This document shows positions 1-64,000 of a stretch of DNA of 64,000 bases, one piece after another. The notes under the pieces were generated by a model that saw only the letters and a program-made list of their open reading frames with translations, had not been told where the DNA came from and did no database searches. Positions within the stretch are counted from its first letter, which is position 1; each line of letters starts with the position of its first letter. The DNA comes from an uncultured Pseudomonadota bacterium (GTDB taxonomy: Bacteria > Babelota > Babeliae > Babelales > JAUPTZ01), in the NCBI GenBank assembly GCA_964429275.1, contig CAYSBJ010000003.1, positions 64,906-128,905 on the forward strand, written 5' to 3'. Position numbers and translations under genes: made by a program.

Positions 1-8165: not shown

Positions 8166-8984
8166 ATGTCTACTGCTGAACGCGCCCAAACCCTGTATAT
8201 TCAAGGCCGCGCTGAATTTGAATCGAACCGAGAAGTAGGCTTGCAGCTTCTGACTGAATCGGCCTCGCTGGGCAATATTGAGGCGGCGTATCTGCTGCAT
8301 TCAATTTTTTTTATGATAGACCCTTATCGTACTGATGAGGCCTTTCTTGCGCGTGGCATGGAGTACCTGAAGCAAGCGGCTGATGCGGAGTATCCTGATG
8401 CTATGGCGCAATGTAGCCTCTACTTAGCGAACGGAATGTTTGACTTGCCCCAGGATCTGCAGGGGAGCTTTAAGCTAGCGCAGGCTGCTGCAGTGAAAGG
8501 AAGCAGTATGGGGCATGTCATTATGGCTTCCTTTTACCGTAATGGCAGTGTCGTGCCACGCAATAGTGAAAAAATGATCGCGCACCTTGAGGTTGCGGCT
8601 GCGAACGGAGACCCTCTTGCCGCCTGTTGTTTGGGTGATGTATACGCTGAAGGCATGGAAGGGGTTTCGGTTAATGAGCAAAAAGCACTACCGTACTACT
8701 TTTATGCAGCACAAGAGGGGTATGCTTCGGCGCAGGCTGGGTACGCGCGCCTTCTTTTGAAGCGTCCGGAGTGCACCGAGAAAGATGCGGCAGTATGTGT
8801 GGATATATTGGAAAGCTTGGCAGCTGAAGGAAACGATCGTGCTATGGTCGCGCTGGGACTTGAGTGTGTGGCCGGTCGTCATGTTGCAAAAGATTTGGAG
8901 CGCGCGGAGGTTCTTTTTCTGCAAGCAGAGGAAATCGGCAATAAGCAGGCGACTGTGGAGTTGGGGCGACTGGCGGCGGAGTAG
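8166..8984 (+). CDS. Sel1-like (SLR/TPR) repeat protein
   Basis: Repeated ~36-aa units carry SLR signatures, for example 'GNIEAAYLL', 'YPDAMAQCSLYLANG', 'GDPLAACCLGDVYAEGMEGVSVNEQKALPYYFYAAQEGYASAQ' and 'GNDRAMVALGLEC..G..V.KDLERA'. Confidence 0.8.
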   Translation: MSTAERAQTLYIQGRAEFESNREVGLQLLTESASLGNIEAAYLLHSIFFMIDPYRTDEAFLARGMEYLKQAADAEYPDAMAQCSLYLANGMFDLPQDLQGSFKLAQAAAVKGSSMGHVIMASFYRNGSVVPRNSEKMIAHLEVAAANGDPLAACCLGDVYAEGMEGVSVNEQKALPYYFYAAQEGYASAQAGYARLLLKRPECTEKDAAVCVDILESLAAEGNDRAMVALGLECVAGRHVAKDLERAEVLFLQAEEIGNKQATVELGRLAAE

Positions 8985-9008
8985 CTGCTTTATGATTGGG
9001 GGTACCCT

Positions 9009-9418
9009 ATGAAATACACGATTCAAATTAAACCAAGGGCTCGTAAAACGCTAAAAAAGCTTCCTTTTGAGATCCAGTGCCTTATTGCCGAAAAGCTGGA
9101 GTTTGTTGCAGAGGATCCTTACCGTCCTAATAACAACCTCAAAAGGCTATAGGCAAATGAGTTTAAAGTGAGTAGACAGCGTTAGCTGTCATTGCGAGGA
9201 ACGAAGCGACGAAGCAATCCAGTTAAACTATATAAGAGTCATTTTTCTGGATTGCCACGCTGCGCTCGCAATGACCCGCCATGCGGGTCTTGAAGATCAA
9301 TATTTTGAATCGTGTTGACTATAGTTGATGAGGAGGATTTTTTAGGCTTCGAGTAGGATTCTACAGAGTTGTTTATGAGATGGCGGCCGCCGGGCCCCCT
9401 TTGACACCGCCATCGTAA
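9009..9418 (+). pseudogene. RelE/ParE-family toxin pseudogene, interrupted and 3'-truncated
   Basis: The 5' fragment (9009-9152) reads MKYTIQIKPRARKTLKKLPFEIQCLIAEKLEFVAEDPYRPNNNLKRL*. The 3' fragment (~9338-9418, a different frame) reads FRLRVGFYRVVYEM..., the conserved RelE core 'R.RVG.YRV.Y'. About 190 bp of inserted sequence carrying a palindromic element separates them. Confidence 0.7.
9188..9275. mobile_element. palindromic MITE-like element, copy A
   Basis: gtcattgcgaggaacgaagcgacgaagcaatccag ... ctggattgccacgctgcgctcgcaatgac. The arms are inverted repeats. The same architecture occurs at 24043 and 42153. Confidence 0.8.
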
Positions 9419-9468
9419 AGGTCTAGGCTTTTCCTTGCCACATCGTAATTGTGAATCAAGGAGGCATT

Positions 9469-10005
9469 ATGTTTCTTTCAACTCCACTATTTATATGGTT
9501 TGGTTGGCAGGTGCGGTCGGGACGACATACAGATCTCGGCGGCGTAATCTTAGCGCCTGTTCTTTTCTTAGCCGATTTGACTCTGTTTTACTATAAATCT
9601 TATTACCCCGGTTTTTCGTGGAAGCTTGGCATTGTGAGCCTGCTTTTGTGACCGATCGGGTTTATCTATGGCTATTTCTATGGAAAGGAGGAGCCGTCCG
9701 TCGTAAGCACCAAAAGCGCAAACGTGGAGGCTACTCGGGTAGATTTGGCGCCAGCGCCCATAGTTGGTGATCTGATTATTCTGGGTTCGGTTATTCTTTT
9801 TAGTATTACGTTGTTTGTTATGTACGGGAGAAACTACATGCCGGCGAGTGTGTCGTCGCAAGTGTTTACTTATCTGAGCGAGGCGTATCTTTTCATCTTT
9901 TTTGTATTGTGGCCGCTGTTGGTTGGTTATTTTCTCGCGCAGTCTTTTCTAACCTATGAAGCCGTAAAGGAAGCGCGTATCCACCGGTCTGCAAAGCGGC
10001 ATTAG
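9469..10005 (+). CDS. small multi-pass membrane protein interrupted by a single in-frame TGA (9649-9651)
   Basis: SD 'aaggagg' lies 5 nt before the ATG at 9469. ORFs 9451..9651 and 9724..10005 share one frame, with no other stop between them. Hydrophobic segments flank the stop. The second ORF has no SD of its own. Confidence 0.5.
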
Positions 10006-10207
10006 CAGAATCGCATTCTAGAGGGAGGGGACAGCTATAGTCTGTTGTCCTCTCTCGGTTTTAAAGTGCCATGCTTTTTGTGTGGGGATTGAACAAAAAG
10101 TATGGCACTTTGCTTGCGCTGGCCCACGGATGGTGTGGCGTGACACACTGCCAACAACCCTTTATACTGCCCTCATAGTATATACGTATTCAAATCAAGG
10201 ACTTTCC

Positions 10208-10942
10208 ATGCGCGCAACAAGCAAACGAATTCAACAGTCAGGTGACATCCTTTACGGAGCGCATCCCATTATCGAGTGCCTTAAGGCAGGCAAGCGCAAA
10301 GTTCTTGCTATTTACATGACCAAACCAGAGCCAAAAGGCTGGGAAAGGGTTAAGCCATACCTTCAAAAACAGGCGCCACCTATTCAATATGTTTCACGCG
10401 ATGTTCTCACGCGTATGGCTGGATGTGCCGACCACATGGGCATTTTGGCCTTTGTGACTCCCTTTGCATATGCGACCAAGCCAATTACTGCGCAAGAAAA
10501 GCAACGCATTCTCTTGCTTGATGGGGTACAAGATGTGCATAATCTTGGCGCAATTGTGCGGTCAGCTTATTGTACAAATTTCAATGCGGTACTTGTGACA
10601 AAGCAGTGTGCGCGCATGGTAGCAGGGGTTTTTAAGGCCTCAGCTGGGCTTGCAGAACACTTACCGATATATCTCATTTCTTCGGTTGCTCACACCGTGG
10701 GAGAGTTGAAAGGTATGGGATATTCAGTATACATGACCGTCGCCGATGGTGGTGTGGATGCAACAACAGTATCTTACACCGCGCCGTTGTGCGTGGTTAT
10801 TGGAAGCGAAGAGCGAGGAATTGATATGAAGGTGCGGTCTCTAGGTACCAAAGTAACACTTCCACAGCGAGATACCTCATCGTATAATGCATCAGTAGCG
10901 GCCGGAATATTTTTGTTTTTGACGTCGTTTTCTAAGAAATAG
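10208..10942 (+). CDS. rlmB: SpoU/TrmH-family RNA 2'-O-methyltransferase (RlmB-like)
   Basis: The N-terminal substrate-binding region has 'ILYGAHPIIECLKAGKR'. The SpoU motifs are 'LLDGVQDVHNLGAIVRSA', 'VVIGSEERGI' and 'LPQRDTSSYNASVAAGIFLF'. The start was moved to the ATG at 10208. Confidence 0.7.
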   Translation: MRATSKRIQQSGDILYGAHPIIECLKAGKRKVLAIYMTKPEPKGWERVKPYLQKQAPPIQYVSRDVLTRMAGCADHMGILAFVTPFAYATKPITAQEKQRILLLDGVQDVHNLGAIVRSAYCTNFNAVLVTKQCARMVAGVFKASAGLAEHLPIYLISSVAHTVGELKGMGYSVYMTVADGGVDATTVSYTAPLCVVIGSEERGIDMKVRSLGTKVTLPQRDTSSYNASVAAGIFLFLTSFSKK

Positions 10943-10951
10943 AGGTTGCCT

Positions 10952-12757
10952 ATGGCGCTTACCAATGTATCCTTACAAAGTCCTACTCGATATCTCTTGT
11001 CCTATGTGATTCGTAAGCCGGTACAGTTGGCGCTTGCCATCATGTGCACCGTCATTAACAAAGTTGCTGATATTTTGCCAGAAGTGCTGATTGGTATTGC
11101 AATTGACGTGGTAACGGGCTCTGGAAGTCCGATTTTAACGAATTGGGGTTTCACTTCACCGCGAACGCAGCTCGTAATTTTGGCCGGTGTAACCATTATG
11201 ATTTGGATCGCTGAATCGGTATTTGAGTTTTTATACATTGTGTTGTGGGGCCGAATAGCGCAGCGCGTGCAGCGTGAAGTGCGAAGTGATGCGTATGCAC
11301 ATATTCAAAAGCTACCGCTCTCTTTCTTCAATACTATGCGTATTGGACGGCTAACTTCGATTTTGAACGATGATATTAACGAGTTCGAGTATATCATTGG
11401 TGCGGCCCGTGACCAAGGTTTTAGTGGTATCATTCAATTGGTGCTCAGTACCCTTATGATTGGTGCCATTTTCTTTTACATCTCTCCGCAAATTGCGCTT
11501 ATTGCGATGATGCCAATTCCATTTGTTGCTGCTCTTGGTATATTTTTCCGCGAGCGTATTTCTAGTGCCTATGGCATTGTACGCGAAATGGCAAGTACTA
11601 TTGCCAGTGAAGTGAGTCATAATATTGGTGGAATTATGGCGATCAAAGGTTTTGGTACTGAAGAGTATGAAAAGCGTCGCATTCAAAAAGCGGGGCGCGA
11701 TTACGAGCGTGCAAGTGTTTATGCCGTATATATGAATGGTATGTTTGCACCGTTGGTACGTGTGTTTGTGTTGACTGGTTTTGTATATACCCTCATTAAA
11801 GGTGGTATGTTGGTATTTGATGGTCATATAGCCGTTGGTTCCTACAGTATGCTTATTTTCTTAACGCAGCGACTTATTTGGCCGTTTACCGGTCTTGCTG
11901 GAATCCTTGATTCGTATGAACGGAGTATGTCCTCGGTACGACGGCTTCTAGAAATTGTGCGTATGCCAATTGATCCGTCGTATGAAACACGGGTGAAAGA
12001 CCACGCGTCTCAAGAAACGATTTCAGAAGGTGAAGTGGTTTTTAATGAAGTTTCATTTGGTTACAATGCTTCTCGTCCAGTACTTCGTAAATTGTCGCTT
12101 ACTATTCCGCCGCAAAAAACAGTAGCATTTGTGGGGCAAACCGGTTCTGGTAAGAGCACCATTATCAAACTGCTGATGCGCTTGTATCACGTACAAAAGG
12201 GTGAAATTACTATTAACGGCACACCGCTTTCTGAAATGTCATTGGAAACCCTCCGTTCTTCAGTAGGCTTTGTTGGGCAGGAATCATTTATTGTGCCGGA
12301 TACGGTTGCGAACAACATTCGATATGGTGCTTTTGACTTGCCGATTGAGCAAGTGAAGGAGGCGGCAAAAGCAGCTCAAATTCATGATTTTATTCTTTCT
12401 TTGCCAGAAAAATACGATACGCATATTGATGAAAGTGGCAAGCAATTGTCCGGTGGACAGCGGCAGCGTATTATGCTTGCGCGTGCCTTGGTGCGTAATC
12501 CTGATGTCTTGATTCTTGATGAAGCAACATCAGCAGTCGATAATGAAACAGAGTTGGCACTCAGTCATATGCTTCGCTCGCTGCAACATTCCATGACTAT
12601 CATCATGATTGCACACCGTTTGACGACGGTACGGCACGCTGACATTATTTTTGTGCTGGATAAAGGGCTGATTGTTGAATCTGGCTCACACGATCAATTA
12701 TTAAAGAAAAAAGCGGTTTACGCTCGTTTATGGCGTTCACAATCAGGGGAAGATTAA
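10952..12757 (+). CDS. ABC exporter, fused permease/ATP-binding protein (MsbA/MdlB-like)
   Basis: Six-TM N-terminal half. Walker A 'GQTGSGKST', signature 'LSGGQRQRIMLARAL', Walker B 'LILDEATSAVD', H-loop 'IAHRL'. Confidence 0.85.
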   Translation: MALTNVSLQSPTRYLLSYVIRKPVQLALAIMCTVINKVADILPEVLIGIAIDVVTGSGSPILTNWGFTSPRTQLVILAGVTIMIWIAESVFEFLYIVLWGRIAQRVQREVRSDAYAHIQKLPLSFFNTMRIGRLTSILNDDINEFEYIIGAARDQGFSGIIQLVLSTLMIGAIFFYISPQIALIAMMPIPFVAALGIFFRERISSAYGIVREMASTIASEVSHNIGGIMAIKGFGTEEYEKRRIQKAGRDYERASVYAVYMNGMFAPLVRVFVLTGFVYTLIKGGMLVFDGHIAVGSYSMLIFLTQRLIWPFTGLAGILDSYERSMSSVRRLLEIVRMPIDPSYETRVKDHASQETISEGEVVFNEVSFGYNASRPVLRKLSLTIPPQKTVAFVGQTGSGKSTIIKLLMRLYHVQKGEITINGTPLSEMSLETLRSSVGFVGQESFIVPDTVANNIRYGAFDLPIEQVKEAAKAAQIHDFILSLPEKYDTHIDESGKQLSGGQRQRIMLARALVRNPDVLILDEATSAVDNETELALSHMLRSLQHSMTIIMIAHRLTTVRHADIIFVLDKGLIVESGSHDQLLKKKAVYARLWRSQSGED

Positions 12758-12840
12758 TTTTTTTTAAAAACCATGCTTGCGCCTATACCGTTTTTTCGAC
12801 TACGCTTGCCGCCACATTAATTTGAAGAAAGGAAGAATTC

Positions 12841-13638
12841 GTGAATGAGAGGGCACGCTGGCGGCATCGTCGGACGTTATACAGTATTATTGTGGGGCTT
12901 ATTGTAGTTGGTCTTTCCGTGCATGTGTATGGGCGTGTAGCCGCATGGGCATATCGCCACTACGCAGTGACTTCGTATGTGGTTGTTTCTCAAAATCTTG
13001 ATGAAGCAACAATGAGTGCCGTGAGCGATTGGTTTGATGAGCAAAAAGAAGCAGGGCGCTTAGCGCATCCGGATTATGAAAAGTTAAATGCAGAGCTGGT
13101 GCATACGTTTCCGTTAGTCGGGTTAACCGTGTGGTCTCGGTATAATCCAACCTGTTTGACCTGCAAAATGAGAGGTGTTGAACCGGTATTTCGAGTAAAT
13201 AAATATTATGTTGCCGGTGACAATGGTCGCCTGTATCGCAACAACATGTTCAGTACGTTGCCTTCAGACTTGCCCCGTATGCGGGTGAATCACTCCTGGC
13301 TGGAGGCTGATCGATTTGGTCAAGTATATGCCTTTTATAGGGGGCTACCAGCAGAGTTTTTGAAAACCTATGACTGTATCTATCGTGATCCACATACCGT
13401 GGTTGTTTCGCCAAAAGCGTCGCTTGATTTGCCACATCGTTGCGTCTGCCTTGTTGATGATCGTAGTGTGTCTTTACTGCCGGATATGGTAGCTCTGATG
13501 AGTTCATGTCAAGTGTTACGCGATGATCATAGGCAACCGACCGACGATACGGTTTGCTTCTTCGATTTTCGTTTTTCTGGCCGCGTTATTAGTAAATGTA
13601 TTACACACCAAGAGTGTGCGCAGCTACAAAGGGTATGA
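12841..13638 (+). CDS. ftsQ: cell division protein FtsQ-like
   Basis: Basic N-terminus plus a single TM ('LYSIIVGLIVVGLSVHVYG'). It sits immediately upstream of ftsA and is translationally coupled to it by an ATGA overlap at 13635-13638. The call rests mainly on synteny. Confidence 0.6.
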   Translation: MNERARWRHRRTLYSIIVGLIVVGLSVHVYGRVAAWAYRHYAVTSYVVVSQNLDEATMSAVSDWFDEQKEAGRLAHPDYEKLNAELVHTFPLVGLTVWSRYNPTCLTCKMRGVEPVFRVNKYYVAGDNGRLYRNNMFSTLPSDLPRMRVNHSWLEADRFGQVYAFYRGLPAEFLKTYDCIYRDPHTVVVSPKASLDLPHRCVCLVDDRSVSLLPDMVALMSSCQVLRDDHRQPTDDTVCFFDFRFSGRVISKCITHQECAQLQRV

Positions 13639-14906
13639 TAATGAATGCGATGCCAGCAATGACCGACTATATAACTGCTATTGATATTGGTACTACCAAA
13701 ATTTGTGTGCTCATTGGGCAGGTTTTGCCTCATGGTGCGGTGGAGATAGTGGGTATTGGGCGTTATCCTTCCTACGGGTTGAAAAAAGGCATCGTGGTGA
13801 ATATGAGTGCAACTGTCGAGTCAATCAAGCGGGCGCTGCAAGAAGCAGAAACGCAGGCCGGCGTCCGGGTGCAAAAGGCTATTGTCGGCATTGCCGGTAG
13901 TCACATAAAATCATTTAATTCTACTGGCGTTGTGGGCATTTCTCGCCCCGATGTCACACAGTATGATATTGATCGCGTTATTGAGGCAGCAAAAGCAATT
14001 CCAATTCCCCAAGATCGTGAAATTTTACACGTGTTGCCACAATATTTTCGTGTTGACGGTCAAGAATATGTACAGGATTCTTTGGGGATGCATGGCGTTC
14101 GATTGGAAGCGCATGTGCATATTGTGACGGGTGCTATTTCTTCGGCGCAAAATATTATCAAAGCAGTTGAGCTTGCCGGTGTTGAGGTGGTTGACATTGT
14201 GTTGGAGCAGTTAGCTTCGGCGCAGGCGGTGCTCACGCCGTCTGAGCAGGAATTAGGCGTTGGTATTTTGGATATCGGCGGCGGGACGGCCGACTTTGCT
14301 ATCTATAAAGACGGGCGCATTCGCTATTCAAAAGTCTTTCCCGTAGCGGGTAATCACTTTACCAATGATCTTGCTATTGGCCTTGGCATTCCCATTGACC
14401 AAGCAGAAGAAATAAAGAAAAATTTTGGCTGCGTGACAGAACAAGCATACAAAGAATTAGGCGTGCTGCGTTCCACCGTGGCGCTTGACTATGACGGCGG
14501 GAGCAAAGAGGTAGACACGTATTTGTTGTACGAAATTTTGCAGCCACGAGCGGAGGAAATTTTTTCCTTCGTGCGCGAAGAAATTGTTGCCAATCGTTTA
14601 ACTAACTTGATGCCGTCCGGCTTTGTCTTGACTGGCGGTGGTGCACTTTTGCGTGGGCTACGCCAGCTGGTACAATCTACGTTGCAGGTGCCAGTGCGGA
14701 TTGGCTCGCCGCGGTATTATTTTATGCCAGGGGATGATCAGAAGGGGGTGCCTGAGGTGTTGCGCTCGCCGCAGTATGCGACGGCATACGGCTTGTTGGC
14801 TTTTGGGTTGAAAGATAATAAAACGTTTTGGCATAGTTCGAGTGAAGCGCCGTTGCTGTCGCGGGTATTGCAGCGAATGAAGACATGGATTTACGACTTT
14901 TTATAG
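13635..14906 (+). CDS. ftsA: cell division protein FtsA
   Basis: Actin-like ATPase motifs 'AIDIGTTKICVLIG' and 'ILDIGGGTADFAIY', with 'LTGGGALLRGL'. The start was moved to the ATG at 13635. Confidence 0.9.
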   Translation: MIMNAMPAMTDYITAIDIGTTKICVLIGQVLPHGAVEIVGIGRYPSYGLKKGIVVNMSATVESIKRALQEAETQAGVRVQKAIVGIAGSHIKSFNSTGVVGISRPDVTQYDIDRVIEAAKAIPIPQDREILHVLPQYFRVDGQEYVQDSLGMHGVRLEAHVHIVTGAISSAQNIIKAVELAGVEVVDIVLEQLASAQAVLTPSEQELGVGILDIGGGTADFAIYKDGRIRYSKVFPVAGNHFTNDLAIGLGIPIDQAEEIKKNFGCVTEQAYKELGVLRSTVALDYDGGSKEVDTYLLYEILQPRAEEIFSFVREEIVANRLTNLMPSGFVLTGGGALLRGLRQLVQSTLQVPVRIGSPRYYFMPGDDQKGVPEVLRSPQYATAYGLLAFGLKDNKTFWHSSSEAPLLSRVLQRMKTWIYDFL

Positions 14907-14963
14907 CCGATGCGCAGGGCTGGATAAATTGAGTGTTGTGGTGAGAGAAGAAAGGAAAAAGAT

Positions 14964-16190
14964 ATGGATTTTTCAGTAACTGAAGAGAAGAAGCAAATAA
15001 TGGGTGCCTGCCTCAAGGTGATTGGTGTTGGTGGCGGCGGTGGTAACGCGGTAAATAGCATGGCAACCTGTCCTGAAATGTCGATGGTTACTTTTATTAT
15101 TGCCAATACCGATGCGCAAGCACTTGATGTTTCACCAGTTGCTCATCGTGTGCAACTTGGTGAAAAAATCACCAAAGGCCTTGGTGCGGGGTCTAATCCA
15201 GAAATTGGCCGTCGTGCGGCAGAAGAAGATTTAGATGTCGTGATTGATTTGATTAAGGGAGCCGACATTCTCTTTTTGACCGGCGGTATGGGCGGCGGTA
15301 CCGGTTCTGGTGCATTGCCCGTTATTGCCACGGCAGCGCGTGAACTCGGAATTTTAACAGTCGGCGTGGTGACAAAGCCATTTACCTTTGAAGGCCGTCG
15401 CCGTATGAATCATGCGGAAGATGCTATTCGTCATCTCAAACAATCGGTTGATACCTTATTGGTAGTGCCAAATCAAAAATTACTGGAATCAGTCGATCCA
15501 AAAATTTCGATGCTTGATGCCTTTGCGCTTTCAAACAATGTGCTCAAACAAGCCATTAAAGGTATCTCTGATATTATTACTAAACCAGGGCACATCAACG
15601 TGGACTTTGCTGATGTACGCTCAATCATGAAAGATATGGGTCTTGCTATTATGGGCATTGGTCGCAAGTCAGGTGAAGGTCGTGCCCGTGAAGCGGCAAT
15701 CCAGGCAATTACTTCACCACTTCTTGAGGAAGTGAGCATTCAAGGGGCACGTGGCGTGCTCATTAATGTTACGGGTAACCTGAATTTGGGCTTGCATGAG
15801 ATTAATGACGCTGCCGAAGTTATTTATGATTTGGTGAGCGAAGATGCCAATATTATTCTTGGCTCTGTTATTGATGAGTCGCTGGGCGATGAAATCATGG
15901 TGACGGTGATTGCAACTGGCTTTGAGCAGGGTGATCGGTATGTGGACAATCGTGGTTATACCACAGGGTATAATGGGTATCAGGCGCCACGCCAGCAGCA
16001 CGCGCCGACACGCAGTGCCTCGGTTGCCTCTCCGCTGCAGGCAGCGCGCCCAGAAGCGGCACCACAGATGAAGCAGATGGCTCGTCCTGAGCGCCTAGAA
16101 GAGGTTGGTGGTTCACTTGACATGCAAGATTTGGATACGCCGACTTTTTTGCGAAAGAAGGGGACAGAGCGGGAAGATAACCTACGGTAG
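14964..16190 (+). CDS. ftsZ: cell division GTPase FtsZ
   Basis: 'GVGGGGGNAVNSM', the tubulin signature 'GGMGGGTGSGALPVIA', 'NTDAQAL', and a C-terminal 'DLDTPTFLRK' peptide. Confidence 0.97.
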   Translation: MDFSVTEEKKQIMGACLKVIGVGGGGGNAVNSMATCPEMSMVTFIIANTDAQALDVSPVAHRVQLGEKITKGLGAGSNPEIGRRAAEEDLDVVIDLIKGADILFLTGGMGGGTGSGALPVIATAARELGILTVGVVTKPFTFEGRRRMNHAEDAIRHLKQSVDTLLVVPNQKLLESVDPKISMLDAFALSNNVLKQAIKGISDIITKPGHINVDFADVRSIMKDMGLAIMGIGRKSGEGRAREAAIQAITSPLLEEVSIQGARGVLINVTGNLNLGLHEINDAAEVIYDLVSEDANIILGSVIDESLGDEIMVTVIATGFEQGDRYVDNRGYTTGYNGYQAPRQQHAPTRSASVASPLQAARPEAAPQMKQMARPERLEEVGGSLDMQDLDTPTFLRKKGTEREDNLR

Positions 16191-16207
16191 GGACTGTGGC
16201 TAAAAGC

Positions 16208-16251
16208 AAGAAGGGGAGGATTACTTTTTAGTAACCCACCCCTTCTTTTTG
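16208..16251. terminator. bidirectional hairpin between convergent ftsZ and the ankyrin gene
   Basis: aagaaggggagga ttac-ttttta-gtaa cccaccccttctt forms a long GC-containing stem, followed by T-runs. Confidence 0.6.
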
Positions 16252-16263
16252 CATACGTTTTAT

Positions 16264-19200
16264 TTATTCAGTTGGCTCTTCGTTTTCGTCATCTGCTTTG
16301 CCAGGAGCTTCACTTTTAAGCCTTTCTTCTTCCTGCTCTTTCTCTAGTCCGGCCTTTCTTAACAAATTCATCTTTTTTACTAACTCCTTGTCGAGATCAA
16401 GTTTTTTAGCAACCTTGATATTATCAGAGGTTACCCTTGGGAGTGTGGAGTGGGGCTTATCGTATTCAGCAATCAGGGCTCTTAAGTGATTATTGATTAT
16501 ATCTATCGCTCTCCGAGTCAGTCGATCTTCTATCTCAAGCATATCCGCAATACTCATAAGCGATGGGATAGTAGTAGTCCCTTTTATTTTATTCTCGATT
16601 CGTTCAATGCGCATCTCGTCCATTTTGCCTATTAGATCCTTATCCAGTCTATACTTTCTTGCCTTTTCAATATTATCGAAGAGTATGATCCCCTTGCGTT
16701 GGGAATCATTGATGACCGCTTGAAGGTGGCTATTGATCTTGGCCCGTATTGCGTCATCTATTGAATCATTCCATTCGGCCATCTTTCTAAAGAATTGTCC
16801 TACAGTAGTAGTCGCTTCCAGTTCACTTAACAAAATTAAGCGCTTCTTGCGAACAGCTATTCTTTTTTTATAATTATTTTTCTCATCGCCAGCATACTCT
16901 AGAAGTAGGGCTTCTTCTTCCTTGGTTAGATTATAATTCAAATTTTCGAGTAGCTCGTAAACTTTTCTCCACCAGGCGTCGCGAATTTGCATAGGAATGC
17001 GTTTCAAATCAGAACGATAGTCCATGGATCTCATTATATCGTTTGTTATATTGAAGAGCTCGGTAATTGTTGTTGCTCTTGCGATGTTCTGTTCCCGTAC
17101 TTGCTTGTTGTGCGCGGCTTGCGCGAGCTCCAGGGCTGATTTGTCGCCGAGGTGGCTTGTTGAGTTGTAGCGAGGGTTAGCATTGAGGTCGGTTAATTCT
17201 TCCTTTGTTGGTAGGTGACCGGCTTTTATTACTCTTGCCACATGTGTCCTAATTTCGGTGTCGTAGAGGGATGGGGCGAGTGCTAAAATGTCTGCAATGG
17301 TCTCCGCGCGGTCTACTTCTGCTGCTGCTTTTTGGCGCTTTTCGTTCGTAGTTCTGAACAGTTCTTGCGTTTTGGGATAGGCTTTCAGTTGTGCGATATG
17401 GTGTTCATCAACTGACCAGCCTGGGTGAACAGCAAGTTCCTTGTCCGCTAGCATACGTATGTCATCATCATTGCTTTGGAGCGCGAGGAGACCTTGAACC
17501 ATTTGGCTCGGGCTATAGACCTTGTGATCTTTGAATTTTTCCCGTATGCCGGCTATCTCATTCTTCCGCTGCAAAGCTATAAGTTCCTTCATCGCTTCTG
17601 AGTTGTCAGGTAACCCGTATGCTAGGGCGGCCCGTATATCTCCATCATTGACTGTCGTCGTTGGGTGTGTTTGGAGGCTGGTACAGATCAAGCTATCCAC
17701 TAGGGATGGATCAATAGTGAGTTTTTCTTGCGCAAATTCGTCTAGTTTTGTGTAGACACTATGAAGGTTGTGGTCGGGAGAGTGTGCAAGTGCAGAGGCT
17801 TCCTCTGATAGTTTGGTTGCGCGCAATGCCTTCATTCTTCTAATAAGATCCGTACTTAGTTTGTTTTCTTCTGCTTTTTTGATATTGCCTGCTTGCGGAG
17901 CTATTCCTTTCTCCATGAGGAAAGATACAACGGCTTCTTTGTTTTGTGTGCCACTATCTAGAGCCTGTTGGAGTGAGTAGGATTCTGTGTCTTCTTCGCA
18001 GAACAGTTTTATCAAGACCGTCATTCTCTTATTCTGCTGCAGGGCTACTTCGAACGGGGATTGCCCGTTGGTGGCGCGGTCACGGCGAATTTTTAAGCAA
18101 CTCAGAAGACGCTCGAGAACTCCTTCATAATGTCCGCTGCCCGTGAGCGCCTCAATCAAAAGGGTGTGTCCATTGTATTTTGCCAAGTTTGGATCTGTCA
18201 TGGCATCAAGCATTTTGGTGAAGCACTCTAAAAATAATGCTCCCTGAAGATTATTCGTGCGGGCCTGCTTTTCCAGCAGCTTTACTATAGGGAAGGCGCC
18301 GTTTTGCTGCTGATTGGCGGTCTCAGCGGTTATTAGTTCTTTTTGGGTAGCGAGACTGCAGTGCTCAATTGCGTAGAAAAGGGGGAGCATAGGCGCCGTC
18401 TCATTCTGGAATGTGAGCGGTTTGGTTATATCAGCACGTGCATCGACTAGCTTACGCACAAGCCACTCTCGATTGAAGTCTTTTGGGTCTCCCATTGACA
18501 GCGCTTTGGCTAATGGGGTACGTCCATGTTCATCCTGTAGATTCACGGTTTCTGCTGTGAGATGCTGCTCTATTGTCTCTCTTGAACCCCAAAGATCAAT
18601 TGCCTTCATGAGCTCATCAAAGCGTACCGTTGGGGTCTCTGGCTGGGGTTCGGTTTCTGCTACTGGGGAAGGGGAGAGAGGCTTATCTATTGGCCTGGGT
18701 GATGGTGCGGCCGGTGTAAGAATCCGCGCAGGGCTATGCCTTGGAGATGGCTTAGTTATGGGGTGGGTTTCTGATTCATCATTACTATCATAATCCAAGC
18801 TTGTGTCATTTTGGGGCGTTGGCGTGTGCTTTGGAGCGGTTGTTGCTGGGGTCTCCTCTTCTTCTATTGATTCTGGCGCTTGGCTCCCCGGGGAAGTAAC
18901 TATTGGTTCAATCTCTGAAGCTCTCTGGGGTGTCTGGTTGCTGATTGGTTGCTCGTCCAAGCTTGTGTTATTTTGAGATGTTGGCGTGTGCCTTGGAGAG
19001 GTTGTTGCTGGCGGGGTTGTGCCACGCAGTGTCGAGGTTGATTCATCGGCAGGGGCTTCTTGGATTTCAGCTTCTTGGCTCACCGGGGAAGTAGCTATTG
19101 GTTCAATCTCTGAAGCTCTCTGGGGTGTCGAGTGGCTGGTGGGTTGCTCAGCGTCCCCCTTGAGATGCAGGAGCCACGCAACCGCGGCACTACCAAATGC

Positions 19201-19464
19201 GGCGACAAGGACTTTCTTCCAGAGAGAGAAACGCTTTTGCAGTAGTAAATATGCCTCTTCCGTCTCAGAAGAAGGGTTGGCCAGGAAGGCCTTCTCGGCA
19301 GCTTGTTTTGCCCGATATAGGTGCAAGCATTTCGCGGCGACGCCCCCAAATGCTACGGTTGCCGTTCCGGGGATGAGCGGAGATTTTGCATGTGCCGTTG
19401 GTTGGAGTTGCAGGCACAGGCAGGCGAGCGTCAGGAACGTGTGTCGCAGAGATAATTTTATCAT
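16264..19464 (-). CDS. large ankyrin-repeat protein with an N-terminal signal/bilobed hydrophobic region, a tandem Pro/Thr/Ser-rich repeat and a helical repeated C-terminus
   Basis: Signal peptide 'MIKLSLRHTFLTLACLCLQLQPTAHA'. Two hydrophobic segments. A 162/192-bp tandem repeat at 18794-19150. ANK-like units ('DEHGRTPLAKALSMGD', 'NGHTLLIEALTGSGH'). Repeated helical modules end in 'K(A/V)(R/K)K..LDK(D/E)L..KM'. The start was moved to the ATG at 19464. Confidence 0.65.
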   Translation of the reverse strand: MIKLSLRHTFLTLACLCLQLQPTAHAKSPLIPGTATVAFGGVAAKCLHLYRAKQAAEKAFLANPSSETEEAYLLLQKRFSLWKKVLVAAFGSAAVAWLLHLKGDAEQPTSHSTPQRASEIEPIATSPVSQEAEIQEAPADESTSTLRGTTPPATTSPRHTPTSQNNTSLDEQPISNQTPQRASEIEPIVTSPGSQAPESIEEEETPATTAPKHTPTPQNDTSLDYDSNDESETHPITKPSPRHSPARILTPAAPSPRPIDKPLSPSPVAETEPQPETPTVRFDELMKAIDLWGSRETIEQHLTAETVNLQDEHGRTPLAKALSMGDPKDFNREWLVRKLVDARADITKPLTFQNETAPMLPLFYAIEHCSLATQKELITAETANQQQNGAFPIVKLLEKQARTNNLQGALFLECFTKMLDAMTDPNLAKYNGHTLLIEALTGSGHYEGVLERLLSCLKIRRDRATNGQSPFEVALQQNKRMTVLIKLFCEEDTESYSLQQALDSGTQNKEAVVSFLMEKGIAPQAGNIKKAEENKLSTDLIRRMKALRATKLSEEASALAHSPDHNLHSVYTKLDEFAQEKLTIDPSLVDSLICTSLQTHPTTTVNDGDIRAALAYGLPDNSEAMKELIALQRKNEIAGIREKFKDHKVYSPSQMVQGLLALQSNDDDIRMLADKELAVHPGWSVDEHHIAQLKAYPKTQELFRTTNEKRQKAAAEVDRAETIADILALAPSLYDTEIRTHVARVIKAGHLPTKEELTDLNANPRYNSTSHLGDKSALELAQAAHNKQVREQNIARATTITELFNITNDIMRSMDYRSDLKRIPMQIRDAWWRKVYELLENLNYNLTKEEEALLLEYAGDEKNNYKKRIAVRKKRLILLSELEATTTVGQFFRKMAEWNDSIDDAIRAKINSHLQAVINDSQRKGIILFDNIEKARKYRLDKDLIGKMDEMRIERIENKIKGTTTIPSLMSIADMLEIEDRLTRRAIDIINNHLRALIAEYDKPHSTLPRVTSDNIKVAKKLDLDKELVKKMNLLRKAGLEKEQEEERLKSEAPGKADDENEEPTE

Positions 19465-19549
19465 ATTAGTATTCCAATAAGGTTGTTGATTTTTCAAATT
19501 GTGCCTTTATTGTCGCATATTTCTGCTTAAAACGTCAATCGGTCTCCGC

Positions 19550-20923
19550 CTAGGCAGTCTTGTTCGTTTTGTACATCTTGTATGCGCCGTAGCCCATGCT
19601 GCCGACGCCGGCAGTTCCAACAATAGCGGCTGTCACCAAGCGTCCAAGTGCTATCTTCTGTGCGCGAGTTAGCGTTTTTACACGGGCTTTCGTCATGAAT
19701 GGAAGGAGAGAGAGGAGTATTTTTAATGGATTCTGGCCTGATCTGATTTCAGGGCTTAGGAGTGCCATACTAAGAAGTCCTCCAAGAGTACCCGCGGCTG
19801 CGTATTGTTTGCCGGTAAAGCCTTTTTCGTTTTCTGTTTGCGTTGGTGGTGTAGAGGCATCAGCCGTTTTCTCTGCAAGTGTGCCGGTAGCTGAGGCGTT
19901 TGCGATGAGTGCGTCAACATTGATTTGTCCATCATTGCTTGTGGTCGCCTTTGGTGAGGCTGCTGGGGCATTGCCAGTCGTTGCGTCAGGTTGGTTGGTG
20001 AGCGTTTCGGGTGCGGTTTCAATGTGCGGTGAGTTTAATCCGCTGTCGATAACGGCCAATTCTTCATTGTCGCTGTCAGCTTGAGAGGATATCGTTTGAT
20101 CCTCTGGAACTTCAGCAAATTGCTCAAGCTGCGCCTGAACTGCGTGCTTCAGCGCAGCGATTTCTTCTTTTTTTGGGGTGGAAGCAAGCCAGCTCATATC
20201 AAATTTAACCCCATCAATGTTGAGGGCATTAACATTTGCTGCAAATCTAGATTCTTTGCGAAAACTGGTCGATCGTTCGTATTCATCGATTTTTGCTTGA
20301 ATGGAACGAAGCTCTTGCTCGTTCAAGTTGGTTACGTTAATAGGGCTTTTGCTTGACGTACCAGCTTCAGTCTCGGTGCTATCTTGAGTGCTGTTCGTAT
20401 CCGATGCAAAATCGAGTCGGCGGGCGGTGCTGTCTTGCGACATAGTGTCAGTACCGTTATCTGTACTGAGGCCTTGTTCTTCGAGCTGTGTAGTAACAAT
20501 ATCGCGGAGTTCTTCGATTTCTTTGCGCGTTATTTTTTCGGATGGGTTGTAGCCAATGTCGAGATCCTTTACTGCTTTTGCAAAAGTAGACTCTTTACGG
20601 AAAGTGTACCAACGACCTTGGAAATAGGTATTAATTGCATCAAAAAGTGCTTGCAGATCAGTGTAGTTAAGAGTCTTAATGAAGCTTTTGAGATCGCCAA
20701 TTCCATGCGCGTCCATTGATCGTATAAATTGTGTGCTGCTTTTGGTTTTAGGGGTATTTTGTCGAATCTTGGGGGTTTGCTCTTGGCGAGTCGTGCTGCG
20801 CTGAGGAGTTTTTAGTCCGAACTGTTGCATTTCAATTCCGTTCGTCGCTCGGTCAGCTAGGTGTGCAGCTTCCAGTATGCTGCAGATGCTTGCTAATATT
20901 CCCACCATCACGATCTTTTTCAT
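19550..20923 (-). CDS. secreted protein with an internally duplicated domain and the bilobed hydrophobic module at its C-terminus
   Basis: Signal peptide 'MKKIVMVGILASICSILEAAHLA'. It has two 'FRKES.FA..V..L.I' domains. The C-terminal 'KQYAAAGTLGGLLSMALL...KARVKTLTRAQKIALGRLVTAAIVGTAGVGSMGYGAYKMY' aligns with the N-terminal module of the 25678, 29005, 55619 and 58021 proteins. Confidence 0.6.
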   Translation of the reverse strand: MKKIVMVGILASICSILEAAHLADRATNGIEMQQFGLKTPQRSTTRQEQTPKIRQNTPKTKSSTQFIRSMDAHGIGDLKSFIKTLNYTDLQALFDAINTYFQGRWYTFRKESTFAKAVKDLDIGYNPSEKITRKEIEELRDIVTTQLEEQGLSTDNGTDTMSQDSTARRLDFASDTNSTQDSTETEAGTSSKSPINVTNLNEQELRSIQAKIDEYERSTSFRKESRFAANVNALNIDGVKFDMSWLASTPKKEEIAALKHAVQAQLEQFAEVPEDQTISSQADSDNEELAVIDSGLNSPHIETAPETLTNQPDATTGNAPAASPKATTSNDGQINVDALIANASATGTLAEKTADASTPPTQTENEKGFTGKQYAAAGTLGGLLSMALLSPEIRSGQNPLKILLSLLPFMTKARVKTLTRAQKIALGRLVTAAIVGTAGVGSMGYGAYKMYKTNKTA

Positions 20924-21191
20924 AAATCCCCCGTTGTGTCGTATTTTTTTACTGCCCCTGTCTTAGGCTTGTTCGCTGCCTTCAGATGTTTTTGAGCTTT
21001 CCTGATTCTAGCAAGTTGGGGCCACCGATTTGCATGGTTTAGCCGAAAGAAGGGCAAAACCCCTGGTGGGATCCGCCCTTTACAATCTGGCGCTTTTCGG
21101 CAATACTAGCCAACATGCTGTGCTCGCGCGTTACGGCACACTACATCTTGATATATCAAAACATTACTAAATCTAACGAAAGTCGGCTCCT

Positions 21192-21404
21192 ATGAAAAAG
21201 AACCTTCATCCAACCGTTAATAACATTACTGCGGCTTGTGCCTGTGGCCAATCCTACCAAATAGCAACAATTCTTACAGAAGCAAGCTTTGACATCTGCT
21301 CAAACTGCCACCCGTTCTTTACCGGACAACAAAAATTTATTGACCGCGCTGGCCGTATTGAAAAGTTCCAACGTCGTTTTGATAACAAAACCGCTACTAA
21401 GTAA
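21192..21404 (+). CDS. rpmE: 50S ribosomal protein L31
   Basis: 'MKKNLHP', the Zn-ribbon pair C..C / '[10 protein letters not shown]', and 'RIEKFQRRF'. Confidence 0.95.
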
Positions 21405-21412
21405 TTATTTCC

Positions 21413-22465
21413 ATGACCATATTTGACCAGTTTCGCGACGAATCTGCGCAGCTTTTGGCCGAACTTGAAAATCCTGCCATCGAAAATGCTCGCCGCATCG
21501 AGGTTCAGAAGCGTCTTGCGCATCTGAATGATGTTCTTGATGTTTACGGCCGACTTGAACAGCTTAAAAAAGAGCTGGGCCAGGCCCGGGAGCAACAGGC
21601 AGTTGAAGCTGATCCTGACCTCAAAGCTATGTTTGAGGAAGAGATTGCCGTACTGGAGCCAAAGATTCTGCCGCTTGAAAACGAGCTTGATGATTTGCTT
21701 TATCCATCGGATGAGCATGATCAACGTTCTGTTTTTCTTGAAATTCGTGCTGGAGCAGGGGGGCAAGAGGCCGCACTTTTTGTGGGTGACCTCTACACCG
21801 CCTATCAGTTGTATGCGGCTGCACGTGGATGGCAGCTGACGGTTGAAGATGTCAGCGAGACTGATCTTGGCGGATATAAAGAACTTGTCCTTTTTATAAA
21901 AGGCAAAGACGTATACAAGCATTTAAAGTTTGAATCTGGGGTTCATCGGGTTCAGCGTGTGCCGGCAACGGAAACACAAGGTCGAGTTCATACGTCAACG
22001 ATTACGGTTGCTGTGTTGCCGGAAGCGGATGAAGTGGACGTGGCACTGAACATGAACGAAGTTCGTATTGACACCTACCGCTCTGGTGGCGCTGGGGGGC
22101 AGCACGTAAACAAAACCGACTCAGCGGTGCGTATGACGCACTTGCCGACTGGTATCGTGGTGCAATGCCAAGATGAACGGTCTCAGATCAAGAATCGTGC
22201 TAAAGCAATTAAGATGTTGATGGCCCGTTTGATGGACAAAAACAAATCTGAACAAGCGGCAAAAGAAGCGGCAAATCGCAAGCAACAAGTTGGCGGTGGA
22301 GAGCGCTCTGAGAAGATTCGTACCTACAATTATCCACAAAATCGCGTAACTGATCATCGCATTGGACTTACATTAAAAAAGCTTGATTATGTGATGCAAG
22401 GACAGATGCATGAAATTATTGATGCATTAGTGGACGAGGCTCGCCGAGCACGTAAGGCACAATAA
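21413..22465 (+). CDS. prfA: peptide chain release factor 1
   Basis: GGQ motif '[24 protein letters not shown]' and the RF1-type tripeptide 'PATE' (PxT). It follows rpmE. Confidence 0.95.
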
Positions 22466-22486
22466 CATCTTTTTAAGGAGCTCTTT

Positions 22487-23935
22487 ATGATGAAGTGGCG
22501 TTCATGGCTTGTGGTTATGGTGCTGGGGGTCCAGCTCGGTGCCTTTGCAGCGACTGAGAATCCGCATAAAGAGAGTTGCGATCCTCCTGCCGATTATAAG
22601 ATTGGTTTTTTTTCTCACTATAAAGGCCCGATAGTTGCGACTGCTGTTTCTGTATTAGTCGCCACCGTTTTTTTTGTGGCAAATCGTATTGCTATCATGC
22701 AAGAGCGAGCTGCGCGTGAAAAGGCTTTTGCGGCGCTTCGCGGCCAGTATGCTGATACGATAGCCGTCACCCTTTCTTTGCAAGCGCGCTTTGATGCGTT
22801 GCCAATTAACGATTTTATGCGCCAGGCTGATGCCAAGATCGCACAAATGCAACAAATGCTCGCGGCGGATGTGGTTCAGTACCAGGCCTCTCTTGCGCAG
22901 ATGCGGATGGAGTTGCAGTATGAAGTGGACCGCTTGAATAAGGAGCTTTCCGACCGTCATGCATATTTAGAAAATGTGCGTGTTTTGCTCGAAAGTATTC
23001 GCGATAACAATAATCTTACCTTCCTTAGTACATTGATCGATTTAAAGATGGAAGTGGAGATGGCGCTTGCTCGGCTTGCTCAAGATAAGATGGCACTGTC
23101 TGGTCATCTGACCGAACTTACAGCCCGCACCCATGATTTGCATGCGCACATGACACGCAATCATGCTGCGATTAGTCAGATGGATGATGAGGTTGAAAGT
23201 CTTAAGAAACAGGCAGCTGTTCACCGTGAGCAAGCGGATGCGAACCAGCGGTATATGCGGCGTGTTGTTGAAGAAATTGCTGCGGCAAAGCACGGCGTAT
23301 TGGCTTCGCAACAAGAATTTAATGCGTTGAATCTCGACTTAAAAGATAAGTTGCACTCTATGGAGGAGCTTGCGCGAGAAGGCAGAGAGCAGAAAAATAG
23401 TGTGGAAGCACAGATTGATCAGGCGCGGAGGATCTTGGCTGAGGTTCGCCATCGAGTGGTACAGTTGGATGCCATTGCGGGACAAGAAGAGCGACGCGTG
23501 CAAGAGTTGGTGCAAAAAGTAGATCAAGCTCATGCAATAGTTGATTCTGCGGTACGCGATTCTTCTTTAGTTGTACCAAAAGATGCGTCCTCAAGCGGTT
23601 ATCGTTCAAGCGCTGATCGCACTACGAATCGGCAGGACGCCAGCTCGGTAGCACGAGCGGTTTCCGTATTGCGCGAGATGTTGACTCCGTTTAGCATGGA
23701 TGCCCTAACTTCAGCTGCTGTGTACCGGAAGGCATATTTGCGATTTTGTATGAGGAATCATCCCGATAAGGGAGGTGATCAGCAATTTTTTCAAGCAGTG
23801 GATGGGCTGTATAAGATAGTTTTAGACCATAACTTGTTTGACGCGCCCGCTATTTTTATTTCTGGCCACGTAGAGACATTGCTCAAGCAGTATGCTGGTC
23901 AGTGTGTGCAGTATAAAGGTCGGATGAAGAAATAA
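22487..23935 (+). CDS. membrane-anchored coiled-coil protein with a C-terminal J domain
   Basis: Signal-like N-terminus, a TM 'IVATAVSVLVATVFFVANRIAIM', ~300 aa with heptad-like Q/E/A/L-rich sequence, and a C-terminal 'YRKAYLRFCMRNHPDKGGDQQFFQAVDGLYKIV' (HPD tripeptide). Confidence 0.7.
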   Translation: MMKWRSWLVVMVLGVQLGAFAATENPHKESCDPPADYKIGFFSHYKGPIVATAVSVLVATVFFVANRIAIMQERAAREKAFAALRGQYADTIAVTLSLQARFDALPINDFMRQADAKIAQMQQMLAADVVQYQASLAQMRMELQYEVDRLNKELSDRHAYLENVRVLLESIRDNNNLTFLSTLIDLKMEVEMALARLAQDKMALSGHLTELTARTHDLHAHMTRNHAAISQMDDEVESLKKQAAVHREQADANQRYMRRVVEEIAAAKHGVLASQQEFNALNLDLKDKLHSMEELAREGREQKNSVEAQIDQARRILAEVRHRVVQLDAIAGQEERRVQELVQKVDQAHAIVDSAVRDSSLVVPKDASSSGYRSSADRTTNRQDASSVARAVSVLREMLTPFSMDALTSAAVYRKAYLRFCMRNHPDKGGDQQFFQAVDGLYKIVLDHNLFDAPAIFISGHVETLLKQYAGQCVQYKGRMKK

Positions 23936-23969
23936 TTTTACTTCACTTTCATGTAAAAAAAGATACGCT

Positions 23970-24006
23970 ATGGCCCCTTTGTATAATCAGCAATGGGGCC
24001 ATTTTA
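23970..24006 (+). terminator. hairpin downstream of the J-domain gene
   Basis: An 8-bp stem atggcccc/ggggccat with a 17-nt loop, followed by ttt. The T-run is weak. Confidence 0.4.
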
Positions 24007-24042
24007 GTATATGCATTTTTTACGGCGGGGTAAGGGCCTGCC

Positions 24043-24133
24043 GTCATTGCGAGGAGTAGGGAGCGACGGCGGAACAATCCATGCACAATCAAAGTCTGGA
24101 TTGCTTTCAACGATGACTCGTTGTCGCAATCAC
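24043..24133. mobile_element. palindromic MITE-like element, copy B (degenerate)
   Basis: gtcattgcgaggagtagggagcgacggcggaacaatccatg ... ctggattgctttcaacgatgactcgttgtcgcaatcac. Confidence 0.7.
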
Positions 24134-24204
24134 GAGCGTTTAGCGCTCGTTTTAGTGAAATATACTGTTATTAGGGTCCTCAAAGCACATAATTTGGAGT
24201 TGAT

Positions 24205-25437
24205 ATGAATATCGTAGATATGCTGCCTACTGGCCGGTTTGTAGGATTACTTGGTATAGGCCTAGTGTTGTTGGTGGCGTATGCCTTTTCAAGACACCGT
24301 CAGCGAATTGCGTTTGATGTGGTAGCAAAAGGGCTAGGGCTTCAGGCAGTGTTGGCCTATTTTATTTTGTGTACCACTGCTGGCAGCTCGATTTTCGCTG
24401 GTCTTGCAAATGGATTTCAAAAAATATACCAATTTGCTGACCAAGGGGCGGCATTCGTTTTTGGCGGTCTGAGTAATCCTGCTGGGCCATGGGGATTCAT
24501 TTTTGGCGTAAAAGTATTGGCGATGATTATTTTCATCGGCGCTTTGATGTCATTGCTTTTCCATCTTGGTGTCGTGCAAAAAGTGGTTAAAGTCCTTGCG
24601 TTAGTGGTTCGTCCTTTGCTTGGCACAACCGGTCCCGAAACGTTGTGCGCTGCTGCAAACAGTATGATGGGGCAAACAGAAGCGCCATTGCTTATCAAGA
24701 ATTACCTCAAAGACATGACCGAATCTGAAATTCTGGTGGTTATGGTCAGTGGTATGGCTACCTTGAGCGGTGCTATTTTGGCGGTGTACGGTGGCCTTGG
24801 GGTGCCGATGCACCATTTGTTGGCCTCAAGTATCATGGCGATTCCTGGTTCTATCTTGATTGCTAAAATCTTGTTGCCCGAAACAGAAAAAGGGATGTCG
24901 GATGCAGATTTGGCTGATATGCGCCCCGAAACCAAAAACGTGCTTGATGCTATTTCGGCCGGTACGGTTGATGGCATGTCACTGGCGGCAAACGTTGCTG
25001 CAATGTTGATTTCATTTATCAGTATTATTGCTCTGATTAATTACATCCTCGGCGCAGTTACTGGCATGTTTTTTGAGTCACCACTGACTTTGAGTATCAT
25101 TTTCGGTAAGGTTTTTGCCGTGGTTGCGTACGCTATCGGGATTCCAGGCGCTGAAATTGAAGCAGCTGGTGCATTGCTTGGAACGAAATTGGTTGTAAAC
25201 GAATTTGTGGCCTACATCGATATGGTAAAGTCTATGCTCTCAGCGCGCTCGCAAGTAATTATGACCTATGCATTGTGTGGCTTTTCAAATTTCTCCTGCA
25301 TCGGTATCCAAATTGGCGGTATTGGCGCCTTGGTGCCTTCAAAGCGCGAATTGCTTAGCCGTCTTGGTATGCTCGCATTGCTTGGTGGTACATTGACCAA
25401 CTTGCTCTGCGCTGCAATCGCTGGGTTGTTTGTATAA
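24205..25437 (+). CDS. nupC: NupC/CNT-family concentrative nucleoside transporter
   Basis: 410-aa polytopic protein with the family motifs 'NSMMGQTEAPLLIKNYL', 'GMATLSGAILAVY' and 'CGFSNFSCIGIQIGGIG'. Confidence 0.85.
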   Translation: MNIVDMLPTGRFVGLLGIGLVLLVAYAFSRHRQRIAFDVVAKGLGLQAVLAYFILCTTAGSSIFAGLANGFQKIYQFADQGAAFVFGGLSNPAGPWGFIFGVKVLAMIIFIGALMSLLFHLGVVQKVVKVLALVVRPLLGTTGPETLCAAANSMMGQTEAPLLIKNYLKDMTESEILVVMVSGMATLSGAILAVYGGLGVPMHHLLASSIMAIPGSILIAKILLPETEKGMSDADLADMRPETKNVLDAISAGTVDGMSLAANVAAMLISFISIIALINYILGAVTGMFFESPLTLSIIFGKVFAVVAYAIGIPGAEIEAAGALLGTKLVVNEFVAYIDMVKSMLSARSQVIMTYALCGFSNFSCIGIQIGGIGALVPSKRELLSRLGMLALLGGTLTNLLCAAIAGLFV

Positions 25438-25457
25438 TCTCTTTTTACAGAATAAGA

Positions 25458-25498
25458 AGAGGCGTCAACTTGTAAAAGGGTTGGCGCCTCTTTTGTAT
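25458..25498 (+). terminator. rho-independent terminator after nupC
   Basis: agaggcg(t)caac ... gttggcgcctct hairpin followed by tttgtatttt. Confidence 0.6.
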
Positions 25499-25677
25499 TT
25501 TGCTTAGACAAAAGGTATTTGTGGTGTAATAGCTAAAGTGTTTACGGGTCATGCTGAATAGTTTAATCTAGAGATGTTATAGTCAAATGAGTTCAGAATG
25601 AGTAGGCCGAGGATGATCAGTCTTGCGGGTCTTGGAAGCCAATCTTTGGAACCGCTTAGTTTTAGTAAGGAAATTGT

Positions 25678-27660
25678 ATGAACATGAGGGATATACGCTT
25701 TTTAGTGCTCTTTTTAGTAACTGTTTGCTCTATTGAGTGCGTTTCTGCGCGAGATTTCAAAGCTTCCACCCACCTCAAGAGCAACCGGCATGCCTATGCG
25801 CTTCTTTTGGCGGGGCTTGCTGCTACAAATGTGGCTTACTTGGTTGCTACGGGCAAATTAGATAAAACAAAAATTAAACGGCTTTTCAGCAAGGGGCAGC
25901 GTGCGGCGACGCTCAAATTAATAGCCCCAGGCTTGGCGGCGCTTTTATTGGCCGGTGGGGTCGAAGCATATGGCTATGGATATCGTGAAGAGGGTGATAA
26001 GCCAAAAAGGGATGAGGTGCCCGTGAGTGCTGCTGATGTACAGGTAATTAGTCAGTCAGCGCCGGAAGAAATTAATCAACCGAGTGAGGAACCGGAACTT
26101 GTTGTAGAAGTGCCACTGGTTGAGCCGGCAAAATCTCTCACACCTATCGCATTGCCTGAAGTGACAGCGAAACCAGCCTCGTCGGATTCTGAGGAAACTG
26201 TTTTGAGTCAGAGTTCCGCGCAGAGTGGTTCGTCTGTTTCTGGGTCTGAAGAAGAATCCTTGAGTGATTTTGGGGGTGAAGAAGAGGATTCTGTTGTGTT
26301 ACGTGGGTGCGAAAAAGCATTGCACGAGATGAAGACTGATTTTGCTTCATCTCAGAGTGCTTATCTGCGAGGACTTGCGGCAAAAATTACAGCGCTACAG
26401 GCGGAAGGGCATCACGGGATTGCGTTGCGGGATCAGGTAAGAGCTTTCATGCGAACGGGATGGCCCAGGGTGCGAGGGATAAAACCGAAAGAGCTTCAAA
26501 CGTTGTTGGAATTTTTGGTTCCTGATGTGGACGTGTATCAGGAGCTTTCTCGTAAGGATCCAGATGAAAGAGAGCTTTCTCGTGAGGAGATATCTAGAAA
26601 CTTGGATGCTTCTATCTACGACGCGTATCGGTTCATACGCGTAGCGCAAATAGAAAAATGCACGTTGTCGAGGAGTGTGTGCGCAGCGCTTCAAGATCGG
26701 TTGAAGCAGTTGCCGTCTGATGTTGGAGTCAAGGCTCACGAGTTATCTTTTGTTCTTGACTTGGCGCAGGCGGTAGTTGATGAAGATGCGTGGGATGGAT
26801 TACCATTGGAACAACAATTTCAGGAGTATCAAAACAGAGTTAAGCTTGCTGTTGATCAAGATCAGGTAGTTGAGTCTTCAGTTTTGCCGACAGGAGCGGG
26901 TGTCGTTGAGTCTTTTGAGATGCAAGGAGGGTCGGCTGCAGTAACTCGCCCGGCGACTGATTTAGTAGTTCGAGTCTCTTCGGAACCTGTTGATCCTGAT
27001 GTGTCGGATGCGTCTTCTGCATTGATTGATTCTATGGAGACAGTTGCTGGTGAGGTCAGCTCGGCTGAGGCCGGTGCTGCTGCTCTAACCGATTTTAAGG
27101 AAGCCGCAGCTTCCTCGTCAGAGCATGAATCGCCTGTATCTCGTCCCGTTGATTTTGAAGAGGCTTGGGGTGTCTTAATCCGCCGTGTTCAGTCCAAACA
27201 ATCACCTCAGAGGAGTGATTTTATGAAGTCGCTTCTAGCCGTTCACCGTGGTAACGAAGTTCTCTTCAGAAGTGGTGTCAGGAATGCGGTAAAGGCTGCC
27301 AGCACAGATGATATAGCCGCACTTGACGAAGCAGATTTGCAACATATTCTTGGGTATATTGTTCCCGATAAGACTCTCTATGAATCATACAAAAACAAGA
27401 AAGATTTGGGTTCTGATCTTGCTGCGGTGTATAGGTTGGTAAAATTGACGAAATGTACGCTGCCGGCTGAATGCGCTGCTGAGCTTCTACGGAGAGTTCA
27501 ATCGTTGCCGGACCCTGGTAGGCGCCAGCATTTTACTGCTTTGGTGAATGAAGTAGCTCGTGAGTCGCGCAGTGCTGACTTTGCGATCGCCGATCTCGAA
27601 GCGGCCTTTGTGGAAAATGAGAACGTTGTTAAAAAGGCGCTGTCCAAGCGTAGAAAGTAG
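25678..27660 (+). CDS. bilobed-hydrophobic-module family protein (member A) with two 'LLEFLVPD' domains
   Basis: Signal peptide, then 'HLKSNRHAYALLLAGLAATNVAYLVATGKLDKTKIKRLFSKGQRAATLKLIAPGLAALLLAGGVEAYGYGY', an acidic/Ser-rich linker, and a duplicated domain ('LQTLLEFLVPDVDVYQEL', 'LQHILGYIVPDKTLYESY'). Confidence 0.65.
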   Translation: MNMRDIRFLVLFLVTVCSIECVSARDFKASTHLKSNRHAYALLLAGLAATNVAYLVATGKLDKTKIKRLFSKGQRAATLKLIAPGLAALLLAGGVEAYGYGYREEGDKPKRDEVPVSAADVQVISQSAPEEINQPSEEPELVVEVPLVEPAKSLTPIALPEVTAKPASSDSEETVLSQSSAQSGSSVSGSEEESLSDFGGEEEDSVVLRGCEKALHEMKTDFASSQSAYLRGLAAKITALQAEGHHGIALRDQVRAFMRTGWPRVRGIKPKELQTLLEFLVPDVDVYQELSRKDPDERELSREEISRNLDASIYDAYRFIRVAQIEKCTLSRSVCAALQDRLKQLPSDVGVKAHELSFVLDLAQAVVDEDAWDGLPLEQQFQEYQNRVKLAVDQDQVVESSVLPTGAGVVESFEMQGGSAAVTRPATDLVVRVSSEPVDPDVSDASSALIDSMETVAGEVSSAEAGAAALTDFKEAAASSSEHESPVSRPVDFEEAWGVLIRRVQSKQSPQRSDFMKSLLAVHRGNEVLFRSGVRNAVKAASTDDIAALDEADLQHILGYIVPDKTLYESYKNKKDLGSDLAAVYRLVKLTKCTLPAECAAELLRRVQSLPDPGRRQHFTALVNEVARESRSADFAIADLEAAFVENENVVKKALSKRRK

Positions 27661-27714
27661 GAGCTCTTGCCGGCATAGAATCGAATTGCTCTTGATTTTA
27701 ATTGATTGTTTCCT

Positions 27715-27751
27715 GAACGGGGCCCCAAAAGAGGGCCCCGTTCTCTTTTTT
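27715..27751 (+). terminator. rho-independent terminator
   Basis: gaacggggcccc-aaaagag-ggccccgttc followed by tctttttt. Confidence 0.85.
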
Positions 27752-27814
27752 CGGGATATACGATATACTGAACGGGTCAAAAGCCTTTTAAATGTAGGCT
27801 TTTTAGGGAGAAAT

Positions 27815-28870
27815 ATGAAGATTGCAGTGTTAGTTTCTGGTGGGGTTGATAGTTCGGTGGCACTTGCCCGTTTGCATGAGCAGGGGCATGAAGTCACCGC
27901 TTTTTATCTCAAGATTTGGCTGGAAGATGAGCTTTCCTTTTTAGGGGATTGTCCGTGGGAGGAAGACCTCTCTTTTGTGCGTGCGCTGTGTGAGCAATTG
28001 AACATTCCGTTGCAGGTAGTCCCGCTGCAAGAAGCGTATCGTGATCGCATCGTCTCCTATACCATTAACGAAATTCGTGCCGGTCGAACCCCGAGCCCCG
28101 ATGTCCTCTGTAATGTGCGCATAAAGTTTGGTGCATTTTTAGAAGCGATTGATAGCTCGTACGAAAAAGTGGCGAGCGGTCATTACGGCCAAATTCGTCA
28201 AGCGGCTGATGGTTCATATGAGCTGGTCTGTAGCCCGGATGAAGTAAAAGATCAAACCTATTTCCTTTCTCATTTAAGCCAAGCACAATTGGAGCGCATT
28301 TTGCTGCCGATTGGCCATATGACCAAACAAGAAGTTCGCGAAGAGGCACAGCGGTACCTGGTGCCGTCCCGTGACCGCAAAGATTCACAGGGGATCTGCT
28401 TTCTTGGGAAAATTAGTTTTACCGAGTTTATTGAGCATTACCTTGGTACGCAGGCAGGGGATATCATCGAAGAAGAGACCGGTGACTTGCTCGGTTCGCA
28501 TAACGGCTTCTGGTTTCTTACGATCGGCCAACGTCATGGACTCCGTCTTTCTGGTGGTCCGTGGTATGTCGTGCGCAAGGATACCGTAGCTAACCAGATT
28601 TTTGTGTCGCGGCGCTATCACGCTGAGGATAAAAAGCGGGATGCTTTTGTGATGCGTGACGTCCATTTCATTGGCCGGCGGCCGGAATCAAATATCGTCA
28701 GTATGAAAGTGCGACATGGTCCTGAGCGAGTAATGGCGGAGCTAAAACCGCTTGCTGATGGGCGATATGCGGTGCAGCTGGCCAAGCGGGATCAAGGCCT
28801 GGCGCCGGGGCAATTTGCGGTTATGTACAATGGGGACGTGTGCCTTGGATCTGGTGTCATTGATGACTGA
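27815..28870 (+). CDS. mnmA: tRNA-specific 2-thiouridylase MnmA
   Basis: PP-loop 'VLVSGGVDSSVAL', with 'PDVLCN', 'KDQTYFL' and 'DSQGICFLG'. The start was moved to the ATG at 27815. Confidence 0.92.
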   Translation: MKIAVLVSGGVDSSVALARLHEQGHEVTAFYLKIWLEDELSFLGDCPWEEDLSFVRALCEQLNIPLQVVPLQEAYRDRIVSYTINEIRAGRTPSPDVLCNVRIKFGAFLEAIDSSYEKVASGHYGQIRQAADGSYELVCSPDEVKDQTYFLSHLSQAQLERILLPIGHMTKQEVREEAQRYLVPSRDRKDSQGICFLGKISFTEFIEHYLGTQAGDIIEEETGDLLGSHNGFWFLTIGQRHGLRLSGGPWYVVRKDTVANQIFVSRRYHAEDKKRDAFVMRDVHFIGRRPESNIVSMKVRHGPERVMAELKPLADGRYAVQLAKRDQGLAPGQFAVMYNGDVCLGSGVIDD

Positions 28871-29004
28871 GAATGTGTTTGTACTAGTTTTATAATGAAT
28901 TTTGCTGCCACCGTGCTATTTTTGCTTGAATTGCCAATATGTTTCTTGGCGGTTGATGGTGGGTGTATACTGAAAAATATGATGTCTTTAAAGAGGGGTT
29001 TTTT

Positions 29005-32000
29005 ATGGTAAAAAGAAATATGCGGCTTTTAGTTTTGATAGTAAGTGTTGTTGGCATGGCTAATAGCTTATTTGCGGATGGATCTCGATTTGAGACTGTG
29101 TCCAAGCATGTTAAAAAGAACCGTCATGCCTATGCCGTTGGGCTTGGAACTGCCGGCCTCCTGAACTTGGCTTACTTATTTAAAAGTGGCAAGCTCAGCA
29201 AAGCTAAGCTCAAAAGACTTTTCAATAAAGAAAATAGCGCTGTAACAACGCAGCTATTGCTTGGCAGTATCCTGCCATTAATCCTTGCGGGAGGCGTTGA
29301 ATTCAATGGCCATGGCTATACGGAAGATGGCGATAATCCAACAGGTGCGGAAAAGCCGACAGGTGCTGAAAAACTAAAAACCGCTGGCGACGCAGTGCGA
29401 CTTCTGACCGGTGAGCTGAGCAAAGAGCAGCTGCGCGCTATGGATGCCGTGGGTGTTGATGCGCCGATAAAAAAAAGAGGCTCTCTAGGAAAAGAGAGAG
29501 GGGCAGAGTGGCGTCAGTCCATCTATAATTTGGATGCTTCTGATGAGCAATCAGAGCGAGCACGGAAAATAGATTTAAACAGTTTCAAAAAAGTATCTGT
29601 GGCAACTGCGCCTGTAGTTAAGTCGGGAAGCGCTCCTGTCGCCTCACATTTAAGCGACCCGAGGGATTCTGTGATAGAGTCTGCACCATCTTCAACATTA
29701 TTATCGGAACATATCGCGAGAAACGTTAAGCATGACCCTAATCCTGCGCCTGTAGAGACTAGAGAAAGTGATGCATCTAGTAATCTTTTAGCGTCTACGC
29801 AATCGCCTGAGTCGTCAGAACTTGTGAAACCGTTGCCAAGAACAGTTTCTCGACGAGTTTCTCTGTCGCCATCAAGCTCTGCAAAATCTTCAGAGCCGGT
29901 GCCGCTGTTGGTGCCACGCCAACCAACTCTTGCCAGAAGCGCCGAGAATAGAGGCTTAAACAGTTTCGAAAAAGCATCTGTGGCAACTGTGCCTGTAGTT
30001 GAAGAACCAAGTGGGTCAGAGCCGGTGCTGCCGTTGGTGTCGCACCAACCAACTCCTTCCGGAACGGCGCTGAATGAAGCATCTATGCCAAGTGCGGATG
30101 AGGCGGAGTTGAAAAAAAAAGAGCTCCAAATTCAGAAGTCTGAGGGCAAAAAAATGTTGCGTGAGGATCTTCTTAGTCGTGAAATTGAGGCACGCGCGGC
30201 TGCACTAAAATATTATCCAGATAAGGTTAATGCTCTCAGCGCGGGGGGGGGCTTTTCTGATCTTTTCAATGAAGCTAACAAGAGCGGCCGCAGTGACGCA
30301 CATCTACTAGCGCGCGACCACTTAGAGTCTGCACTTTTTGCTGGAGGCGCCGAGGTAGAATCCCAAATAAGCCAGTTGACTTCCGAACGACTGGCTCAGC
30401 TTTTAGAATTTCTTATTCCTGATAAATACCTTTATGAGAGCTACGGTGATGATAGCAGGCTTCAGTTTTTAAAACAGGATATTCGCGCGATTTACAAGTT
30501 GCTCACCCTTCTGCGCAATGGGAAGGAACCAAAGGATATTGTCATAAATGCGCAGATCAACAAGAAGCTTCGAAACCGGGTAGCCGGATTGCCGCAGAAT
30601 GTAATTCAAAATGAGAAATACGTTTTAAATTCGCTAATTGATTATGCTTATTCTGCCTCCAAATCGCCACATAGGCCTATGATACTTAATCTGATTCCAG
30701 ATTTTGATGAATTAACGACTTTTCAGCAGCATGTGGTGAGCGATCTCGATGCAGCAGAAGGCTCTTCTTCTGCCGCGGGTCCTCTGGTGTCTGGTGTAGA
30801 TGGTGCAGACGGGTCGAAAGGCTCCCCTTTTGTCGAGCAAGATTCTTTAGACGGTGAGGATGACACTAAAAATAAAACTGCTCGTGATCATTATGAGAAG
30901 ACTTTGAGTAAAAAAGTCTTTGACCAGTGGAGAGCGAGTACTCCGTTGCGGGTTAAAAAGCGCGAAAGCTCAAAAAAAGCTGTCGATCGTGCTAATAAGA
31001 AGCTGCTAAAAACGTCGTTTGAGACATGGAGATCTACTGCGGCCCAACGGGAAGAGGAGGATGTATTGAGCGGTGATCCGACTCCGGTGAATTATGATGT
31101 GCTTATGGCGAATATGGAGCGTTATTCTGGTGCGGGTTTTTTAAATTTTGTTTCAAATGCAGCGAGTAAGGCGAGCGATCCAAAAGACTTAAGGTTGTCG
31201 CTGACTGGATTAATCATGGGGAATGATCCTCTCGGAATGAATAAGGTCAGTGGCGATCAGTTGACGGTGCTCCTTGATTTTATTGTTCCTGACAAAAAAA
31301 CCTATGATGAGTATAAGAAAGAAGATGATGATAACGCTCAGGCTCGCTGGCTTACTAGCGATATCAAGGCTGCCTACAAGCTTTTGATGACGGGTGTGTT
31401 TGAGGGTCGCTCTGATTGTCGGCTAACTCCTGAAAAGCGTGATGACCTTAAGCGTAGGGTTCGCTCCTTGAGGGCTTTACCTCAGCAAGTAGCTGCCTTT
31501 GATTGGATATTGGACAGGGCGTCAGATGGTCAGCCAGGTGATATTCCCGAATATATGCAGCAATATCAACTGAAGCTTGATGCGCCTTCAGGCAAGAGTG
31601 CGATGAGCTCTTCCGGGCCCGATTCCTCTGAAGAATCAGATAGCGAGGATGAAGAAGAAGTTGCTGGTGGCTCCTCTTCGGTTGGAACGGCAGCAAAAAG
31701 ACCAGCGGGTGGCTCTAGTTCAGAGCCAGAAAAAGCAGATCTAGCTTCACCTAGCGCCCCTGTCACAGCTGCTGCGACCGCTCCTGTGGCTCCTAAAACT
31801 ATAGTGATTAATAAAGATCAGGATGGTGCCATCTCGAATGTTACTTATGAAAATTTGTCCTCAGATATTAACCCTGGTCGCGTTGATGGTTTTTGTACGA
31901 AGCACAAAGCTAGCCTGAACAAAATTATATTGAAAGATACCGACCAAGAATCTAGTGTTGCGACAGTTGGCTCTGCAGTGTTATTCGTTTATAGCGGTCA

Positions 32001-32157
32001 TCACTACTTCCTCATGCGCTATAGTGTTCGTGGCAAATGGTTCTCGCACATTCTTGATATAAATGGGCTTGAGATCAAAAATAGTTTGCTAATTCCTTCC
32101 TCTGGAGCTATTGCAGCATACAAAACGATCAAAAACACTATGGATTTACTTCGATAA
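29005..32157 (+). CDS. bilobed-hydrophobic-module family protein (member B) with two 'LLEFLIPD' domains and a C-terminal Cys-His domain
   Basis: SD aagagggg then the ATG at 29005. Module 'HVKKNRHAYAVGLGTAGLLNLAYLFKSGKLSKAKLKRLFNKENSAVTTQLLLGSILPLILAGGVEFNGHGY'. Domains 'LAQLLEFLIPDKYLYESY' and 'LTVLLDFIVPDKKTYDEY'. The C-terminus has 'VDGFCTKH' then, 35 aa later, 'VLFVYSGHHYF'. Confidence 0.65.
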   Translation: MVKRNMRLLVLIVSVVGMANSLFADGSRFETVSKHVKKNRHAYAVGLGTAGLLNLAYLFKSGKLSKAKLKRLFNKENSAVTTQLLLGSILPLILAGGVEFNGHGYTEDGDNPTGAEKPTGAEKLKTAGDAVRLLTGELSKEQLRAMDAVGVDAPIKKRGSLGKERGAEWRQSIYNLDASDEQSERARKIDLNSFKKVSVATAPVVKSGSAPVASHLSDPRDSVIESAPSSTLLSEHIARNVKHDPNPAPVETRESDASSNLLASTQSPESSELVKPLPRTVSRRVSLSPSSSAKSSEPVPLLVPRQPTLARSAENRGLNSFEKASVATVPVVEEPSGSEPVLPLVSHQPTPSGTALNEASMPSADEAELKKKELQIQKSEGKKMLREDLLSREIEARAAALKYYPDKVNALSAGGGFSDLFNEANKSGRSDAHLLARDHLESALFAGGAEVESQISQLTSERLAQLLEFLIPDKYLYESYGDDSRLQFLKQDIRAIYKLLTLLRNGKEPKDIVINAQINKKLRNRVAGLPQNVIQNEKYVLNSLIDYAYSASKSPHRPMILNLIPDFDELTTFQQHVVSDLDAAEGSSSAAGPLVSGVDGADGSKGSPFVEQDSLDGEDDTKNKTARDHYEKTLSKKVFDQWRASTPLRVKKRESSKKAVDRANKKLLKTSFETWRSTAAQREEEDVLSGDPTPVNYDVLMANMERYSGAGFLNFVSNAASKASDPKDLRLSLTGLIMGNDPLGMNKVSGDQLTVLLDFIVPDKKTYDEYKKEDDDNAQARWLTSDIKAAYKLLMTGVFEGRSDCRLTPEKRDDLKRRVRSLRALPQQVAAFDWILDRASDGQPGDIPEYMQQYQLKLDAPSGKSAMSSSGPDSSEESDSEDEEEVAGGSSSVGTAAKRPAGGSSSEPEKADLASPSAPVTAAATAPVAPKTIVINKDQDGAISNVTYENLSSDINPGRVDGFCTKHKASLNKIILKDTDQESSVATVGSAVLFVYSGHHYFLMRYSVRGKWFSHILDINGLEIKNSLLIPSSGAIAAYKTIKNTMDLLR

Positions 32158-32172
32158 AATACTACTTCGTGC

Positions 32173-32201
32173 AAAAGGGCCTCACTTGAGGCCCTTTTTT
32201 A
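32173..32201 (+). terminator. rho-independent terminator
   Basis: aaaa-gggcctc-actt-gaggccc-tttttt. Confidence 0.85.
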
Positions 32202-32312
32202 TTTAAGTACTTCTTCCACATCCTCTAAAGCAATGAGCTGCGAAAAAGTATAATTTTAGAGAGGTGTGGAAAATATTTACATGAGCAAAATGGCCATTGA
32301 ATCGTTGTTTTG

Positions 32313-32363
32313 CGTCAGAAGTGTTAATTTTTGTTTTAGAAGAAAAAATTAACACTTCTGACG
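32313..32363. repeat. perfect inverted repeat, 20-bp arms
   Basis: cgtcagaagtgttaattttt - 11-nt loop - aaaaattaacacttctgacg. It lies 160 bp upstream of the Fo-like operon. Confidence 0.9.
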
Positions 32364-32522
32364 TGCCGATGGAGATTTTGTGGCTTATTGCATCCAAGAA
32401 CAAAGACTACATTCTTGTCCGTAGTAATGACCATATCGCGTTGGCAAGACACATTAATACCTCATTTATTGCCCCTTTTACTGAATCATAGTAGGATGTG
32501 GGCGTAAAATATAGAGGTTTTC

Positions 32523-32801
32523 ATGACAACGATGCTAGTGCTTTCTCTGTGCGTGGGTATTATTGGCGGTGCGGTGCACGGCCACATGGCCCGCCGCTAC
32601 AACAAAGCGCTGTTTGACGGAGAAATCCCCAATCGGTTTGGCGTGCGTTCTGCGTTTATCTTTTTTCGGACAGTGATGACGTTTATTACGATGGCTCTCG
32701 TGTTGTGGACCGGTCTTTTTTCCCCGTTATTTGTTGGAATCGGTATGGCAATTGGATTTATTGGATTTAATGTAATGTGTGCGGTGACAACATGGATGTA
32801 A
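32523..32801 (+). CDS. small 3-TM membrane protein, possible AtpI/AtpZ-like assembly factor
   Basis: 92 aa and hydrophobic. Its 3' end overlaps the start of the subunit-a gene by 10 nt. The functional call rests only on position and size. Confidence 0.45.
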   Translation: MTTMLVLSLCVGIIGGAVHGHMARRYNKALFDGEIPNRFGVRSAFIFFRTVMTFITMALVLWTGLFSPLFVGIGMAIGFIGFNVMCAVTTWM

Positions 32802-33664
32802 CATCACTTTTTTCGTATACCGCGTGGTACCCATTTGCGTGGGCTGGTTTAACGGCACCGGTTTTTGCGGTGCATGTGCAAACACTGGTGTACACCTGGA
32901 CATCCATGGTGTTGTTGCTGGGTGGTGCGTTTATTGTGCGTCGTTATTTTTTCTCAAATGATGGTTTGATGTACGGAAGTATTGAACTCCTTGTCACGAC
33001 TTTTGCCAGTATGTGCGTTGATTCAATCGGCTATTTCCGGCGTGATTATTTTAATTTTATTGCGACGCTTTTTCTTTTTACTTTTTCCGGTTGCATTGTA
33101 AGTGTATTGCCTTACATGGAAGAGTCGACGAAAGATGTGAATACAACGTTTGCTATTGCACTCATCAGCTTCTTTTACATTTGTTACCAGCAGATTGCGC
33201 AAGAAGGGTTGTTGCATTTCTTAGAACATTTTCTTGGTCATCCTGAAATGCCGATGGTAATTCGTATCATTATGATTCCGCTGGAAACAATGGGTAAACT
33301 TTCAAAGATTCTTTCTATGGCTTTTCGCTTATTTGGTAACGTTATTGGTGGTGCGGTGGTGTATCACCTTATTCTTTCGATCGTATTTCTTTTTAAAGAA
33401 CAGTTTCTTATGGCAGTCCTTATTGGCGGTGTGCTTTGGATGGTGTTCTTTAAGTTTTATGGGCTCAAGAAAAAATCACCGCTCGGCAGAATTATTAATG
33501 TTGCGATTCAGTCGCTTTTTGCGCTCGCTGCAATCCAAATGTTTTTTGGTGTTTTTGAACCGCTGGTTCAATCATTTGTTATTGCTATGCTTTCAATGAC
33601 CTACTTGGCCCTCGGAGTAAAGCATGATCTCACCCGTGATCCGAAGGGGCTCGCATGGAACTAA
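32792..33664 (+). CDS. atpB: F-type ATPase Fo subunit a
   Basis: The essential-Arg motif 'MAFRLFGNVIGGAVV' corresponds to E. coli 'LRLFGNMYAGE'. The final helix 'LVQSFVIAMLSMTYLALG' corresponds to 'LQAFIFMVLTIVYLS'. The start was moved to the ATG at 32792. Confidence 0.8.
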   Translation: MDVTSLFSYTAWYPFAWAGLTAPVFAVHVQTLVYTWTSMVLLLGGAFIVRRYFFSNDGLMYGSIELLVTTFASMCVDSIGYFRRDYFNFIATLFLFTFSGCIVSVLPYMEESTKDVNTTFAIALISFFYICYQQIAQEGLLHFLEHFLGHPEMPMVIRIIMIPLETMGKLSKILSMAFRLFGNVIGGAVVYHLILSIVFLFKEQFLMAVLIGGVLWMVFFKFYGLKKKSPLGRIINVAIQSLFALAAIQMFFGVFEPLVQSFVIAMLSMTYLALGVKHDLTRDPKGLAWN

Positions 33665-34620
33665 GTTCTGCACTCGTTTATTTTGGCGGCCTCGTTGCCT
33701 GCATAGGTGTTGGCGCCGGTGGCGCTGCTGTTGGTCAAGGGTATGCCGGTGGTGCTGCAGCTGAAGCGGTCGCTCGCCAAGCGTTAGCGCAAGGGCCGGC
33801 TCGACAGTCGTTGCTTATTGGTTGTGCGTTTTTGGAGAGTGGGTGTGTCTTCTCTCTCATTATCACACTTATTTATCTCTTCACGTATCAGGCAGCGCAA
33901 TCATGGCATGTTGCCGTGACTCTCGGTCTTGCCGCATGTGCCATGGGTATTGTCGCCGGGGTAGTGGGTGCATTTTCTGGTACGGTAGTTGCAGCGGCAA
34001 TTCGTTCTGTTGCTCGTCATCCGCGTGACTTTTCTCGTGTTTTTTCTCTTATGATGGTTGCTCAAATTTTGCTTGAAGCGCCAATGATTTTCATGTTCAT
34101 CATTGCATTCTTGGTTAAGGGATGGGCGGTGCCTACGATGTCGGTGCTCAAGGTTATTCAGCTTGCGGGAGCAAGTCTTGTCTTTGCCTGTGGAACTATT
34201 GGGCCGGCTATTGGACAGGCAGCTTACTGTCGTGCGGCGTGTGAGGCGGTTGGTTTGAATATGTCACTCTATGGACGCATTTTTTCTTTTTCATTTATTG
34301 TGCAAGCAATGATTGAGACTCCAATTATTTTTGCACTACTGACCAGTTTGATGCTTATGTTCTTAGAGCCAATGGCATCGATGCATCCACTAGAGTTGTT
34401 GGCAACCTGTATCGGTGTCATGGGAGCGGTAGGATTTGGATCAGCTGGCGCGGCAATTGGCTCAGGAAAAGCGGCAGCACGAGCGGTATTGTGTATGGCT
34501 GAGCAGGAAGAACAAGCAACTGCAGTTGCGCGGCTCGCTATATTTTGTCAGGCGATTATTGATACGGCAGTGATATATTCTCTTATTATATCGGTATTGC
34601 TGATTAAGACATGTATGTAA
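33655..34620 (+). CDS. atpE: fused four-hairpin F-type c subunit (c4 proteolipid, ~8 TM)
   Basis: 321 aa, read as four ~80-aa c-subunit-like hairpins. Helix 1 is Gly-rich ('GVGAGGAAVGQGYAGGAAAEAVARQ', 'GIVAGVVGAFSGTVVAAAIRSVARHP', 'GTIGPAIGQAAYCRAACEAV', 'GAVGFGSAGAAIGSGKAAARAV'). Helix 2 carries a carboxylate in each copy ('AFLESG', 'ILLEAP', 'AMIETP', 'AIIDTA'). The gene overlaps atpB by 10 nt. Confidence 0.75.
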   Translation: MELSSALVYFGGLVACIGVGAGGAAVGQGYAGGAAAEAVARQALAQGPARQSLLIGCAFLESGCVFSLIITLIYLFTYQAAQSWHVAVTLGLAACAMGIVAGVVGAFSGTVVAAAIRSVARHPRDFSRVFSLMMVAQILLEAPMIFMFIIAFLVKGWAVPTMSVLKVIQLAGASLVFACGTIGPAIGQAAYCRAACEAVGLNMSLYGRIFSFSFIVQAMIETPIIFALLTSLMLMFLEPMASMHPLELLATCIGVMGAVGFGSAGAAIGSGKAAARAVLCMAEQEEQATAVARLAIFCQAIIDTAVIYSLIISVLLIKTCM

Positions 34621-34629
34621 GGAGAAGGT

Positions 34630-35811
34630 ATGAGTAGTCAAGGAGCGCGCGCATTACGTAATCGCGCAGTAGTCTATGTGGTTGATACCTTTGCGCCAGG
34701 TTCGCCTGAGCGGGCTGGCATTGCGGTAATGAATCGCGTAGCCCGAGAAAAAATAGATACATTTCTTGTTGCTCCTATTACGGCAGAAGAGGCGGCAGGA
34801 ACTTTTTTGCTGTGCCGAGAAGTTTTTTCTATTCCAGAAATAGCACCGGCTCTGACTGGATTTTTTACCCTGCACAAGCGAATACATGGCTTTTTTAAGT
34901 TGTGCCGATTGTTTTATGACTTATCCCTTGAGTACGCTGACTTGGTAGTGCATACCCATGGTCATGTGGCTGGCCTTCTTGGTCGATGGGCGGCCTGGGC
35001 TGTCGGGGTTGGGCATACGGTTCATACGGTTTATCAATTTTCATTTGGCCCGTATATGCCGGCCTATCGCTGGTGGATGGCGTATATCGCTGAGTATATG
35101 ACTGCATGGATTACCTCTGAATATATTTGCTTTAATACCAAGGATCGGGCGTTAGGAATTCGACTGTTCCCGTATTTTTCAAAGCGCTGTGCGGTCATTA
35201 GCGCAGGGGTTGATTGGCAACAATTTTATACGCCAGAGCCAGCTGGAAGCTCTGTGCGATTGCCGGTAAGCCCGATAGTTATTGGGACGATCTTGGAGAC
35301 TGGCGTAACGCAAAAAGAATCGGTTTTTACTTTTCTTGCTCTGGTAGAGAAACTGTCTGCGCTGGGGGTTCCAATTCGTGGTGAGATTATCGGTGATGGC
35401 TCTTGGCGATGGGAAGTGACGCAGTGGCTTATAGAGCGTGGACTTGCTGAAAATGTACACATACTCGGTTGGCAGGCGCAAACGGCCTCGGTTATAAAGA
35501 CCTGGCATGTTTTTGTTCATTGCTCTCTTGTTGATACTCCAGCAGTTGGGGTTGTACAGGCCCGTCTCTCGTGGGTGCCGGTGGTTGCCTATCACACGGC
35601 GGGCGTTGATGAAATGATGAAGAATGAAAAAAATGCTCTGCTGGTTGCTCCGGGGGATGTGAACGCCTTATTTAAGGCTATCTATCGCGTTATTATTGAT
35701 CGCGCTTTGTATGAGCGGCTGGCGACATACCAAGAGAATCTTCACGATTATAGCGAGGCGGCCGTATGTGCTCGCCACGTAAAATTGTACAAAAATATTG
35801 CGGGAGAATGA
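34630..35811 (+). CDS. GT-B fold glycosyltransferase (GT4/GT1-like)
   Basis: 393 aa. The C-terminal half has 'VFVHCSLVDTPAVGVVQARLSWVPVVAYHTAGVDEMMKNEKNALLVAPGD', typical of the glycosyl transferase group 1 family. SD aaggagaagg lies 9 nt after the c4 stop. Confidence 0.7.
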   Translation: MSSQGARALRNRAVVYVVDTFAPGSPERAGIAVMNRVAREKIDTFLVAPITAEEAAGTFLLCREVFSIPEIAPALTGFFTLHKRIHGFFKLCRLFYDLSLEYADLVVHTHGHVAGLLGRWAAWAVGVGHTVHTVYQFSFGPYMPAYRWWMAYIAEYMTAWITSEYICFNTKDRALGIRLFPYFSKRCAVISAGVDWQQFYTPEPAGSSVRLPVSPIVIGTILETGVTQKESVFTFLALVEKLSALGVPIRGEIIGDGSWRWEVTQWLIERGLAENVHILGWQAQTASVIKTWHVFVHCSLVDTPAVGVVQARLSWVPVVAYHTAGVDEMMKNEKNALLVAPGDVNALFKAIYRVIIDRALYERLATYQENLHDYSEAAVCARHVKLYKNIAGE

Positions 35812-35908
35812 GGTTTTTTTATTCATTTATTGCCGCCTTTTGATTTTGGTCAATCCTGTTTGCTACCGTGCTTAGGAGTTTGAGTTCTAACGGCTAAGGG
35901 AGATCAGG

Positions 35909-36187
35909 ATGAAGCGCTGGATCAAGATTACTGTTTTTGGAGCAATCCAAAGCGTTGGTTATTGTGAGCACGTACGAAAATATGCAGAACAGTTTCACAT
36001 TGAAGGAACGGTGCAGTTTGAAGAACGTGGGTCGGTATTGATATATGCGGTTGGGGTCAGCGAAGCCTTGGATAATTTTATAGATTACGTATACCAAGGC
36101 TCTGAAAAATCATTGGTTGAAGAGGTCGCCATAGAAATTGCACCACCGGGGCGAGACTTTCGGGGCGTATTTAGAATTATTGGGTAG
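35909..36187 (+). CDS. acylphosphatase-like protein
   Basis: 92 aa. 'ITVFGAIQSVGYCEHVRKYAEQFHIEGTVQFEERGSVLIYAVG' follows the acylphosphatase pattern V.G.VQGVGFR...A..L.G.V.N...GSV. Confidence 0.65.
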   Translation: MKRWIKITVFGAIQSVGYCEHVRKYAEQFHIEGTVQFEERGSVLIYAVGVSEALDNFIDYVYQGSEKSLVEEVAIEIAPPGRDFRGVFRIIG

Positions 36188-36270
36188 GGTGTATGAGTCT
36201 GGCATAGCGGTTTTTTATGTGATACACTACGGGCCTTGTTTTTAACGCTGAATATTTGAGGGGGTAGCAC

Positions 36271-36981
36271 ATGCAAAAGAAGAGTAAGCCATCAACCGGT
36301 TCATGTTGTCATGCTGAAACCACCACTAGTCATACAAGTTCAATCTCTCATGAGTTGTTGTGCCATTTCCCGTATGCGGTTTTTGCCGTTGCGCTGAGCT
36401 TGGTTTTCCTTACCTTGTTTGGGTACACTAATCCAACGAGTTATCGAGAACTTCATGGCCTTTTCCATACATTACACTTTCTTCACATTCTTTTTGCTGC
36501 CACTGGCACTGTGCTTGTATTCCGCAAGTACGGGGGCTCGCTTCTCGGCTCACTTGGAGTGGGCATGTTGGTTCCGGCGGTATTTTGTACTCTTTCTGAC
36601 GCCATTATGCCGTACTTTGGCGGGTTATTATGTGGTGTTCCTATGCATTTTCACTTTTGCTTCAGGGATCACTTTGCGACGATTCTCCTTTTTTTGGTGG
36701 TTGGGGTTGTAAACGGTATAGTCATGAGCTTTCATGATTCTGATGGTCAGCAAAGATATGCGACTACTGCGCACTTTGCTCATATCTTCATTAGTGCTTT
36801 TGCCTCGACGGTTTATATGATCAGTCATGGTTTTAATGACTGGTACCAGCATATGGGTTTTGTCTTTAGCTTTTTATTAATCGCGGTTCTTATCCCATGC
36901 ACACTTGCTGATGTCGTGGTTCCTGCATTTTTTGGCGGTATAAGCGCAAAATCAGCTCGCGCGAGGAGACATGGTGAGTAA
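36271..36981 (+). CDS. His/Cys-rich polytopic membrane protein, unknown function
   Basis: 236 aa with ~6 TM segments and many His/Cys residues ('GSCCHAETTTSHTSSISHELLCHFP', 'HGLFHTLHFLHILF', 'PMHFHFCFRDHF'). It overlaps the potA start by 11 nt. Confidence 0.55.
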   Translation: MQKKSKPSTGSCCHAETTTSHTSSISHELLCHFPYAVFAVALSLVFLTLFGYTNPTSYRELHGLFHTLHFLHILFAATGTVLVFRKYGGSLLGSLGVGMLVPAVFCTLSDAIMPYFGGLLCGVPMHFHFCFRDHFATILLFLVVGVVNGIVMSFHDSDGQQRYATTAHFAHIFISAFASTVYMISHGFNDWYQHMGFVFSFLLIAVLIPCTLADVVVPAFFGGISAKSARARRHGE

Positions 36982-38068
36982 AAGTATTCGTTTAGAAGGG
37001 ATCACTAAGTATCGCAGTGGAGAACCGGTTCTCCAGAAGCTGAACTTGGAAATTCGATCCGGTGAGTTTTTTGTATTACTTGGGCCGAGTGGCTGTGGTA
37101 AGACCACGTTGCTCCGGATTCTTGCAGGCCTTGAGTCGGCTGATAGCGGCAAACTTTTCTTGGGTGACACCGATATTACCAATGTGCCTATTCATAAACG
37201 TAAAATTCATACCGTGTTTCAGCAGTATGCACTGTTTCCCCACATGAGTGTGTCGGAAAACGTTGCGTATAGTTTGCGAGTTCGTGGTGCTACCGGCAGC
37301 GAGGTTGAAGATCGGGTTGCCCATGCATTGCGTACCGTGCGCCTGGGGGCGTTTGGTAAGAAATCAGTTACGCAATTATCGGGTGGTCAGCAGCAACGTG
37401 TGGCGCTTGCACGTGCGTTGGTGTGTGAGCCAGAAGTGCTTCTTCTTGACGAACCACTGGCTGCGCTTGACCGTGAGCTGAAAGAGCAGATGCTTATGGA
37501 GTTGGTTGATTTGCAACAAAAATTACGCACTACATTTGTTTATGTTACTCACGACCAGTTTGAGGCACTTACCGTGGCTGATACTATGGGTATCATGAAT
37601 CGGCATGGCAAGCTTGAGCAGTTGGGAAGCGCTGAAGATATTTATGAATTTCCACATTCTCGTTTTGTAGCTGATTTTGTTGGCCGCACAAATATTTTTG
37701 ATGGCCGCGTAAAAGTTTCGCGTGACGCGTATCATATCGAGGTTGACGATTTGGGCACGTTTGTGCTTAATGTTACGTCAGAAATTAATTGGCTGGTGAG
37801 TGGTATGCAGTTATTCTTGAGTATACGCCCGGAAAAAATTGATATTAGTTTGCAGCGACTTGAAGGCTTTTCCAATGAGCTAATGGGTCGTGTGACGAGC
37901 ATGATTTATTACGGTCGTTCGACCGAGTACAAAGTGTTGCTGGCTAATGGTCAGAGTATCATGGTGTTTGAGCAAAATGAGCACCATTTTCCAAAAAAAT
38001 CGATTGAGCTGGGGGATGAGGTGTATCTCTACTTCCAAAAAGAAAACACTGTTCTTCTACGTTATTAA
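36971..38068 (+). CDS. potA: spermidine/putrescine ABC transporter ATP-binding protein
   Basis: Walker A 'GPSGCGKTT', 'LSGGQQQRVALARAL', 'LLLDEPLAALD', and a C-terminal TOBE-like domain. potBCD follow. Confidence 0.9.
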   Translation: MVSKSIRLEGITKYRSGEPVLQKLNLEIRSGEFFVLLGPSGCGKTTLLRILAGLESADSGKLFLGDTDITNVPIHKRKIHTVFQQYALFPHMSVSENVAYSLRVRGATGSEVEDRVAHALRTVRLGAFGKKSVTQLSGGQQQRVALARALVCEPEVLLLDEPLAALDRELKEQMLMELVDLQQKLRTTFVYVTHDQFEALTVADTMGIMNRHGKLEQLGSAEDIYEFPHSRFVADFVGRTNIFDGRVKVSRDAYHIEVDDLGTFVLNVTSEINWLVSGMQLFLSIRPEKIDISLQRLEGFSNELMGRVTSMIYYGRSTEYKVLLANGQSIMVFEQNEHHFPKKSIELGDEVYLYFQKENTVLLRY

Positions 38069-38077
38069 GGGGCGACG

Positions 38078-38953
38078 ATGCGAACCGTGAATCAAGTGCG
38101 GCACTTTGCGCAATACCAGGGACCTTTTATTTTAGGATTACCGGCTTTTTTGTGGCAAACTTACTTTTTGTTGGTACCGCTTGTGTTTATCATGGTCATC
38201 AGTCTGGTGGCAGATACTGCGGCAGGGGATTGGCATTTAACATTTGATCATTACCTATCATTGTTTTCATGCATGCATTTTAAGGTGATGTTAAATTCGG
38301 CATTACTTGCGTGCATAACCGGAGCACTCTGCTTGCTCATTGGTTATCCGGTGGCTTACTACTTGGCGCTTAAATCAAAGCGGCTCAAGCAGGTTTTGTT
38401 AGTGTTTCTGATATTGCCGTCGTGGACCAGTTTTATTATTCAAATTTATTCTTGGTTTTATTTGTTGCAAAAGCGTGGCTTATTTAGCAGCTTTTTCTAT
38501 GCGCTTGGGTGGACGAGTGAGCCTATTTCATTGCTAAATAACTATAGTGCAACCGTCCTTGGGATGGTCTATTGCTACTTGCCGTTCATGGTCTTGCCGT
38601 TGTATACCGTTCTTGAAAAAATGGATAAGCGATTACTTGAGGCAGCTGCTGACCTTGGCGCAAGTCCGTGGAAAACATTTACTACCATTGTATTGCCGCT
38701 TTCGATGTCTGGTATTCGGGTTGGGCTTGCGTTGGTAATGGTGCCAGCATTTGGCGAATTTGCGATTCCCGATCTTATGGGCGGGGTAAAAGAGATGTAT
38801 TTGGGCCGTATTGTGTTTGAAAAATTTATTCTTTTCCGTGATTGGCACTCTGGTGCTGCGGTGGTTATGATTTCATTCCTTGTTCCACTTGCTGTGGTTG
38901 CAGTGTGGTATATGGCAGACAAGGTTCAAAGGCGACTTACGGTGGAAGGGTAA
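38078..38953 (+). CDS. potB: spermidine/putrescine ABC transporter permease
   Basis: Six-TM permease with the EAA loop 'LEAAADLGASPWKTFTTIVLPL'. Confidence 0.85.
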   Translation: MRTVNQVRHFAQYQGPFILGLPAFLWQTYFLLVPLVFIMVISLVADTAAGDWHLTFDHYLSLFSCMHFKVMLNSALLACITGALCLLIGYPVAYYLALKSKRLKQVLLVFLILPSWTSFIIQIYSWFYLLQKRGLFSSFFYALGWTSEPISLLNNYSATVLGMVYCYLPFMVLPLYTVLEKMDKRLLEAAADLGASPWKTFTTIVLPLSMSGIRVGLALVMVPAFGEFAIPDLMGGVKEMYLGRIVFEKFILFRDWHSGAAVVMISFLVPLAVVAVWYMADKVQRRLTVEG

Positions 38954-38955
38954 TT

Positions 38956-39750
38956 ATGTATTATTCAGGGTCTCGATTCGGGCGGTATCTTAATCCGCTG
39001 ATGGTGAGTTGCGTCTATTTGTTTCTCTATCTTCCTATTATTATTTTGGTTGTTTTCTCTTTCAATGATGGTGATTTTGCCGGCGGTTGGAAAGGTTTTT
39101 CTTTCCGTTGGTATCATGCGATGATTCATTCGCAAGAAATTTTGGGTGCATTGCGGGCTTCTCTTATTGTTGCTTGTAGTTCAACAATCTTGAGTCTTGT
39201 GTTTGGTACGTGTGCTGTCATTTCTACGAAATGGCTTCGCTGGGAGCGCTGGTTGAATGTTTTTTACACCAATGTGCTGATTCCTGATATTGTTCTTGGC
39301 ATAGGGTTGCTGTGTCTGTTTTCGCTCCTAAATTTGCCGCTGGGGTATAAAAGCTTGATTGTGGGCCATACGGTGCTTGGTCTTGGATTTGTGATTCCGA
39401 TTGTTAGTTCTCGTTTTAATCAGATTGACCCAATTTTGACGGAAGCATCTCTTGATCTCGGGGCAACGCAATGGCAAACGATGAGGCGTGTTGTTTTGCC
39501 CTTGCTAACACCAGGTCTTATGGCCGCTGGCCTGCTGGTTTTCACTCTTTCTCTTGATGATTTTGTTATTTCATTCTTCTGTGCTGGAACCCATGTGGAG
39601 ACGCTGTCAGTCTACGTATTCAATCAAATTAAAAACCTTATTGATCCAAGTATTAACGCTCTTTCAACCTGTATGCTTCTTATTAGTAGCCTTTCCGTTG
39701 TTTGTTTGGCATATCTCAATATTTTGGATGAGGTGGTTCACAGTGATTAA
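38956..39750 (+). CDS. potC: spermidine/putrescine ABC transporter permease
   Basis: EAA loop 'TEASLDLGATQWQTMRRVVLPL'. The start was moved to the ATG at 38956, 2 nt after the potB stop. Confidence 0.85.
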   Translation: MYYSGSRFGRYLNPLMVSCVYLFLYLPIIILVVFSFNDGDFAGGWKGFSFRWYHAMIHSQEILGALRASLIVACSSTILSLVFGTCAVISTKWLRWERWLNVFYTNVLIPDIVLGIGLLCLFSLLNLPLGYKSLIVGHTVLGLGFVIPIVSSRFNQIDPILTEASLDLGATQWQTMRRVVLPLLTPGLMAAGLLVFTLSLDDFVISFFCAGTHVETLSVYVFNQIKNLIDPSINALSTCMLLISSLSVVCLAYLNILDEVVHSD

Positions 39751-40855
39751 TGTGCGGTCGTTACAGGAATATGGCATCCGTTTGTTGCTCATAGTTGTGG
39801 CAAGTGGGCTTCTCTATGGGTTTTTAGCGTTTGGTCGGCGGGAGCAAACCGAAGCGGTTACGATATATGCATATTGTGACATGCTTTCTACGGAGGACTT
39901 TGAAGAGTTTACGGCACAAACTGGTATTCCGGTTGTTGTGCGGCATTTTGAAGCAATTGAAGAAGTTATTACGAAGTTAGTTTTTACACGCGATAGCGGC
40001 ATTGATATTGTGGCACCAACTGACTCGATGGTTGAAGTGTTGCGTGAAAAGAATTTATTGCTGCCGCTGAAAAAAGAAAAACTACCTTCTATTCCCGAGC
40101 TGTGCTCGTATTTAATGGGGCGATTTTATGATCCTGAAAATAGGTACACGGTTCCTTTTTCTTGGACGCCGGTCGGTATTGGCTATGACACTCGCGTGTT
40201 TCACGCAGTACCAGGCAATATAGGGTGGGATATTATTTTTGGTACCTATCGTGATGGCAAGCTGGTTTCTCCTGATCGATTGTATGGTGCGGCGGTTGAT
40301 AAAGTTTGTTTGGGTGAAGATCCGTTTGAAACGGCGTGGCTTGCCATGCTGCATCTCTATGGATCGGTTGAGGCGACTGTCTTACAAGAACATGAAGATG
40401 CAGTGGTGAAACTGCTCAAAGAGCAAAAGGCTTGGATTGAATGTTATACGAATAACCTGCAGTACTTTTTGGTCTCAGGAGTTTGTCCTGCCGTTGTTAT
40501 TCCCGGCGCCTACATGATCAATTTGCGCGAGGAGAATAGCTGGGCTGATTTTGTGATCCCTGAAAAAGGATCTATGATGTACATCGGCAACTTTGGGATA
40601 TCGGCGACGAGTAAAAAAGTAGAACAAGCACATGCAGTCATTGAGTATATGCTTTCTAAAGAAGGTGCACTCGTGTGTTATGAAAATCATAAATTTTTGC
40701 CAGCCAATGCTGCGGCGAGTGAGGCCTTGCCAGAGGCGGTACGCAGCCATCCTTATTTGTATCCAGATTTGAGTTTATTTAATCGATTACATACGTTACA
40801 CAATGCTATCCCTGGCGACGTAATTGAACGAGTGTGGCATCGTGCCATGGTTTAG
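39728..40855 (+). CDS. potD: spermidine/putrescine-binding periplasmic protein
   Basis: N-terminal anchor 'IRLLLIVVASGLLYGF', then a PotD-like fold ('VTIYAYCDMLSTEDFEEFTAQTGIPVVVRHFEAIEEVITKL'). The start is uncertain (ATG 39728 or GTG 39743). Confidence 0.75.
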   Translation: MRWFTVINVRSLQEYGIRLLLIVVASGLLYGFLAFGRREQTEAVTIYAYCDMLSTEDFEEFTAQTGIPVVVRHFEAIEEVITKLVFTRDSGIDIVAPTDSMVEVLREKNLLLPLKKEKLPSIPELCSYLMGRFYDPENRYTVPFSWTPVGIGYDTRVFHAVPGNIGWDIIFGTYRDGKLVSPDRLYGAAVDKVCLGEDPFETAWLAMLHLYGSVEATVLQEHEDAVVKLLKEQKAWIECYTNNLQYFLVSGVCPAVVIPGAYMINLREENSWADFVIPEKGSMMYIGNFGISATSKKVEQAHAVIEYMLSKEGALVCYENHKFLPANAAASEALPEAVRSHPYLYPDLSLFNRLHTLHNAIPGDVIERVWHRAMV

Positions 40856-40889
40856 CACAATTTCTTTTAACCTTACACAATGGTGAGAT

Positions 40890-42128
40890 ATGCAGAAACA
40901 ATATGCAGAGCAAGTAAAAGACTTCTTTCAGGTTTATGGTGTTAAGCGGCGTGAATGGATTATGCAAATCGCTGAGTGGAAAGATGGCGGCTCTAATAAA
41001 GAACTTGCAGCTAAAGTGGAAGCGCTTATGGCGCAGGTAGAAGAGTATCACGTTGCGCTTAATGCATTGCTTGCGCAGTCTGAGTATGATGCTGATCGTG
41101 TGGATCGTTTGTATCGTCAGATGAAGTCTTGTTACAATGAATTGGTACAACTTACCAAGCCCGTTTGGCGTGTGTGGCTTGAGGCAATTGTTGTTGCTGG
41201 CCTTGCGGCATTTGTAATTCGGACTTTTATTTTTGGTATTTACCATGTTCCGACTGGATCAGCTGAACCAAACATTTTGGTTGGCGATCGTCTTTGGGGA
41301 AATAAGATGGTGTATTTTATGCAAAAGCCAAAACATGGTGACTTGGTTATATTCAATGATCCAGAGTTTGTGTATAGTCAAAATGCTGTGCAACGGTTGT
41401 GGCAAAAATATGCCGGCATACCGCTTTTGGGCGGCTTGCTTAAGGGCGGGCCTCAAAACTGGGTAAAGCGCGTTGTTGGCGTTCCAGGAGATAAAATTGA
41501 AGGTCGTCTAGAGCATGGTCGTACCGTCATCTATCGTAACGGTGAGAAGCTTGATGAATGCTATGTCAATCCATATCCATTATTAGCACTTCGTAAAGAG
41601 ACTGGCTTTTTTGCGCCGGACTCTTTCTTGGGAGCTGTCTTGCCATCATTCCTGCGTACTCATGTGTGTGAAGTACGGTATACCTATGATCCATCAGTGC
41701 CGCTTGATCAGCAACCGTATTATCATATGTTGCCACAAGAGGTCGTGCGCCATCCGGTAAGTGGTGAACCGTTCTTGTTGCCGGCATTTGAGCCTACTCA
41801 TGATCGTATGCGCCGCAATGTTGATGCATTTGGACCGTTTATAGTGCCGGCCGGTAAGTACTGGGTACAAGGCGATTCACGTCGTAATAGCCGTGATAGC
41901 CGGTTCTGGATGTTCTTAGATGAAGAACATTTGCTTGGTCGTGCAAGTATCATATTATTCTCGCTTGATAGCGAAGAGCCATTCTGGCTGTTTGCATTAT
42001 TGAAAGATCCGGTTGGATTCTTTACTCATGTTATTCGTTGGAGCCGCTTCTTTAAACCTTTATGGCAGATTCCTGATTTACGTGAAGGGCGGCAGGCGGT
42101 AGAAAAGGCAAGTTTAGAGGAAAATTAA
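40890..42128 (+). CDS. lepB: signal peptidase I with a ~95-aa N-terminal helical extension
   Basis: Ser box 'TGSAEPNILVGD', Lys box 'VKRVVGVPGDKI', and 'GDSRRNSRDSRFW'. Confidence 0.85.
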   Translation: MQKQYAEQVKDFFQVYGVKRREWIMQIAEWKDGGSNKELAAKVEALMAQVEEYHVALNALLAQSEYDADRVDRLYRQMKSCYNELVQLTKPVWRVWLEAIVVAGLAAFVIRTFIFGIYHVPTGSAEPNILVGDRLWGNKMVYFMQKPKHGDLVIFNDPEFVYSQNAVQRLWQKYAGIPLLGGLLKGGPQNWVKRVVGVPGDKIEGRLEHGRTVIYRNGEKLDECYVNPYPLLALRKETGFFAPDSFLGAVLPSFLRTHVCEVRYTYDPSVPLDQQPYYHMLPQEVVRHPVSGEPFLLPAFEPTHDRMRRNVDAFGPFIVPAGKYWVQGDSRRNSRDSRFWMFLDEEHLLGRASIILFSLDSEEPFWLFALLKDPVGFFTHVIRWSRFFKPLWQIPDLREGRQAVEKASLEEN

Positions 42129-42152
42129 TCATATGAGCGCTTATCGCGGCGC

Positions 42153-42246
42153 GTCATTGCGACAACAAGCGAAGCGTAGTTGGAAGCAATCCAGAGATAC
42201 ACTTTTTTAAGCTGGATTGCTTTGTCGTTACACTCCTCGCAATGAC
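42153..42246. mobile_element. palindromic MITE-like element, copy C
   Basis: gtcattgcgacaacaagcgaagcgtagttggaagcaatccag ... gctggattgctttgtcgttacactcctcgcaatgac. Confidence 0.8.
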
Positions 42247-42292
42247 GGCTGTTACACAGCCGCTAGAGCACTAAAAATGGGTTGTATAAAAT

Positions 42293-44302
42293 ATGTCATT
42301 GAAGAAAACCTTCTACATCACCACACCAATCTACTACGTAAACGCGAAGCCACACATTGGTACTTTGTATTCAACATTGCTTGCCGACGTGCTTGCACGA
42401 TGGCAACGATTTAATGGTAAGGAGGTGTACTTCCTTACTGGTACCGATGAGCATGGCCAGAAAATTGCGCAGCAAGCTGCTGTTGCTGAAATGGCACCGC
42501 AGCAGTTCGTTGATCAAATGATTCCTGCATTTCAGGCGGTGTGGCAGCGTTATGAATTGTCGTACGATCGATTTATTCGTACAACAGAATTGGCGCATAA
42601 GCAAACGGTAGTCCGATGGATTGATCAGTTGATCGCCAAGGGAGATATTTACAAAGCTCGCTATGAAGGTTTGTATTGTGTGCCATGTGAAACGTTTGTG
42701 ACACAAGAGCAGGCGTTGCCGGGTGAAGATGCGCCTTTGTGTCCAAGTTGTACTCGCGGTTTGCAAAAAATTAGTGAAGAAAATTACTTCTTCAAGCTGT
42801 CTGCGTATCAAGAGCGGCTTTTGGCTTTTTATGAGCAGAACCCGAATTTTATTCATCCTAAAGAGCGCATTAATGAGATCTTGTCTTTTGTAAAAGGAGG
42901 GCTCAAAGACCTCAGTATTTCGCGTCGTACGGTGGAATGGGGTATTCCATTCCCGAGTGATCCTGAGCACACCGTGTACGTCTGGGGGGATGCTCTCATG
43001 AACTATGTGAGTGGGCTTGGTTACTTGCACACGGGGCCGGACGCGGGCACTCGTTTTGCTCAATTTTGGCCGGCCGATGTGCAGGTGATGGCAAAGGATA
43101 TTGTAAAGTTTCATGCCGTCTATTTTCCCGCTTTTTTGATGGCGGTTGGTGTACAGCCGGCGCGTCGGTTGTTAGTGCATGGCTATTTGCTTGTTGATAA
43201 CAATAAAATGTCAAAATCAAAAGGAAATGCACTTGATCCAGTTGAGCTTGCAGACCAGTTTGGCGTTGATCAAATTCGCTTTTATTTAGTCCGCCATATG
43301 CCAACCAATCATGACGGGAACATTAGTATTCCTGATATTGTGAGTCGTATTGAAAGTGATTTAGCAAACAACCTTGGTAACCTATTGCAGCGGGCAGCGT
43401 CTCTGGCGCTGAAGTATAGTGCGACAGAAATTGTGCCGCAAAAAAAATGGTCAGAGCACAGTATGGCTTTGCGTGAAGCGTGCATGGAAATGCTTAGTGA
43501 GTTTCAGGTGCTTATGGATGGTTTGCAGATGTCGCAAGCTTATGGTGCGTTGTGGGCTTTTATTACGAAAGTAAACGTTTACTTTCATGAAATGGAGCCG
43601 TGGAAAAAAGCGAAAGAAGATCCTGCTCATTTTGCAGAAACACTTGCTGCAGCTGCACAAAGCTTGTATATCGTTGGGCACTTAATTAGTCCGGTTATGC
43701 CGTATAAGTCAAAGCAGTTATTAGCTTCTCTTGGTCATACGTTGATGGCGAAAAAAGAGGCAGTTTTTGCCTGTGCGTGGAATGTACCATGCACCTATTT
43801 TGTACCGCGTGAGCCATTGTTTGTTCGCCCGGAATTACCAGATATGTATAAGACGGCTGAAGTAGTGGCGGAGATCGCAGCTGCGTCGGCGAAGCCTGCG
43901 GCACTCAAAGTTGCTGCCACCTCGAGTGATGTCGCGAAGAAAGAAGGCTTGCCCGCCGAAACGTTAGCGAAGGAGGGCCTGATTACTATTGACGATCTTA
44001 TCAAAGTTGAGTTGGTGGTAGGGCGTATCGTTTCCTGTGTTCGTGTGGAAAAATCAGACAAGATGCTGTGCATGCAAGTTGACTTAGGTAGTTACGGCAA
44101 TCGTCAGATTTTGGCTGGCGTTGGCCAGTCGTTTACTCCAGAACAACTTGCCGGTCGTTCTGCTCTTTTTGTGGCAAATTTACCACCGCGCAAAATGATG
44201 GGCATGCTTTCACAGGGTATGATGTTGGTTGCCAAGCAGGATGAGAAAATATCGCTTGTGAGTGTTGATGAGGCTATTTTGCCGGGTGCTCGACTCTGCT
44301 AG
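42293..44302 (+). CDS. metG: methionine--tRNA ligase with a C-terminal tRNA-binding (EMAP-like) domain
   Basis: HIGH 'KPHIGTLYS', KMSKS 'KMSKSKGN', a Zn knuckle 'CVPCE..CPSC', and C-terminal 'KVELVVGRIVSCVRVEKSDKMLCMQVDLG'. Confidence 0.95.
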   Translation: MSLKKTFYITTPIYYVNAKPHIGTLYSTLLADVLARWQRFNGKEVYFLTGTDEHGQKIAQQAAVAEMAPQQFVDQMIPAFQAVWQRYELSYDRFIRTTELAHKQTVVRWIDQLIAKGDIYKARYEGLYCVPCETFVTQEQALPGEDAPLCPSCTRGLQKISEENYFFKLSAYQERLLAFYEQNPNFIHPKERINEILSFVKGGLKDLSISRRTVEWGIPFPSDPEHTVYVWGDALMNYVSGLGYLHTGPDAGTRFAQFWPADVQVMAKDIVKFHAVYFPAFLMAVGVQPARRLLVHGYLLVDNNKMSKSKGNALDPVELADQFGVDQIRFYLVRHMPTNHDGNISIPDIVSRIESDLANNLGNLLQRAASLALKYSATEIVPQKKWSEHSMALREACMEMLSEFQVLMDGLQMSQAYGALWAFITKVNVYFHEMEPWKKAKEDPAHFAETLAAAAQSLYIVGHLISPVMPYKSKQLLASLGHTLMAKKEAVFACAWNVPCTYFVPREPLFVRPELPDMYKTAEVVAEIAAASAKPAALKVAATSSDVAKKEGLPAETLAKEGLITIDDLIKVELVVGRIVSCVRVEKSDKMLCMQVDLGSYGNRQILAGVGQSFTPEQLAGRSALFVANLPPRKMMGMLSQGMMLVAKQDEKISLVSVDEAILPGARLC

Positions 44303-44428
44303 TAGAATGCTCCTTTTGCTTGCCAAAAGAGTTGTTTCGTTTTCTGCTTGATGCCGTTTTGTTACTATGGACATGGGGACTTTTGTCCCGCGCCGTTAGT
44401 TTTTTAGTTGTAATTATGGGCATGTCAG

Positions 44429-45829
44429 ATGAGACATTTGTTTTTTTGTGCAGTCGTGATCATGTGCATCCAGGCGCCGATGGCTATTTGTTCGGCAACT
44501 GCCCCTTCTCGGCCACGGCTTTTAAGTAAATGCTCCCTCACGCTCGGAGCATTGGCTTTGCTTGGCGTGGCGGTGCACAAATTGAATGGCGGCGATGTTG
44601 TGCGTAGAGCACGGGCTTTGAAGCGTATTAAACTGGCATCGCTCCTGGCAATTATAGGTGGTGGAGTAGGTCTTATAGCCACGAGTGAGAGTTCGCCTAT
44701 GGATGAACAAGAGGCTAGCCCGTTATTGAGAGAGCCTGGCGTTATAGTAAGTGCTCCGACCGTAGAACACGAACCGCTTCCTCAGGTAGTTAACTTTAGA
44801 AAGGATGTTGAGGTGGTGGAGGGTCCTGTGGTTGAAACTGTTGCTTTGACTATAGAACAGGAAAAACCCAAAGAAATATTGGTACCCGCAGTTGACCCTG
44901 GCGTGCGTGCCTATCGTATACAATTTGTGAGCAACATATTAAAGAACTCTCGGTTGAGTGATTGTCAAAAGCGGGATGCCATAAAGCTGCAACTGCCTTT
45001 ATTGCTTACTTCGTATGATTCCTCCACGCCTGAAGAGACAGGGTATACTGCTATAGCCGGCTATTATACGGCATTAGCTTCTCACGAAGAAAAGGAGGCC
45101 ATAGTTCGTGTCGTAGGGCCGTTAGTAGCGCTCGATAAACCCGAAGAAGTGAGAAAAGGCGACCCTCTTCAAAAATTAGAGCCGCTGGCGAAATCGGATG
45201 TTGAATTTGCTTTTCGCAGCGTGGAAGCGCAAGGCCCTAAGCCGACAGAGGCTGAAGTCTTCATCATGGCACGAATAATTGGCCAACTTATTGTTGCGCA
45301 GAGGGAGGGTGTAGTGCCAGCGGATAAGCGTTACTTTGATTTGTATAAAAAGTTTGAAAATAGCGTCAGGAGCCTCACTCGTGATAGCGGAAGGCCCTTG
45401 GAGGATGAACTCAATGATCTTGTGGAGGCTATAGATGGCTACTTTTTGCCCAAATCTTTTGCTTTCCACGCAAAGAGCTTAATAGAAAACCGTGCATGGC
45501 TGCTTAAGTTCGATCAAATTTATGACCGCTTGAAAGCTATTTTGATTCCCTTTTCTTCAAGCCAGATTCGTGGCTTTGCTTTTGATAAAGAGCTTTGCCC
45601 TCAAGTACTAGCTCAAGTTGAGGAATGTTTTAAAGATGAGAGATGGCTTAGAGACGGACATCGTCACATCGATAGATTGTTTGAAAAGCCATCCCAGTTG
45701 TGGGCAGGCAGGATTTCCGTGTGGCAACAAGGTATTCTTCCTGAGCTTTTGGACTACTTCCCAAAAGGGGCTTTCCCTGCGATTGAAGGGTATCATCTGA
45801 ATAATTACTTGCGAAAAAAGGCGTCGTAA
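44429..45829 (+). CDS. hypothetical protein, divergent member of the bilobed-hydrophobic-module family
   Basis: A signal-like N-terminus, then 'LTLGALALLGVAVHKL...RRARALKRIKLASLLAIIGGGVGLIATSES', then an acidic segment. The architecture matches members A-D but sequence identity is weak. Confidence 0.5.
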   Translation: MRHLFFCAVVIMCIQAPMAICSATAPSRPRLLSKCSLTLGALALLGVAVHKLNGGDVVRRARALKRIKLASLLAIIGGGVGLIATSESSPMDEQEASPLLREPGVIVSAPTVEHEPLPQVVNFRKDVEVVEGPVVETVALTIEQEKPKEILVPAVDPGVRAYRIQFVSNILKNSRLSDCQKRDAIKLQLPLLLTSYDSSTPEETGYTAIAGYYTALASHEEKEAIVRVVGPLVALDKPEEVRKGDPLQKLEPLAKSDVEFAFRSVEAQGPKPTEAEVFIMARIIGQLIVAQREGVVPADKRYFDLYKKFENSVRSLTRDSGRPLEDELNDLVEAIDGYFLPKSFAFHAKSLIENRAWLLKFDQIYDRLKAILIPFSSSQIRGFAFDKELCPQVLAQVEECFKDERWLRDGHRHIDRLFEKPSQLWAGRISVWQQGILPELLDYFPKGAFPAIEGYHLNNYLRKKAS

Positions 45830-45858
45830 TTGCAAACTACTGAGCGTCCCTTGCTTGA

Positions 45859-46446
45859 TTACACTTTTCTCATTGCCTGCAGCAAAATATGCAAGTCAGA
45901 TTCTGCAATGGTTGTGATGGCTTGGATTACAACCCATTGAACGGGGTCGTAGGGTGGAGTTGTAAGTGTGCCGTTGTAGTGCCAGCCGGTTGTTTTTTCT
46001 GGAATAAGTGCGCGTGGCGCAAGAGTACAGCTCCCTTCACTACTGGTTGCAAGAGTGGCAAAAAGTGGTTGATAAGAAGTGGTTGTCCGGCTACTGCTTC
46101 CCATGAAAACTCCAATAACTGCATAGTGACCATCTTCTGTTTGGTGCACAAAGTGCCATTCCAGTGTATGACGTAGGCTGTCGATGGTATGTTCGCTTGG
46201 CGCATGTACATGCATCTGGCGAAATTCGTATGTCTCGTTATTAATCGTAACAAATGCTTTTTGTTCATTGAGCGGGGATACCGAGGCAGTGAGTACCGAG
46301 CCGTTAATCGTACTGGTGACGGCAAGGTCAAAAAGCATGTCCTCTGGATAGTTGAAATGAATGTTGGCCCCATGGCTATTTGGTCCACCGGCAATATTGA
46401 TCGGGGAGGTGGAATGCTCGGAAGCAATAAAGTTTTTCTTTTTCAT
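45859..46446 (-). CDS. alpha-class carbonic anhydrase (short form)
   Basis: Zn ligands 'MHVHAPSEHT' (H-x-H) and 'EWHFVH', with 'YNGTLTTPPYDPVQWVV' corresponding to 'Y.GSLTTPPC.E.V.W'. It is only 195 aa, and I recognised no signal peptide. Confidence 0.75.
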   Translation of the reverse strand: MKKKNFIASEHSTSPINIAGGPNSHGANIHFNYPEDMLFDLAVTSTINGSVLTASVSPLNEQKAFVTINNETYEFRQMHVHAPSEHTIDSLRHTLEWHFVHQTEDGHYAVIGVFMGSSSRTTTSYQPLFATLATSSEGSCTLAPRALIPEKTTGWHYNGTLTTPPYDPVQWVVIQAITTIAESDLHILLQAMRKV

Positions 46447-46449
46447 CGC

Positions 46450-47775
46450 CTATTTTCCGCCGCTTGCGTTTCGGTTGCCGCCGGCACCTTGTAAGAGCTT
46501 TGCTTGTTTATAATCAATCATTGCTTCTGGAGAAATCATGAGGCGGTTGAAATGTTCGTATGGCATATTTATAAAGGACTCTACCACTTCCTTATAAAGC
46601 TCTTTTTCTTTTAAGTGGTTCCATACGTGTTCATTGGAGGTTATAAAGGCGGTCTTCTGCCGACAATTGGTAGCATGGAAGAGGATTTCAAATTTTTCCC
46701 GTGGGATCATGATGTCATCTTTTCCGTGGATAAAGAGGATTGGCATATTTTCTCGTAGAAGGGGGGCATAGTCGAGCACCGATACAGAGTTAAAGTCGAG
46801 GCCAAATAGTCGCTCAGCCAGCCATACGACTGATTTTTGGAACCAGCGTTGTTGTACTAACCAGTTTCGCTCCCATTTGCTGTGTCGTTGCGGACGAGGC
46901 ATCATGCCCGGATCTTTTGATAGAATATCAACCGCATCACGAAGTGAAAACCAGCAACCGTCAACGATTAATTTGGTAAAGAGGTTTGGATGCAGAGCAG
47001 CCGTTTTAATAAGAATAAGGCCGGAATAACACAGTCCAAGGCCAATAACATTAGTGTACTTTTTCATACGGCAGGCTTGGCTGACGATGGCAAACACGTC
47101 TTTTTCTTCACTAAGACCGAGGCGTACTGCCTTACGGTCGATACCAATAAGTATCTCAGAAGGAGAGCGCCAGGTTTTTGGCTTACCCCACTTGCGTTCT
47201 TTGAAGCCATGACCACGGTAATCATAGAAGAGGACGTCGTAACCGCTGAAAAGGTCGCCCATTGGGGCCATTTGCTCACGGTAGTTGGTAAATCCAGCAC
47301 CAACAACAAGTAGCGTTGAGCTGTTTCGATTTAAGAGTGTACCTTCAATAACGATACCATCGCTGGTGACTGCCGAGAGAGTCGAGCCAGATTCTTTACC
47401 GTCTTTGGACGCTTTGAGTTGGAGAGATCTGACTTTTGCCGGGTTCTGAAGAAGGGAGAAGTCACGGTAATATGTGGTATTTTGCAGATATCCGTTCTGC
47501 TGGAGGGCTATGTTTTCTATTTCAACTGGCAGCTGACAGGAGTGTTTTCCCAAGATTGGGCTGTAAATCTCATGTTTAAACTTATAGGTGAAGGGCTGGT
47601 CGTTCGGAGCAAGATGGTATTTATGGAGGAGGGCGTTGACGTAGTGCTGCTGAGCGCTGGCGTCCATAGGTTCGGCAACTTTTTCTGGCTCAATTTTGTT
47701 TGCCATAATGGCGGCAGAGAGGAGGGGTAGTGTGAGAGTAATAACGACAATAAAGGGTCGCCGGTGCTGACTCAT
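46450..47775 (-). CDS. secreted alpha/beta-fold hydrolase with Cys at the nucleophile elbow
   Basis: Signal peptide 'FIVVITLTLPLLSAAIMA'. The elbow 'GLGLCYSG' fits Sm-x-Cys-x-Sm. The acid is in 'FIHGKDDIMIP' and the His in 'SNEHVWNH'. The start was moved to the ATG at 47775. Confidence 0.65.
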   Translation of the reverse strand: MSQHRRPFIVVITLTLPLLSAAIMANKIEPEKVAEPMDASAQQHYVNALLHKYHLAPNDQPFTYKFKHEIYSPILGKHSCQLPVEIENIALQQNGYLQNTTYYRDFSLLQNPAKVRSLQLKASKDGKESGSTLSAVTSDGIVIEGTLLNRNSSTLLVVGAGFTNYREQMAPMGDLFSGYDVLFYDYRGHGFKERKWGKPKTWRSPSEILIGIDRKAVRLGLSEEKDVFAIVSQACRMKKYTNVIGLGLCYSGLILIKTAALHPNLFTKLIVDGCWFSLRDAVDILSKDPGMMPRPQRHSKWERNWLVQQRWFQKSVVWLAERLFGLDFNSVSVLDYAPLLRENMPILFIHGKDDIMIPREKFEILFHATNCRQKTAFITSNEHVWNHLKEKELYKEVVESFINMPYEHFNRLMISPEAMIDYKQAKLLQGAGGNRNASGGK

Positions 47776-47910
47776 AACAAACCTTTCTTTGTTTGGTAGG
47801 CATCGAATAAGATACATAAAAATTAGATGGATATGTGTTGAGTATACACATCAGTTTCAAAAAAGGGTAGTCCTGACAATGTTTTGAGGGTGGGGAAGGG
47901 TTTGTCCCTC

Positions 47911-48471
47911 CTATGTTTCAGCGATGAGAGCGGTGCAAAGGGCGGTAAGGCTTTGCATTCTTTGAGCTAATGGCGCTTCGGTGTGGGATTTTATTTGAGT
48001 TTTGATCACTGCCATGGCAGTAGTTTCTTTCTCAAAAAGATACATATATTTTTCACAATCATCTACGGTCCTTGAAAATTCATCCCAGTAGGGCCCTGAT
48101 GCAGGGTCTGATTCGAGAAGAGTAGCAATAGTACTTAGAATGGCCATGGTAAGTGTTTTATGGAGTTGAATGCTTAATTTGGGGAGGCAGGTGTGGAGTG
48201 TGGGGAGATCATATACTTTGAGCGGTTTGCATAGGGCTTTCTGGATAGCTTCCAGTATTTCTTGTGAGCATTCAAGGGTATGTAAAGTGCCAGCGTCGAT
48301 GCCTTTAAGGACTGCGTTGAAAGCGCGTAAATGTCGAGAGCTTGGATCGTGTGCGATGGTTTGACAGTGGACCAGAATGGATTCCTTTGTTGGAGCATCC
48401 ATTCCCTGTAGGAAATTGCCGAGCAAAAAGGGACTGGTTGTGACGAGCAGTACAATAAATTTTATGGTCAT
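47911..48471 (-). CDS. hypothetical secreted protein
   Basis: 186-aa ORF with signal-like 'MTIKFIVLLVTTSPFLLGNFLQG'. No recognisable family. Confidence 0.45.
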   Translation of the reverse strand: MTIKFIVLLVTTSPFLLGNFLQGMDAPTKESILVHCQTIAHDPSSRHLRAFNAVLKGIDAGTLHTLECSQEILEAIQKALCKPLKVYDLPTLHTCLPKLSIQLHKTLTMAILSTIATLLESDPASGPYWDEFSRTVDDCEKYMYLFEKETTAMAVIKTQIKSHTEAPLAQRMQSLTALCTALIAET

Positions 48472-48591
48472 GGGATTTTCTTTTTATGGGGCATGCCGTG
48501 TTGTGGCCGTAGAGGGGCGCATGTTATCGCAGCAGGGCCTCTTCTGTAAAGCAAAAGTGGAGCAAAATTGATTGCTCTTGCTGTTTTTGTC

Positions 48592-48630
48592 TTTAAAAAG
48601 AAGAGGCGCCATCAAGCAGATGGCGCCTCT
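48592..48630 (-). terminator. rho-independent terminator after 48644..49039
   Basis: On the minus strand, agaggcgccatc-tgctt-gatggcgcctct is followed by tcttttt. Confidence 0.75.
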
Positions 48631-48643
48631 TTGTATTTCGAGG

Positions 48644-49039
48644 TTATTTATTGAAGCATAAGGCGCGCGGTGACGGTTTCAAGCCATCGAGGAGCGCTAC
48701 TGCTACTTCGTGATAATTGCCGGCATCGGACAGCTCCAAGTCTTCGTACAAATCAAGATGCCCTGTGTTGTCTTTGGCGGCTTCTAGTTCTGTCTGTTCA
48801 GCTTCTGCTTCTGTTTCATGATAGGTTGACTTGAGTTCTGCCAGCAGTGCGGTAACCGCTTTTTTGCGAGCCTTTGAGCCTTCTTCGCTGGCGTCAAAGT
48901 TGTCAACAATGATTATCTTACTAGCAAGTTCATTGCCGGCGTGTCTAGGCAACTCGCTCGGTGTTGCGAAGAGTGGCTGAGTACATACGGCGATCAACGC
49001 ACCGGCAAGGAGCGACGGTTGTCTGGCAAATACTACCAT
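48644..49039 (-). CDS. hypothetical acidic secreted protein
   Basis: 131-aa ORF with a signal peptide 'SLLAGALIAVCTQPLFA' and a Glu/Asp-rich body. Confidence 0.45.
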   Translation of the reverse strand: MVVFARQPSLLAGALIAVCTQPLFATPSELPRHAGNELASKIIIVDNFDASEEGSKARKKAVTALLAELKSTYHETEAEAEQTELEAAKDNTGHLDLYEDLELSDAGNYHEVAVALLDGLKPSPRALCFNK

Positions 49040-49303
49040 AATAATTTCCTTTCAATAGAGGTTTATTCTCTAGGCGCAGCGCTGTAAGCGTTAAGACCAA
49101 AGCCTGCGCAGGCAAAGCCTAGCGCATTGTGGGGTGCAACGCAAACTCAGAAATCCTCATTGATTTTTCCTCTAATTACTTTAGGATATTTGCTTAATAT
49201 TGAATATAATATGGGGATATTTGCTTGTTTTTATGTACGTACGAGTTTTTACGTAAAAGCAAGGCTAAGTATCTTTCTTAGGGTATATAATGAGGACTGG
49301 AGT

Positions 49304-50215
49304 ATGCAGAAAGTTATTAGATATACGTATAAGCTGATTTTTATTATTGCTGGGCTTGTCTGTTTAAGCGGGTTCAATACGTTACGAGGGGCCGACCATA
49401 GAGTAGCCGTGGCCAATTTTAAAAAAAAAATTACGTCTTTGGTTAATTTAGCGAGTCAGTATAAGAGGGCCTTTAAGGCTGCAGGAAGTAAGACGGCAAA
49501 AGCAAATTTTTTCACTCCTAATTTACACAAATTAGCACAGGAATTGTTGAAGGACTTTCCTGCAGATCGTGTTAAAAGCTTGCGTTTATCTCCGTCTGAG
49601 CAAAAAGAAATTATTAGAAAAATATTTTTAACGTTTATCATTTTTAAAAAGAGAAGTAACAACTCTCAATGTGATAAGCCTGACAAAATAGCAGAATCTA
49701 TACGATATAAATTAGTTGAGTACTGCTTTGACGCGTTTTCTTTTGATGATGACGAGTGCGAAGAGAAGAATGAGGTTGGTTTTATTGTCAAGCTTTTTCT
49801 GAAGAGCGACAGTCGGACTACCCGCGCGTCATTGTTTTTGCTGGCCGCCATGAATAATTGTTTGAGCCGGCCTTCTATTAAGAATTGTCCAAGAAAAGAG
49901 GAGGCTTTGAGTTTTTGTTCTACTCGTTTGGCGTGGGTTGAGGGCCATCGAGTTGCTTGCTCCCCTCTTACACAAGCAGCGGGGCCCGACGTGGTACCGG
50001 CGGAAGCTTGCTCCCCTCTTACACAAGCAGCGGGGCCTGACGTGGTACCGGCGAAAGATGGCGTTGAGTGTGATGTTGGACTGGACGGAGTTGACTTGAC
50101 AGATGAAGCTCTTCTGTCAGTGTTTAGTGATGAATATGTCCCGGTGCAGGTAGACCCTGTACGTAAGTCAAGCAGGAAGAAGAGGCGGACTCTTGGCTGG
50201 ACGGAGGCGCCCTAG
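49304..50215 (+). CDS. hypothetical secreted protein with a 17-aa tandem repeat
   Basis: The start was moved to the ATG at 49304 (MQKVIRYTYKLIFIIAGLVCLSG). It contains two 51-bp tandem copies (49955-50056) encoding 'ACSPLTQAAGPDVVPA(E/K)'. Confidence 0.5.
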   Translation: MQKVIRYTYKLIFIIAGLVCLSGFNTLRGADHRVAVANFKKKITSLVNLASQYKRAFKAAGSKTAKANFFTPNLHKLAQELLKDFPADRVKSLRLSPSEQKEIIRKIFLTFIIFKKRSNNSQCDKPDKIAESIRYKLVEYCFDAFSFDDDECEEKNEVGFIVKLFLKSDSRTTRASLFLLAAMNNCLSRPSIKNCPRKEEALSFCSTRLAWVEGHRVACSPLTQAAGPDVVPAEACSPLTQAAGPDVVPAKDGVECDVGLDGVDLTDEALLSVFSDEYVPVQVDPVRKSSRKKRRTLGWTEAP

Positions 50216-50256
50216 CTGGTTGATGAGTTGGGTAATTCCAGCTAGACTGATCCTGT

Positions 50257-51525
50257 ATGATGAAAGAAAAAGTACTATCAACCCCTTTATCTCGGTATTT
50301 TCCGGCGCTTGTTTCCTCAGATGAGGCCGGCGGGAAGTGTTATTTTGACAGTGCTGCAACCGCCTGCACGGTGGCTCCTGTGATTGAAGCGATGACTGCT
50401 TTCTACGAACAGGCGCGCGGCAGCGTACATCGTGGTGTATATGAAAGTGCTGAGCGCACGACGAGTCACTTTGAACAGGTCCGGCAAGATGTTGCAGAAT
50501 TCATAAATGCTCAATCAAGTAACGAAATAATTTTTACTTCCGGTGCAACGGATAGCCTTAATACCGTAGCGTACGTATGGGCCCAGCATATTTTGGAGCC
50601 GGGGGACGGTATTATCATTACTCAAGCAGAACACCACGCTCACTATGTCTTGTGGCATGAAGTGGCTCGTCGCCTGGGCGCCCATGTGTATGTTTTGCCG
50701 ATTGATCCTGGCACCTATTGTGTAGATATTTCTGCTCTTGATCATATTCTTACTAAATCAATCAAAATTTTTGCGGCTACTACCAGTTCCAATGTGCTTG
50801 GTCCCATTTGGGGAGTGGGTGATAGTCTCCTTCATCGCGCTATTGCCAAAGTACGCGCACAAGGAGTTGGGGTAGTTCTTGATGCCGCTCAAACAGTAGC
50901 GCACCAGCCGATCAATGTTGAAAAATTGGACTGTGACTTTCTTGCTTTTTCGGTGCACAAAATGGGCGGACCAACCGGGCTTGGTATTCTGTATGCTTGC
51001 AAGAGTATGCATAAGCACATGAAACCCTATCGGTTTGGTGGCGGAATGGTTGCTGCGGTGACCAGTGAGTTTATGACCTGGCAAGCGGCCCCGCATTGTT
51101 ATGAGGCCGGTACGCCGCCAATTGCGCAGGTAGTTGGTCTGGGAGCGCTTCTTAAGTTCTATAAAGAAAAGGTAGATTTTCCAGGGCTCAAAGAGACAGA
51201 GGCTGCCTTGTGCGCTCAGTTGATACGTGGTCTCAAAACTATCCCTGGTCTTCACATTGTAGGGAATGCCGACCTACTTTCTCGCGAAGGGCATGTAGTG
51301 AGTTTTTATTTAGACGATATTCATGCACATGACTTGGCCTCAAGTCTTGGTCAATATGGATGCGCAGTGCGTGCCGGTGACCATTGTGCACAGCCGCTGT
51401 CTGCTCTCTGGGGCAAAAAAGCTACCGTACGTGCGAGCTTCTTTATGTATAATTCTGCTGCGCAAGTGCAGCGTCTTATTTGTGCGATAGAAGGATGCGT
51501 CGCTCAATGGCGAAAGCTTTTATGA
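50257..51525 (+). CDS. sufS: cysteine desulfurase, SufS/class V aminotransferase
   Basis: PLP lysine in 'FSVHKMGGPTGLGILY' and the active-site Cys in 'RAGDHCAQPL'. It is followed by sufU with an ATGA overlap. Confidence 0.9.
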   Translation: MMKEKVLSTPLSRYFPALVSSDEAGGKCYFDSAATACTVAPVIEAMTAFYEQARGSVHRGVYESAERTTSHFEQVRQDVAEFINAQSSNEIIFTSGATDSLNTVAYVWAQHILEPGDGIIITQAEHHAHYVLWHEVARRLGAHVYVLPIDPGTYCVDISALDHILTKSIKIFAATTSSNVLGPIWGVGDSLLHRAIAKVRAQGVGVVLDAAQTVAHQPINVEKLDCDFLAFSVHKMGGPTGLGILYACKSMHKHMKPYRFGGGMVAAVTSEFMTWQAAPHCYEAGTPPIAQVVGLGALLKFYKEKVDFPGLKETEAALCAQLIRGLKTIPGLHIVGNADLLSREGHVVSFYLDDIHAHDLASSLGQYGCAVRAGDHCAQPLSALWGKKATVRASFFMYNSAAQVQRLICAIEGCVAQWRKLL

Positions 51526-51890
51526 CAGGTGCCATGTTAGTACATGATGAACTGATCGATCACTATAAGTTCCCGCGTCATCGTGGCGAAATCAAAGAGC
51601 CGCATTTTGCAGCAGCGTTATTAAATCAATCATGTGGCGACCGTATATCTGTTACCGGTCGGATGGCTGATGGCGTAATAGCATCGTGCGCGTTTCAAGG
51701 CGAAGGATGTGTTCTGAGTCAAGCGGCAGCGTCGATGTTAATGGAGTATATTCATGGTAAATCGCCGGCAGATATTGCCGCTATTGATGCTGCCTATATG
51801 CAAGCTCGTGTTGGCGTAACTGTGGGGCCCACGCGACTTCGCTGCGTTCTATTGGCTCTTGAGACGCTGAGAAAAGCGCTGACGCCGTAG
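51522..51890 (+). CDS. sufU: SufU/IscU-like Fe-S cluster scaffold/sulfur acceptor
   Basis: Three conserved Cys residues in 'NQSCGD', 'GEGCVLSQAAASM' and 'RLRCVLLALETL'. Confidence 0.85.
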   Translation: MTGAMLVHDELIDHYKFPRHRGEIKEPHFAAALLNQSCGDRISVTGRMADGVIASCAFQGEGCVLSQAAASMLMEYIHGKSPADIAAIDAAYMQARVGVTVGPTRLRCVLLALETLRKALTP

Positions 51891-51980
51891 CGCCCGAGTT
51901 TCTTTCCTGCTATGATTCACGCTCACAATAGTCAAAGACTATACTTACAGTAAATGTATTTTCATATGTTGGAGTGCCTT

Positions 51981-53495
51981 ATGAGTATCTCAGTATCGAT
52001 TGAATCATCAAAAAAAACTGCTGGCGCCGTTTTGGCTGCCGTAACGATTTCAGACGTTTCAAGTTCTCTTCGTTCATTACCAGATTTTGTTGCGACTGCA
52101 CTTGCGCCGTACATTAAAGGTATCGACCTTGCAGCAGTATTTAAAGCCGTTCATTTTACTGGTAAGTCTGGTCAAAGTTGTGCGCATGTAGCGAATGGAA
52201 TTCCGCTTGTTTTTGTAGGTCTTGGTGATCTAGATAAAAAAGCGGTTGACAATATGGAGACGCTGCGTCGTGCGTTAGGAATTGGTTACAATTATCTCAA
52301 AGCAACGGACGTAAAAGAAATAATGCTCTGCGTTCCAGAACCAAAACCATTTGGCCTTGCGCGTGAAGTGTACGTGGAACAAGTCACGACACTTCTTCAC
52401 ATTGCGAGCTATCAGTACGTAGAATTCAAAAAAGACAAAAAGACGTGGTCGCCAAAAATAAGTTTTGTTGGTACTGAGAAAAAGAATCTGCCCTCAATTG
52501 AAAACGGTACCATAATTGGCGAAGCCATGAATATGGCTCGTACATTGTCTGACACGCCACCAAATCATATGTATCCGCAAATAATGGCAGATAAAGCAAA
52601 ACAAATCGCCAAAGAATACGGACTTACCTACACTGTCATTAGCCAAGAAGAGGCGCGTGAGATGGGTATGGGTTGTTTTTATTCGGTAGCAAAAGGCTCT
52701 GAGCATGAAGGTAAAATCGTTGTACTAGAGTATAAAGCAGCGAAAGCAGCAAAAAAGAAGCCTATTGCCTTGGTCGGCAAAGGGGTGTGTTTTGATACCG
52801 GTGGTATCAGCTTGAAGCCATCAAATTATATGACTGGTATGAAGTATGACATGTCTGGTGCGGCTGCTGTTTTTGCCTCGATGCAGATTATTGCGCAGCT
52901 TAAACCGAGTGTATCAGTGGTTGGCGTAACGCCGTTGGTAGAAAACATGCCAAGCGGCCATGCAAGTAAGCAAGACGATGTGGTAATTGCCATGAATGGC
53001 ATTAACGTGGAAATTGAAAACACCGACGCAGAGGGGCGCTTGATTTTGTCTGACGCGCTGTGCCATGTACAGAAGAAATATGATCCTGCTGTTATTATTG
53101 ATATTGCAACGTTGACCGGTTCTTGTGCAGCAACTTTTGGGCCATTTTTTGCTGGACTGATGACTCGTGACGAAGATTTAGCAAAAGAGCTGACAGAAAT
53201 TGGCTTTTTTGTTGGTGACAAAGTCTGGCCATTGCCATTGTCTGATGAATACAAACCTGCTATCGAGTCGAGTGTTGCTGACATTTCCAATTCTGGTTCA
53301 CAAACCTACAAGGCAGGAGCAATTACGGCGGCATTGTTTTTAGAGCATTTTATTGAAAAAGGTCGTCGTTGGGCGCATTTAGATATTGCTGGAACTGATA
53401 GTAAAATCCCTGGCACTACCTATTTGGGGAAAGGGGCAACCGGTACCGGCATTCGGGTTATGGTTGAATTTGTCCGTCGATTTACGACAAAATAA
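51981..53495 (+). CDS. pepA: leucyl aminopeptidase (M17)
   Basis: 'VGKGVCFDTGGISLKP', 'MKYDMSGAA' and 'NTDAEGRLILSDAL'. Confidence 0.92.
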   Translation: MSISVSIESSKKTAGAVLAAVTISDVSSSLRSLPDFVATALAPYIKGIDLAAVFKAVHFTGKSGQSCAHVANGIPLVFVGLGDLDKKAVDNMETLRRALGIGYNYLKATDVKEIMLCVPEPKPFGLAREVYVEQVTTLLHIASYQYVEFKKDKKTWSPKISFVGTEKKNLPSIENGTIIGEAMNMARTLSDTPPNHMYPQIMADKAKQIAKEYGLTYTVISQEEAREMGMGCFYSVAKGSEHEGKIVVLEYKAAKAAKKKPIALVGKGVCFDTGGISLKPSNYMTGMKYDMSGAAAVFASMQIIAQLKPSVSVVGVTPLVENMPSGHASKQDDVVIAMNGINVEIENTDAEGRLILSDALCHVQKKYDPAVIIDIATLTGSCAATFGPFFAGLMTRDEDLAKELTEIGFFVGDKVWPLPLSDEYKPAIESSVADISNSGSQTYKAGAITAALFLEHFIEKGRRWAHLDIAGTDSKIPGTTYLGKGATGTGIRVMVEFVRRFTTK

Positions 53496-53521
53496 GTAGC
53501 GGATTTTAAAGGAGAGGGTAG

Positions 53522-54163
53522 ATGGACTATTCAGTGTTAATGTGGCTGCCGATATCGTTGTATGCGATAGCGCCATGGCCACAAGTGCGAACCAACTATC
53601 GAAGAGGCGACGCCGTCGGCTTGAGCCATTGGATGTTGTTTCTGCGGATTTTTGCTGTTTCAAGCTACACTGTGTATGTCTATCTACTTGACCTCCCGCT
53701 GGCACATAAGCTCTTGTATCCGATCTGTCTGTCTGGGCTCATTACACTTGCAATCCAAGGCTACTATTACGATCACCATCGGTCGGCGCAGCGCTGGTTG
53801 CGGTTTGCGTATTTCAAACAAATAACTGTTCTGGCGGCTCTGGTCGTCATGGGTTTCTGGTATCCAATTCAGGCCGGCATGTTGGCTGGCTGGTGCGCAG
53901 TGGTCACCGGTGTGATGTCTGATATGCCTCAGATTTACCGGAATTGGTGGCGAAAAAGTACGGTGGGGTTCAATATCCTCTTCTCTTCCGCCATTGGTTT
54001 TGGCGGTATTTGTGATTTAATCTTGTCTTTCGTGTACGGCTTGCCATTACCAACCATTCTGGCGACTGCCCGTGTAACGATCTGTTACTTCATTTATCTT
54101 ACTCAGTTCTTTGTGTATCGGCAGCGTGGGGCTGGTAATAGTGCGACGCCGATACAGAAGTAA
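53522..54163 (+). CDS. 7-TM PQ-loop repeat protein, paralog 1
   Basis: Two PQ motifs: 'APWPQVRTNYRRGDAVGLS' and 'MSDMPQIYRNWWRKSTVGFN'. ~7 hydrophobic segments. Confidence 0.7.
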   Translation: MDYSVLMWLPISLYAIAPWPQVRTNYRRGDAVGLSHWMLFLRIFAVSSYTVYVYLLDLPLAHKLLYPICLSGLITLAIQGYYYDHHRSAQRWLRFAYFKQITVLAALVVMGFWYPIQAGMLAGWCAVVTGVMSDMPQIYRNWWRKSTVGFNILFSSAIGFGGICDLILSFVYGLPLPTILATARVTICYFIYLTQFFVYRQRGAGNSATPIQK

Positions 54164-54334
54164 TGGCCGATCGTTTAATGAGCGGCTCGGCGATGAGTTG
54201 CTGATTTTGTCTCCCGTAGCATAAAACTATATCGTTTCTCTTATCTCATTGGATACACTCCTTAAGTCTTTTGGCCATCATCCGCTTCATCGTGAGACAC
54301 GCTGTCGCTATGACCATTTTTAAGGAATATCTGC

Positions 54335-54961
54335 ATGATACAATTAGCCGAATACATTGCCTGGGTTCCTATGCTGCTGTTTTGTGCCGCACCGTTGGCG
54401 CAGGTTTATCTTAACTGGCGTAAACAGTCTAGTAAGAGTCTGAGTCAATGGACTGTATTTTTGGGAATTTGTGGGCTTCTCTGCTCGCTGCTCTATGACC
54501 ATTTTATGTGCTTGCCGCTTGCCTATCGTGTTATGCATCCGCTTATACTTTTTGCCTGGCTGACTTTGGCGCTTCAGGAGTTTTGGTATAGTGGGCGGAC
54601 GAAGGTGCGGATGAGTGTGGTATACAGCTATACTGTTGTGCTGGCGCTGGCGGCAGGAGCGTTGGTCTGGGGGCGTTGGTATCCCCTTGAGATTGGTTTT
54701 ACAACTGGCTGGCTTTTTACGATTTTGTATGCCATCTTCCAGCTTCCGCAAATTGTGAAAAATCAGCAGGCGCGGAGTGTTGAGGGATTGAGTTTTTGGT
54801 ACGTTTCCATGCTGGGCGCGGCTGCATGTGCAGAGCTTGGTATTGCGTTTATGCGTTTGTTGCCGCTGCAAAGTGTGTTGAGTGCGGTGCGTGGTGTGTT
54901 GGTGTACGGCATATTTGTCTATCAGTTTGCATCATTTAGTCGCAACCCGAGAAAGGAATAA
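54335..54961 (+). CDS. 7-TM PQ-loop repeat protein, paralog 2
   Basis: 'AAPLAQVYLNWRKQSSKSLS' (first motif is AQ) and 'IFQLPQIVKNQQARSVEGLSF'. Confidence 0.7.
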   Translation: MIQLAEYIAWVPMLLFCAAPLAQVYLNWRKQSSKSLSQWTVFLGICGLLCSLLYDHFMCLPLAYRVMHPLILFAWLTLALQEFWYSGRTKVRMSVVYSYTVVLALAAGALVWGRWYPLEIGFTTGWLFTILYAIFQLPQIVKNQQARSVEGLSFWYVSMLGAAACAELGIAFMRLLPLQSVLSAVRGVLVYGIFVYQFASFSRNPRKE

Positions 54962-54969
54962 GAAAGTAT

Positions 54970-55611
54970 ATGGGTGAATTAAGTGTTATTTCTTACGGTT
55001 GGCTTGCCTGGGTCCCTTTTACGATTCAGTATTTTGCAGGGATGCCTCAGATCCTGTTGAACTATCAAAATCATTCGACCGCTGGACTCAGCTATCGAAT
55101 GGTCTTCTTTGATTACACCGGTAATTTAGCAACGACAATGTACACCTTTTTGTTGGTTCTTCCGCTTGCTTGCCGCGTTATGGAACCGCTTTGTTTGTTT
55201 AATATAGGCCTACTGGTGGCACAGTGTTTTTATTACTGCCGTGAGAAAGAGTCGCGCCAGTTCTTGGTTGCCTCGTATGCCACACTTCACGTAGTCGCCG
55301 GCCTCCTGTTGACGATTGCTTGGTGGTATCCAGCCGCTATTGGCAATGCAATGGGATGGATTTCGGTTGTGGTACAAATATTTACTCAGCTGCCGCAGGT
55401 GCTCAAAAACCATGCACGCAAAAGCGTAAAAGGGCTGAGCTTTGCCTATATCTCACTGCTTGGCTTTGCGGGGCTCATGGAGACGGTAATCTCTTTCTTA
55501 CTTGATTTGCCCATCCAGAACGTGTGTAATGGTCTGCGTGCGGTGGGCTATTATCTTGTGTTGTGTTACCAGTTTCGGCGCTACTCGGTACGCGCTGCAG
55601 CAATATCTTAA
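54970..55611 (+). CDS. 7-TM PQ-loop repeat protein, paralog 3
   Basis: 'FAGMPQILLNYQNHSTAGLSY' and 'IFTQLPQVLKNHARKSVKGLSF'. Confidence 0.7.
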   Translation: MGELSVISYGWLAWVPFTIQYFAGMPQILLNYQNHSTAGLSYRMVFFDYTGNLATTMYTFLLVLPLACRVMEPLCLFNIGLLVAQCFYYCREKESRQFLVASYATLHVVAGLLLTIAWWYPAAIGNAMGWISVVVQIFTQLPQVLKNHARKSVKGLSFAYISLLGFAGLMETVISFLLDLPIQNVCNGLRAVGYYLVLCYQFRRYSVRAAAIS

Positions 55612-55618
55612 GATAGGC

Positions 55619-57913
55619 TTACTGCTTGCCCTCAGCAGCTTTAATAGCCTCCCCCAGGGGATCGGTGAGAGAGCTATGATCGGGAATCCCGTACCCATAA
55701 TTGTAGATCTCTGTACGAATCCTCTTAGCGGCGGCCAGGTCAGTCAGCGTTATTGGTTGCTTCTTAGCAAGCTCAATAAGCTCGATGGCTTCTAGGCCTG
55801 TTTTTAGTTCGTAAAGGAGCGTCGGCTTTGTTGTGAAAAGCGTCGCTAGCTTATTGGCTATTTGCTGAGCAATAGGATCATCTTGTGCGGTTTTCTGTAT
55901 TAGCTCAAATGCTGCGGTGAAGGAAGCCGATTCTGCTTTTAAGGGCAGTTCGCCATACGTATTGCCGTAGAGCGCATTCCATTTGGTGCAAACCTCAGTG
56001 TAGTACCTGCATTTGCCTTCTAAGGAGGCATCGCCGCTTTCTACGTACAAGCTGCCATTCTCCGGGTTTCTTTGTAAAGGAATGGGAATGTTATCATCAG
56101 AAAGCTCACTTAGGAACTTGCTACCGCTTTCCTCGAGTGACGCCTCTTCCTCCTCTATCTCGTCAAGGCGGCTCTGCATTATATCATCTATTTTCTGAAT
56201 TGCAGTCTTGACTCCTGGGAGGGTAAGCTTTCCTATAAAGTGCTTAAATTCCTCGCTCGTGTCGTATACCTTGCCGCCATCAGACATGTCAGCGACTTTA
56301 GTTTCGAACATGTTTATTACGCTGCTCACTAAAGCCTCGTGGATTGCTCTTAAATCGTTAGCGAATGTTTTCGTCATCTCATTATCCACGATATCTTTTG
56401 GTAGAGTTTTCAGAGATTTATTAATTACGTCAGCTTTCGAGAGGCGCTGCTCGGAATCATCCATTATCAGTGGATCATGGAGCTCCTCGGTGTACAGGGT
56501 GAGAAGGCGGCTAAGTGCACTTTCTTTCATAAGCTTCATAACTTCTGTAGTAAATGGTCGGTTTTGGGCATTCGTTGGGCTCCTCTTCAGGAATTGTTCT
56601 AAGTCGCTTGAGTTGTCCTTGGCAGATAAATCTTTTTGTATCTCCTGTAAGAATTGGCTTAAGAGTTTTTCCTTGAATTCTTTCAAAGCTGTGGCGGCAC
56701 GAGAATCTGGAGAAAGTTTGCTTAGAAGTGCGCTAATCTCTTCTCCTTTTTGAAATACAATATTCACGTCGACTTGGTTGGTTTTATCCTCCAGGTCTCT
56801 AACGAATTGTTCAAAATCTGCTATCTGTTGTTGTATCTCAGGGGTGATTGAGGAATCTGCTGCACTTGCGTTTGTCGTCAACAAGGGAGTATCTTCGTCT
56901 GTAGGCTTTACTGTCTCGTGTTTTCCTGAAGGGCTTTGGTCGTCCGCGTTCGGCACCACGGAAGTCGTAGTCGGCTTCAACTGTATGTCTTTATCATCTC
57001 GAACAGAGTTCGCGGGCTGCGGGTTTTGAACTACGCTTGAGTCCTTTCCAGTAGGTTTTACTTGGGGGAGAGTCGTATGAACGGGCTTTGCAAGGCTTGT
57101 TCGAGGAGATACGTCTTTCGCATCTGGATTTTTTAGTGTTTTAGTATGTTCTGTGACGGGTGCAGTAACTCTCATAGAAGTTTTTTGTTCTTCTCGGCTC
57201 TCTGCTTTTGTGACTTCCGGTTCAGCGTTCACGAGGTTATCAGGAGTCTCTGCAGCAGGTTTTGCTTGAGGGAGTGGCACGGCCCTAGGGGTGCGCATTG
57301 GGTTTGTAGAAGTTTGGCTGGGTTCAGTGTTTTCTGTGCCAGGTGCAGTAACTCTGATAGGAGTCTCTTGTTTTTCTGGGCTCTCTGCTTCTGTGACCCC
57401 CGGTTTAGCCTCTATCGGGTTATCATTAGTCTCTTCGGCAAAATTTGGTAGTGGCGTATCTGAGCTGGCGCTGACTGCATTGCTTTCGTTGCCTCCAGTG
57501 TCGTTCGTATTGCTTTCTTGAGCATGTACGGTTATTGACGGATCCTGTTTTGGCGATGTTTGTTCTTTAGCGTAGCCATAGCCATTGAACTCAACACCTC
57601 CCGCAAGGATGAATGGTAGGAGGCTGCCGAGGATTAATTGCGTTGTAACAGCGCGATTTTCTTTTTTGAAAAGTCTTTTGAGTTTAGCTTTGCTGAGTTT
57701 GCCACTTTTAAACAAGTAGGCCAAATTCAGGAGGCCAACGGCACCAAGTCCTGCAGCATACGTATGGCGATGCGTCTTGAGGTGGGTGTTCAGTGTGCCG
57801 AGTGCTGAGTCTTCTGTGCTGGCATCAGCGGCAGAGGGAGTGGTGTGCAGGTTGTTGGTGGCAAGTGCTGTAATGAGCAGTAGAGAAAGTAGGCGCAAGT
57901 GCTTGATATTCAT
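55619..57913 (-). CDS. bilobed-hydrophobic-module family protein (member C)
   Basis: The N-terminal 139 aa are identical to member D. Module 'HLKTHRHTYAAGLGAVGLLNLAYLFKSGKLSKAKLKRLFKKENRAVTTQLILGSLLPFILAGGVEFNGYGY'. A 183-bp tandem repeat lies at 57148-57445. The C-terminus is helical. Confidence 0.65.
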   Translation of the reverse strand: MNIKHLRLLSLLLITALATNNLHTTPSAADASTEDSALGTLNTHLKTHRHTYAAGLGAVGLLNLAYLFKSGKLSKAKLKRLFKKENRAVTTQLILGSLLPFILAGGVEFNGYGYAKEQTSPKQDPSITVHAQESNTNDTGGNESNAVSASSDTPLPNFAEETNDNPIEAKPGVTEAESPEKQETPIRVTAPGTENTEPSQTSTNPMRTPRAVPLPQAKPAAETPDNLVNAEPEVTKAESREEQKTSMRVTAPVTEHTKTLKNPDAKDVSPRTSLAKPVHTTLPQVKPTGKDSSVVQNPQPANSVRDDKDIQLKPTTTSVVPNADDQSPSGKHETVKPTDEDTPLLTTNASAADSSITPEIQQQIADFEQFVRDLEDKTNQVDVNIVFQKGEEISALLSKLSPDSRAATALKEFKEKLLSQFLQEIQKDLSAKDNSSDLEQFLKRSPTNAQNRPFTTEVMKLMKESALSRLLTLYTEELHDPLIMDDSEQRLSKADVINKSLKTLPKDIVDNEMTKTFANDLRAIHEALVSSVINMFETKVADMSDGGKVYDTSEEFKHFIGKLTLPGVKTAIQKIDDIMQSRLDEIEEEEASLEESGSKFLSELSDDNIPIPLQRNPENGSLYVESGDASLEGKCRYYTEVCTKWNALYGNTYGELPLKAESASFTAAFELIQKTAQDDPIAQQIANKLATLFTTKPTLLYELKTGLEAIELIELAKKQPITLTDLAAAKRIRTEIYNYGYGIPDHSSLTDPLGEAIKAAEGKQ

Positions 57914-58020
57914 AGAGAATCCCCGGCTAATTGTATAGTATTCTATGGTTTATTCTACACTATTTGAGTAAAAGAACGCAAATGATTGTGGTTTTTTACC
58001 GGCAAAAATAGTGTCTACTC

Positions 58021-59556
58021 TTACGCAGGATTTTGGATCACGAACGCTTCGCCATTCCACTGGAAGCCAGCCTTTATAAGCTTGTCGATCTTCTGAAGAA
58101 TGGGATGCTTCAGAAGCTCTTGCTGCCAATTAGGGCGCTCCTCACGTATTTGGATCTCATTAAAAAAATTAAAAGTTCTATTACGCGGAGAACTTTCCTT
58201 TTCAAAGCTGTGGCGAGTGGTGTCATGTCCTTGTGCAAGAGTCAATAAATCTTGAAGAAACTCCACCGCGTGATCTATATCCGAGATTGGGAAATCACTA
58301 TCCCCACCATAATCGGGATTTCCTAGCCAATTGGCCACGAGCGGAAAAGCTATTGGGTTATGAGGTAACTGTTCAACGACCGTACCTGCATTGTCTTTGA
58401 TTTCTCTTGCTATTGCCTCAAGCTTACCAGGTTCTGCTTTGAGATTTAGAATTAAGGAGTCTACTGCCAGTTTTTTAGTTGCCGCCCATTTTAGAGCTAT
58501 CTGAGATGTCGTCAATTCCTTTTCGCGTTGCAGCGACTTGGATAGCTGCGAGAGAGTTTCTATTTTTTTCTGCAGAGAATCACCGGCTTCTTTTTCCTTG
58601 AGCTCGCTCCATTTTCTGAGCATGCGATTGTGGATAGGATTAAATATATTTTTGAGCCAGTCTTTAATTTCATGGTTATGTACTGTCGAATCAAAACAAC
58701 CCTTTATCGTGGCTGTCTCAATGAGGTAGAGCGCTTGTTCGTCGATTTCAGCAACCTCAGTGCATGTATCAAGTCGTTTTGCAAATTCTTCAGTGTGCGC
58801 CATACGCTCTTCTATGGTTGGTGAAGATGCTTCAGCAGAGGCATCTTCTCCGTGGCGCGCGGCCGCTTTTTCGGTTTCCTCAGTGACGATTTCTGTGCTT
58901 TGCGCTACGCGCGGCACTCTGCCGCGCGTCTCTGCAGCAGGTTCTGTTGCCGGCATATTGGAGGTGGCGCTGGCAGGATCACTTTCGTTGTCTTCAGTAT
59001 CACTTTCGTTGTCTTCAGCGTCGTCCGTTTCTTCGACGGCTTCATTGCTGGTGTTTTGAATCTTAGAAGTAAGTGGCAAGGGGCTGCTTAGTGGTAGCAT
59101 ATTGGAGGTGGCGCTGACTGCATCACCTTCGCTGCCTCCAGTGTCGTTCGTATTGCTTTCTTGAGCATGTACGGTTATTGACGGATCCTGTTTTGGCGAT
59201 GTTTGTTCTTTAGCGTAGCCATAGCCATTGAACTCAACACCTCCCGCAAGGATGAATGGTAGGAGGCTGCCGAGGATTAATTGCGTTGTAACAGCGCGAT
59301 TTTCTTTTTTGAAAAGTCTTTTGAGTTTAGCTTTGCTGAGTTTGCCACTTTTAAACAAGTAGGCCAAATTCAGGAGGCCAACGGCACCAAGTCCTGCAGC
59401 ATACGTATGGCGATGCGTCTTGAGGTGGGTGTTCAGTGTGCCGAGTGCTGAGTCTTCTGTGCTGGCATCAGCGGCAGAGGGAGTGGTGTGCAGGTTGTTG
59501 GTGGCAAGTGCTGTAATGAGCAGTAGAGAAAGTAGGCGCAAGTGCTTGATATTCAT
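58021..59556 (-). CDS. bilobed-hydrophobic-module family protein (member D)
   Basis: It has the same N-terminal module as member C, then an acidic linker and an unrelated helical C-terminal domain. Confidence 0.65.
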   Translation of the reverse strand: MNIKHLRLLSLLLITALATNNLHTTPSAADASTEDSALGTLNTHLKTHRHTYAAGLGAVGLLNLAYLFKSGKLSKAKLKRLFKKENRAVTTQLILGSLLPFILAGGVEFNGYGYAKEQTSPKQDPSITVHAQESNTNDTGGSEGDAVSATSNMLPLSSPLPLTSKIQNTSNEAVEETDDAEDNESDTEDNESDPASATSNMPATEPAAETRGRVPRVAQSTEIVTEETEKAAARHGEDASAEASSPTIEERMAHTEEFAKRLDTCTEVAEIDEQALYLIETATIKGCFDSTVHNHEIKDWLKNIFNPIHNRMLRKWSELKEKEAGDSLQKKIETLSQLSKSLQREKELTTSQIALKWAATKKLAVDSLILNLKAEPGKLEAIAREIKDNAGTVVEQLPHNPIAFPLVANWLGNPDYGGDSDFPISDIDHAVEFLQDLLTLAQGHDTTRHSFEKESSPRNRTFNFFNEIQIREERPNWQQELLKHPILQKIDKLIKAGFQWNGEAFVIQNPA

Positions 59557-59834
59557 CGAGAATCCCCGGCTAAATTTATAGTATTCATGGTTTATTCTAC
59601 ACTATTTGAGTAAAAGAGCGCAAATGATTGTGGTTTTTAGTCGCGCAAGCGCACCACCTTTATCAAAGAGCGTGAAGCCCTTTGGGGGGGGGGGATGCGG
59701 TTTGGCCGCATGAAGGAAATATATGCTAGAATCAAGGCTTGAGTGGCTGCGTATTGGTCAATGGTATCTTTTTATTTAAGATTACTTATATGCTTAAGAT
59801 AGTACTGTGGTTGGTTGTTTTTGAGAGGAGCTCT

Positions 59835-60608
59835 ATGAATATTTCAGTGTGGTTGTTGTGCGCATTATTGGGGAATGTGGCCACCATGACTGCTACTCCC
59901 GGGCACATTAAGCCAGGAAAATTATTTGTAGCTTCGGGGCAATTTGATTCGCTTCTTAGCTCTCTGCGGAAAGAGCTGAAGAAAGCGCAGACGGTTAACC
60001 CTATGGACGCCGTAATTAAGTCCTTTTCCGACACAGTGAGTGCAGTGAACGGGCTTCTTGTTCAGCAGCAGCAACAATGGAAAACATTCCTTGATACTGA
60101 GGAAGGTGCTCTGTCCGTAGTACTAGATATTTCAATGTTTATTGCTGGTGTTGCGACAGTACTTTCTACTATGCCTCCGGCTTCTGACGATGCTATGAAG
60201 ACATACCGTTCTGTTGCTGCCGACTGCAATAAGGCGCTGCAAGCGGTTATTTCAAATCCAAATTTCATGTTGTTGCCTATGAATTCCGACGAAGCAAAGG
60301 CGATACTGAATGCCAATAATAAGAAGCCAGAGTCAGCATCGAGTACAGCCAACCTTGTCGTGCCAGATGCGACGCTTTCTGGTCCTCCAACTCCTGCTGT
60401 CGCCATGCAGCCGACACCATCAGTATCGACTGATATAGCGCTTGGGCAGAATACTGCGATTTCCGGTCCGATGGGCGCAATGACTATGCCGTCCGATATG
60501 ATGGCTCCGATTTCGTGTGTATCAGCATCTTCCACTGGACCATCAGGGTCTGATGCATCTCTTGTTTCGCCTGTGGCGCCGGGTGCAGTTTCCGCTCCGC
60601 AGTCCTAA
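59835..60608 (+). CDS. hypothetical secreted protein with a Ser/Pro/Ala-rich tail
   Basis: SD gagagga then the ATG at 59835 (MNISVWLLCALLGNVATMTA). No recognisable family. Confidence 0.45.
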   Translation: MNISVWLLCALLGNVATMTATPGHIKPGKLFVASGQFDSLLSSLRKELKKAQTVNPMDAVIKSFSDTVSAVNGLLVQQQQQWKTFLDTEEGALSVVLDISMFIAGVATVLSTMPPASDDAMKTYRSVAADCNKALQAVISNPNFMLLPMNSDEAKAILNANNKKPESASSTANLVVPDATLSGPPTPAVAMQPTPSVSTDIALGQNTAISGPMGAMTMPSDMMAPISCVSASSTGPSGSDASLVSPVAPGAVSAPQS

Positions 60609-60791
60609 ACGATTAATTGATTGTTAAGGGCGATTGCTTGCAGCTGGACTTCGTTCATGGAGGCGGCACTGTAGCCCCTTATAATCAAAAGGCCGAGTGT
60701 GGCTAAAGAAAAAAAGAATGATTTTTTAATTGAATTGCGATTGCAGTCGTAGTTTTTTTTGTAATGTACTTCGTACTTGCAAAGGGGAAAG

Positions 60792-60879
60792 CTGGTGGAG
60801 AGAGAGGGATTCGAACCCCCGATGCCTTTCAACATAACGGTTTTCAAGACCGCCGCATTCAACCGCTCTGCCATCTCTC
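60792..60879 (-). tRNA. tRNA-Ser (anticodon UGA)
   Basis: Minus-strand read: GGAGAGATGGCAGAGCGGTTGAATGCGGCGGTCTTGAAAACCGTTATGTTGAAAGGCATCGGGGGTTCGAATCCCTCTCTCTCCACCA. It has a long variable arm, a T-loop GTTCGAATC and an encoded CCA. Confidence 0.9.
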
Positions 60880-60914
60880 CATGAATGTACATATTTTTGT
60901 TTGCCCGTAGGCGA

Positions 60915-61006
60915 ATGGTGGAGAGAGAGGGATTCGAACCCTCGATACCCTTTTCAGAGTATACGCACTTAGCAGGCGCGCGCTTTCGACCGCTCAGCCA
61001 TCTCTC
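60915..61006 (-). tRNA. tRNA-Ser (anticodon GCU)
   Basis: Minus-strand read: GGAGAGATGGCTGAGCGGTCGAAAGCGCGCGCCTGCTAAGTGCG...GGGTTCGAATCCCTCTCTCTCCACCA. The anticodon loop is CTGCTAA, with a long variable arm and an encoded CCA. Confidence 0.9.
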
Positions 61007-61086
61007 CATACCGTAGAATTTCGTTTTCACGAATATTATTACACATATTTTATAGACCGCAAGTTCGCATAAACTTGTTTTAAGAA

Positions 61087-61163
61087 TGGTGCGCCCAATA
61101 GGAGTCGAACCTATAACCGCCAGATTCGTAGTCTGGTACTCTATCCAATTGAGCTATGGGCGC
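61087..61163 (-). tRNA. tRNA-Arg (anticodon ACG)
   Basis: Minus-strand read: GCGCCCATAGCTCAATTGGATAGAGTACCAGACTACGAATCTGGCGGTTATAGGTTCGACTCCTATTGGGCGCACCA. It aligns arm by arm with E. coli tRNA-Arg(ACG). Confidence 0.92.
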
Positions 61164-61495
61164 ACATATATTTCAAAGTATTTAGTCTGTATTTGTTATA
61201 TGAGCCTGCGGCAGTCCGCTGTAGTTAGCTGTTCTAGCGTAACGAAGGAGGAAGCTATGGGCGCACATATATTTCAAAACGAGCCGGAAGTATAGTCAAT
61301 AAAAAAACGATTGTCTTCAGAAAAGTGTATTTTTTGAGAAATTTTTTCTTTTGCCTGCTGAAAGGCCCTCGTTTTTGCCCCATATAGAAACATTTTTGCA
61401 GTCGCCCATATCTTAATTTTTTCTTATATGCTAATATCCGCGACCCTTTTTTTTACATATACAGCCGTTTTTACCATTGTTTTATCGTATTTTGG

Positions 61496-62206
61496 ATGTA
61501 TTGCATGCATAAGGGAATTGTATTTGGGCTCGCCGTAAGTGTTTTTTTTATTGGAAGTGCAGATGCTGCTGATGGGGCCATCGTAAGGAAGGTTTCAGGG
61601 GAAAACGGTTTTCTAACCCCGGAGCAACTTTGCACAGCCAAAAAATATCAAGACTTTTTTTCGAAAAACACCTCACATAATTCAACACAGTTTGTGTGGA
61701 AGTTGGTTTTGGGGAGTCGTAACCACCGGCTTGAAGGCTCACTCGATGATTATAGGCGATATAAAGAGTGTTTCCAGCATGAAAGACGTGAGTTCCTTGG
61801 TGCATTGCGTTCTTCTCGCCATAAACTTACCAGGACTGACGTAATTCTGCTTGAGCTTTATACAACACATATTTTTATGTGGGGGTTCATGTGTGCTCTT
61901 ATGGACGGCTATGATGCCCTCACGTGGCCTATGAAGAAAGAGCGGGAGTTCAGTAACTTTGATTATTATTGTGAACTGGCCTGGAATACGTTAGAGGAAA
62001 ATCAAAAACAAGATACTGACTTTGTGTGCCGCTTAAGGGAAAAGGAAAAAGAGGAGCTTGGACTAGATCGTCCAGCAGAGCGAGATCGTTGGTTGGCTGA
62101 GATTGTACCGTCATATAAGCTCGTAGGATATGAATACATAGTGATAGGCAAAAGAGGCCCAAAAAAAACCTCTTGCATAACAATAGAATATGCCTTGGCA
62201 GAATGA
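61496..62206 (+). CDS. small secreted protein, tandem paralog 1
   Basis: Signal peptide ending 'GSADAADG'. It shares 'LT.EQ.C', 'RY.ECF', 'LYT.H.F.W..MCA...GY' and 'YKLV.YEY' with 62301..63017. Confidence 0.55.
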   Translation: MYCMHKGIVFGLAVSVFFIGSADAADGAIVRKVSGENGFLTPEQLCTAKKYQDFFSKNTSHNSTQFVWKLVLGSRNHRLEGSLDDYRRYKECFQHERREFLGALRSSRHKLTRTDVILLELYTTHIFMWGFMCALMDGYDALTWPMKKEREFSNFDYYCELAWNTLEENQKQDTDFVCRLREKEKEELGLDRPAERDRWLAEIVPSYKLVGYEYIVIGKRGPKKTSCITIEYALAE

Positions 62207-62300
62207 TGAAAAAGAAATTACTGCTGATGGTAGTTCTTTTTCGGCTTGCGAGTGCAGCCGATCTCAGTTTTTAGTATTCATACGTTGTTGGGTTTAGTTC

Positions 62301-63017
62301 ATGTATAAAAAGATTATATTGAGTATCGTAGTAGGCGGGGGGTTCTTAGGGAATGCGTATGCTGCTGATGGGCAGTGGGTGCGAATTCCAGACGCTGGGG
62401 GCCTTTTGACTGCTGAACAACAATGTGTTGCTCAAGAGTATCTTCGTTTGTTATCTGCTTCTACTGTTGAGACATGTGTGGATTTTGTTTCACGGACTGT
62501 TTTGGTGCATCATCAGCGAGGCATATCTGTTAGCCCGACTTATACATGTTCGCGCTATAGAGAGTGCTTTGCGTCGAAAAGGTCTGAGCTTATTGCGTTG
62601 TTGAGCACCCCTGATCGTATACCAAGTAGGGATGATATTGCTGAGCTTCAGCTGTATACGCTTCACACTTTCGCGTGGGATCTTATGTGTGCGGTGGCAA
62701 TTGGTTATCAGAAGCTCGCCGGGAACTATGAACAGTCATTTTCTCAGTACTGTGGATTTTTATATACAACGTTAATGCATAATCTGCAAGAAGATAGCAG
62801 CTTTTGTGTTAAAGCGAGAGACGGAGAGCGTGCGGTATCAGGAGAGAGTTCCTTATCAGAGCGCCAATGCTTTTTGACGGAGTGTGCTCCGCCATTAAAA
62901 CTGGTGGCATTTGAATACAGACGCAGCCCGGCGGAAGCAGATGAGGCCCGGCCACAAAGGAAACCTTTTTTTGAATTGAGAGTAATCGATATAGTGCTAC
63001 GGCCTATAACAGACTAA
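62301..63017 (+). CDS. small secreted protein, tandem paralog 2
   Basis: Signal peptide ending 'GNAYAADG'. It is collinear with paralog 1. Confidence 0.55.
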   Translation: MYKKIILSIVVGGGFLGNAYAADGQWVRIPDAGGLLTAEQQCVAQEYLRLLSASTVETCVDFVSRTVLVHHQRGISVSPTYTCSRYRECFASKRSELIALLSTPDRIPSRDDIAELQLYTLHTFAWDLMCAVAIGYQKLAGNYEQSFSQYCGFLYTTLMHNLQEDSSFCVKARDGERAVSGESSLSERQCFLTECAPPLKLVAFEYRRSPAEADEARPQRKPFFELRVIDIVLRPITD

Positions 63018-63029
63018 TGTGGGGGATAA

Positions 63030-63770
63030 ATGAAAAATAAATTAATAATAACGCTTGGTTTTCTCGGGCTTATGAGCGGACTGCACGCGGCGGATAGTAC
63101 GTCCGGGGAAACCTTGGAAGTGCATACGCCTAGCAAGGGGAGCGTGTCACTAGTTGGTGAGGCTGCAACACCGGAAATGGTGACGGCGCCGTTAGGTTCG
63201 CCATGGTCTGAGAAGATTCAGGAAGCGATCGTTGAAGATGTTTCTAAAGAAAATGAGCAGCCTGGTCAAATGACGGTAGGGGAGTTTGTGGAGCGCTTTA
63301 TGGGTGGCTATCTTACTTTTGAAGAAATTGAGCAGCGACTGTGCCAAATCAATCTGTGGGGGGAGCTGTTTTTACACCGAATGTGGGATGTGTTTGAGGC
63401 ATCACGAAGTCGAGAAGGGTGTAATTTTTTCTCAACGAATGAGGGTAAATGGTATTGTATAGTTCTTGTCTACATGACGCAGTTTTTGGAACCAGCGGCC
63501 ATTTATGACTACGCACAGATCTTCTCGCCGGAAGGGTGGGCGTATTTCTTAGAAAAGCTAGAAATTTACTGTTGTAGAGAGACTAGAAGCGTTTTAGAGG
63601 GCGTAGCCAAGTATTGCTATGGCGAGAGAATGTGCGGGCGTATTGAGCGACTCAGGAACAGTCGGCACGCCTACTGGTTTATTGTTCGTGCATATTCAGC
63701 TGAAGGAAAGGAAGTGTTTAATGATTCGTTTTCGCAGGTGAAGGCACGGTTGCCCTCTATACCTGAGTAA
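63030..63770 (+). CDS. small secreted Cys-containing protein
   Basis: Signal peptide 'ITLGFLGLMSGLHAADS'. Its size and position match the two preceding genes. Homology to them is not evident by eye. Confidence 0.5.
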   Translation: MKNKLIITLGFLGLMSGLHAADSTSGETLEVHTPSKGSVSLVGEAATPEMVTAPLGSPWSEKIQEAIVEDVSKENEQPGQMTVGEFVERFMGGYLTFEEIEQRLCQINLWGELFLHRMWDVFEASRSREGCNFFSTNEGKWYCIVLVYMTQFLEPAAIYDYAQIFSPEGWAYFLEKLEIYCCRETRSVLEGVAKYCYGERMCGRIERLRNSRHAYWFIVRAYSAEGKEVFNDSFSQVKARLPSIPE

Positions 63771-63910
63771 ACGTGCCAGATTGCACATATTCTTCTTTTG
63801 CCTGCCTTCGCTGTGCTACCATTTTTATCCCTCAAATATTTCTACAGCCGTACTTTTTGCGTTTTTGGTAAATTGACCAATTTGTGTATCATGACGATAG
63901 AAAGGTATGT

Positions 63911-64000
63911 ATGTATAAAAAAATATGTATGGGGCTTCTGCTCTCTGCGGGTAGTGTTTTTGGCATGGATGATGTTATAGGCATGGGTGGTTATGCAGCA
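63911..64000 (+). CDS. 5' end of another signal-peptide protein (runs off the window)
   Basis: ATG at 63911, reading MYKKICMGLLLSAGSVFGMDDV... The opening 'MYKKI' resembles paralog 2. Confidence 0.4.
   Translation, partial: MYKKICMGLLLSAGSVFGMDDVIGMGGYAA

Follow-up and report, generated by a model that had tools for sequence, protein, structure and literature searches.

Four genes (A, B, C and D) of a 64-kb stretch of DNA, which we call the window and which is the whole stretch analysed here, share a two-helix module of ~75 amino acids. It lies C-terminal to a signal-peptide-like segment and precedes variable C-terminal parts, referred to as passengers. No known domain was matched by the module, which we regard, judging from its sequence, as previously undescribed. 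With moderate confidence, we interpret it as a Sec-dependent export-and-anchor leader that would combine a cleavable signal peptide, a His/Lys/Arg juxtamembrane motif and a helical hairpin with interchangeable passengers. A portable, sharply conserved leader on unrelated passengers would mark a set of proteins that are handled alike, and could serve as a handle on how host-dependent bacteria export their host-directed proteins. The reach of this finding is limited by the occurrence of the family in only three uncultured genomes, all of them closely related.

Four genes of the window carry the module

Each of the four genes is an intact ORF. An HMM of the module was run against all six-frame ORFs of the window and matched only these four genes (E = 1e-39 to 1e-46), the next E-value being 0.23. 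Together with the alignment, this bears out an earlier sequence-only reading, according to which A-D have in common a signal-like start and the same N-terminal module. The genes, defined by ORF and module HMM, and their modules, delimited by hmmsearch domain coordinates, are located as follows:

25678..27660, plus strand: gene A, 660 aa, with signal peptide, module, acidic/Ser-rich spacer and two ~165-aa all-alpha copies (module HMM E = 1e-39; identical to P0003)
25774..25998, plus strand: module of A, aa 33-107
29005..32157, plus strand: gene B, 1050 aa, with signal peptide, module, long spacer, two all-alpha copies and a C-terminal domain
29101..29325, plus strand: module of B, aa 33-107
55619..57913, minus strand: gene C, 764 aa, equal to P0001, with signal peptide, module, repeat-containing spacer and C-type passenger
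57566..57790, minus strand: module of C, aa 42-116
58021..59556, minus strand: gene D, 511 aa, equal to P0002, with signal peptide, module, acidic spacer and D-type passenger
59209..59433, minus strand: module of D, aa 42-116

The ORF of gene B opens at GTG 28963. Because its orthologue P0005 begins at a Met equivalent to ATG 29005, the latter is most likely the start of B. The orthologue of A is P0007, encoded by the MAG JAUPVI01.

Seven carriers had originally been counted in the 64 kb, a number that has to be reduced to four, or perhaps five if gene H is included. Divergent versions had been proposed at 44429 (E), 3951 (F) and 16264 (G), but none of these genes resembles the module: they did not score with a 14-sequence HMM, the hhalign probability was at most 2.3% for E and G, and shuffle tests gave z < 1.4 for all three. 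E and G share the architecture only, that is, a signal peptide, two hydrophobic segments and a spacer. F contains a single hydrophobic segment, and a different reading frame encodes its signal-like start. The fifth candidate is part of gene H (19550-20923):

19553..19807, minus strand: C-terminal hydrophobic region of gene H, with YAAAG..GLL, a basic stretch and GYGAY (local alignment)

Aligned end to end with the module, the C-terminus of H gave z-scores of 2.0 to 3.9, and between 4 and 47 of 1000 shuffles scored as well. The hhalign probability was 5.7%, and the L013 orthologue shows conservation of this region. These values are suggestive of a very divergent copy of the module, which we do not consider established.

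Sequence features and predicted structure of the module

Sec signal peptides are composed of a basic n-region and a hydrophobic h-region, followed by small residues at positions -3 and -1. By inspection, every member of the family (A-D and eight relatives) shows a basic n-region, a hydrophobic core (Kyte-Doolittle 1.6-2.6 for the h-region) and a small-x-small site ~19-24 residues in, and all would be classified as carrying a Sec (type I) signal peptide. The putative cleavage sites are VSA/R in A, LFA/D in B and ALA/T in C and D. A lipobox, in which the signal peptide terminates in L-[AS]-[GA]-C, is absent: the first 40 residues of B, C, D and most relatives do not contain any Cys, and Cys17 and Cys22 of A are found outside any lipobox context. 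Sortase-type sorting signals consist of a C-terminal motif, a transmembrane helix and a basic tail. For sortase, exosortase and rhombosortase signals (LPXTG, PEP-CTERM, GlyGly-CTERM), neither NCBIfam nor Pfam gave a match at E <= 0.1, and the module was N-terminal in 12 of 12 database matches. The module itself gave no match in Pfam-A or NCBIfam at E <= 0.1, nor in PDB sequences or with Foldseek, and PDB sequence searches with A, B, C and D were likewise negative. The initial impression that the module is not a described domain was therefore confirmed within these searches.

The module starts with a His/Lys/Arg motif (H.K..RH), followed by helix 1, a Gly/Ala helix of weak hydrophobicity that contains an invariant Asn, a polybasic connector, helix 2, which ends in AGG(V/A/I)E, and finally G(Y/H)GY. 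The connector comprises 17-21 aa, the two hydrophobic segments lie 21 residues apart, and the net charge of the connector ranges from +5 to +8 across all members. The 100 aa downstream of the module consist of 45-67% P/S/T/A/E/D and are net acidic in all members except B (+2). Thus, the hydrophobic/basic/acidic layout described beforehand was recovered. The possibility that the polybasic connector forms an amphipathic helix lying in the membrane plane was rejected, since the hydrophobic moment was not consistently larger than that of shuffles.

Mean pairwise identity amounts to 61% in the module versus 32% in the signal region and 22% downstream, which argues for a constraint specific to the module. 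Moreover, 60-70% of the four-fold sites differ between A and B or C, indicating that the conservation of the module protein is old and selected. Twelve positions of the module are invariant, among them the polar residues H, K, H and Y, an Asn within helix 1 and the Glu of AGGVE. Since a passive anchor would not need these residues, they predict a specific partner or processing step, which we consider likely.

The two hydrophobic lobes noted in the sequence-only reading are both present, but lobe 1 reaches a Kyte-Doolittle value of only 1.16 over 19 residues in B, C and D, which is below the usual transmembrane threshold; across members its values (1.0-1.7) are mostly under this threshold. Lobe 2 is at threshold with 1.71-1.76 (1.4-1.9 across members). 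On the Hessa scale, lobe 1 of B, C and D scored +5.3 and lobe 2 +3.7 to +3.9, compared to a median of +1.1 for the clear transmembrane segments of the window. An AF2 model of the module places helices at 49-69, 75-81 and 87-110 with low confidence (pLDDT 57).

Helix 2 has a hydrophobic core of just ~15 residues, with a Pro in the centre and GG at the end. The A-G-(G/A) at this end fits the -3/-1 rule in every member, and an invariant E, G.G and a near-invariant Y come directly after it. Helix 2 could then be an internal cleavable signal peptide, and a cut before (V/A/I)E would free a VE.NGYGY N-terminus that serves a dedicated machinery as sorting tag in a second step. The level of conservation, which suits protein recognition better than a passive anchor, and the presence of LepB in the window (40890-42128) are consistent with such processing. 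We nevertheless judge it unlikely: no candidate for the reader machinery was identified, and helix packing or capping could explain the same residues. Processing of this kind would also give no role to the first signal peptide and to helix 1.

Distribution of the module family

A profile search of 1.84 billion protein representatives retrieved 12 module proteins, all of them with the module at the N-terminus, from three related uncultured genomes. The relatives, whose synteny is conserved, all derive from JAUPVI01 (Candidatus Dependentiae; assembly GCA_030917105.1) and from two JGI samples (3300027923 and 3300027924). The closest relative, which is the only NCBI genome of the three, is labelled Candidatus Dependentiae, and the assignment to this phylum comes from the MAG of this one relative. 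Based on these matches, A-D belong to a small, lineage-specific family of narrow distribution. A scan of viral contigs gave no match to the module. One locus picked up by the metagenome scan, L014, was spurious, as its HLKPHRHTYA string occurs by chance in a frame that does not look coding.

Members of the Dependentiae occur widely, live in obligate association with protists and encode many ankyrin and ORFan proteins with signal peptides (PMC6561590, PMC4776705). In the cultivated member Chromulinavorax, signal peptides are reported on 44% of the CDS and on 78% of the ankyrin proteins, and Sec is the proposed route (PMC6561590).

Passengers and recombination at the module boundary

At least five unrelated passenger classes are joined to the module: an all-alpha repeat domain of ~165 aa (A, B, P0005 and P0007), the C-type passenger (C, P0008 and an 857-aa protein of L007), the D-type passenger (D and P0009), nine ankyrin repeats (P0006) and a long passenger without match (P0010). 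The C-terminal domains had been described as unrelated, which is correct for these classes but not for A and B, which share the repeated all-alpha domain. The postulated fusion to eukaryote-like domains does not occur in the window, where the RING and ankyrin genes lack the module, but it is found in the relative P0006. The all-alpha copies are located as follows:

26275..26790, plus strand: passenger copy 1 of A, 'LLEFLVPD' all-alpha domain, aa 200-371 (repeat HMM E = 4e-62)
27157..27585, plus strand: passenger copy 2 of A, aa 494-636 (repeat HMM E = 3e-45)
30175..30681, plus strand: passenger copy 1 of B, aa 391-559 (repeat HMM E = 4e-51)
31048..31554, plus strand: passenger copy 2 of B, aa 682-850 (repeat HMM E = 4e-56)

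Copy 1 of A was modelled by AF2 as eight helices (pLDDT 83, pTM 0.81), and a Foldseek search of PDB and BFVD gave no meaningful match for this fold (E = 0.09 at best, with a TM of about 0.2). A C-terminal domain common to B and the RING protein F was ruled out (BLASTP E = 0.49).

The neighbouring genes C and D have a duplicated 5' region, as detected by windowed identity and direct repeats (D1 and D4):

57445..57996, minus strand: 5' block of C duplicated in D, comprising signal peptide, module, the first part of the spacer and ~80 nt upstream
59088..59638, minus strand: matching 5' block of D

Beginning with the start codon, C and D are 100% identical in DNA until about +430 nt and unrelated beyond. 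This abrupt transition indicates that the module was moved or homogenised by recombination. In addition, tandem neighbours are more alike than positional orthologues, and in L013 the gene at the A position has a B-type module. Recombination at the module boundary therefore swaps or homogenises the leader, and effector-like genes are rebuilt in this way. The exact C/D repeat could in principle also result from assembly collapse. For the family as a whole, an assembly artefact or a chance similarity of low-complexity and hydrophobic sequence is practically inconceivable and has already been refuted by E-values of 1e-39 or lower and by the fact that NCBI, Logan and JGI assemblies, built from different samples, yielded the family independently. 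In L007, too, the tandem pair borders three PQ-loop genes, and there its two modules are non-identical.

A conserved 5' leader or anchor with variable 3' parts is also known from the variable lipoproteins of mycoplasmas and from polymorphic toxins with N-terminal trafficking domains. Our family resembles these in its conserved N-terminal export/anchor segment, its interchangeable C-terminal parts and the recombination at the boundary, but it differs by the lack of a lipobox, of toxin/immunity pairs and of Pfam or NCBIfam trafficking domains. TonB/TolA tethers possess a single N-terminal anchor, a Pro-rich spacer and a conserved TonB_C or TolA C-terminal domain. In contrast, the anchor described here is a hairpin behind a signal peptide, and no TonB_C, TolA or other envelope domain was detected by Pfam in A-D or their relatives. 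By analogy to such tethers or to variable surface families, the anchor might hold variable, fast-evolving extracytoplasmic domains on long spacers at the bacterium's own envelope, without any effector role. The order of anchor, Pro/Ser/Glu-rich spacer and C-terminal domain would agree with this, as would the identical 5' block of the tandem genes C and D and the outer membrane of Dependentiae, which has been described as degenerate (PMC4776705). But the nine-ankyrin passenger points to eukaryotic targets, and neither silent cassettes nor inversion sites were seen, so that, together with the missing envelope domains, we regard an envelope family as very unlikely.

Proposed function of the module

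The family itself, with its conservation, charge and hydrophobicity pattern, narrow distribution, diverse passengers and recombination, is established by the data above. We infer the topology of the module, its dependence on Sec and an action of the passengers at the bacterium-host interface, using crude hydrophobicity scales and the positive-inside rule for the topology. According to the export-and-anchor model, the signal peptide would start export through Sec. Helix 1 and the polybasic connector would stop the transfer, with the connector kept in the cytoplasm by virtue of the positive-inside rule. Helix 2 would re-initiate translocation and thereby bring both the passenger and the preceding spacer, which is acidic/Pro/Ser-rich and about 100-400 aa long, beyond the inner membrane, at the far side of which the passenger would be tethered by the long and flexible spacer. 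The leader represents a minimal element for reporter fusions.

Some observations speak against the export-and-anchor model. Lobe 1, which is sub-threshold in most members, might not span the membrane. Without a further export step, it is not obvious which host target an ankyrin passenger trapped in the periplasm could have, and the invariant polar residues are left unexplained.

Alternatively, though rather improbably in our estimate, the module could act as the signal for recognition and translocation in an undescribed effector delivery of Dependentiae, which would depend on Sec and proceed in two steps. The hairpin, or the VE.NGYGY end after cleavage at AGG, would be read by a dedicated machinery that takes ankyrin and other passengers from the periplasm into or onto host membranes.

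Comparison with Inc proteins and other host-directed proteins

The module had initially been likened to the chlamydial Inc proteins, a likeness that we retain as an analogy only, since loop, signal, sequence similarity and phylum all differ. Chlamydiae do not have FtsZ, whereas the genome analysed here encodes it (FtsZ and FtsA at 13596-16190), and its closest relative is labelled Dependentiae. Common to both groups are two closely spaced hydrophobic segments near the N-terminus, putative helices in our family, separated by a loop of < 30 aa, diverse C-terminal domains and the presence of many paralogues in an intracellular bacterium (PMC3048545). Inc loops have a mean length of 8 residues, are turn-forming and do not contain K/R/D/E (PMC3048545), in contrast to the 17-21 aa and the charge of +5 to +8 found here. 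Incs show little primary-sequence similarity among each other (PMC3656976), whereas the module is 61% identical on average with its 12 invariant positions. Finally, Incs occur in Chlamydiae only and carry a type III signal at the N-terminus (PMC3048545, PMC3656976), compared to the Sec-type signal peptide read by inspection in our proteins, and there is no sequence homology between Incs and the module. On these grounds, the module is best viewed as analogous to Inc proteins and not as a member of that family.

It could still act as an Inc-like anchor in host membranes. Following Sec export, the protein would cross the outer membrane in a second step by type II secretion or in vesicles, and the hairpin would insert into a host-derived membrane and display the passenger to the host. 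Both helices are marginally hydrophobic on crude scales, and the transmembrane segments of T3SS and T4SS effectors similarly have a moderate hydrophobicity just under the threshold for inner-membrane targeting (PMC6110835). These effectors, however, have no Sec signal peptide and rely on T3SS/T4SS signals and chaperones, and no such system is visible in the window. The ankyrin passenger of one relative would fit a host-membrane anchor as well, as would the type II secretion genes and two GspD copies in Dependentiae core genomes (PMC4776705) and the documented Sec-dependent secretion of Coxiella, which is also intracellular (PMC3882888). Nevertheless, we find this alternative doubtful: no route is known by which a two-helix protein gets from the periplasm into a host membrane, the module deviates from Incs in loop, signal, sequence similarity and phylum, and with a positive-inside loop and entry from the lumen the passenger would remain lumenal. 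Furthermore, the 64-kb window does not contain any secretion-system gene. To our knowledge, Dependentiae have neither a type III nor a type IV system.

The ankyrin and ORFan proteins of Chromulinavorax destructans offer another comparison. The parts of the report that concern these proteins describe signal peptides only and mention no hairpin module behind them (PMC6561590). The two sets of proteins have the phylum label in common, both comprise putative host-directed proteins with Sec signal peptides, and our family likewise includes an ankyrin protein, the one with nine repeats.

Genes A to D share an N-terminal module

The four genes A to D are all intact, and their alignment showed that each opens with a signal-peptide-like segment followed by a common block of ~75 residues, the module (in C, NTHLKTHRHTYAAGLGAVGLLNLAYLFKSGKLSKAKLKRLFKKENRAVTTQLILGSLLPFILAGGVEFNGYGY). 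They are located in a window of 45-48% GC with a strongly positive GC skew:

25678-27660, +, gene A, intact ORF
27815-28870, mnmA, between A and B
29005-32157, +, gene B, intact ORF (a GTG at 28963 opens the ORF; in the orthologue, the initiating Met corresponds to 29005)
55619-57913, -, gene C, intact ORF
58021-59556, -, gene D, intact ORF

C and D lie in tandem and adjoin three PQ-loop genes, a tandem triplet of the eukaryote-type transporter fold (53522-55611, +).

We searched all six-frame ORFs of the window with a module HMM, filters off. Only A-D matched (E = 1e-39 to 1e-46), the next-best match having E = 0.23, and a second HMM built from 14 family sequences again matched only these four genes. 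This bears out the sequence-only reading that A-D have an N-terminal module in common, and the similarity is confirmed as far beyond chance. Its count of seven carriers in the window shrinks to four: E, F and G show no similarity, and only H is a possible fifth.

E (44429-45829, +) and the ankyrin protein G (16264-19497, -) do possess a signal peptide, two hydrophobic segments, a basic connector, a disordered spacer and a passenger. But profile-profile comparison of their N-termini with the module gave probabilities of at most 2.3%, and local alignments of E, F and G remained at z < 1.4 against 1000 shuffles. E and G were therefore rejected as carriers, their likeness being one of architecture without detectable homology; the genome may use this design repeatedly. 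The N-terminus of G is kept in its orthologue on L013, a JGI sample contig from a related uncultured genome. F was rejected on the same shuffles and because it has a single hydrophobic segment. It combines ankyrin repeats with a RING finger, a eukaryote-like E3 ligase architecture. The signal-peptide-like start of F (about 3818) is out of frame with its main ORF (3951-5804, within the region 3790-5804, +), so the gene is frameshifted, a pseudogene, misassembled or affected by a sequencing error. H (19550-20923) ends in a hydrophobic region that its L013 orthologue also retains. From end to end, this region can be aligned with the module (YAAAG..GLL, basic stretch, GYGAY), with z = 2.0 to 3.9. 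Between 4 and 47 of 1000 shuffles were equally good, and hhalign gave only 5.7%. A divergent, C-terminal module copy in H is possible.

Distribution, constraint and exchange of the module

Profile searches of Pfam, NCBIfam and PDB gave no match to the module, in agreement with the earlier suggestion that it is not a described domain. Its distribution is very narrow: in an exhaustive HMMER search of 1.84 billion representative proteins, 12 matched the module profile, 11 of them at E <= 1e-24. The module is N-terminal in all 11 complete proteins; the remaining one, P0012, is a truncated gene call starting within it. C, D and A account for three of the matches, six belong to the MAG JAUPVI01 (GCA_030917105.1, labelled Candidatus Dependentiae bacterium by NCBI, all six annotated as hypothetical), and JGI samples 3300027923 and 3300027924 contribute three between them. 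The assignment to the Dependentiae rests on the NCBI label of JAUPVI01. The three genomes are related, since they share synteny. On L013 the order is FtsZ, orthologues of G and H, L31, RF-1, a 465-aa protein, a nucleoside transporter and a module gene at the position of A; on a second JGI contig, L007, two tandem module genes adjoin three PQ-loop genes (7817-10076), mirroring the arrangement of D, C and the PQ-loop genes in the window. The module is a real, previously undescribed, lineage-restricted leader on four genes of the window.

Averaged over all pairs of the 12 members, identity is 61% within the module, compared to 32% for the signal and pre-module region and 22% for the sequence downstream. 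When A is compared to B or to C, about half of the residues are identical, yet in the codons for identical residues 60-70% of the four-fold degenerate sites differ. This indicates that module conservation is old and held by selection. The DNA of C and D is nevertheless 100% identical over a block that reaches from about 50 nt upstream of the start codon to about +430 nt, and outside this block the two genes are unrelated. Module identity is 1.00 (window) and 0.74 (L007) for tandem neighbours, compared to 0.59-0.65 for positional orthologues, and the module at the A position of L013 resembles the B type more than the A type. Taken together, these observations suggest gene conversion or an exchange of modules at a sharp boundary, and the module is recombinationally mobile. 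The latter L013 gene (9800-11008) has a frameshift within the module and is either a pseudogene or an assembly error. The disordered spacer of C contains an imperfect 132-nt tandem duplication of 77% identity (57140-57454, -).

Passengers of the module

Passenger classes were defined by BLASTP and HMM comparison of the parts beyond residue 135 in the module proteins (P numbers, database matches).

Passenger classes of the module family
All-alpha: ~165-aa domain with motif LLEFLVPD..Y; two copies in A, two in B, three in P0005, one in P0007
C-type: C, P0008 and an 857-aa protein of L007
D-type: D and P0009
Ankyrin: P0006 (nine repeats); P0005 has an ankyrin-like stretch
P0010: long, no match to other passengers

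The cargo had been described as unrelated, which holds for several classes across the family but not for A and B, which share the ~165-aa domain. Eukaryote-like fusions, which the earlier reading placed in the window, occur only in a relative (P0006, P0005). AF2 confidently predicts eight helices for the A/B domain (pLDDT 83, pTM 0.81), for which PDB and BFVD structures, Pfam and PDB sequences offered no meaningful match.

Module anatomy and putative function

Each signal region begins with a basic n-region, continues with a hydrophobic core and, ~19-24 residues in, has a small-x-small site, which reads VSA/R in A, LFA/D in B and ALA/T in C and D; neither a lipobox nor a twin-arginine motif is present. 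After 10-25 variable residues, the module starts with the motif (N/S)(T/K)H(L/V)K..(R)H.YA. Next comes helix 1, rich in Gly/Ala and with an invariant Asn. It leads into a 17- to 21-residue connector, whose net charge lies between +5 and +8 in all members, and then into helix 2, which has T.QL, a conserved Pro and a C-terminal LAG(G/A)(V/A/I)E, followed by G(Y/H)GY. The 100 residues downstream are net acidic except in B and consist to 45-67% of P/S/T/A/E/D. Read by the positive-inside rule, under which basic segments stay on the cytoplasmic side, the signal peptide, the highly basic connector and the acidic sequence downstream fit one consistent topology. The N-terminus would be exported and its signal probably cleaved, helix 1 would cross back with the connector remaining inside, and helix 2 would exit, so that spacer and passenger are translocated. 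From these features we infer the module's function: most likely, though with only about an even chance, it is an export-and-anchor leader, which would hold interchangeable passengers on a tether beyond the inner membrane. The proteins could also be the bacterium's own envelope or surface proteins.

The hydrophobicity of both helices is modest. Kyte-Doolittle values (19 residues) range from 1.0 to 1.7 in helix 1, where B, C and D all have 1.16, and from 1.4 to 1.9 in helix 2. Hessa 19-mer sums in B, C and D are +5.3 and +3.7 to +3.9, compared to a median of +1.1 for clear transmembrane segments of the window's transporters, a set thresholded at <= 3 that overstates the contrast. Such marginal values resemble those of secreted transmembrane effectors (PMC6110835), and the hairpin may have a host membrane as its target, reached by a further export step. 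The core genes of the phylum include type II secretion genes and two copies of GspD (PMC4776705), and Coxiella is a documented case of Sec-dependent secretion (PMC3882888). Helix 2 could also be an internal signal peptide whose cleavage releases the passenger. Its 15-residue core, central Pro and invariant A-G-(G/A), which fits the -3/-1 rule, together with the conserved stretch just beyond, look as much like such a signal as like the anchor of the export-and-anchor reading. An AF2 model from an 11-sequence alignment has helices at 3-20, 37-47, 49-69, 75-81 and 87-110 with a mean pLDDT of only 57. Foldseek found no match to this model in PDB, a result of little weight.

The conserved residues include polar ones. 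Since these are invariant and would be superfluous in a passive anchor, specific recognition is suggested, and a partner, a protease or a self-association interface could recognise the module.

Comparison with known families and further observations

The proposed likeness to Inc, the chlamydial inclusion membrane proteins, is a reasonable analogy of working mode, but membership fails on the features compared: loop composition and length (here 17-21 residues, +5 to +8), sequence conservation (61%), N-terminal signal type (signal-peptide-like) and phylum (PMC3048545, PMC3656976). The window encodes FtsA and FtsZ and is therefore not from a chlamydia. Catalogued sorting signals, among them lipoprotein and sortase-type ones, were excluded by the missing lipobox, the lack of an NCBIfam match and the N-terminal position. 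The nearest biological context is formed by those ankyrin and ORFan proteins of Dependentiae that bear signal peptides, for which the covered parts of the source describe no conserved post-signal module (PMC6561590). In the cultivated member Chromulinavorax, 44% of CDS carry signal peptides, and among ankyrin proteins the share is 78% (same source), consistent with their presence on many ORFs of unknown function in the window. The module family may offer a useful starting point for studying how an uncultured parasitic phylum exports effectors.

The unknown ORFs with signal peptides include tandem paralogues of ~237 aa without Pfam match (61496-62206 and 62301-63017, +) and those beginning at 2379, 47911, 48644 and 63030. 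A 195-aa eukaryotic-type (alpha) carbonic anhydrase (45859-46446, -) was called without a signal peptide. A 321-aa ORF (33655-34620, +), 3' of an a-subunit gene (32777-33664) and followed by a glycosyltransferase, with no other F1Fo genes nearby, comprises four fused ATP-synthase c-subunit hairpins, in each of which the ion-binding carboxylate is retained (E, E, E and D, respectively). Finding a quadruply fused c subunit beside an F-type a subunit is unusual.

Follow-up and report, generated by a model that had tools for sequence, protein, structure and literature searches.

The locus lies in a window of 64,000 nucleotides (the whole stretch of DNA analysed here) from a parasitic Candidatus Dependentiae (TM6) bacterium, where four genes on the forward strand fill positions 32523-35811. 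They encode, in order, a small membrane protein, Fo subunit a, a rotor subunit made of four fused c hairpins (c4) and a GT4-family glycosyltransferase (GT4). The features are as follows:

32173..32198, + strand: terminator-like hairpin, two perfectly complementary 12-nt arms and a T run
32313..32363, no strand assigned: inverted repeat with two perfectly matching 20-nt arms set 11 nt apart, located in the leader of 325 nt and occurring once in the window
32523..32801, + strand: small membrane protein, 92 aa, three helices (ORF)
32792..33664, + strand: Fo subunit a (AtpB), 290 aa from ATG (ORF, Pfam)
33326..33328, + strand: codon of the essential stator arginine of subunit a, R179 (FRLFGN), an invariant alignment column in 20 homologs
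33655..34620, + strand: fused rotor subunit c4, 321 aa (ORF, Pfam, model)
34630..35811, + strand: GT4-family glycosyltransferase, 393 aa (ORF, Pfam/NCBIfam)

We checked the Open Reading Frames (ORFs) of the window, and the coordinates given in the original prediction were reproduced. Re-reading of the sequence also found the two 10-nt overlaps that it described, ATGGATGTAA between the small protein and subunit a (32792/32801) and ATGGAACTAA between subunit a and c4 (33655/33664), as well as the 9-nt gap between the end of c4 and the start of the glycosyltransferase, in which a GGAG is located. The longest ORF for subunit a begins with GTG at 32777, and the gene calls of relatives take the ATG. 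The terminator-like hairpin closes the upstream 1064-aa gene and is the 5' limit of the transcription unit. Searching the leader and the operon against Rfam returned generic hairpin matches only, all of them sub-threshold, and the scan for promoters and terminators within the operon gave no signal above chance. GT4 is probably co-transcribed with subunit a and c4.

The fused rotor subunit is the unusual feature of this locus. The protein matches Pfam ATP-synt_C (PF00137) in four separate stretches (107.8 bits; cut-off 24) and NCBIfam TIGR01260 with 61.3 (cut-off 43.95), which agrees with its first reading as four c hairpins and disposes of the doubt that it might not consist of ATP-synt_C repeats. 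With 321 aa and eight helices, forming hairpins at about aa 1-80, 81-160, 161-242 and 243-321, it departs from the single-hairpin form of about 70-90 residues, and the four hairpins have diverged to 20-27% identity among themselves. Each of them carries a membrane carboxylate (E, E, E, D), as had been claimed:

33835..33837, + strand: E61, carboxylate of hairpin 1; all 46 homologs have Glu
34075..34077, + strand: E141, carboxylate of hairpin 2; of 46 homologs, 13 have Glu, 32 have Gln and 1 has Val; Glu is kept in this clade
34315..34317, + strand: E221, carboxylate of hairpin 3; all 46 homologs have Glu
34561..34563, + strand: D303, carboxylate of hairpin 4; of 46 homologs, 33 have Asp and 13 have Glu

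In the AlphaFold model, which is confident (pLDDT 92.7), all four residues lie midway along the second helix of their hairpins, and not outside the transmembrane helices. They share an alignment column with E. coli D61, PS3 E56 and I. tartaricus E65; the c and a sequences of E. coli, Bacillus PS3 and I. tartaricus served as register references. Each c4 of this clade thus has four active sites, whereas most other Dependentiae have three.

The polar loops read ARQ, ARHP, GLN and AEQ in hairpins 1 to 4 respectively. In the sequence comparison the R-Q-P type of loop is found in hairpins 1 and 2 and is replaced in 3 and 4, so the earlier observation that ARQ/ARHP is limited to the first two hairpins stands. 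The hairpin 2 loop is ARQP in 43 of 46 c4 proteins, while the R-Q of hairpin 1 is kept across this clade. The hairpins are no longer equivalent, because the F1-contact motif survives in only two of the four loops. Since c4 carries four fused hairpins, the number of hairpins in a ring made of it must be a multiple of four, which is in line with the fixed stoichiometry originally proposed. The homologs of c4 form about 190 clusters at 50% identity, nearly all of 310-325 aa, and the protein is conserved at full length down to 28% identity across the phylum. In the literature searched, we found no description of this fused c4 rotor subunit.

Subunit a matches Pfam ATP-synt_A (PF00119) with 111.3 bits (cut-off 33.9). 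It keeps the essential arginine that had been recognised in FRLFGN, together with N183, the equivalent of E. coli H245 (here Glu) and the equivalent of Q252. Between helices 5 and 6 the clade has an insertion of its own, about 45 aa long (aa 203-247), for which the AlphaFold model of subunit a is of too low confidence (pLDDT 65) to be read. The small ORF upstream of subunit a is present in 46 of 49 loci. This 92-aa member has no Pfam match, and in the alignment of its family G16 (TM1) and R49 (TM2) are invariant. Four of 26 family members match Pfam ATP-synt_I (PF03899) weakly (best E 0.0028) and one of 26 matches AtpR, while hhalign of the family against the two proteins upstream of subunit a in the distant locus L012 was negative. 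Judging from these family comparisons, the protein is probably an AtpI/UncI-like c-ring assembly factor.

To figure out how widely this arrangement occurs, we surveyed related genomes. Subunit a and c4 are adjacent in 40 Dependentiae species representatives; the fused c beside atpB without F1 genes, as first noticed here, is therefore a recurrent arrangement. No F1 or b gene was found within 10 kb of a-c4 in any of about 50 loci. For the window, tblastn queried with the five F1 subunits (alpha, beta, gamma, delta, epsilon) and with b gave no match over the whole 64 kb, and the reported absence of F1 and b genes next to a-c4 was confirmed. Nor were F1 genes found in the 20-kb neighbourhoods of the window's own clade (c4 identity 41-98%), and gamma was not linked to this clade by gamma/c4 pairing or by look-ups of the genes at the window ends, which led to 3-kb contigs. 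When metagenomes were scanned using a gamma profile of Dependentiae, the 932-kb contig with a c4 of this clade was not among the matches listed.

In related genomes, F1 genes are encoded elsewhere. In Babela massiliensis, AtpE has four hairpins in 320 aa and is encoded at 296.9 kb with AtpB adjoining, and AtpG lies at about 490 kb, away from a-c4 at about 297 kb (PMC4378268). The COG table of this species counts AtpA, D, G, C, H, F and B once each and NtpA, B and I zero times, indicating that it has no V-type ATPase; TM6SC1 likewise has the F1 and b genes and lacks NtpA, NtpB and NtpI (PMC4378268). Two other Dependentiae chromosomes, from MAGs, carry a solitary gamma and a-c4 on one contig, with distances of 70-700 kb between them: in OY970169.1 gamma is at about 509 kb and a-c4 at 582 kb, and in contig_7006 they are at about 965 kb and 240 kb. 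In 9 further contigs gamma is again solitary, in a TsaE-YacP/MurA context that is conserved. A fused c is also seen within a complete atp operon, in the more distant locus L012 with its six-hairpin c, which speaks for a fused c serving an F1Fo enzyme. In Babela the sole a and the sole c4 stand alongside a full F1/b set, and therefore the pair must serve F1 there. The same gene set and the gamma on the same contig favour the alternative already raised, that the F1 partners are encoded elsewhere, and in the window's own genome the F1 genes are most likely encoded elsewhere as well. We thus consider it likely that the locus encodes the Fo of a single F1Fo ATP synthase, whose b, delta, alpha, gamma, beta and epsilon genes are scattered elsewhere as in other Dependentiae.

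Reduced genomes of energy parasites may also hold the remains of an atp operon, and genes out of operon context, as here, could be a decaying duplicate or a pseudogenised remnant. However, the ORFs are intact and overlapping, the catalytic residues are invariant, full-length conservation reaches down to 28% identity over a phylum, and Babela has no second a/c pair of a conventional operon beside which this one could decay. The conservation data effectively refute this explanation, which we give practically no weight.

The glycosyltransferase bears on a further question, whether a-c4 acts without F1. GT4 matches Pfam Glycos_transf_1 (PF00534) with 54.5 bits (cut-off 26.4) and has no equivalog-level NCBIfam match; its nearest solved relatives are TarM and BshA (E about 1e-5). 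It is a neighbour gene and no known component of ATP synthase. GT4 directly follows c4 in 28 of 40 species representatives (70%), even at about 30% c4 identity and across very different flanks, a retention that could reflect a functional tie. Together with F1 and b genes being missing within 10 kb in about 50 loci and throughout the window, and F1 genes not being found in the window's clade (window and 20-kb neighbourhoods), this would fit an Fo independent of F1, in which a-c4 alone either conducts ions under regulation or turns as a motor that powers some other membrane process, for example glycan or lipid handling with the adjoining GT4. But FolC, which is plainly unrelated to the ATPase, is equally conserved on the upstream side, both in the deep clade and in Babela, and MutS, PALP, ankyrin or Na+/solute symporter genes occupy the GT4 position in 12 of the 40 species and in Babela. 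We downgraded the link between GT4 and the motor because FolC is equally syntenic and unrelated genes replace GT4. Besides, relatives carry exactly one a and one c4 with full F1 and b, the canonical F1-binding loops are conserved (ARQP of hairpin 2 included), and an unplugged Fo would drain the membrane potential. The Fo uncoupled from F1 that had been suggested is not borne out by the single a, single c4 and separately encoded F1 and b of Babela, which has no V-type genes, nor by gamma and a-c4 sharing a contig in two chromosomes; we regard it as very improbable.

It might also be supposed that c4 co-assembles with a single-hairpin c encoded elsewhere into a hybrid ring, as in Acetobacterium woodii. 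Two loci with fused c genes give examples: in L012, a more distant six-hairpin c (c6) is followed by c1 inside a complete atp operon, and in L011 a carboxylate-free c4 is followed by c1. The COG0636 tally is 2 in Babela massiliensis and 0 in TM6SC1 (PMC4378268), and the former number could be taken to include such a partner. However, the portion of the Babela gene annotation that was covered holds one COG0636 gene (PMC4378268), and the tally of 2 may represent two domain footprints. No single-hairpin c adjoins c4 in any Dependentiae locus or is seen in the window, and c4 retains 3-4 active sites, while the fused subunits of hybrid rings are largely inactive. A hybrid ring is therefore unlikely.

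For the F1Fo synthase with dispersed genes, the following mechanism may be proposed. The ring would consist of two, three or four c4 copies, giving 8, 12 or 16 hairpins. Every mid-membrane carboxylate would bind an ion at one half-channel of subunit a, pass R179 and release the ion at the other, and the gamma/epsilon foot of F1 would be gripped by hairpins 1 and 2 through their RQ(P) loops. Running in reverse, the enzyme would couple ATP hydrolysis to proton pumping and keep the membrane energised. TM6 bacteria have no electron transport chain but possess ATP/ADP translocases, and their ATP synthase is thought to work in reverse (PMC4776705, PMC6561590). The reverse direction is most likely here because these bacteria lack a respiratory chain and import host ATP, and the enzyme is probably an ATP-driven proton pump. 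As for the coupling ion, the Na+ ligand set is Gln/Glu32-Glu65-Ser/Thr66 (PMC2359735), and it is complete at no more than one of the four inter-hairpin sites of c4. Na+ coupling is unlikely with such incomplete ligand sets, and H+ is favoured for the same reason.

The locus represents a natural fourfold fusion of an F-type c subunit with all four ion sites intact, which implies ring stoichiometry in fours, while in most sister lineages precisely one site has been silenced (hairpin 2, Glu to Gln). The phylum thus forms a natural series from the full to the three-quarters ion:ATP ratio, which bears on the shifts between synthase and pump among rotary ATPases. What c4 contributes in this clade can be imagined in a stronger and a milder form. 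In the stronger one, the small protein, a, c4 and GT4 would together do something additional to, or other than, coupling to F1: the differentiated hairpins of the rotor and the co-transcribed GT4 could tie ion flow to envelope glycolipid or glycan handling, or Fo could have been kept as a gated ion path after loss of F1; we think this very improbable. Much more likely than that is the milder form, in which c4 sets an unusual fixed gear ratio with 8, 12 or 16 hairpins, and if true this would be a new way of tuning an ATP-driven pump. There is a practical side as well: with its genes dispersed and its c4 atypical, the Dependentiae ATP synthase may wrongly be called incomplete or orphan by tools for pathway completeness and by operon-based reasoning. 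The zero tally of COG0636 in TM6SC1 is an example of this annotation pitfall (PMC4378268).

Compared with known rotary ATPases, the locus resembles the canonical bacterial Fo (atpI-atpB-atpE) in the order of small membrane protein, a and c, in an F-type a with the essential Arg, in the mid-membrane carboxylates of its c hairpins, two of which have an RQP-type loop, and in the presence of F1/b genes in related genomes. It differs in that c is one 321-aa four-hairpin polypeptide, whereas the canonical c is a hairpin of about 80 aa, and in that the Dependentiae atp genes are scattered, with a-c4 alone, gamma alone and no continuation into atpFHAGDC. Fo and F1 genes are located at separate loci in alphaproteobacteria, cyanobacteria and chloroplasts (split atp operons). 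The dispersal in Dependentiae goes further, as gamma is solitary between yacP and murA and b is not beside a and c.

The c1 subunit of the A. woodii F/V-hybrid rotor is also a fused multi-hairpin c that belongs to an F-type enzyme; in its published structure it has two hairpins and only one ion site, and one copy of it shares the ring with single-hairpin c2/c3. Among solved structures, c1 matches the c4 model best (PDB 4BEM; Foldseek E 4e-5, 26% identity). Unlike A. woodii c1, c4 comprises four hairpins with one site each (most other Dependentiae have three sites), and no gene for a single-hairpin partner was seen. N-ATPases are recognised by exception-level altF1 matches of a and c, plus AtpQ/AtpR with F1 genes in one operon (atpDCQRBEFAG). 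Membership was rejected, as the altF1 models gave 83 bits against a cut-off of 302 (TIGR03306) and 72 against 131 (TIGR03322), and the gene order differs.

Finally, V/A-type proteolipids have duplicated, triplicated or 13-fold hairpins, for instance E. hirae NtpK and those of M. jannaschii and M. kandleri (PMC2359735). We rejected V/A-type membership: the NCBIfam models of V-type K reach E 2.6e-8 at best, versus 1e-28 for F-type c, and Babela and TM6SC1 are without NtpA, NtpB and NtpI. The partner of c4 is an F-type a (PF00119), while the V-type partner is subunit I. What c4 shares with the V/A type is that the rotor hairpins are covalently multiplied, and the deep Dependentiae clade has lost one site, which echoes the V-type drop in ion:ATP ratio.

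Window positions and strands of the locus and related features are as follows:
32173-32198: strong terminator-like hairpin at the end of the upstream gene
32523-32801, + strand: small protein, 92 aa
32792-33664, + strand: Fo subunit a, 290 aa counted from ATG (a GTG at 32777 would give the longest ORF)
33398-33532, within subunit a: some 45 extra residues peculiar to the clade (aa 203-247, between helices 5 and 6; "the insertion" below)
33655-34620, + strand: fused c subunit (c4), 321 aa
34630-35811, + strand: glycosyltransferase (GT4), 393 aa
60793-61163, - strand: tRNA cluster (Ser-TGA, Ser-GCT, Arg-ACG)

The small protein gene overlaps a, and a overlaps c4, by 10 nt each (ATGGATGTAA and ATGGAACTAA), and a 9-nt spacer with GGAG inside separates c4 from GT4. 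A scan for promoter- and terminator-type signals gave no interruption above chance within the four genes, and one transcript across all of them is plausible from the sequence. In Pfam, subunit a matched ATP-synt_A (111 bits; cut-off 33.9), c4 matched ATP-synt_C over four distinct segments (107.8 bits; cut-off 24) and the fourth protein matched Glycos_transf_1. In NCBIfam, the F-type models were many orders of magnitude ahead of the V-type and alternate (N-type) ones. Because ORFs, Pfam and NCBIfam agree, the gene content and the four c hairpins of the original prediction are confirmed. About 160 nt 5' of the operon's first gene, two 20-nt arms separated by 11 nt form a perfect inverted repeat (32313-32363), which is unique within the window (chance expectation 0.01 matches) and matches no Rfam family.

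When c4 was cut apart, each of the four segments could be aligned with single-hairpin c subunits, and E61, E141, E221 and D303 share a column with E. coli D61, Bacillus PS3 E56 and I. tartaricus E65. The AlphaFold model of c4 (18 homologs; pLDDT 92.7, pTM 0.89) shows eight long helices forming four hairpins with every carboxylate mid-helix. The hairpins are only 20-27% identical to each other, which points to an old fusion. Hairpins 1, 3 and 4 carry their carboxylate in every one of 46 c4 sequences compared; the hairpin 2 site is Gln in 32, Glu in 13 (the window's clade and a few others) and Val in 1, and the ARQP loop of hairpin 2 is retained in 43.

Subunit a retains the essential stator Arg, R179 in FRLFGN, as predicted, together with the Asn next after it and the residues that correspond to E. 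coli H245 (Glu here) and Q252. The insertion is missing from the ~245-aa a subunits of most Dependentiae, from that of the distant locus L012 and from that of E. coli; the model of subunit a is low-confidence, and the shape of the insertion is not readable from it. A three-helix protein of 78-140 aa (mostly 80-110 aa) lies 5' of a in 46 of 49 loci, with one Gly and one membrane Arg invariant in the family. Its position and weak Pfam ATP-synt_I matches in 4 of 26 members tentatively suggest a putative AtpI-like ring-assembly factor.

The nearest c4 protein (98% identity) comes from a Candidatus Dependentiae MAG. It turned out that c4 occurs in 40 Dependentiae/Babeliales species (scan of one genome per species), and an exhaustive profile search (E < 1e-30) gave 193 clusters at 50% identity, nearly all of 310-325 aa. 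Public annotations call it plain "subunit c", and no description of the fusion was found in the searchable literature. Subunit a adjoins c4 in every locus with upstream sequence present. Searches for genes of alpha, beta, gamma, delta, epsilon and b found none within 10 kb of any a-c4 locus or anywhere in the 64-kb window, so the predicted lack of adjacent b or F1 genes is borne out.

This arrangement had been read as a stand-alone Fo, perhaps uncoupled from F1, with F1 genes elsewhere as the alternative. In the supplementary annotation of Babela massiliensis (PMC4378268), AtpE (296.9 kb) has 320 aa and the same four-hairpin signature, AtpB adjoins it, an 84-aa membrane protein and FolC precede, and AtpG lies about 190 kb from AtpE/AtpB. 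The COG counts for Babela are one each for AtpA, AtpD, AtpG, AtpC, AtpH, AtpF and AtpB and zero for NtpA, NtpB and NtpI, and those of TM6SC1 match, AtpF excepted (PMC4378268). Dependentiae gamma subunits were recovered with the Babela gamma query, two of them on contigs bearing a-c4:
OY970169.1: gamma at ~509 kb, a-c4 at ~582 kb
contig_7006: gamma at ~965 kb, a-c4 at ~240 kb
The gamma gene is solitary, flanked by yacP/tsaE and murA with no other atp gene nearby (L054:10001-10843, L055:10001-10825 and L056-L064), and nine further metagenomic contigs have the same layout. Babela, TM6SC1, OY970169.1 and contig_7006 thus favour F1 partner genes encoded elsewhere, and the evidence speaks against a stand-alone Fo, since related genomes have F1 genes away from a-c4. 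A distant fused c, with six hairpins, that stands inside a complete atp operon (L012, below) points the same way. The window organism's own genome probably carries F1 genes too, because its relatives have F1 and the RQ(P) loops are conserved. In Dependentiae, a-c4 is the sole Fo core that F1 can use; a hybrid ring, with c4 co-assembled with a single-hairpin c encoded elsewhere, seems quite improbable. The locus most likely supplies the Fo part of the F1Fo ATPase of this cell, an ordinary system in an unusual form, marked by a rotor subunit fused from four hairpins across the phylum and by fully dispersed atp genes.

In such an enzyme, rings built from c4 copies would grow in steps of four hairpins; known F-type rings have 8-17 hairpins (PMC7594442), so the ring would contain 8, 12 or 16. 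The ions per ATP would then be, for this clade (four sites per c4) and for the Gln lineages (three sites per c4):
8 hairpins: 2.7 and 2
12 hairpins: 4 and 3
16 hairpins: 5.3 and 4
TM6 genomes lack an electron transport chain and have ATP/ADP translocases, and their ATP synthase has been proposed to work in reverse, upholding membrane potential (PMC4776705; PMC6561590); the present enzyme would likely do so as well. Of the four sites between c4 hairpins, no more than one has all of the Na+ ligands (Gln/Glu32, Glu65, Ser/Thr66; PMC2359735), which makes H+ the more likely coupling ion as judged from these residues.

GT4 lies directly 3' of c4 in 28 of 40 species representatives, and is taken here for a conserved neighbour. 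A mechanistic link with the motor is made less likely by three observations: FolC is equally syntenic upstream (deep clade and Babela), PALP, ankyrin, Na+/solute symporter or MutS genes replace GT4 elsewhere, and no specific NCBIfam family or close solved relative points to its substrate. The FolC/Mur-ligase-like gene (~470 aa) is directly 5' of small protein-a-c4 in most deep-clade Dependentiae (L007:7584-9008, the same place in most of L018-L053, Babela_gene_640), and because it is equally conserved, synteny at a-c4 need not imply common function. In three species without GT4, an SSF sodium:solute symporter is directly 3' of c4 (L040:7727-9133, L042, L043:10986-12458). Upstream of the operon, window:28963-32157 encodes a protein of 1064 aa that has an internal repeat and long low-complexity stretches rich in Ser/Pro/Ala/Glu, and that gave no significant Pfam match; its counterpart in the 98%-identical relative (L001) has 1316 aa, with an AAA_14/DUF4143 ATPase gene inserted before the operon. 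After GT4 come a 92-aa acylphosphatase and a multi-pass membrane protein of 236 aa that matches no Pfam family (window:35909-36981), then a potABCD-like ABC transporter; everywhere in the window's clade this block accompanies a-c4. All 2-kb bins of window:1-64000 have positive GC skew and long ORFs are mostly on the + strand, suggesting a single replichore.

Other fused c subunits were also found, including two loci:
L012:1338-10229 (JGI 3300028920, Ga0272441_10011514): complete operon with a distant six-hairpin c, atpZ-I-B-E(c6)-E(c1)-F'-F-H-A-G-D-C
L011:7941-10258 (GCA_964460225.1, CAYWTJ010000069.1): a, fused c and single-hairpin c
The six-hairpin c of L012 (485 aa) has Glu in hairpin 1 only and Gln in the other five, and is followed by a normal 82-aa c, then b', b, delta, alpha, gamma, beta and epsilon; its rotor looks like an extreme F/V-hybrid. 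In L011, the gene after a encodes a four-hairpin c of 331 aa without any carboxylate (Ser or Gln at the site), and next comes a single-hairpin c interrupted by the contig end; chemotaxis genes are present, so the organism is probably not Dependentiae. Metagenomic proteins P0322 (1139 aa), P0283 (968 aa) and P0273, P0289 and P0317 (406-434 aa) contain 15, 11 and 5 ATP-synt_C repeats, respectively, and may be single- or near-single-polypeptide rotor rings.

Among structure matches, no solved chain spans all eight helices of c4, and E. hirae NtpK comes second. The top match (E 4e-5) is 4BEM, the two-hairpin c1 subunit from the F-type ring of Acetobacterium woodii.

Follow-up and report, generated by a model that had tools for sequence, protein, structure and literature searches.

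What do three consecutive genes for PQ-loop membrane proteins, placed directly behind an aminopeptidase gene, do for an intracellular bacterium, and where did they come from? The genes lie on a stretch of 64 kb (the window) from a Candidatus Dependentiae bacterium, an obligately host-dependent intracellular parasite of protists. A first-pass annotation had described three tandem reading frames with two motifs each after pepA, and had suggested that they encode eukaryote-like carriers, acquired or convergent, that take up amino acids or cystine, possibly in connection with the aminopeptidase. The three genes, here named PQ1, PQ2 and PQ3, are present as it described them (Table 1).

Table 1. Features of the PQ locus, in window coordinates.
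Feature	Description	Coordinates	Strand	Evidence
sufS	class-V aminotransferase / cysteine desulfurase (SufS/NifS-like)	50257..51525	+	PF00266, E 1e-112
nifU	NifU/IscU-type Fe-S scaffold	51480..51890	+	PF01592, E 3e-18
pepA	M17 leucyl aminopeptidase (PepA), immediately 5' of PQ array	51954..53495	+	PF00883, E 4e-118; PF02789
PQ1	213 aa, putative 7-TM PQ-loop carrier	53522..54163	+	PF04193 x2, E 4e-23; AF2
PQ1-PQ2 spacer	171 nt	54164..54334	.	weak terminator-like hairpin 54181-54202 (consensus scan only)
PQ2	208 aa, putative 7-TM PQ-loop carrier	54335..54961	+	PF04193 x2, E 5e-18; alignment
PQ3	213 aa, putative 7-TM PQ-loop carrier	54970..55611	+	PF04193 x2, E 1e-24; AF2

The first gene of the conserved block, which runs sufS-nifU-pepA-PQ array, is sufS, and no additional PQ copy was found outside the array within the window. 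Only 26 nt separate the stop codon of pepA from the start of PQ1, whose ATG is preceded at 9 nt by an AGGAG Shine-Dalgarno motif, and PQ2 and PQ3 are 8 nt apart. The spacer between PQ1 and PQ2, with its hairpin, may form the boundary between two transcription units. This weak hairpin 3' of PQ1 was the sole feature of a promoter and terminator scan in which counts were close to the shuffled expectation, and the spacer had no Rfam match. Across the whole window, Rfam at the gathering threshold returned only three tRNAs, and neither a riboswitch or other RNA element nor a regulator was found from which a substrate could be read. GC content does not deviate. The score of PepA falls slightly under the NCBIfam leucyl aminopeptidase equivalog cutoffs, and the true start of nifU is probably downstream of the annotated TTG, since its orthologues are 114-124 aa long. 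An exact-sequence look-up of PQ3 gave zero matches, probably due to a differing start call. A eukaryotic-type carbonic anhydrase is encoded in the same window.

All three proteins are members of the known PQ-loop family. Pfam PF04193 matched two stretches in each, with whole-protein scores of 81.3 (PQ1), 65.1 (PQ2) and 86.2 bits (PQ3) against a cutoff of 22 and E-values far beyond chance (Table 1). Both Pro-Gln dipeptides, on TM1 and TM5, are found in PQ1 and in PQ3. The motifs quoted in the first-pass annotation were recovered in PQ3, but the first repeat of PQ2 reads AQ instead of PQ, with PQ retained in its second repeat. The glutamine of the first repeat never varies within the four named orthogroups and is found in 115 of the 127 remaining family members, and the PQ of the second repeat is almost invariant family-wide. 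The only named record recovered among the more distant family members was itself a Dependentiae protein.

The AF2 models of PQ1 (pLDDT 91.9, pTM 0.86) and PQ3 (pLDDT 87.7, pTM 0.84) each contain 7 helices, in agreement with the full-length topology proposed earlier. PQ2 aligns with both without large gaps, and from this alignment it is likewise predicted to be a 7-TM protein. Foldseek searches with the two models matched 7-TM structures of cystinosin, SWEETs (OsSWEET2b, AtSWEET13) and KDEL receptors over the full length, with TM-scores of 0.65-0.70, whereas 3-TM SemiSWEETs covered a single half of either model. The match to cystinosin had an E-value of 9.5e-6 for PQ1, for which OsSWEET2b reached a TM-score of 0.69, and of 3e-6 for PQ3 (TM-score 0.68). 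The models and these matches show two three-helix bundles with TM4 as the inversion helix between them. The first-pass annotation had taken the 7-TM form to be characteristic of eukaryotes; the form itself is there, but prokaryotic 7-TM PQ-loop proteins, such as B2JBF6 of Nostoc punctiforme and B1L4Q1 of Korarchaeum, had already been listed (Saudek 2012, PMC3281891).

The orientation in the membrane was predicted from the positive-inside rule. Loops were set by the AF2 helices, as crude hydropathy windows failed to separate the tightly packed helices. PQ3 has 8 Lys and Arg residues in its predicted cytoplasmic loops and 0 in its periplasmic loops, and the means over 138 family members are 9.1 and 0.77, respectively. 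This predicts a periplasmic N-terminus, with the PQ loops and the C-terminus in the cytoplasm.

Because the PQ-loop clan includes non-transporters (PMC3281891; also a Cfs1 paper), we considered a role other than transport, such as KDEL-receptor-like binding, assistance to lipid-linked sugars or phospholipids in the manner of MPDU1 or Cfs1, or delivery to host membranes. KDEL receptors are among the structural matches, and PQ2 has a weak match to ER_lumen_recept (E 0.0095). However, that match lies under the Pfam cutoff, the KDEL receptors rank behind cystinosin and the SWEETs, and the PQ proteins lack signal or secretion features and lie almost wholly within the membrane. In a parasite that depends on transporters, diversified arrays of several copies also suit nutrient carriers better, and we regard a non-carrier role as highly improbable.

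If the PQ proteins are carriers, why are there three of them? The first-pass annotation had seen a threefold amplification that pointed to substrate diversification. PQ1, PQ2 and PQ3 share no more than 27-31% identity in pairwise comparison, and therefore the amplification is not recent. The orthogroups are collinear (PQ1-PQ2-PQ3) across the related loci, which come from Dependentiae metagenome-assembled genomes, and a fourth orthogroup, PQ4, is present in other genomes. Recent tandem amplification was rejected on these two grounds. The number of copies among relatives ranges from 2 to 7, and broken copies occur in some of them, so individual copies are dispensable. At the same time, orthologues are well conserved. 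For PQ2, identity to the orthologues ranges from 61 to 96% across loci L001-L003 and L005 and the metagenome loci L011-L015 and L018, and locus L005 as compared with the window is 91-98% identical. Between the window and L002, the PQ orthologues are 74-79% identical (74% for PQ1), the same degree of conservation as for pepA (77%) and sufS (76%), which indicates purifying selection. Judged from these comparisons, the array is ancient and its copies are old paralogs, which makes "amplification" a misleading word.

The adjacency to pepA is conserved in many of the related loci. In every related locus with a PQ3 orthologue and enough flanking sequence, the array lies directly 3' of sufS-nifU-pepA, and the order sufS-nifU-pepA-PQ recurs in L001, L002, L004, L010, L012, L014 and L016. 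The link to the aminopeptidase proposed earlier is borne out to this extent, but not in two distant members, which stand apart from pepA: the order is DeoC-PQ-Peptidase_C11 in L006 and SecA-PQ-PQ-pseudogene-PQ-NurA in L008. Obligatory coupling to pepA was therefore rejected, and a functional coupling between the PQ proteins and the aminopeptidase remains conjectural.

Residues that are fixed within single orthogroups suggest what the copies may have diverged for. Positions, given in PQ3 numbering, were assigned from the sequence register as counted from the PQ motif. Polar residues that are invariant family-wide include Q27, N31, Q85, E171 and R190. Against this common background, column 48 on TM2, predicted to face the cavity, differs between groups: it is Arg in 12 of 12 members of the PQ1 group (Arg42 in the numbering of PQ1 itself), Gly, Ala or Leu in the PQ2 group (Gly in the window), and Asp in all 27 members of the PQ3 group. 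These 27 members also share Glu72 on TM3, which is fixed in PQ3 only; column 72 is His in PQ2. Column 48 follows the Pro of the PQ motif at an offset of +22, the same spacing as that of the essential Asp305 (human) or Asp191 (plant) on TM6 of cystinosin, and one helical turn from Lys55/His56 on TM2 of plant cystinosin, which line the binding site and share in cystine recognition (PMC9385667). In the alignment, Asp48 of PQ3 falls on the Asp within the "LLDFTGG" segment of cystinosin. Fungal Ypq-type carriers of cationic amino acids have an Asp on the same face of TM2 at offset +26 in 33 of 34 sequences. As the copies are old paralogs with residues fixed by orthogroup, the pattern at column 48 fits substrate diversification rather than dosage, and this part of the earlier proposal stands.

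Which solutes would such proteins carry? They might be SWEET-like facilitators of uncharged solutes (sugars, nucleosides or vitamins) that equilibrate host metabolites without ion coupling. The fold is common to SWEETs, as the TM-scores to OsSWEET2b and AtSWEET13 illustrate, those bacterial members of the superfamily that have been characterised are published as sugar uniporters, and Dependentiae need to import sugars and nucleosides as well (PMC4776705; PMC6561590). Profile searches point elsewhere, however. None of the PQ proteins matched PF03083 (MtN3/SWEET) at E <= 0.01, and the scores of 18.4 and 24.7 bits with NF037968 (SemiSWEET_2, NCBIfam) are far from the cutoff of 80. With the profile of the family itself, sugar-carrying SemiSWEETs scored 26-34 bits, cystinosin 57-60 and Ypq-like proteins 80-100, so that by profile score the family is nearest to the PQ-loop proteins that carry amino acids. 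The conserved intramembrane charges (E171 and R190, with either D48/E72 or R48) are more characteristic of PQ-loop carriers that transport amino acids or are coupled to ions, and we consider SWEET-like facilitation unlikely. If the proteins are ordinary facilitators after all, the result would simply be that a lineage-expanded family of transporters is now annotated correctly.

Carriage of amino acids also agrees with the biology of the bacterium. Dependentiae lack amino-acid biosynthesis and rely on uptake (PMC4776705; PMC6561590), and with relatives of the locus found in Dependentiae genomes, the import of amino acids suggested by the first-pass annotation is plausible. Against this role, published Dependentiae reconstructions already assign the uptake of amino acids and oligopeptides to ABC systems (PMC6561590), and the PQ-loop family is not mentioned in the Dependentiae genome papers (PMC4776705, PMC6561590). 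In the literature searched, we found no paper in which PQ-loop proteins, cystinosin or SWEETs are connected with Dependentiae, and no description of tandem arrays, Dependentiae members or orthogroup-specific cavity residues.

The similarity to eukaryotic carriers raises the question of origin. The PQ genes could be orthologues of lysosomal carriers such as cystinosin or PQLC2 that passed horizontally from a protist host to the bacterium. Dependentiae inhabit protists and hold other eukaryote-like genes; ankyrin-kinase and RING proteins are encoded near the arrays in L006 and L010, the carbonic anhydrase mentioned above is of eukaryotic type, and the nearest named matches outside the family are fungal Ypq and PQLC2-like proteins. 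Yet when 1.84 billion representatives were searched exhaustively, no long eukaryote-type protein was among the best 150 matches, almost all of which were compact proteins of 199-259 aa, the rest being shorter fragments. Both repeats of the fungal Ypq proteins aligned only to positions 116-207 of the family profile, that is, to its second half, and the similarity is thus not collinear. When repeats were compared with hhalign, the first and second Dependentiae repeats scored 92 against each other, more than any pairing of a Dependentiae repeat with a Ypq repeat (73-88), and no correspondence of first with first or second with second repeats was found. Membership of the Ypq/PQLC2 subfamily was rejected, since full-length collinear homology failed and likeness was found at the level of repeats.

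A position as cystinosin orthologues was rejected as well. The scores with TIGR00951 (26.6, 27.8 and 43.6 bits) are far below its cutoff of 192.35 and reflect matches that cover the regions of the PQ motifs only. The residues of cystinosin that are essential for substrate and proton binding, Lys280 (3 before the second PQ) and Asp305 (+22 after it) (PMC9385667), correspond in the HMMER register to Thr139/Leu164 in PQ3, Ser/Ile in PQ1 and Phe/Leu in PQ2. TM1 begins at residue 3-6 in the models of PQ1 and PQ3, and since the proteins start no more than 10 residues before it, the luminal N-terminal domain is absent. The orthogroups are, moreover, collinear across relatives whose SufS proteins share only 51-76% identity, which would place any transfer far back in time, and the GC content gives no sign of one. 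We found no evidence for the eukaryotic acquisition that had been raised earlier and consider it very unlikely; on these comparisons, PQ1-PQ3 are not recent eukaryotic imports. The repeat profiles favour an independent or very old duplication. With similarity to Ypq and cystinosin confined to repeats and not collinear, the transfer of substrates by homology is weak.

Taking these lines together, we read PQ1-PQ3 as monomeric seven-helix secondary carriers that import host-derived amino acids, specialised by charge class, and we give this reading about an even chance. We infer the direction of transport, the substrate class, the coupling ion and any link with PepA or SufS. The three are probably nutrient importers. 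Each would act as a monomer in the bacterial cytoplasmic membrane, built of two three-helix bundles around the inversion helix TM4, with a periplasmic N-terminus and both PQ loops on the cytoplasmic side. Lysosomal cystinosin and PQLC2 have this orientation too, provided that the periplasm is taken as the counterpart of the lysosome lumen, and by analogy with them small polar solutes would move inward by alternating access, driven by the membrane potential, by protons or by both. Host-derived amino acids would be the likeliest substrates, because the organism cannot make them.

The TM2 cavity residue (Arg, small or neutral, or Asp), together with the TM3 Glu of PQ3, leads us to propose different charge classes of substrate: anionic or carboxylate-rich for PQ1, neutral for PQ2, and cationic and/or proton-coupled for PQ3. 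Glu72 of PQ3 could pair with the family-wide Arg on TM7 to form a pH-sensitive periplasmic gate. The acidic TM2 residue of PQ3, Asp48, read alongside the Asp at +26 in Ypq-like proteins, is a hint at transport of Lys, Arg or His. A more far-reaching version of this scheme appears doubtful to us, though worth stating: a bacterial 3-TM unit would have been duplicated and fused within or before Dependentiae, giving rise to a 7-TM form with an origin separate from that of the PQ-loop and SWEET carriers of eukaryotes; the array (PQ1-PQ4 and further copies) would be the main route of amino-acid uptake; column 48 would set charge selectivity as Arg, small or neutral residue, or Asp; and the cystinosin-like acidic pair of PQ3, with a role in proton coupling, would be convergent.

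Dependentiae are widespread and almost uncultured, and the PQ array supplies concrete candidates for the transporters that feed them. At about 205 aa and almost free of loops, the proteins are attractive minimal models for substrate selection and proton coupling in PQ-loop carriers. The comparison of their repeats also informs how the seven-helix SWEET/PQ-loop architecture arose from three-helix units, since fusion would have happened more than once if a bacterial lineage is confirmed to have a fused form of its own.

Among known systems, cystinosin (SLC66A4; TCDB 2.A.43, LCT family; PDB 8dyp, 8dke, 7zk1) is the top structural match, with Foldseek E-values of 3e-6 to 1e-5 and a TM-score of about 0.67 over all 7 helices, and also the top PDB match of the family profile by sequence. 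Like the PQ proteins, for which this is predicted, it has an N-out/C-in topology with its two PQ loops on the cytoplasmic side, but identity is 17-20%, and the Asp of PQ3 that has the PQ-motif offset of the proton- and substrate-binding Asp305 sits in the other repeat. PQLC2 and yeast Ypq1-3 (SLC66A1), lysosomal and vacuolar carriers of cationic amino acids, score best among the named homologues beyond the family. They are likewise built of two repeats and 7 TM helices, and their TM2 bears on its cavity side, as in PQ3, a conserved Asp, which lies one helical turn away; they differ in their length of 276-391 aa with long loops, as compared with 208-213 aa. The prokaryotic proteins B2JBF6 and B1L4Q1, compared here by description, are likewise full-length 7-TM members of the PQ-loop clan. 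Bacterial SemiSWEETs (PDB 4qnc, 4rng, 4x5m) are 3-TM homodimeric sugar uniporters of the same clan, with the same triple-helix bundle, and each half of the models fits a protomer with a target TM-score of 0.8-0.85. Unlike them, the PQ proteins join two diverged bundles and a linker helix in a single chain and carry conserved charges within the membrane.

The three open reading frames that follow the leucyl aminopeptidase gene pepA, named PQ1, PQ2, and PQ3, all matched the PQ-loop model PF04193, with whole-protein scores of 81, 65, and 86 bits, respectively, against a Pfam cutoff of 22. These scores are far beyond chance, and bear out the first-pass annotation of three genes with two PQ-type motifs each, rather than members of an unrelated bacterial family. 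PQ1 starts 26 nt after the pepA stop codon, with an AGGAG Shine-Dalgarno motif 9 nt 5' of its ATG. The 171-nt spacer between PQ1 and PQ2 has a weak terminator-like hairpin as its sole feature, and PQ2 and PQ3 are separated by 8 nt. GC content at the array was unremarkable, and a six-frame profile search detected no fourth copy in the window. The exact MetRS sequence of the window is recorded in an NCBI assembly; the exact PQ3 and PepA sequences had no database record, probably owing to differing start-codon calls. In the first repeat of PQ2, Ala-Gln replaces Pro-Gln at residues 24-25; as this alanine is shared by 5 of the 10 members of the PQ2 orthogroup, the hinge proline is dispensable there.

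Features of the window, by position
Feature	Position	Strand	Details
MetRS	42293-44302	+	
Alpha (eukaryotic-type) carbonic anhydrase, 195-aa ORF	45859-46446	-	PF00194, E 7.5e-19
362-aa ORF	49127-50215	+	TTG start; upstream of sufS; no Pfam match
Class-V aminotransferase / cysteine desulfurase (SufS)	50257-51525		before pepA
NifU-type scaffold	51480-51890		before pepA
M17 leucyl aminopeptidase (PepA), 513-aa ORF	51954-53495		PF00883, E 4e-118
PQ1, 213-aa ORF	53522-54163	+	PF04193 in two separate stretches
PQ2, 208-aa ORF	54335-54961	+	PF04193 in two separate stretches
PQ3, 213-aa ORF	54970-55611	+	PF04193 in two separate stretches
764-aa gene	55619-57913	-	no Pfam match
DNA repeat	57445-57744 vs 59088-59387		96%
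DNA repeat	57945-57996 vs 59587-59638		98%
511-aa gene	58021-59556	-	no Pfam match
Three-tRNA cluster (Ser-TGA, Ser-GCT, Arg-ACG)	60793-61163	-	

The adjacent 764-aa and 511-aa genes have near-identical upstream regions and identical first ~140 residues (a signal-like start followed by hydrophobic segments), and their carboxyl-terminal parts are unrelated. The pair looks like a shared promoter and N-terminal targeting module placed on different cargo domains, and possibly encodes host-interaction proteins. The 362-aa ORF carries a direct peptide repeat, 'ACSPLTQAAGPDVVPA', in two tandem copies near its carboxyl terminus.

Confident AlphaFold2 models were obtained for PQ1 and PQ3, two of the three proteins. 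The PQ3 model (pLDDT 87.7, pTM 0.84) has helices at residues 3-34, 42-61, 66-88, 93-117, 121-150 (kinked at the second PQ), 158-177, and 182-212. The PQ1 model (pLDDT 91.9, pTM 0.86) also has seven when helices interrupted at the PQ kinks are counted as continuous, consistent with the approximately 7-TM topology proposed previously and not with fewer than 6 to 7 helices; PQ2 could be aligned to both proteins without large gaps. In Foldseek searches of the PDB, the top match to each model was cystinosin (8dyp, 7zk1, and 8dke; E 3e-6 to 1e-4, TM-score ~0.67), followed by eukaryotic SWEETs and the KDEL receptor, while 3-TM SemiSWEETs covered only one half of the models. Lysine and arginine were enriched in the PQ-motif loops, the TM3-TM4 loop, and the carboxyl terminus: PQ3 has 8 such residues in predicted cytoplasmic loops versus 0 in periplasmic ones, and the means over 138 members of the family of compact 7-TM PQ-loop proteins were 9.1 versus 0.77. 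From this concentration on the PQ-loop side, the predicted orientation is N-out/C-in, both PQ loops being cytoplasmic. With the periplasm taken as the counterpart of the lumen, lysosomal PQ-loop carriers are oriented in the same way.

The 7-TM form had been considered characteristic of eukaryotic carriers, and the bacterial proteins possibly eukaryote-like, by acquisition or convergence. The premise holds as a generalization only, as 7-TM PQ-loop proteins of unknown function have already been reported in "several prokaryota" (Saudek 2012, PMC3281891); in JGI annotation, relatives already carry the label "uncharacterized protein with PQ loop repeat". Searched exhaustively with HMMER against 1.84 billion cluster representatives, the family profile matched 2166 proteins at E <= 1e-3, of which 430 reached E <= 1e-10 and 103 reached E <= 1e-30. 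The top 150 of the 2166 were nearly all 199-259 aa long with whole-profile coverage, the others being shorter fragments, and included no long eukaryote-type protein. In a word-indexed search with the 138-sequence profile, the compact family ranked first, followed after a gap by fungal Ypq1/2/3 (RTC2) and PQLC2-like cationic amino-acid carriers (80-100 bits); cystinosin scored 57-60 bits and SemiSWEETs 26-34 bits against the family profile. Both fungal Ypq repeats aligned to the second half of the profile (positions 116-207, local hmmsearch), so that the likeness is at the level of repeats and not collinear. When isolated repeats were compared profile to profile, the first (R1) and second (R2) Dependentiae repeats scored 92 against each other; R1 scored 73 against each Ypq repeat, and R2 scored 88 and 83 against Ypq R1 and R2. 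The bacterial halves are thus closer to each other than to the Ypq repeats, and no R1-R1 or R2-R2 correspondence was found. As profile scores rather than a phylogeny, these values are moderate evidence: they fit either a duplication that took place independently or a split of great age under symmetric constraint, and are unlike those expected had a eukaryotic 7-TM gene been transferred recently. Together, these results do not support a eukaryotic acquisition and hint at an independent 7-TM fusion.

PQ1, PQ2, and PQ3 share only 27-31% identity. A neighbor-joining tree of all copies from syntenic loci in other genomes and metagenomes (L numbers) resolved position-specific orthogroups ordered PQ1-PQ2-PQ3, and a fourth, PQ4, which follows PQ3 in L010 and L004 and is missing from the window. 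The L002 orthologs of PQ1-PQ3 are 74-79% identical, and are thus as well conserved as PepA (77%) and SufS (76%). Arrays contain 2 copies (L001, L003, L014), 3 (the window, L002, L005, L012), 4 (L010, L016, L017), or 7 (L004). Several copies are damaged: the L005 PQ1 ortholog (2871-3332) has lost profile positions 100-165 through internal deletion, L008 (7249-7968, 13264-13827) and L009 contain frameshifted or split copies, and PQ2 is split in L018 (1927-2555). Such damage suggests that copies are still being gained and lost, with assembly errors possible. The pepA neighborhood noted in the first-pass annotation proved conserved, lying directly upstream of the array in every PQ3-ortholog locus with enough flank, with sufS-nifU upstream of pepA wherever the flank extends further. 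Two distant loci, L008 (SecA-PQ-PQ-pseudogene-PQ-NurA) and L006 (DeoC-PQ-Peptidase_C11), have no pepA link. NurA lies downstream of the array in both L008 and L010, suggesting the same ancestral array with its upstream side rearranged in L008. Given these distant members, the conserved unit is the array, and adjacency to pepA is clade-limited and not obligatory.

A scan of species-representative genomes found four loci, three of them in named Candidatus Dependentiae MAGs; in one of these (L005), SufS, NifU, PepA, PQ2, and PQ3 are 91-98% identical to those of the window. One further family member is named in NCBI as coming from Candidatus Dependentiae. The Dependentiae (TM6) live in protists as obligate parasites or symbionts; their genomes of 1.0-1.5 Mb lack complete amino-acid biosynthesis, and they presumably depend on uptake (PMC4776705, PMC6561590). 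The host-dependent lifestyle is thus supported. Neither of these genome papers mentions the 7-TM PQ-loop family, and our literature search found nothing joining Dependentiae with PQ-loop, cystinosin, or SWEET. Eukaryote-like genes also occur: the carbonic anhydrase of the window is of eukaryotic type, in a reduced parasite genome, and a RING-finger (zf-RING_2 / zf-rbx1) protein and an ankyrin-repeat protein kinase are encoded a few kb from the arrays of L010 (13220-14644) and L006 (12520-14250), respectively.

By all testable criteria, PQ1-PQ3 belong to the PQ-loop family. A role as cystine carriers was not upheld: TIGR00951 scores of 27-44 bits fall below the cutoff of 192, the equivalents of Lys280/Asp305 are Thr/Leu (PQ3), Ser/Ile (PQ1), and Phe/Leu (PQ2), and the luminal N-terminal domain of cystinosin is absent. 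Collinearity fails for the Ypq/PQLC2 subfamily, and the proteins fail both the SWEET and SemiSWEET models.

Conserved columns family-wide (PQ3 numbering) are Q27, N31, Q85, Y89, G125, G129, W130, P142, Q143, E171 (TM6), P181, R190 (TM7), and Q201. The proposed diversification of the paralogs is supported by their low identity and by two orthogroup-specific columns. Column 48 is Arg in PQ1 (12/12), Gly/Ala/Leu in PQ2, Asp in PQ3 (27/27), and Tyr/Asn in PQ4; column 72 is His/Arg in PQ2, Glu in PQ3 (27/27), and hydrophobic in PQ1 and PQ4. Mapped by sequence register rather than superposition, column 48 is offset by +22 from the proline of the first PQ motif; in cystinosin, a +22 offset from the second PQ motif gives Asp305 (human)/Asp191 (plant), a residue that binds the amino group of the substrate and is involved in proton coupling (PMC9385667). 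In the HMMER alignment, PQ3 Asp48 is matched to the aspartate within "LLDFTGG" of cystinosin. On the basis of these columns and the cystinosin and Ypq parallels, PQ1-PQ3 would import solutes by alternating access as putative carriers, the paralogs may differ in substrate charge class, and PQ3 would be the likeliest proton-coupled and/or cationic-substrate carrier.

PQ1-PQ3 are a lineage-expanded form of carrier whose kind is known. Three elements are new relative to the literature searched: a collinear array of 2-7 copies across Dependentiae, a cavity residue at column 48 that switches charge, and the hint of an independent fusion. The binding-site residues Lys55 and His56 in TM2 of plant cystinosin lie on the same face as column 48, one helical turn further, and fungal Ypq-like cationic amino-acid carriers have an Asp on that face of TM2, at offset +26 (33 of 34 retrieved sequences). 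The luminal gate of cystinosin pairs a TM3 Asp with a TM7 Lys; PQ3 alone joins a TM3 Glu with the family-wide Arg190 of TM7, each close to the periplasmic end of its helix.

Follow-up and report, generated by a model that had tools for sequence, protein, structure and literature searches.

Probable gene conversion of a leader and predicted membrane-anchor module between two old tandem paralogs of a Dependentiae-like bacterium

We describe here two adjacent genes, A and B, on a 64-kb stretch of DNA (hereafter the window, in which all coordinates are given) from an uncultivated intracellular relative of the Dependentiae. They belong to a previously undescribed, lineage-specific and fast-evolving protein family. 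We consider it probable that A and B are old tandem paralogs, that the leader and N-terminal module of one of them, most probably B, were copied over those of the other by gene conversion, and that the module acts as an anchor. The pair comprises the following features.

55619..57913, minus strand: gene A, 764 aa (ORF call); module, ~230-aa Pro/Thr/Ser/Glu-rich linker and A-type helical cargo
58021..59556, minus strand: gene B, 511 aa (ORF call); module, acidic Ser/Thr/Glu linker and B-type helical cargo
57914..57996, minus strand: leader of A, promoter-like region and 5'UTR; differs from B's leader by 4 substitutions and 1 indel
59557..59638, minus strand: leader of B; the same leader lies upstream of L002, P0004, P0003, P0008, P0009 and P0010
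57952..57981, minus strand: promoter-like core of A, TTGCGT, 18 nt, TAGAAT (consensus resemblance only)
59594..59623, minus strand: promoter-like core of B, TTGCGC, 18 nt, TAGAAT (consensus resemblance)
57490..57913, minus strand: perfectly identical tract, copy A, taken to be the latest conversion tract (424 nt without a mismatch)
59133..59556, minus strand: perfectly identical tract, copy B, the probable donor (identity to A; dS against L002)
57445..57489, minus strand: older homology 3' of the tract in A, where the conversion tract would end (~75% identical to 59088-59132)

Base-by-base comparison at an offset of 1643 nt gave no mismatch between 57490-57913 and 59133-59556, a run that extends from the ATG to codon 141 and leaves no difference in the 87 synonymous sites of the module's 115 codons. 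Upstream of it, the ~83-nt leaders (57914-57996 versus 59557-59638) are 94% identical, with substitutions at 57914, 57931, 57933 and 57976 and one inserted nucleotide in A at 57944; beyond 57996, which lies 23-24 nt past B's stop codon, they are no longer homologous. On the 3' side of the perfect run there are four mismatches within 57466-57489; identity is ~75% over the ~45 nt of A at 57445-57489, and similarity is gone farther 3'. The whole near-identical block (57466-57996 versus 59109-59638) thus holds eight substitutions and one indel in ~531 nt. A preliminary description of this DNA had placed the two blocks at 57467-57998 and 59110-59639; they are real, and the coordinates were off by only 1-2 nt. 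It had also reported N-termini identical for 139 aa, followed by an abrupt break into unrelated sequence. The identity is confirmed and reaches 141 aa, but homology can still be made out over the following ~15 codons (NESNAVSASS versus SEGDAVSATS), and it is between the remaining C-terminal parts that BLASTP detects nothing significant (best E = 1.3). The 64-kb window holds exactly two occurrences of a 25-nt leader core, where shuffles give an expectation of 0, and a chance origin of the shared block is excluded. Both genes carry the promoter-like core; that of A scored under the cut-off of the promoter scan, and its spacer, TTTTACTCAAATAG, is conserved across genomes. Upstream of B's leader, at a distance of 45 nt, there is a G11/C11 tract.

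The differences between the copies are unevenly distributed, with five in ~85 nt of leader versus none in 424 nt of coding sequence (Fisher p = 1.2e-4), and to judge from this pattern the leader appears to have been homogenised earlier than the coding part. Non-reciprocal homologous recombination would have overwritten leader and module at least twice. An earlier event would have covered both, leaving leaders that now differ by ~6%, and a very recent one would have run from the ATG to codon 141, with no differences left and its 3' end inside older homology. The surviving differences are all chained to unique flanks, and a few scattered SNPs farther inside the repeat could have been merged away by a de Bruijn assembler; exactly zero differences may therefore be an overstatement, which weakens the argument for two events.

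The age of the tandem pair can be read from its neighbours, which serve as synteny anchors on either side.

53522..55611, plus strand: three tandem PQ-loop genes flanking gene A (Pfam PF04193)
60793..61163, minus strand: tRNA-Ser(tga), tRNA-Ser(gct) and tRNA-Arg(acg), on B's side

The same three tRNAs adjoin module genes in L002 and L010. The latter, an independent metagenome contig from a distant relative, is collinear with the window through tRNA-Arg/Ser/Ser, P0010, P0018, the three PQ-loop genes (83-84% aa identity) and an M17 peptidase (90%), and P0018 has both A's position and A's cargo motif (YYxxVCxKWNxLYGxxYGxLP). The two modules of L010 are only 58-60% identical and saturated at synonymous sites (dS ~3), which indicates that the tandem pair is old and predates the split from L010. 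In the closer metagenome-assembled genome (MAG) GCA_030917105.1, the module of the A-type P0009 is only 45-52% identical to those of the B-type P0008 and L002, and a set of three paralogs in that MAG share 78-83% nucleotide identity, none being identical; the B ortholog (L002) is cut by the end of the nearest relative's contig, which leaves any second gene there out of view. Over the delimited tract A and B are closer to each other (100% over 424 nt) than to their positional or cargo orthologs (48-69% aa identity, dS 0.43 to saturated). Since the pair is ancient yet its copies are identical here, gene conversion is favoured over simple recent duplication. The 3' end of the tract inside ~75% homology and the heterogeneous divergence of leader and coding sequence also have the form expected of a conversion tract, subject to the possible collapse of SNPs by the assembler. 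We take B as the donor because its module differs from the syntenic L002 ortholog (dS 0.43) as much as the neighbouring gene p289 does (dS 0.42). P0009, whose cargo is only 31% identical to that of A over 132 aa, may be a paralog of A rather than a strict ortholog, and the direction from B to A is thus only probable.

A single recent partial duplication, in which ~530 nt of leader and module from B or another paralog were placed before A's cargo without later conversion, has in our estimate a small chance of being the better account; the five leader differences would then reflect faster change in non-coding DNA. Such an insertion fits the sharp junction at the block's 5' end, 23-24 nt after B's stop codon, and the second tandem gene of L010, which has no leader (10-nt intergenic), so that A's leader could be a newly inserted copy. 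If that leaderless state is ancestral, A's leader came by duplication with one non-homologous end and not by classical conversion. Moreover, when no more than ~105 synonymous sites are taken as able to change, 0 versus 5 in 85 is far less extreme (p ~0.02 by a rough hand estimate). However, leader and coding module show similar conservation between genomes (78-88% and 77-83%, respectively) and the leader is thus not a fast-evolving neutral stretch, the identical run ends at its 3' side within older homology as conversion tracts do, and the A-type gene P0009 in the closer relative has a leader and module of its own. Even under a single duplication a pre-existing module was replaced, which is non-reciprocal transfer between paralogs anyway.

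Slimmer still is the chance of an assembly artefact, that is, a collapsed or mis-joined metagenome repeat or two strain variants of one locus concatenated. The genome is apparently an assembly from an uncultivated organism, the 424-nt exact repeat exceeds usual k-mers, and bubble popping could have erased interior SNPs. Against this, the leaders differ at five positions and each is joined to a different unique flank, the junction of B's 3' end with A's leader is unique sequence, no linear path other than the assembled one passes each junction once, and in L010 the tandem of two genes lies between these neighbours as well. Collapse would hide only sparse SNPs, so the interior would still be much more alike than the leader. 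An artefactual origin of the two-copy structure is unlikely. That leader and module are the substrate of a dedicated switch between cargos, as in Mycoplasma vsp/vpma/vsa or silent-cassette antigenic variation, is highly improbable: a conserved 5'UTR and N-terminal export region before unrelated downstream sequence is the hallmark of vpma/vsp (PMC2268961), the cargos evolve very fast and there is the G11/C11 tract, but both genes are complete with a promoter-like leader and neither is a silent cassette, the copies are direct repeats with no inverted copy of the block found, the ORFs of 180 aa or more that were scanned across the 64-kb window showed no domain of an integrase, resolvase, recombinase or transposase, the remaining family members are dispersed around the genome, and a lipobox is absent.

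The preliminary description had proposed recent duplication or ongoing gene conversion of the anchor module and its promoter, and a recent homogenisation of the two is supported. The further suggestion of a cassette-like mechanism that pairs one leader with different cargos survives as an evolutionary pattern, with the same leader and module heading at least eight different cargos in three genomes, but not as a programmed mechanism, given complete genes with their own promoter-like leaders in direct orientation and no recombinase or transposase domain in the scanned ORFs. Similarly, deletion of the 1643-nt interval between the direct 424-nt repeats is possible and would remove B's cargo together with A's leader and module, leaving a single leader-module-cargoA gene, whereas the inversion that had also been envisaged is impossible between direct repeats.

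Further family members lie in the window, and exchange of this kind extends to one of them.

29005..32157, plus strand: third family member, 1050 aa, ortholog of P0006; module 60% identical (aa) to A/B
25678..27660, plus strand: fourth family member, 660 aa, P0005; module 44% identical to A/B
29168..29306, plus strand: mosaic segment inside the third member's module (informative sites)

The mosaic segment is 87% identical to A/B (57585-57723) and only 70% to its own ortholog, with informative sites at 34:10 versus 8:72 in the flanks (Fisher p = 3e-14), and this second tract indicates that such exchange recurs in the family. The evolutionary genetics is in this sense a clean but ordinary case of concerted evolution, in which conversion would keep anchor and regulation uniform while the cargos diverge fast. 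A profile search with the module returned 12 proteins among 1.84 billion representatives, all in a few Dependentiae-like genomes, and these Dependentiae MAGs hold its sole homologs; look-ups in other assemblies found nothing for P0001, P0002, P0005 or the adjacent PQ-loop protein. The family plan appears to be a conserved ~83-nt promoter/5'UTR leader, a ~115-codon module, a long low-complexity linker and a variable, mostly helical or ankyrin cargo. The cargos are mutually unrelated, with ankyrin repeats among them, and evolve very fast. That of A is homologous to P0009 (E 5e-13) and to the motif in P0018, and searches of Pfam, NCBIfam and PDB sequences with gene A gave no match. That of B is homologous to P0008 and the syntenic L002 gene, and its AF2 model is all-helical with low confidence, both models having a pLDDT of 45-49. 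Membership of A and B in the ankyrin-repeat effector class was rejected: ankyrin repeats are present in the relatives P0003 and the L002 gene, but neither A nor B has a Pfam Ank match, and B retains only a C-terminal tail that resembles the first helix of a repeat.

The hydropathy of the shared module suggests an export function.

57857..57913 in A and 1643 nt higher in B, minus strand: Sec-type signal peptide, codons 1-19 (hydropathy; AXA-like site conserved in the family alignment)
57587..57760 in A and 1643 nt higher in B, minus strand: codons 52-109, TM1 (52-68), basic loop (69-88) and TM2 (89-109), followed by NGYGY

The module is probably a Sec-dependent membrane anchor. The signal peptide, with an n-region MNIKHLR, an h-region LLSLLLITALA and A-L-A before T20, is predicted to be cleaved, and the first 30 residues hold no Cys and so no lipobox. 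Signal peptide, TM1 and TM2 are the only hydrophobic segments in A or B. The two TM segments would form a hairpin whose lysine-rich loop (20 residues, 9 K/R and 1 D/E) would stay in the cytoplasm by the positive-inside rule, and with the loop so placed the linker and cargo are predicted to be exported across the cytoplasmic membrane to its external face. We base this topology on the three hydrophobic segments, the charge of the loop and the conserved AXA-like site. Selection constrains the module more strongly than the remainder of the protein (omega 0.15 versus 0.56). Genome analyses of Dependentiae have reported Sec and type II secretion components, and in C. destructans most ankyrin-repeat proteins have signal peptides (PMC6561590, PMC4776705).

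Dependentiae (TM6) are widespread protist parasites that have almost never been cultured. The locus defines a small undescribed family in which one promoter/5'UTR and one anchor stand before many unrelated, fast-evolving cargos, the anchor apparently being homogenised by homologous recombination. A wider reading, which we regard as doubtful, is that in one Dependentiae lineage leader and module serve as a dedicated "display cassette" under common regulation, which recombination has joined again and again to new cargos, helical domains and ankyrin repeats among them, and which frequent conversion keeps uniform for the sake of one export or anchoring route and one regulator, with recombination between identical copies adding and deleting cargos within the population. 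If so, a host-interaction repertoire would be varied by recombination without a dedicated recombinase. The locus offers a promoter motif as the possible signature of a regulon, an anchor with a testable topology and a gene pair in which recombination products can be sought.

Polymorphic toxin loci (Rhs/CdiA) have a conserved N-terminal part, exchangeable and unrelated C-terminal parts and recombinable neighbouring copies, and their orphan cassettes are promoter-less 3' fragments followed by immunity genes. A and B are alike in their conserved N-terminal part, unrelated C-termini and neighbouring copies able to recombine, but each is a full-length gene with a start and leader of its own, and no toxin or immunity domain was found in them. 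The vpma genes of M. agalactiae and vsp genes of M. bovis (PMC2268961) share a highly conserved 5' untranslated and signal-peptide-coding region with no homology farther on, and A and B show the same arrangement of a conserved 5'UTR and signal-peptide region with unrelated remainder in clustered genes. However, those loci undergo Xer1/Mbr site-specific inversion around a single promoter and encode lipoproteins, whereas A and B are direct copies, both with a leader. A locus of that type was rejected on the lack of an adjacent tyrosine recombinase in the scanned ORFs and of inverted orientation, and on the presence of a leader on both genes and the lack of a lipobox Cys.

The resemblance to chlamydial Inc proteins (PMC3048545) lies in two TM helices near the N-terminus separated by a loop of < 30 residues, the bilobed hydrophobic domain that A and B also have, in a variable and often coiled-coil cargo, and in a large, fast-evolving, phylum-restricted family of an intracellular bacterium. 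Inc loops, however, average 8 residues without K/R/D/E (PMC3048545), and Inc proteins start with a type III secretion signal, in contrast to the Sec-type signal peptide of the A/B family, and have no sequence similarity to A/B. The secretion systems described in genome analyses of Dependentiae (PMC6561590, PMC4776705) do not include type III. Inc identity was rejected on the charged loop, the Sec-type N-terminus with its AXA-like site and the restriction of homologs to Dependentiae MAGs. TrbC/VirB2-type conjugative pilins (PF04956) have the architecture predicted for the A/B module, in which a signal peptide precedes a pair of hydrophobic helices joined by a short, basic loop in the cytoplasm, and PF04956 matched 3 of the 12 module sequences weakly (best E 0.007). 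At 12.8 bits, far under the 27.9-bit gathering cut-off, this identity was rejected; the pilins are ~100 aa without cargo, unlike A and B, and no type IV secretion genes were seen in the 64-kb window.

PE proteins, too, have variable C-terminal parts behind a conserved N-terminal domain, which functions in export. The PE_PGRS proteins have no sequence relationship to A/B (no Pfam match); the A/B module is a predicted Sec signal peptide and TM hairpin, unlike a PE domain or a signal for type VII secretion, the tract in A and B takes in the promoter/5'UTR too, and the organism is a Dependentiae-like bacterium known from metagenomes only. M. tuberculosis PE_PGRS17 and PE_PGRS18 (PMC1762029) are nevertheless an example of gene conversion driving concerted evolution in a pathogen's multigene family and, like A and B, adjacent paralogs of a lineage-restricted family in which the non-reciprocal transfer of a block has made paralogs closer to each other than to their orthologs.

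We show here that two adjacent genes share a near-identical 5' block, and we consider it probable that this block reflects recent, recurrent gene conversion in which gene B passed its leader and anchor module to gene A, the two being ancestral tandem members of a protein family that is specific to Dependentiae and anchored by a signal peptide and a transmembrane (TM) hairpin. The module is the conserved N-terminal part (~115 codons: signal peptide, two-helix TM hairpin and NGYGY), the cargo is the variable C-terminal part that follows a linker, and the leader is the promoter-like or 5'UTR-like sequence upstream. The features concerned are as follows:

Gene A, 55619-57913, minus strand: complete ORF of 764 aa
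Gene B, 58021-59556, minus strand: complete ORF of 511 aa
Perfect run, 57490-57913 (A) and 59133-59556 (B): zero mismatches over 424 nt, from the ATG to codon 141
Leaders, 57914-57996 (A) and 59557-59638 (B): ~83 nt, with four substitutions between the copies and one extra nucleotide in A
Graded 3' zone, 57445-57489 (A): ~75% identical to B

The perfect run was established by base-by-base comparison, and the block was also seen by repeat search and pairwise alignment, within 1-2 nt of where the preliminary description had placed it. The identical N-termini reported there as 139 aa long extend to 141 aa; the abrupt break said to follow is in fact graded over ~15 codons, with four mismatches in the 24 nt 3' of the perfect run and nothing aligning beyond the 3' zone, the remaining parts of the two proteins being unrelated (BLASTP, best E = 1.3). 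Identity between A and B is thus 94% in the leader, 100% in the coding sequence and ~75% in the 3' zone, and the density of differences in leader and coding sequence is unequal (Fisher p = 1.2e-4). Since divergence is heterogeneous along these three parts, the profile speaks for two or more events that differ in age, the most recent of them ending inside older homology.

The two-copy structure is well supported because the two leaders are not the same and each is attached to a unique flank of its own, the sequence where the B 3' end meets the A leader is unique, and a contig of a distant relative (L010) shows the tandem independently. It is possible that popping of isolated interior SNP bubbles in a de Bruijn graph could have hidden SNPs in the A/B interior, and all surviving differences between A and B are indeed chained to unique flanks; no independently assembled copy of the locus was on record when looked up by exact sequence. 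The two copies are certainly much closer to each other in the interior than in the leader, and the exact identity of the interior is to be read as the identity of the sequence as assembled.

Recent duplication or ongoing conversion of the anchor and its promoter had been put forward in the preliminary description, and our data bear this out with conversion favoured, in view of the old tandem in L010, the lack of synonymous differences and the heterogeneous divergence. The tandem pair itself is old, because L010 (JGI 3300027924) is collinear with the window (a p246-like gene, tRNA-Arg(acg), tRNA-Ser(gct), tRNA-Ser(tga), the module genes for P0010 and P0018, three PQ-loop genes and an M17 peptidase), because P0018 occupies the position of A and has the motif YY..KWN.LYGN.YG.LP in common with it, and because L010 has diverged from the window to the point of saturation at synonymous sites. 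At the amino acid level the PQ-loop genes are 83-84% and the M17 peptidase 90% identical, and the two L010 modules are 58-60% identical to each other (dS ~3). In the closer MAG (GCA_030917105.1), dS to the window is ~0.42 for the neighbouring 289-aa gene, so that the dS of 0.43 between the B module and that of its syntenic ortholog on L002, the contig of the nearest relative, is the value expected under vertical descent. The module of P0009, an A-type gene of the closer MAG, is only 52-54% identical to that of A with saturated dS, and three paralogs in this MAG have 78-83% nucleotide identity without being identical. The A and B modules have 0 synonymous differences in 87 synonymous sites (115 codons). 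Over a delimited tract, A and B, paralogs from an ancient duplication, resemble each other more than they resemble their orthologs, and this is how concerted evolution by gene conversion is defined. B is the likelier donor, judging from these comparisons. The second module gene of L010 is preceded by a 10-nt intergenic region and has no leader; if this state is ancestral, the first transfer of a leader to A would have needed one non-homologous end, and B could, for example, have been duplicated in tandem and the stretch between the modules of the new copy and A then deleted. Two-sided homology is equally possible, because P0009 has its own leader.

Exchange is not confined to the A/B pair, as shown by a mosaic in the module of a 1050-aa gene that begins at 29005. 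In the segment 29168-29306 (~140 nt), the gene shares 87% identity with A/B but only 70% with its own ortholog P0006 (contig L005), with 34 informative sites siding with A/B and 10 with the ortholog, while 68 sites in the 190 5' columns of the module side with P0006 and 7 with A/B (segment 34:10 vs. both flanks combined 8:72; Fisher p = 3e-14). Either this gene or its ortholog has received a foreign module segment, and 29168-29306 is thus another recombination tract, an older one, linking family members ~28 kb apart.

The ~83-nt leader is common to A, B, the L002 gene, P0004 and P0003; homology begins at one point in all five, and the sequence further upstream is unrelated. Its core, found only twice in the window, also lies upstream of P0008, P0009 and P0010, the last in the distant L010 genome. 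Between genomes the leader is 78-88% and the coding module 77-83% identical, so both are equally conserved. Its elements, named by consensus resemblance only, are:

Promoter-like core, upstream of the ATG in A and B: TTGCG(T/C), 18 nt, TAGAAT (57952-57957 in A, 59594-59599 in B)
Leader spacer: TTTTACTCAAATAG
Shine-Dalgarno-like site, at -11 upstream of the ATG: GGGGA

The leader promoter escaped the strict sigma-70 scan, since just 3 of 6 positions match in its -35 hexamer, and Rfam on 55000-61500 returned three tRNAs only, with no match for the leader. Antisense terminator-like matches inside the block occur at chance frequency and were rejected. The preservation of the spacer across genomes with saturated synonymous sites suggests a shared regulator.

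Three hydrophobic segments only are found in A and B (residues 8-19, 52-68 and 89-109), the first being the h-region of a signal peptide followed by A-L-A. The 20-residue loop between the second and third has 9 Lys/Arg and 1 acidic residue, and the AGG-E-NGYGY motif after the last segment is invariant in the family alignment. By the positive-inside rule a positively charged loop is expected on the cytoplasmic side; the loop should therefore be cytoplasmic, and the mature N-terminus, linker and cargo should lie outside the cytoplasmic membrane. The AlphaFold2 model of the module, of low confidence (pLDDT 48.6), has helices at 3-22, 49-69, 75-81 and 84-106; this model and that of the B cargo (pLDDT 45.0) were too poor for fold search. 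Pfam, NCBIfam and PDB sequence searches gave no significant match for A, B or the module. Ten polar or small residue types, among them Pro, Ser, Thr and Glu, account for 81-85% of the linkers, and the cargos that follow are tentatively modelled as helical. The linkers grow through internal duplication. The A linker contains a 132-nt direct repeat (57140-57271 and 57323-57454; 77% identical, period 183), and the B linker a doubled DTxxxExDxxSATSNM-coding motif (58928-59001 and 59072-59145) and a 21-nt repeat in 2.1 tandem copies (58974-59018). The B C-terminus (58021-58100), with last residues IDKLIKAGFQWN (also listed as ILQKIDKLIKAGFQWNGEAFVIQNPA), aligns in its syntenic ortholog with IKSLIKGGFNVN (L002 4930-5008), the first ankyrin-repeat helix; that ortholog runs on into ankyrin repeats, and B looks 3'-truncated. 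Since the B tail aligns with an ankyrin helix and its stop codon is 23-24 nt from the A leader, a deletion may have shaped this junction.

A module profile found 12 proteins in all among 1.84 billion representative proteins, and these come from this genome, from MAG GCA_030917105.1 (labelled Candidatus Dependentiae) and from related metagenome and Logan contigs. The word-indexed homolog search returned one protein for the module profile and only A itself for the A cargo; DNA-pattern and protein-pattern scans of JGI metagenome contigs and a viral-contig scan had no match. Further module genes in the window, and the cargos of the family, are:

25678-27660: module gene
29005-32157: module gene, 1050 aa, ortholog P0006 (L005)
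A-type domain: A, P0009, P0018
B-type domain: B, P0008, L002
Repeated LLEFLVPD...YE.Y domain: genes at 25678 and 29005, P0006, P0007
Ankyrin repeats: P0003, L002 gene
Long coiled-coil-like protein: P0010

The module genes within 25678-32157 flank the tRNA-modification gene mnmA (27560-28870), and the order mnmA then module gene is kept in the related MAG (L005 1065-6203). Several module genes of that MAG lie at contig ends (L003, L004, L009) or contain an N gap or frame break (L002 3700-3709 and about 4325), which suggests that family repeats disturb its assembly too.

Several neighbouring loci deserve mention. The tandem PQ-loop (PF04193) paralogs at 53522-55611 (L010 7817-10076) are ~30-37% identical mutually, yet the ordered triple is kept at 83-84% in the distant relative. 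The tRNA cluster is flanked by three paralogous ~240-aa ORFans with signal-peptide-like N-termini (61496-63770) and by a 289-aa ORFan (59739-60608) missing from L010; these are fast-evolving too, since their L002 orthologs are only 68-70% identical. In the whole 64-kb window, a G/C homopolymer reaches 10 nt or more only at 59684-59694 (G11 on the plus strand, C11 on the gene strand). This tract is found 45 nt upstream of the B leader, in the intergenic spacer that separates B from the divergently oriented 289-aa gene, and L002 has no such tract at the corresponding position; it could serve as a slipped-strand site or be an error of assembly or sequencing. The window also encodes RF-1, FtsA/FtsZ, ATP synthase subunits, MetRS, signal peptidase I, transporters and Ank, Ank-RING and Sel1 proteins, and resembles chromosomal DNA of an intracellular bacterium with a reduced genome; the homologs found argue for a relative of Dependentiae as its source. 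The eukaryote-like proteins are an ankyrin and RING-finger protein (3951-5804), a 1077-aa ankyrin protein (16264-19497) and a Sel1-repeat protein (8166-8984). According to published genome analyses, Dependentiae have components of Sec and of type II secretion, and in C. destructans signal peptides occur in 44% of CDS and 78% of ankyrin-repeat proteins (PMC6561590, PMC4776705).

The suggestion that a cassette-like mechanism pairs one leader with different cargo holds as an evolutionary pattern only; as a mechanism it finds no support, both genes being complete and each having a leader, the copies being direct and the other members dispersed, with no recombinase or transposase domain in the scanned ORFs of at least 180 aa in the 64-kb window. 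Of the deletion or inversion envisaged between the repeats, inversion is not possible because they are direct; deletion is mechanistically plausible, and would remove a 1643-nt interval with the B cargo, leaving a gene indistinguishable from A. A polymorphic-toxin cassette was rejected, since both genes are full length and have no toxin or immunity domains. The gene architecture resembles that of the vpma/vsp families, in which a conserved 5'UTR and signal peptide precede an unrelated remainder (PMC2268961), but lacks their defining recombinase, inversion, single promoter and lipoprotein, and a Vpma-like switch was rejected on the absence of a recombinase from the scanned ORFs of at least 180 aa, the direct orientation and the two leaders. 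The hairpin recalls chlamydial Incs (PMC3048545), but A and B have a long loop with many charged residues and a Sec-type N-terminus and do not resemble Incs in sequence, and assignment to the Inc family was rejected on the charged loop and the Sec signal. The module architecture matches VirB2/TrbC pilins with scores far below threshold, an architectural analogy only. The process is known, as textbook gene conversion, and the protein family appears undescribed; the added interest lies in this unknown family, its conserved promoter-like leader and the host-interaction context. A and B behave like tandem paralogs of pathogen multigene families that evolve in concert, for example PE_PGRS17/18 of M. 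tuberculosis, where gene conversion in a tandem duplicate is documented (PMC1762029).
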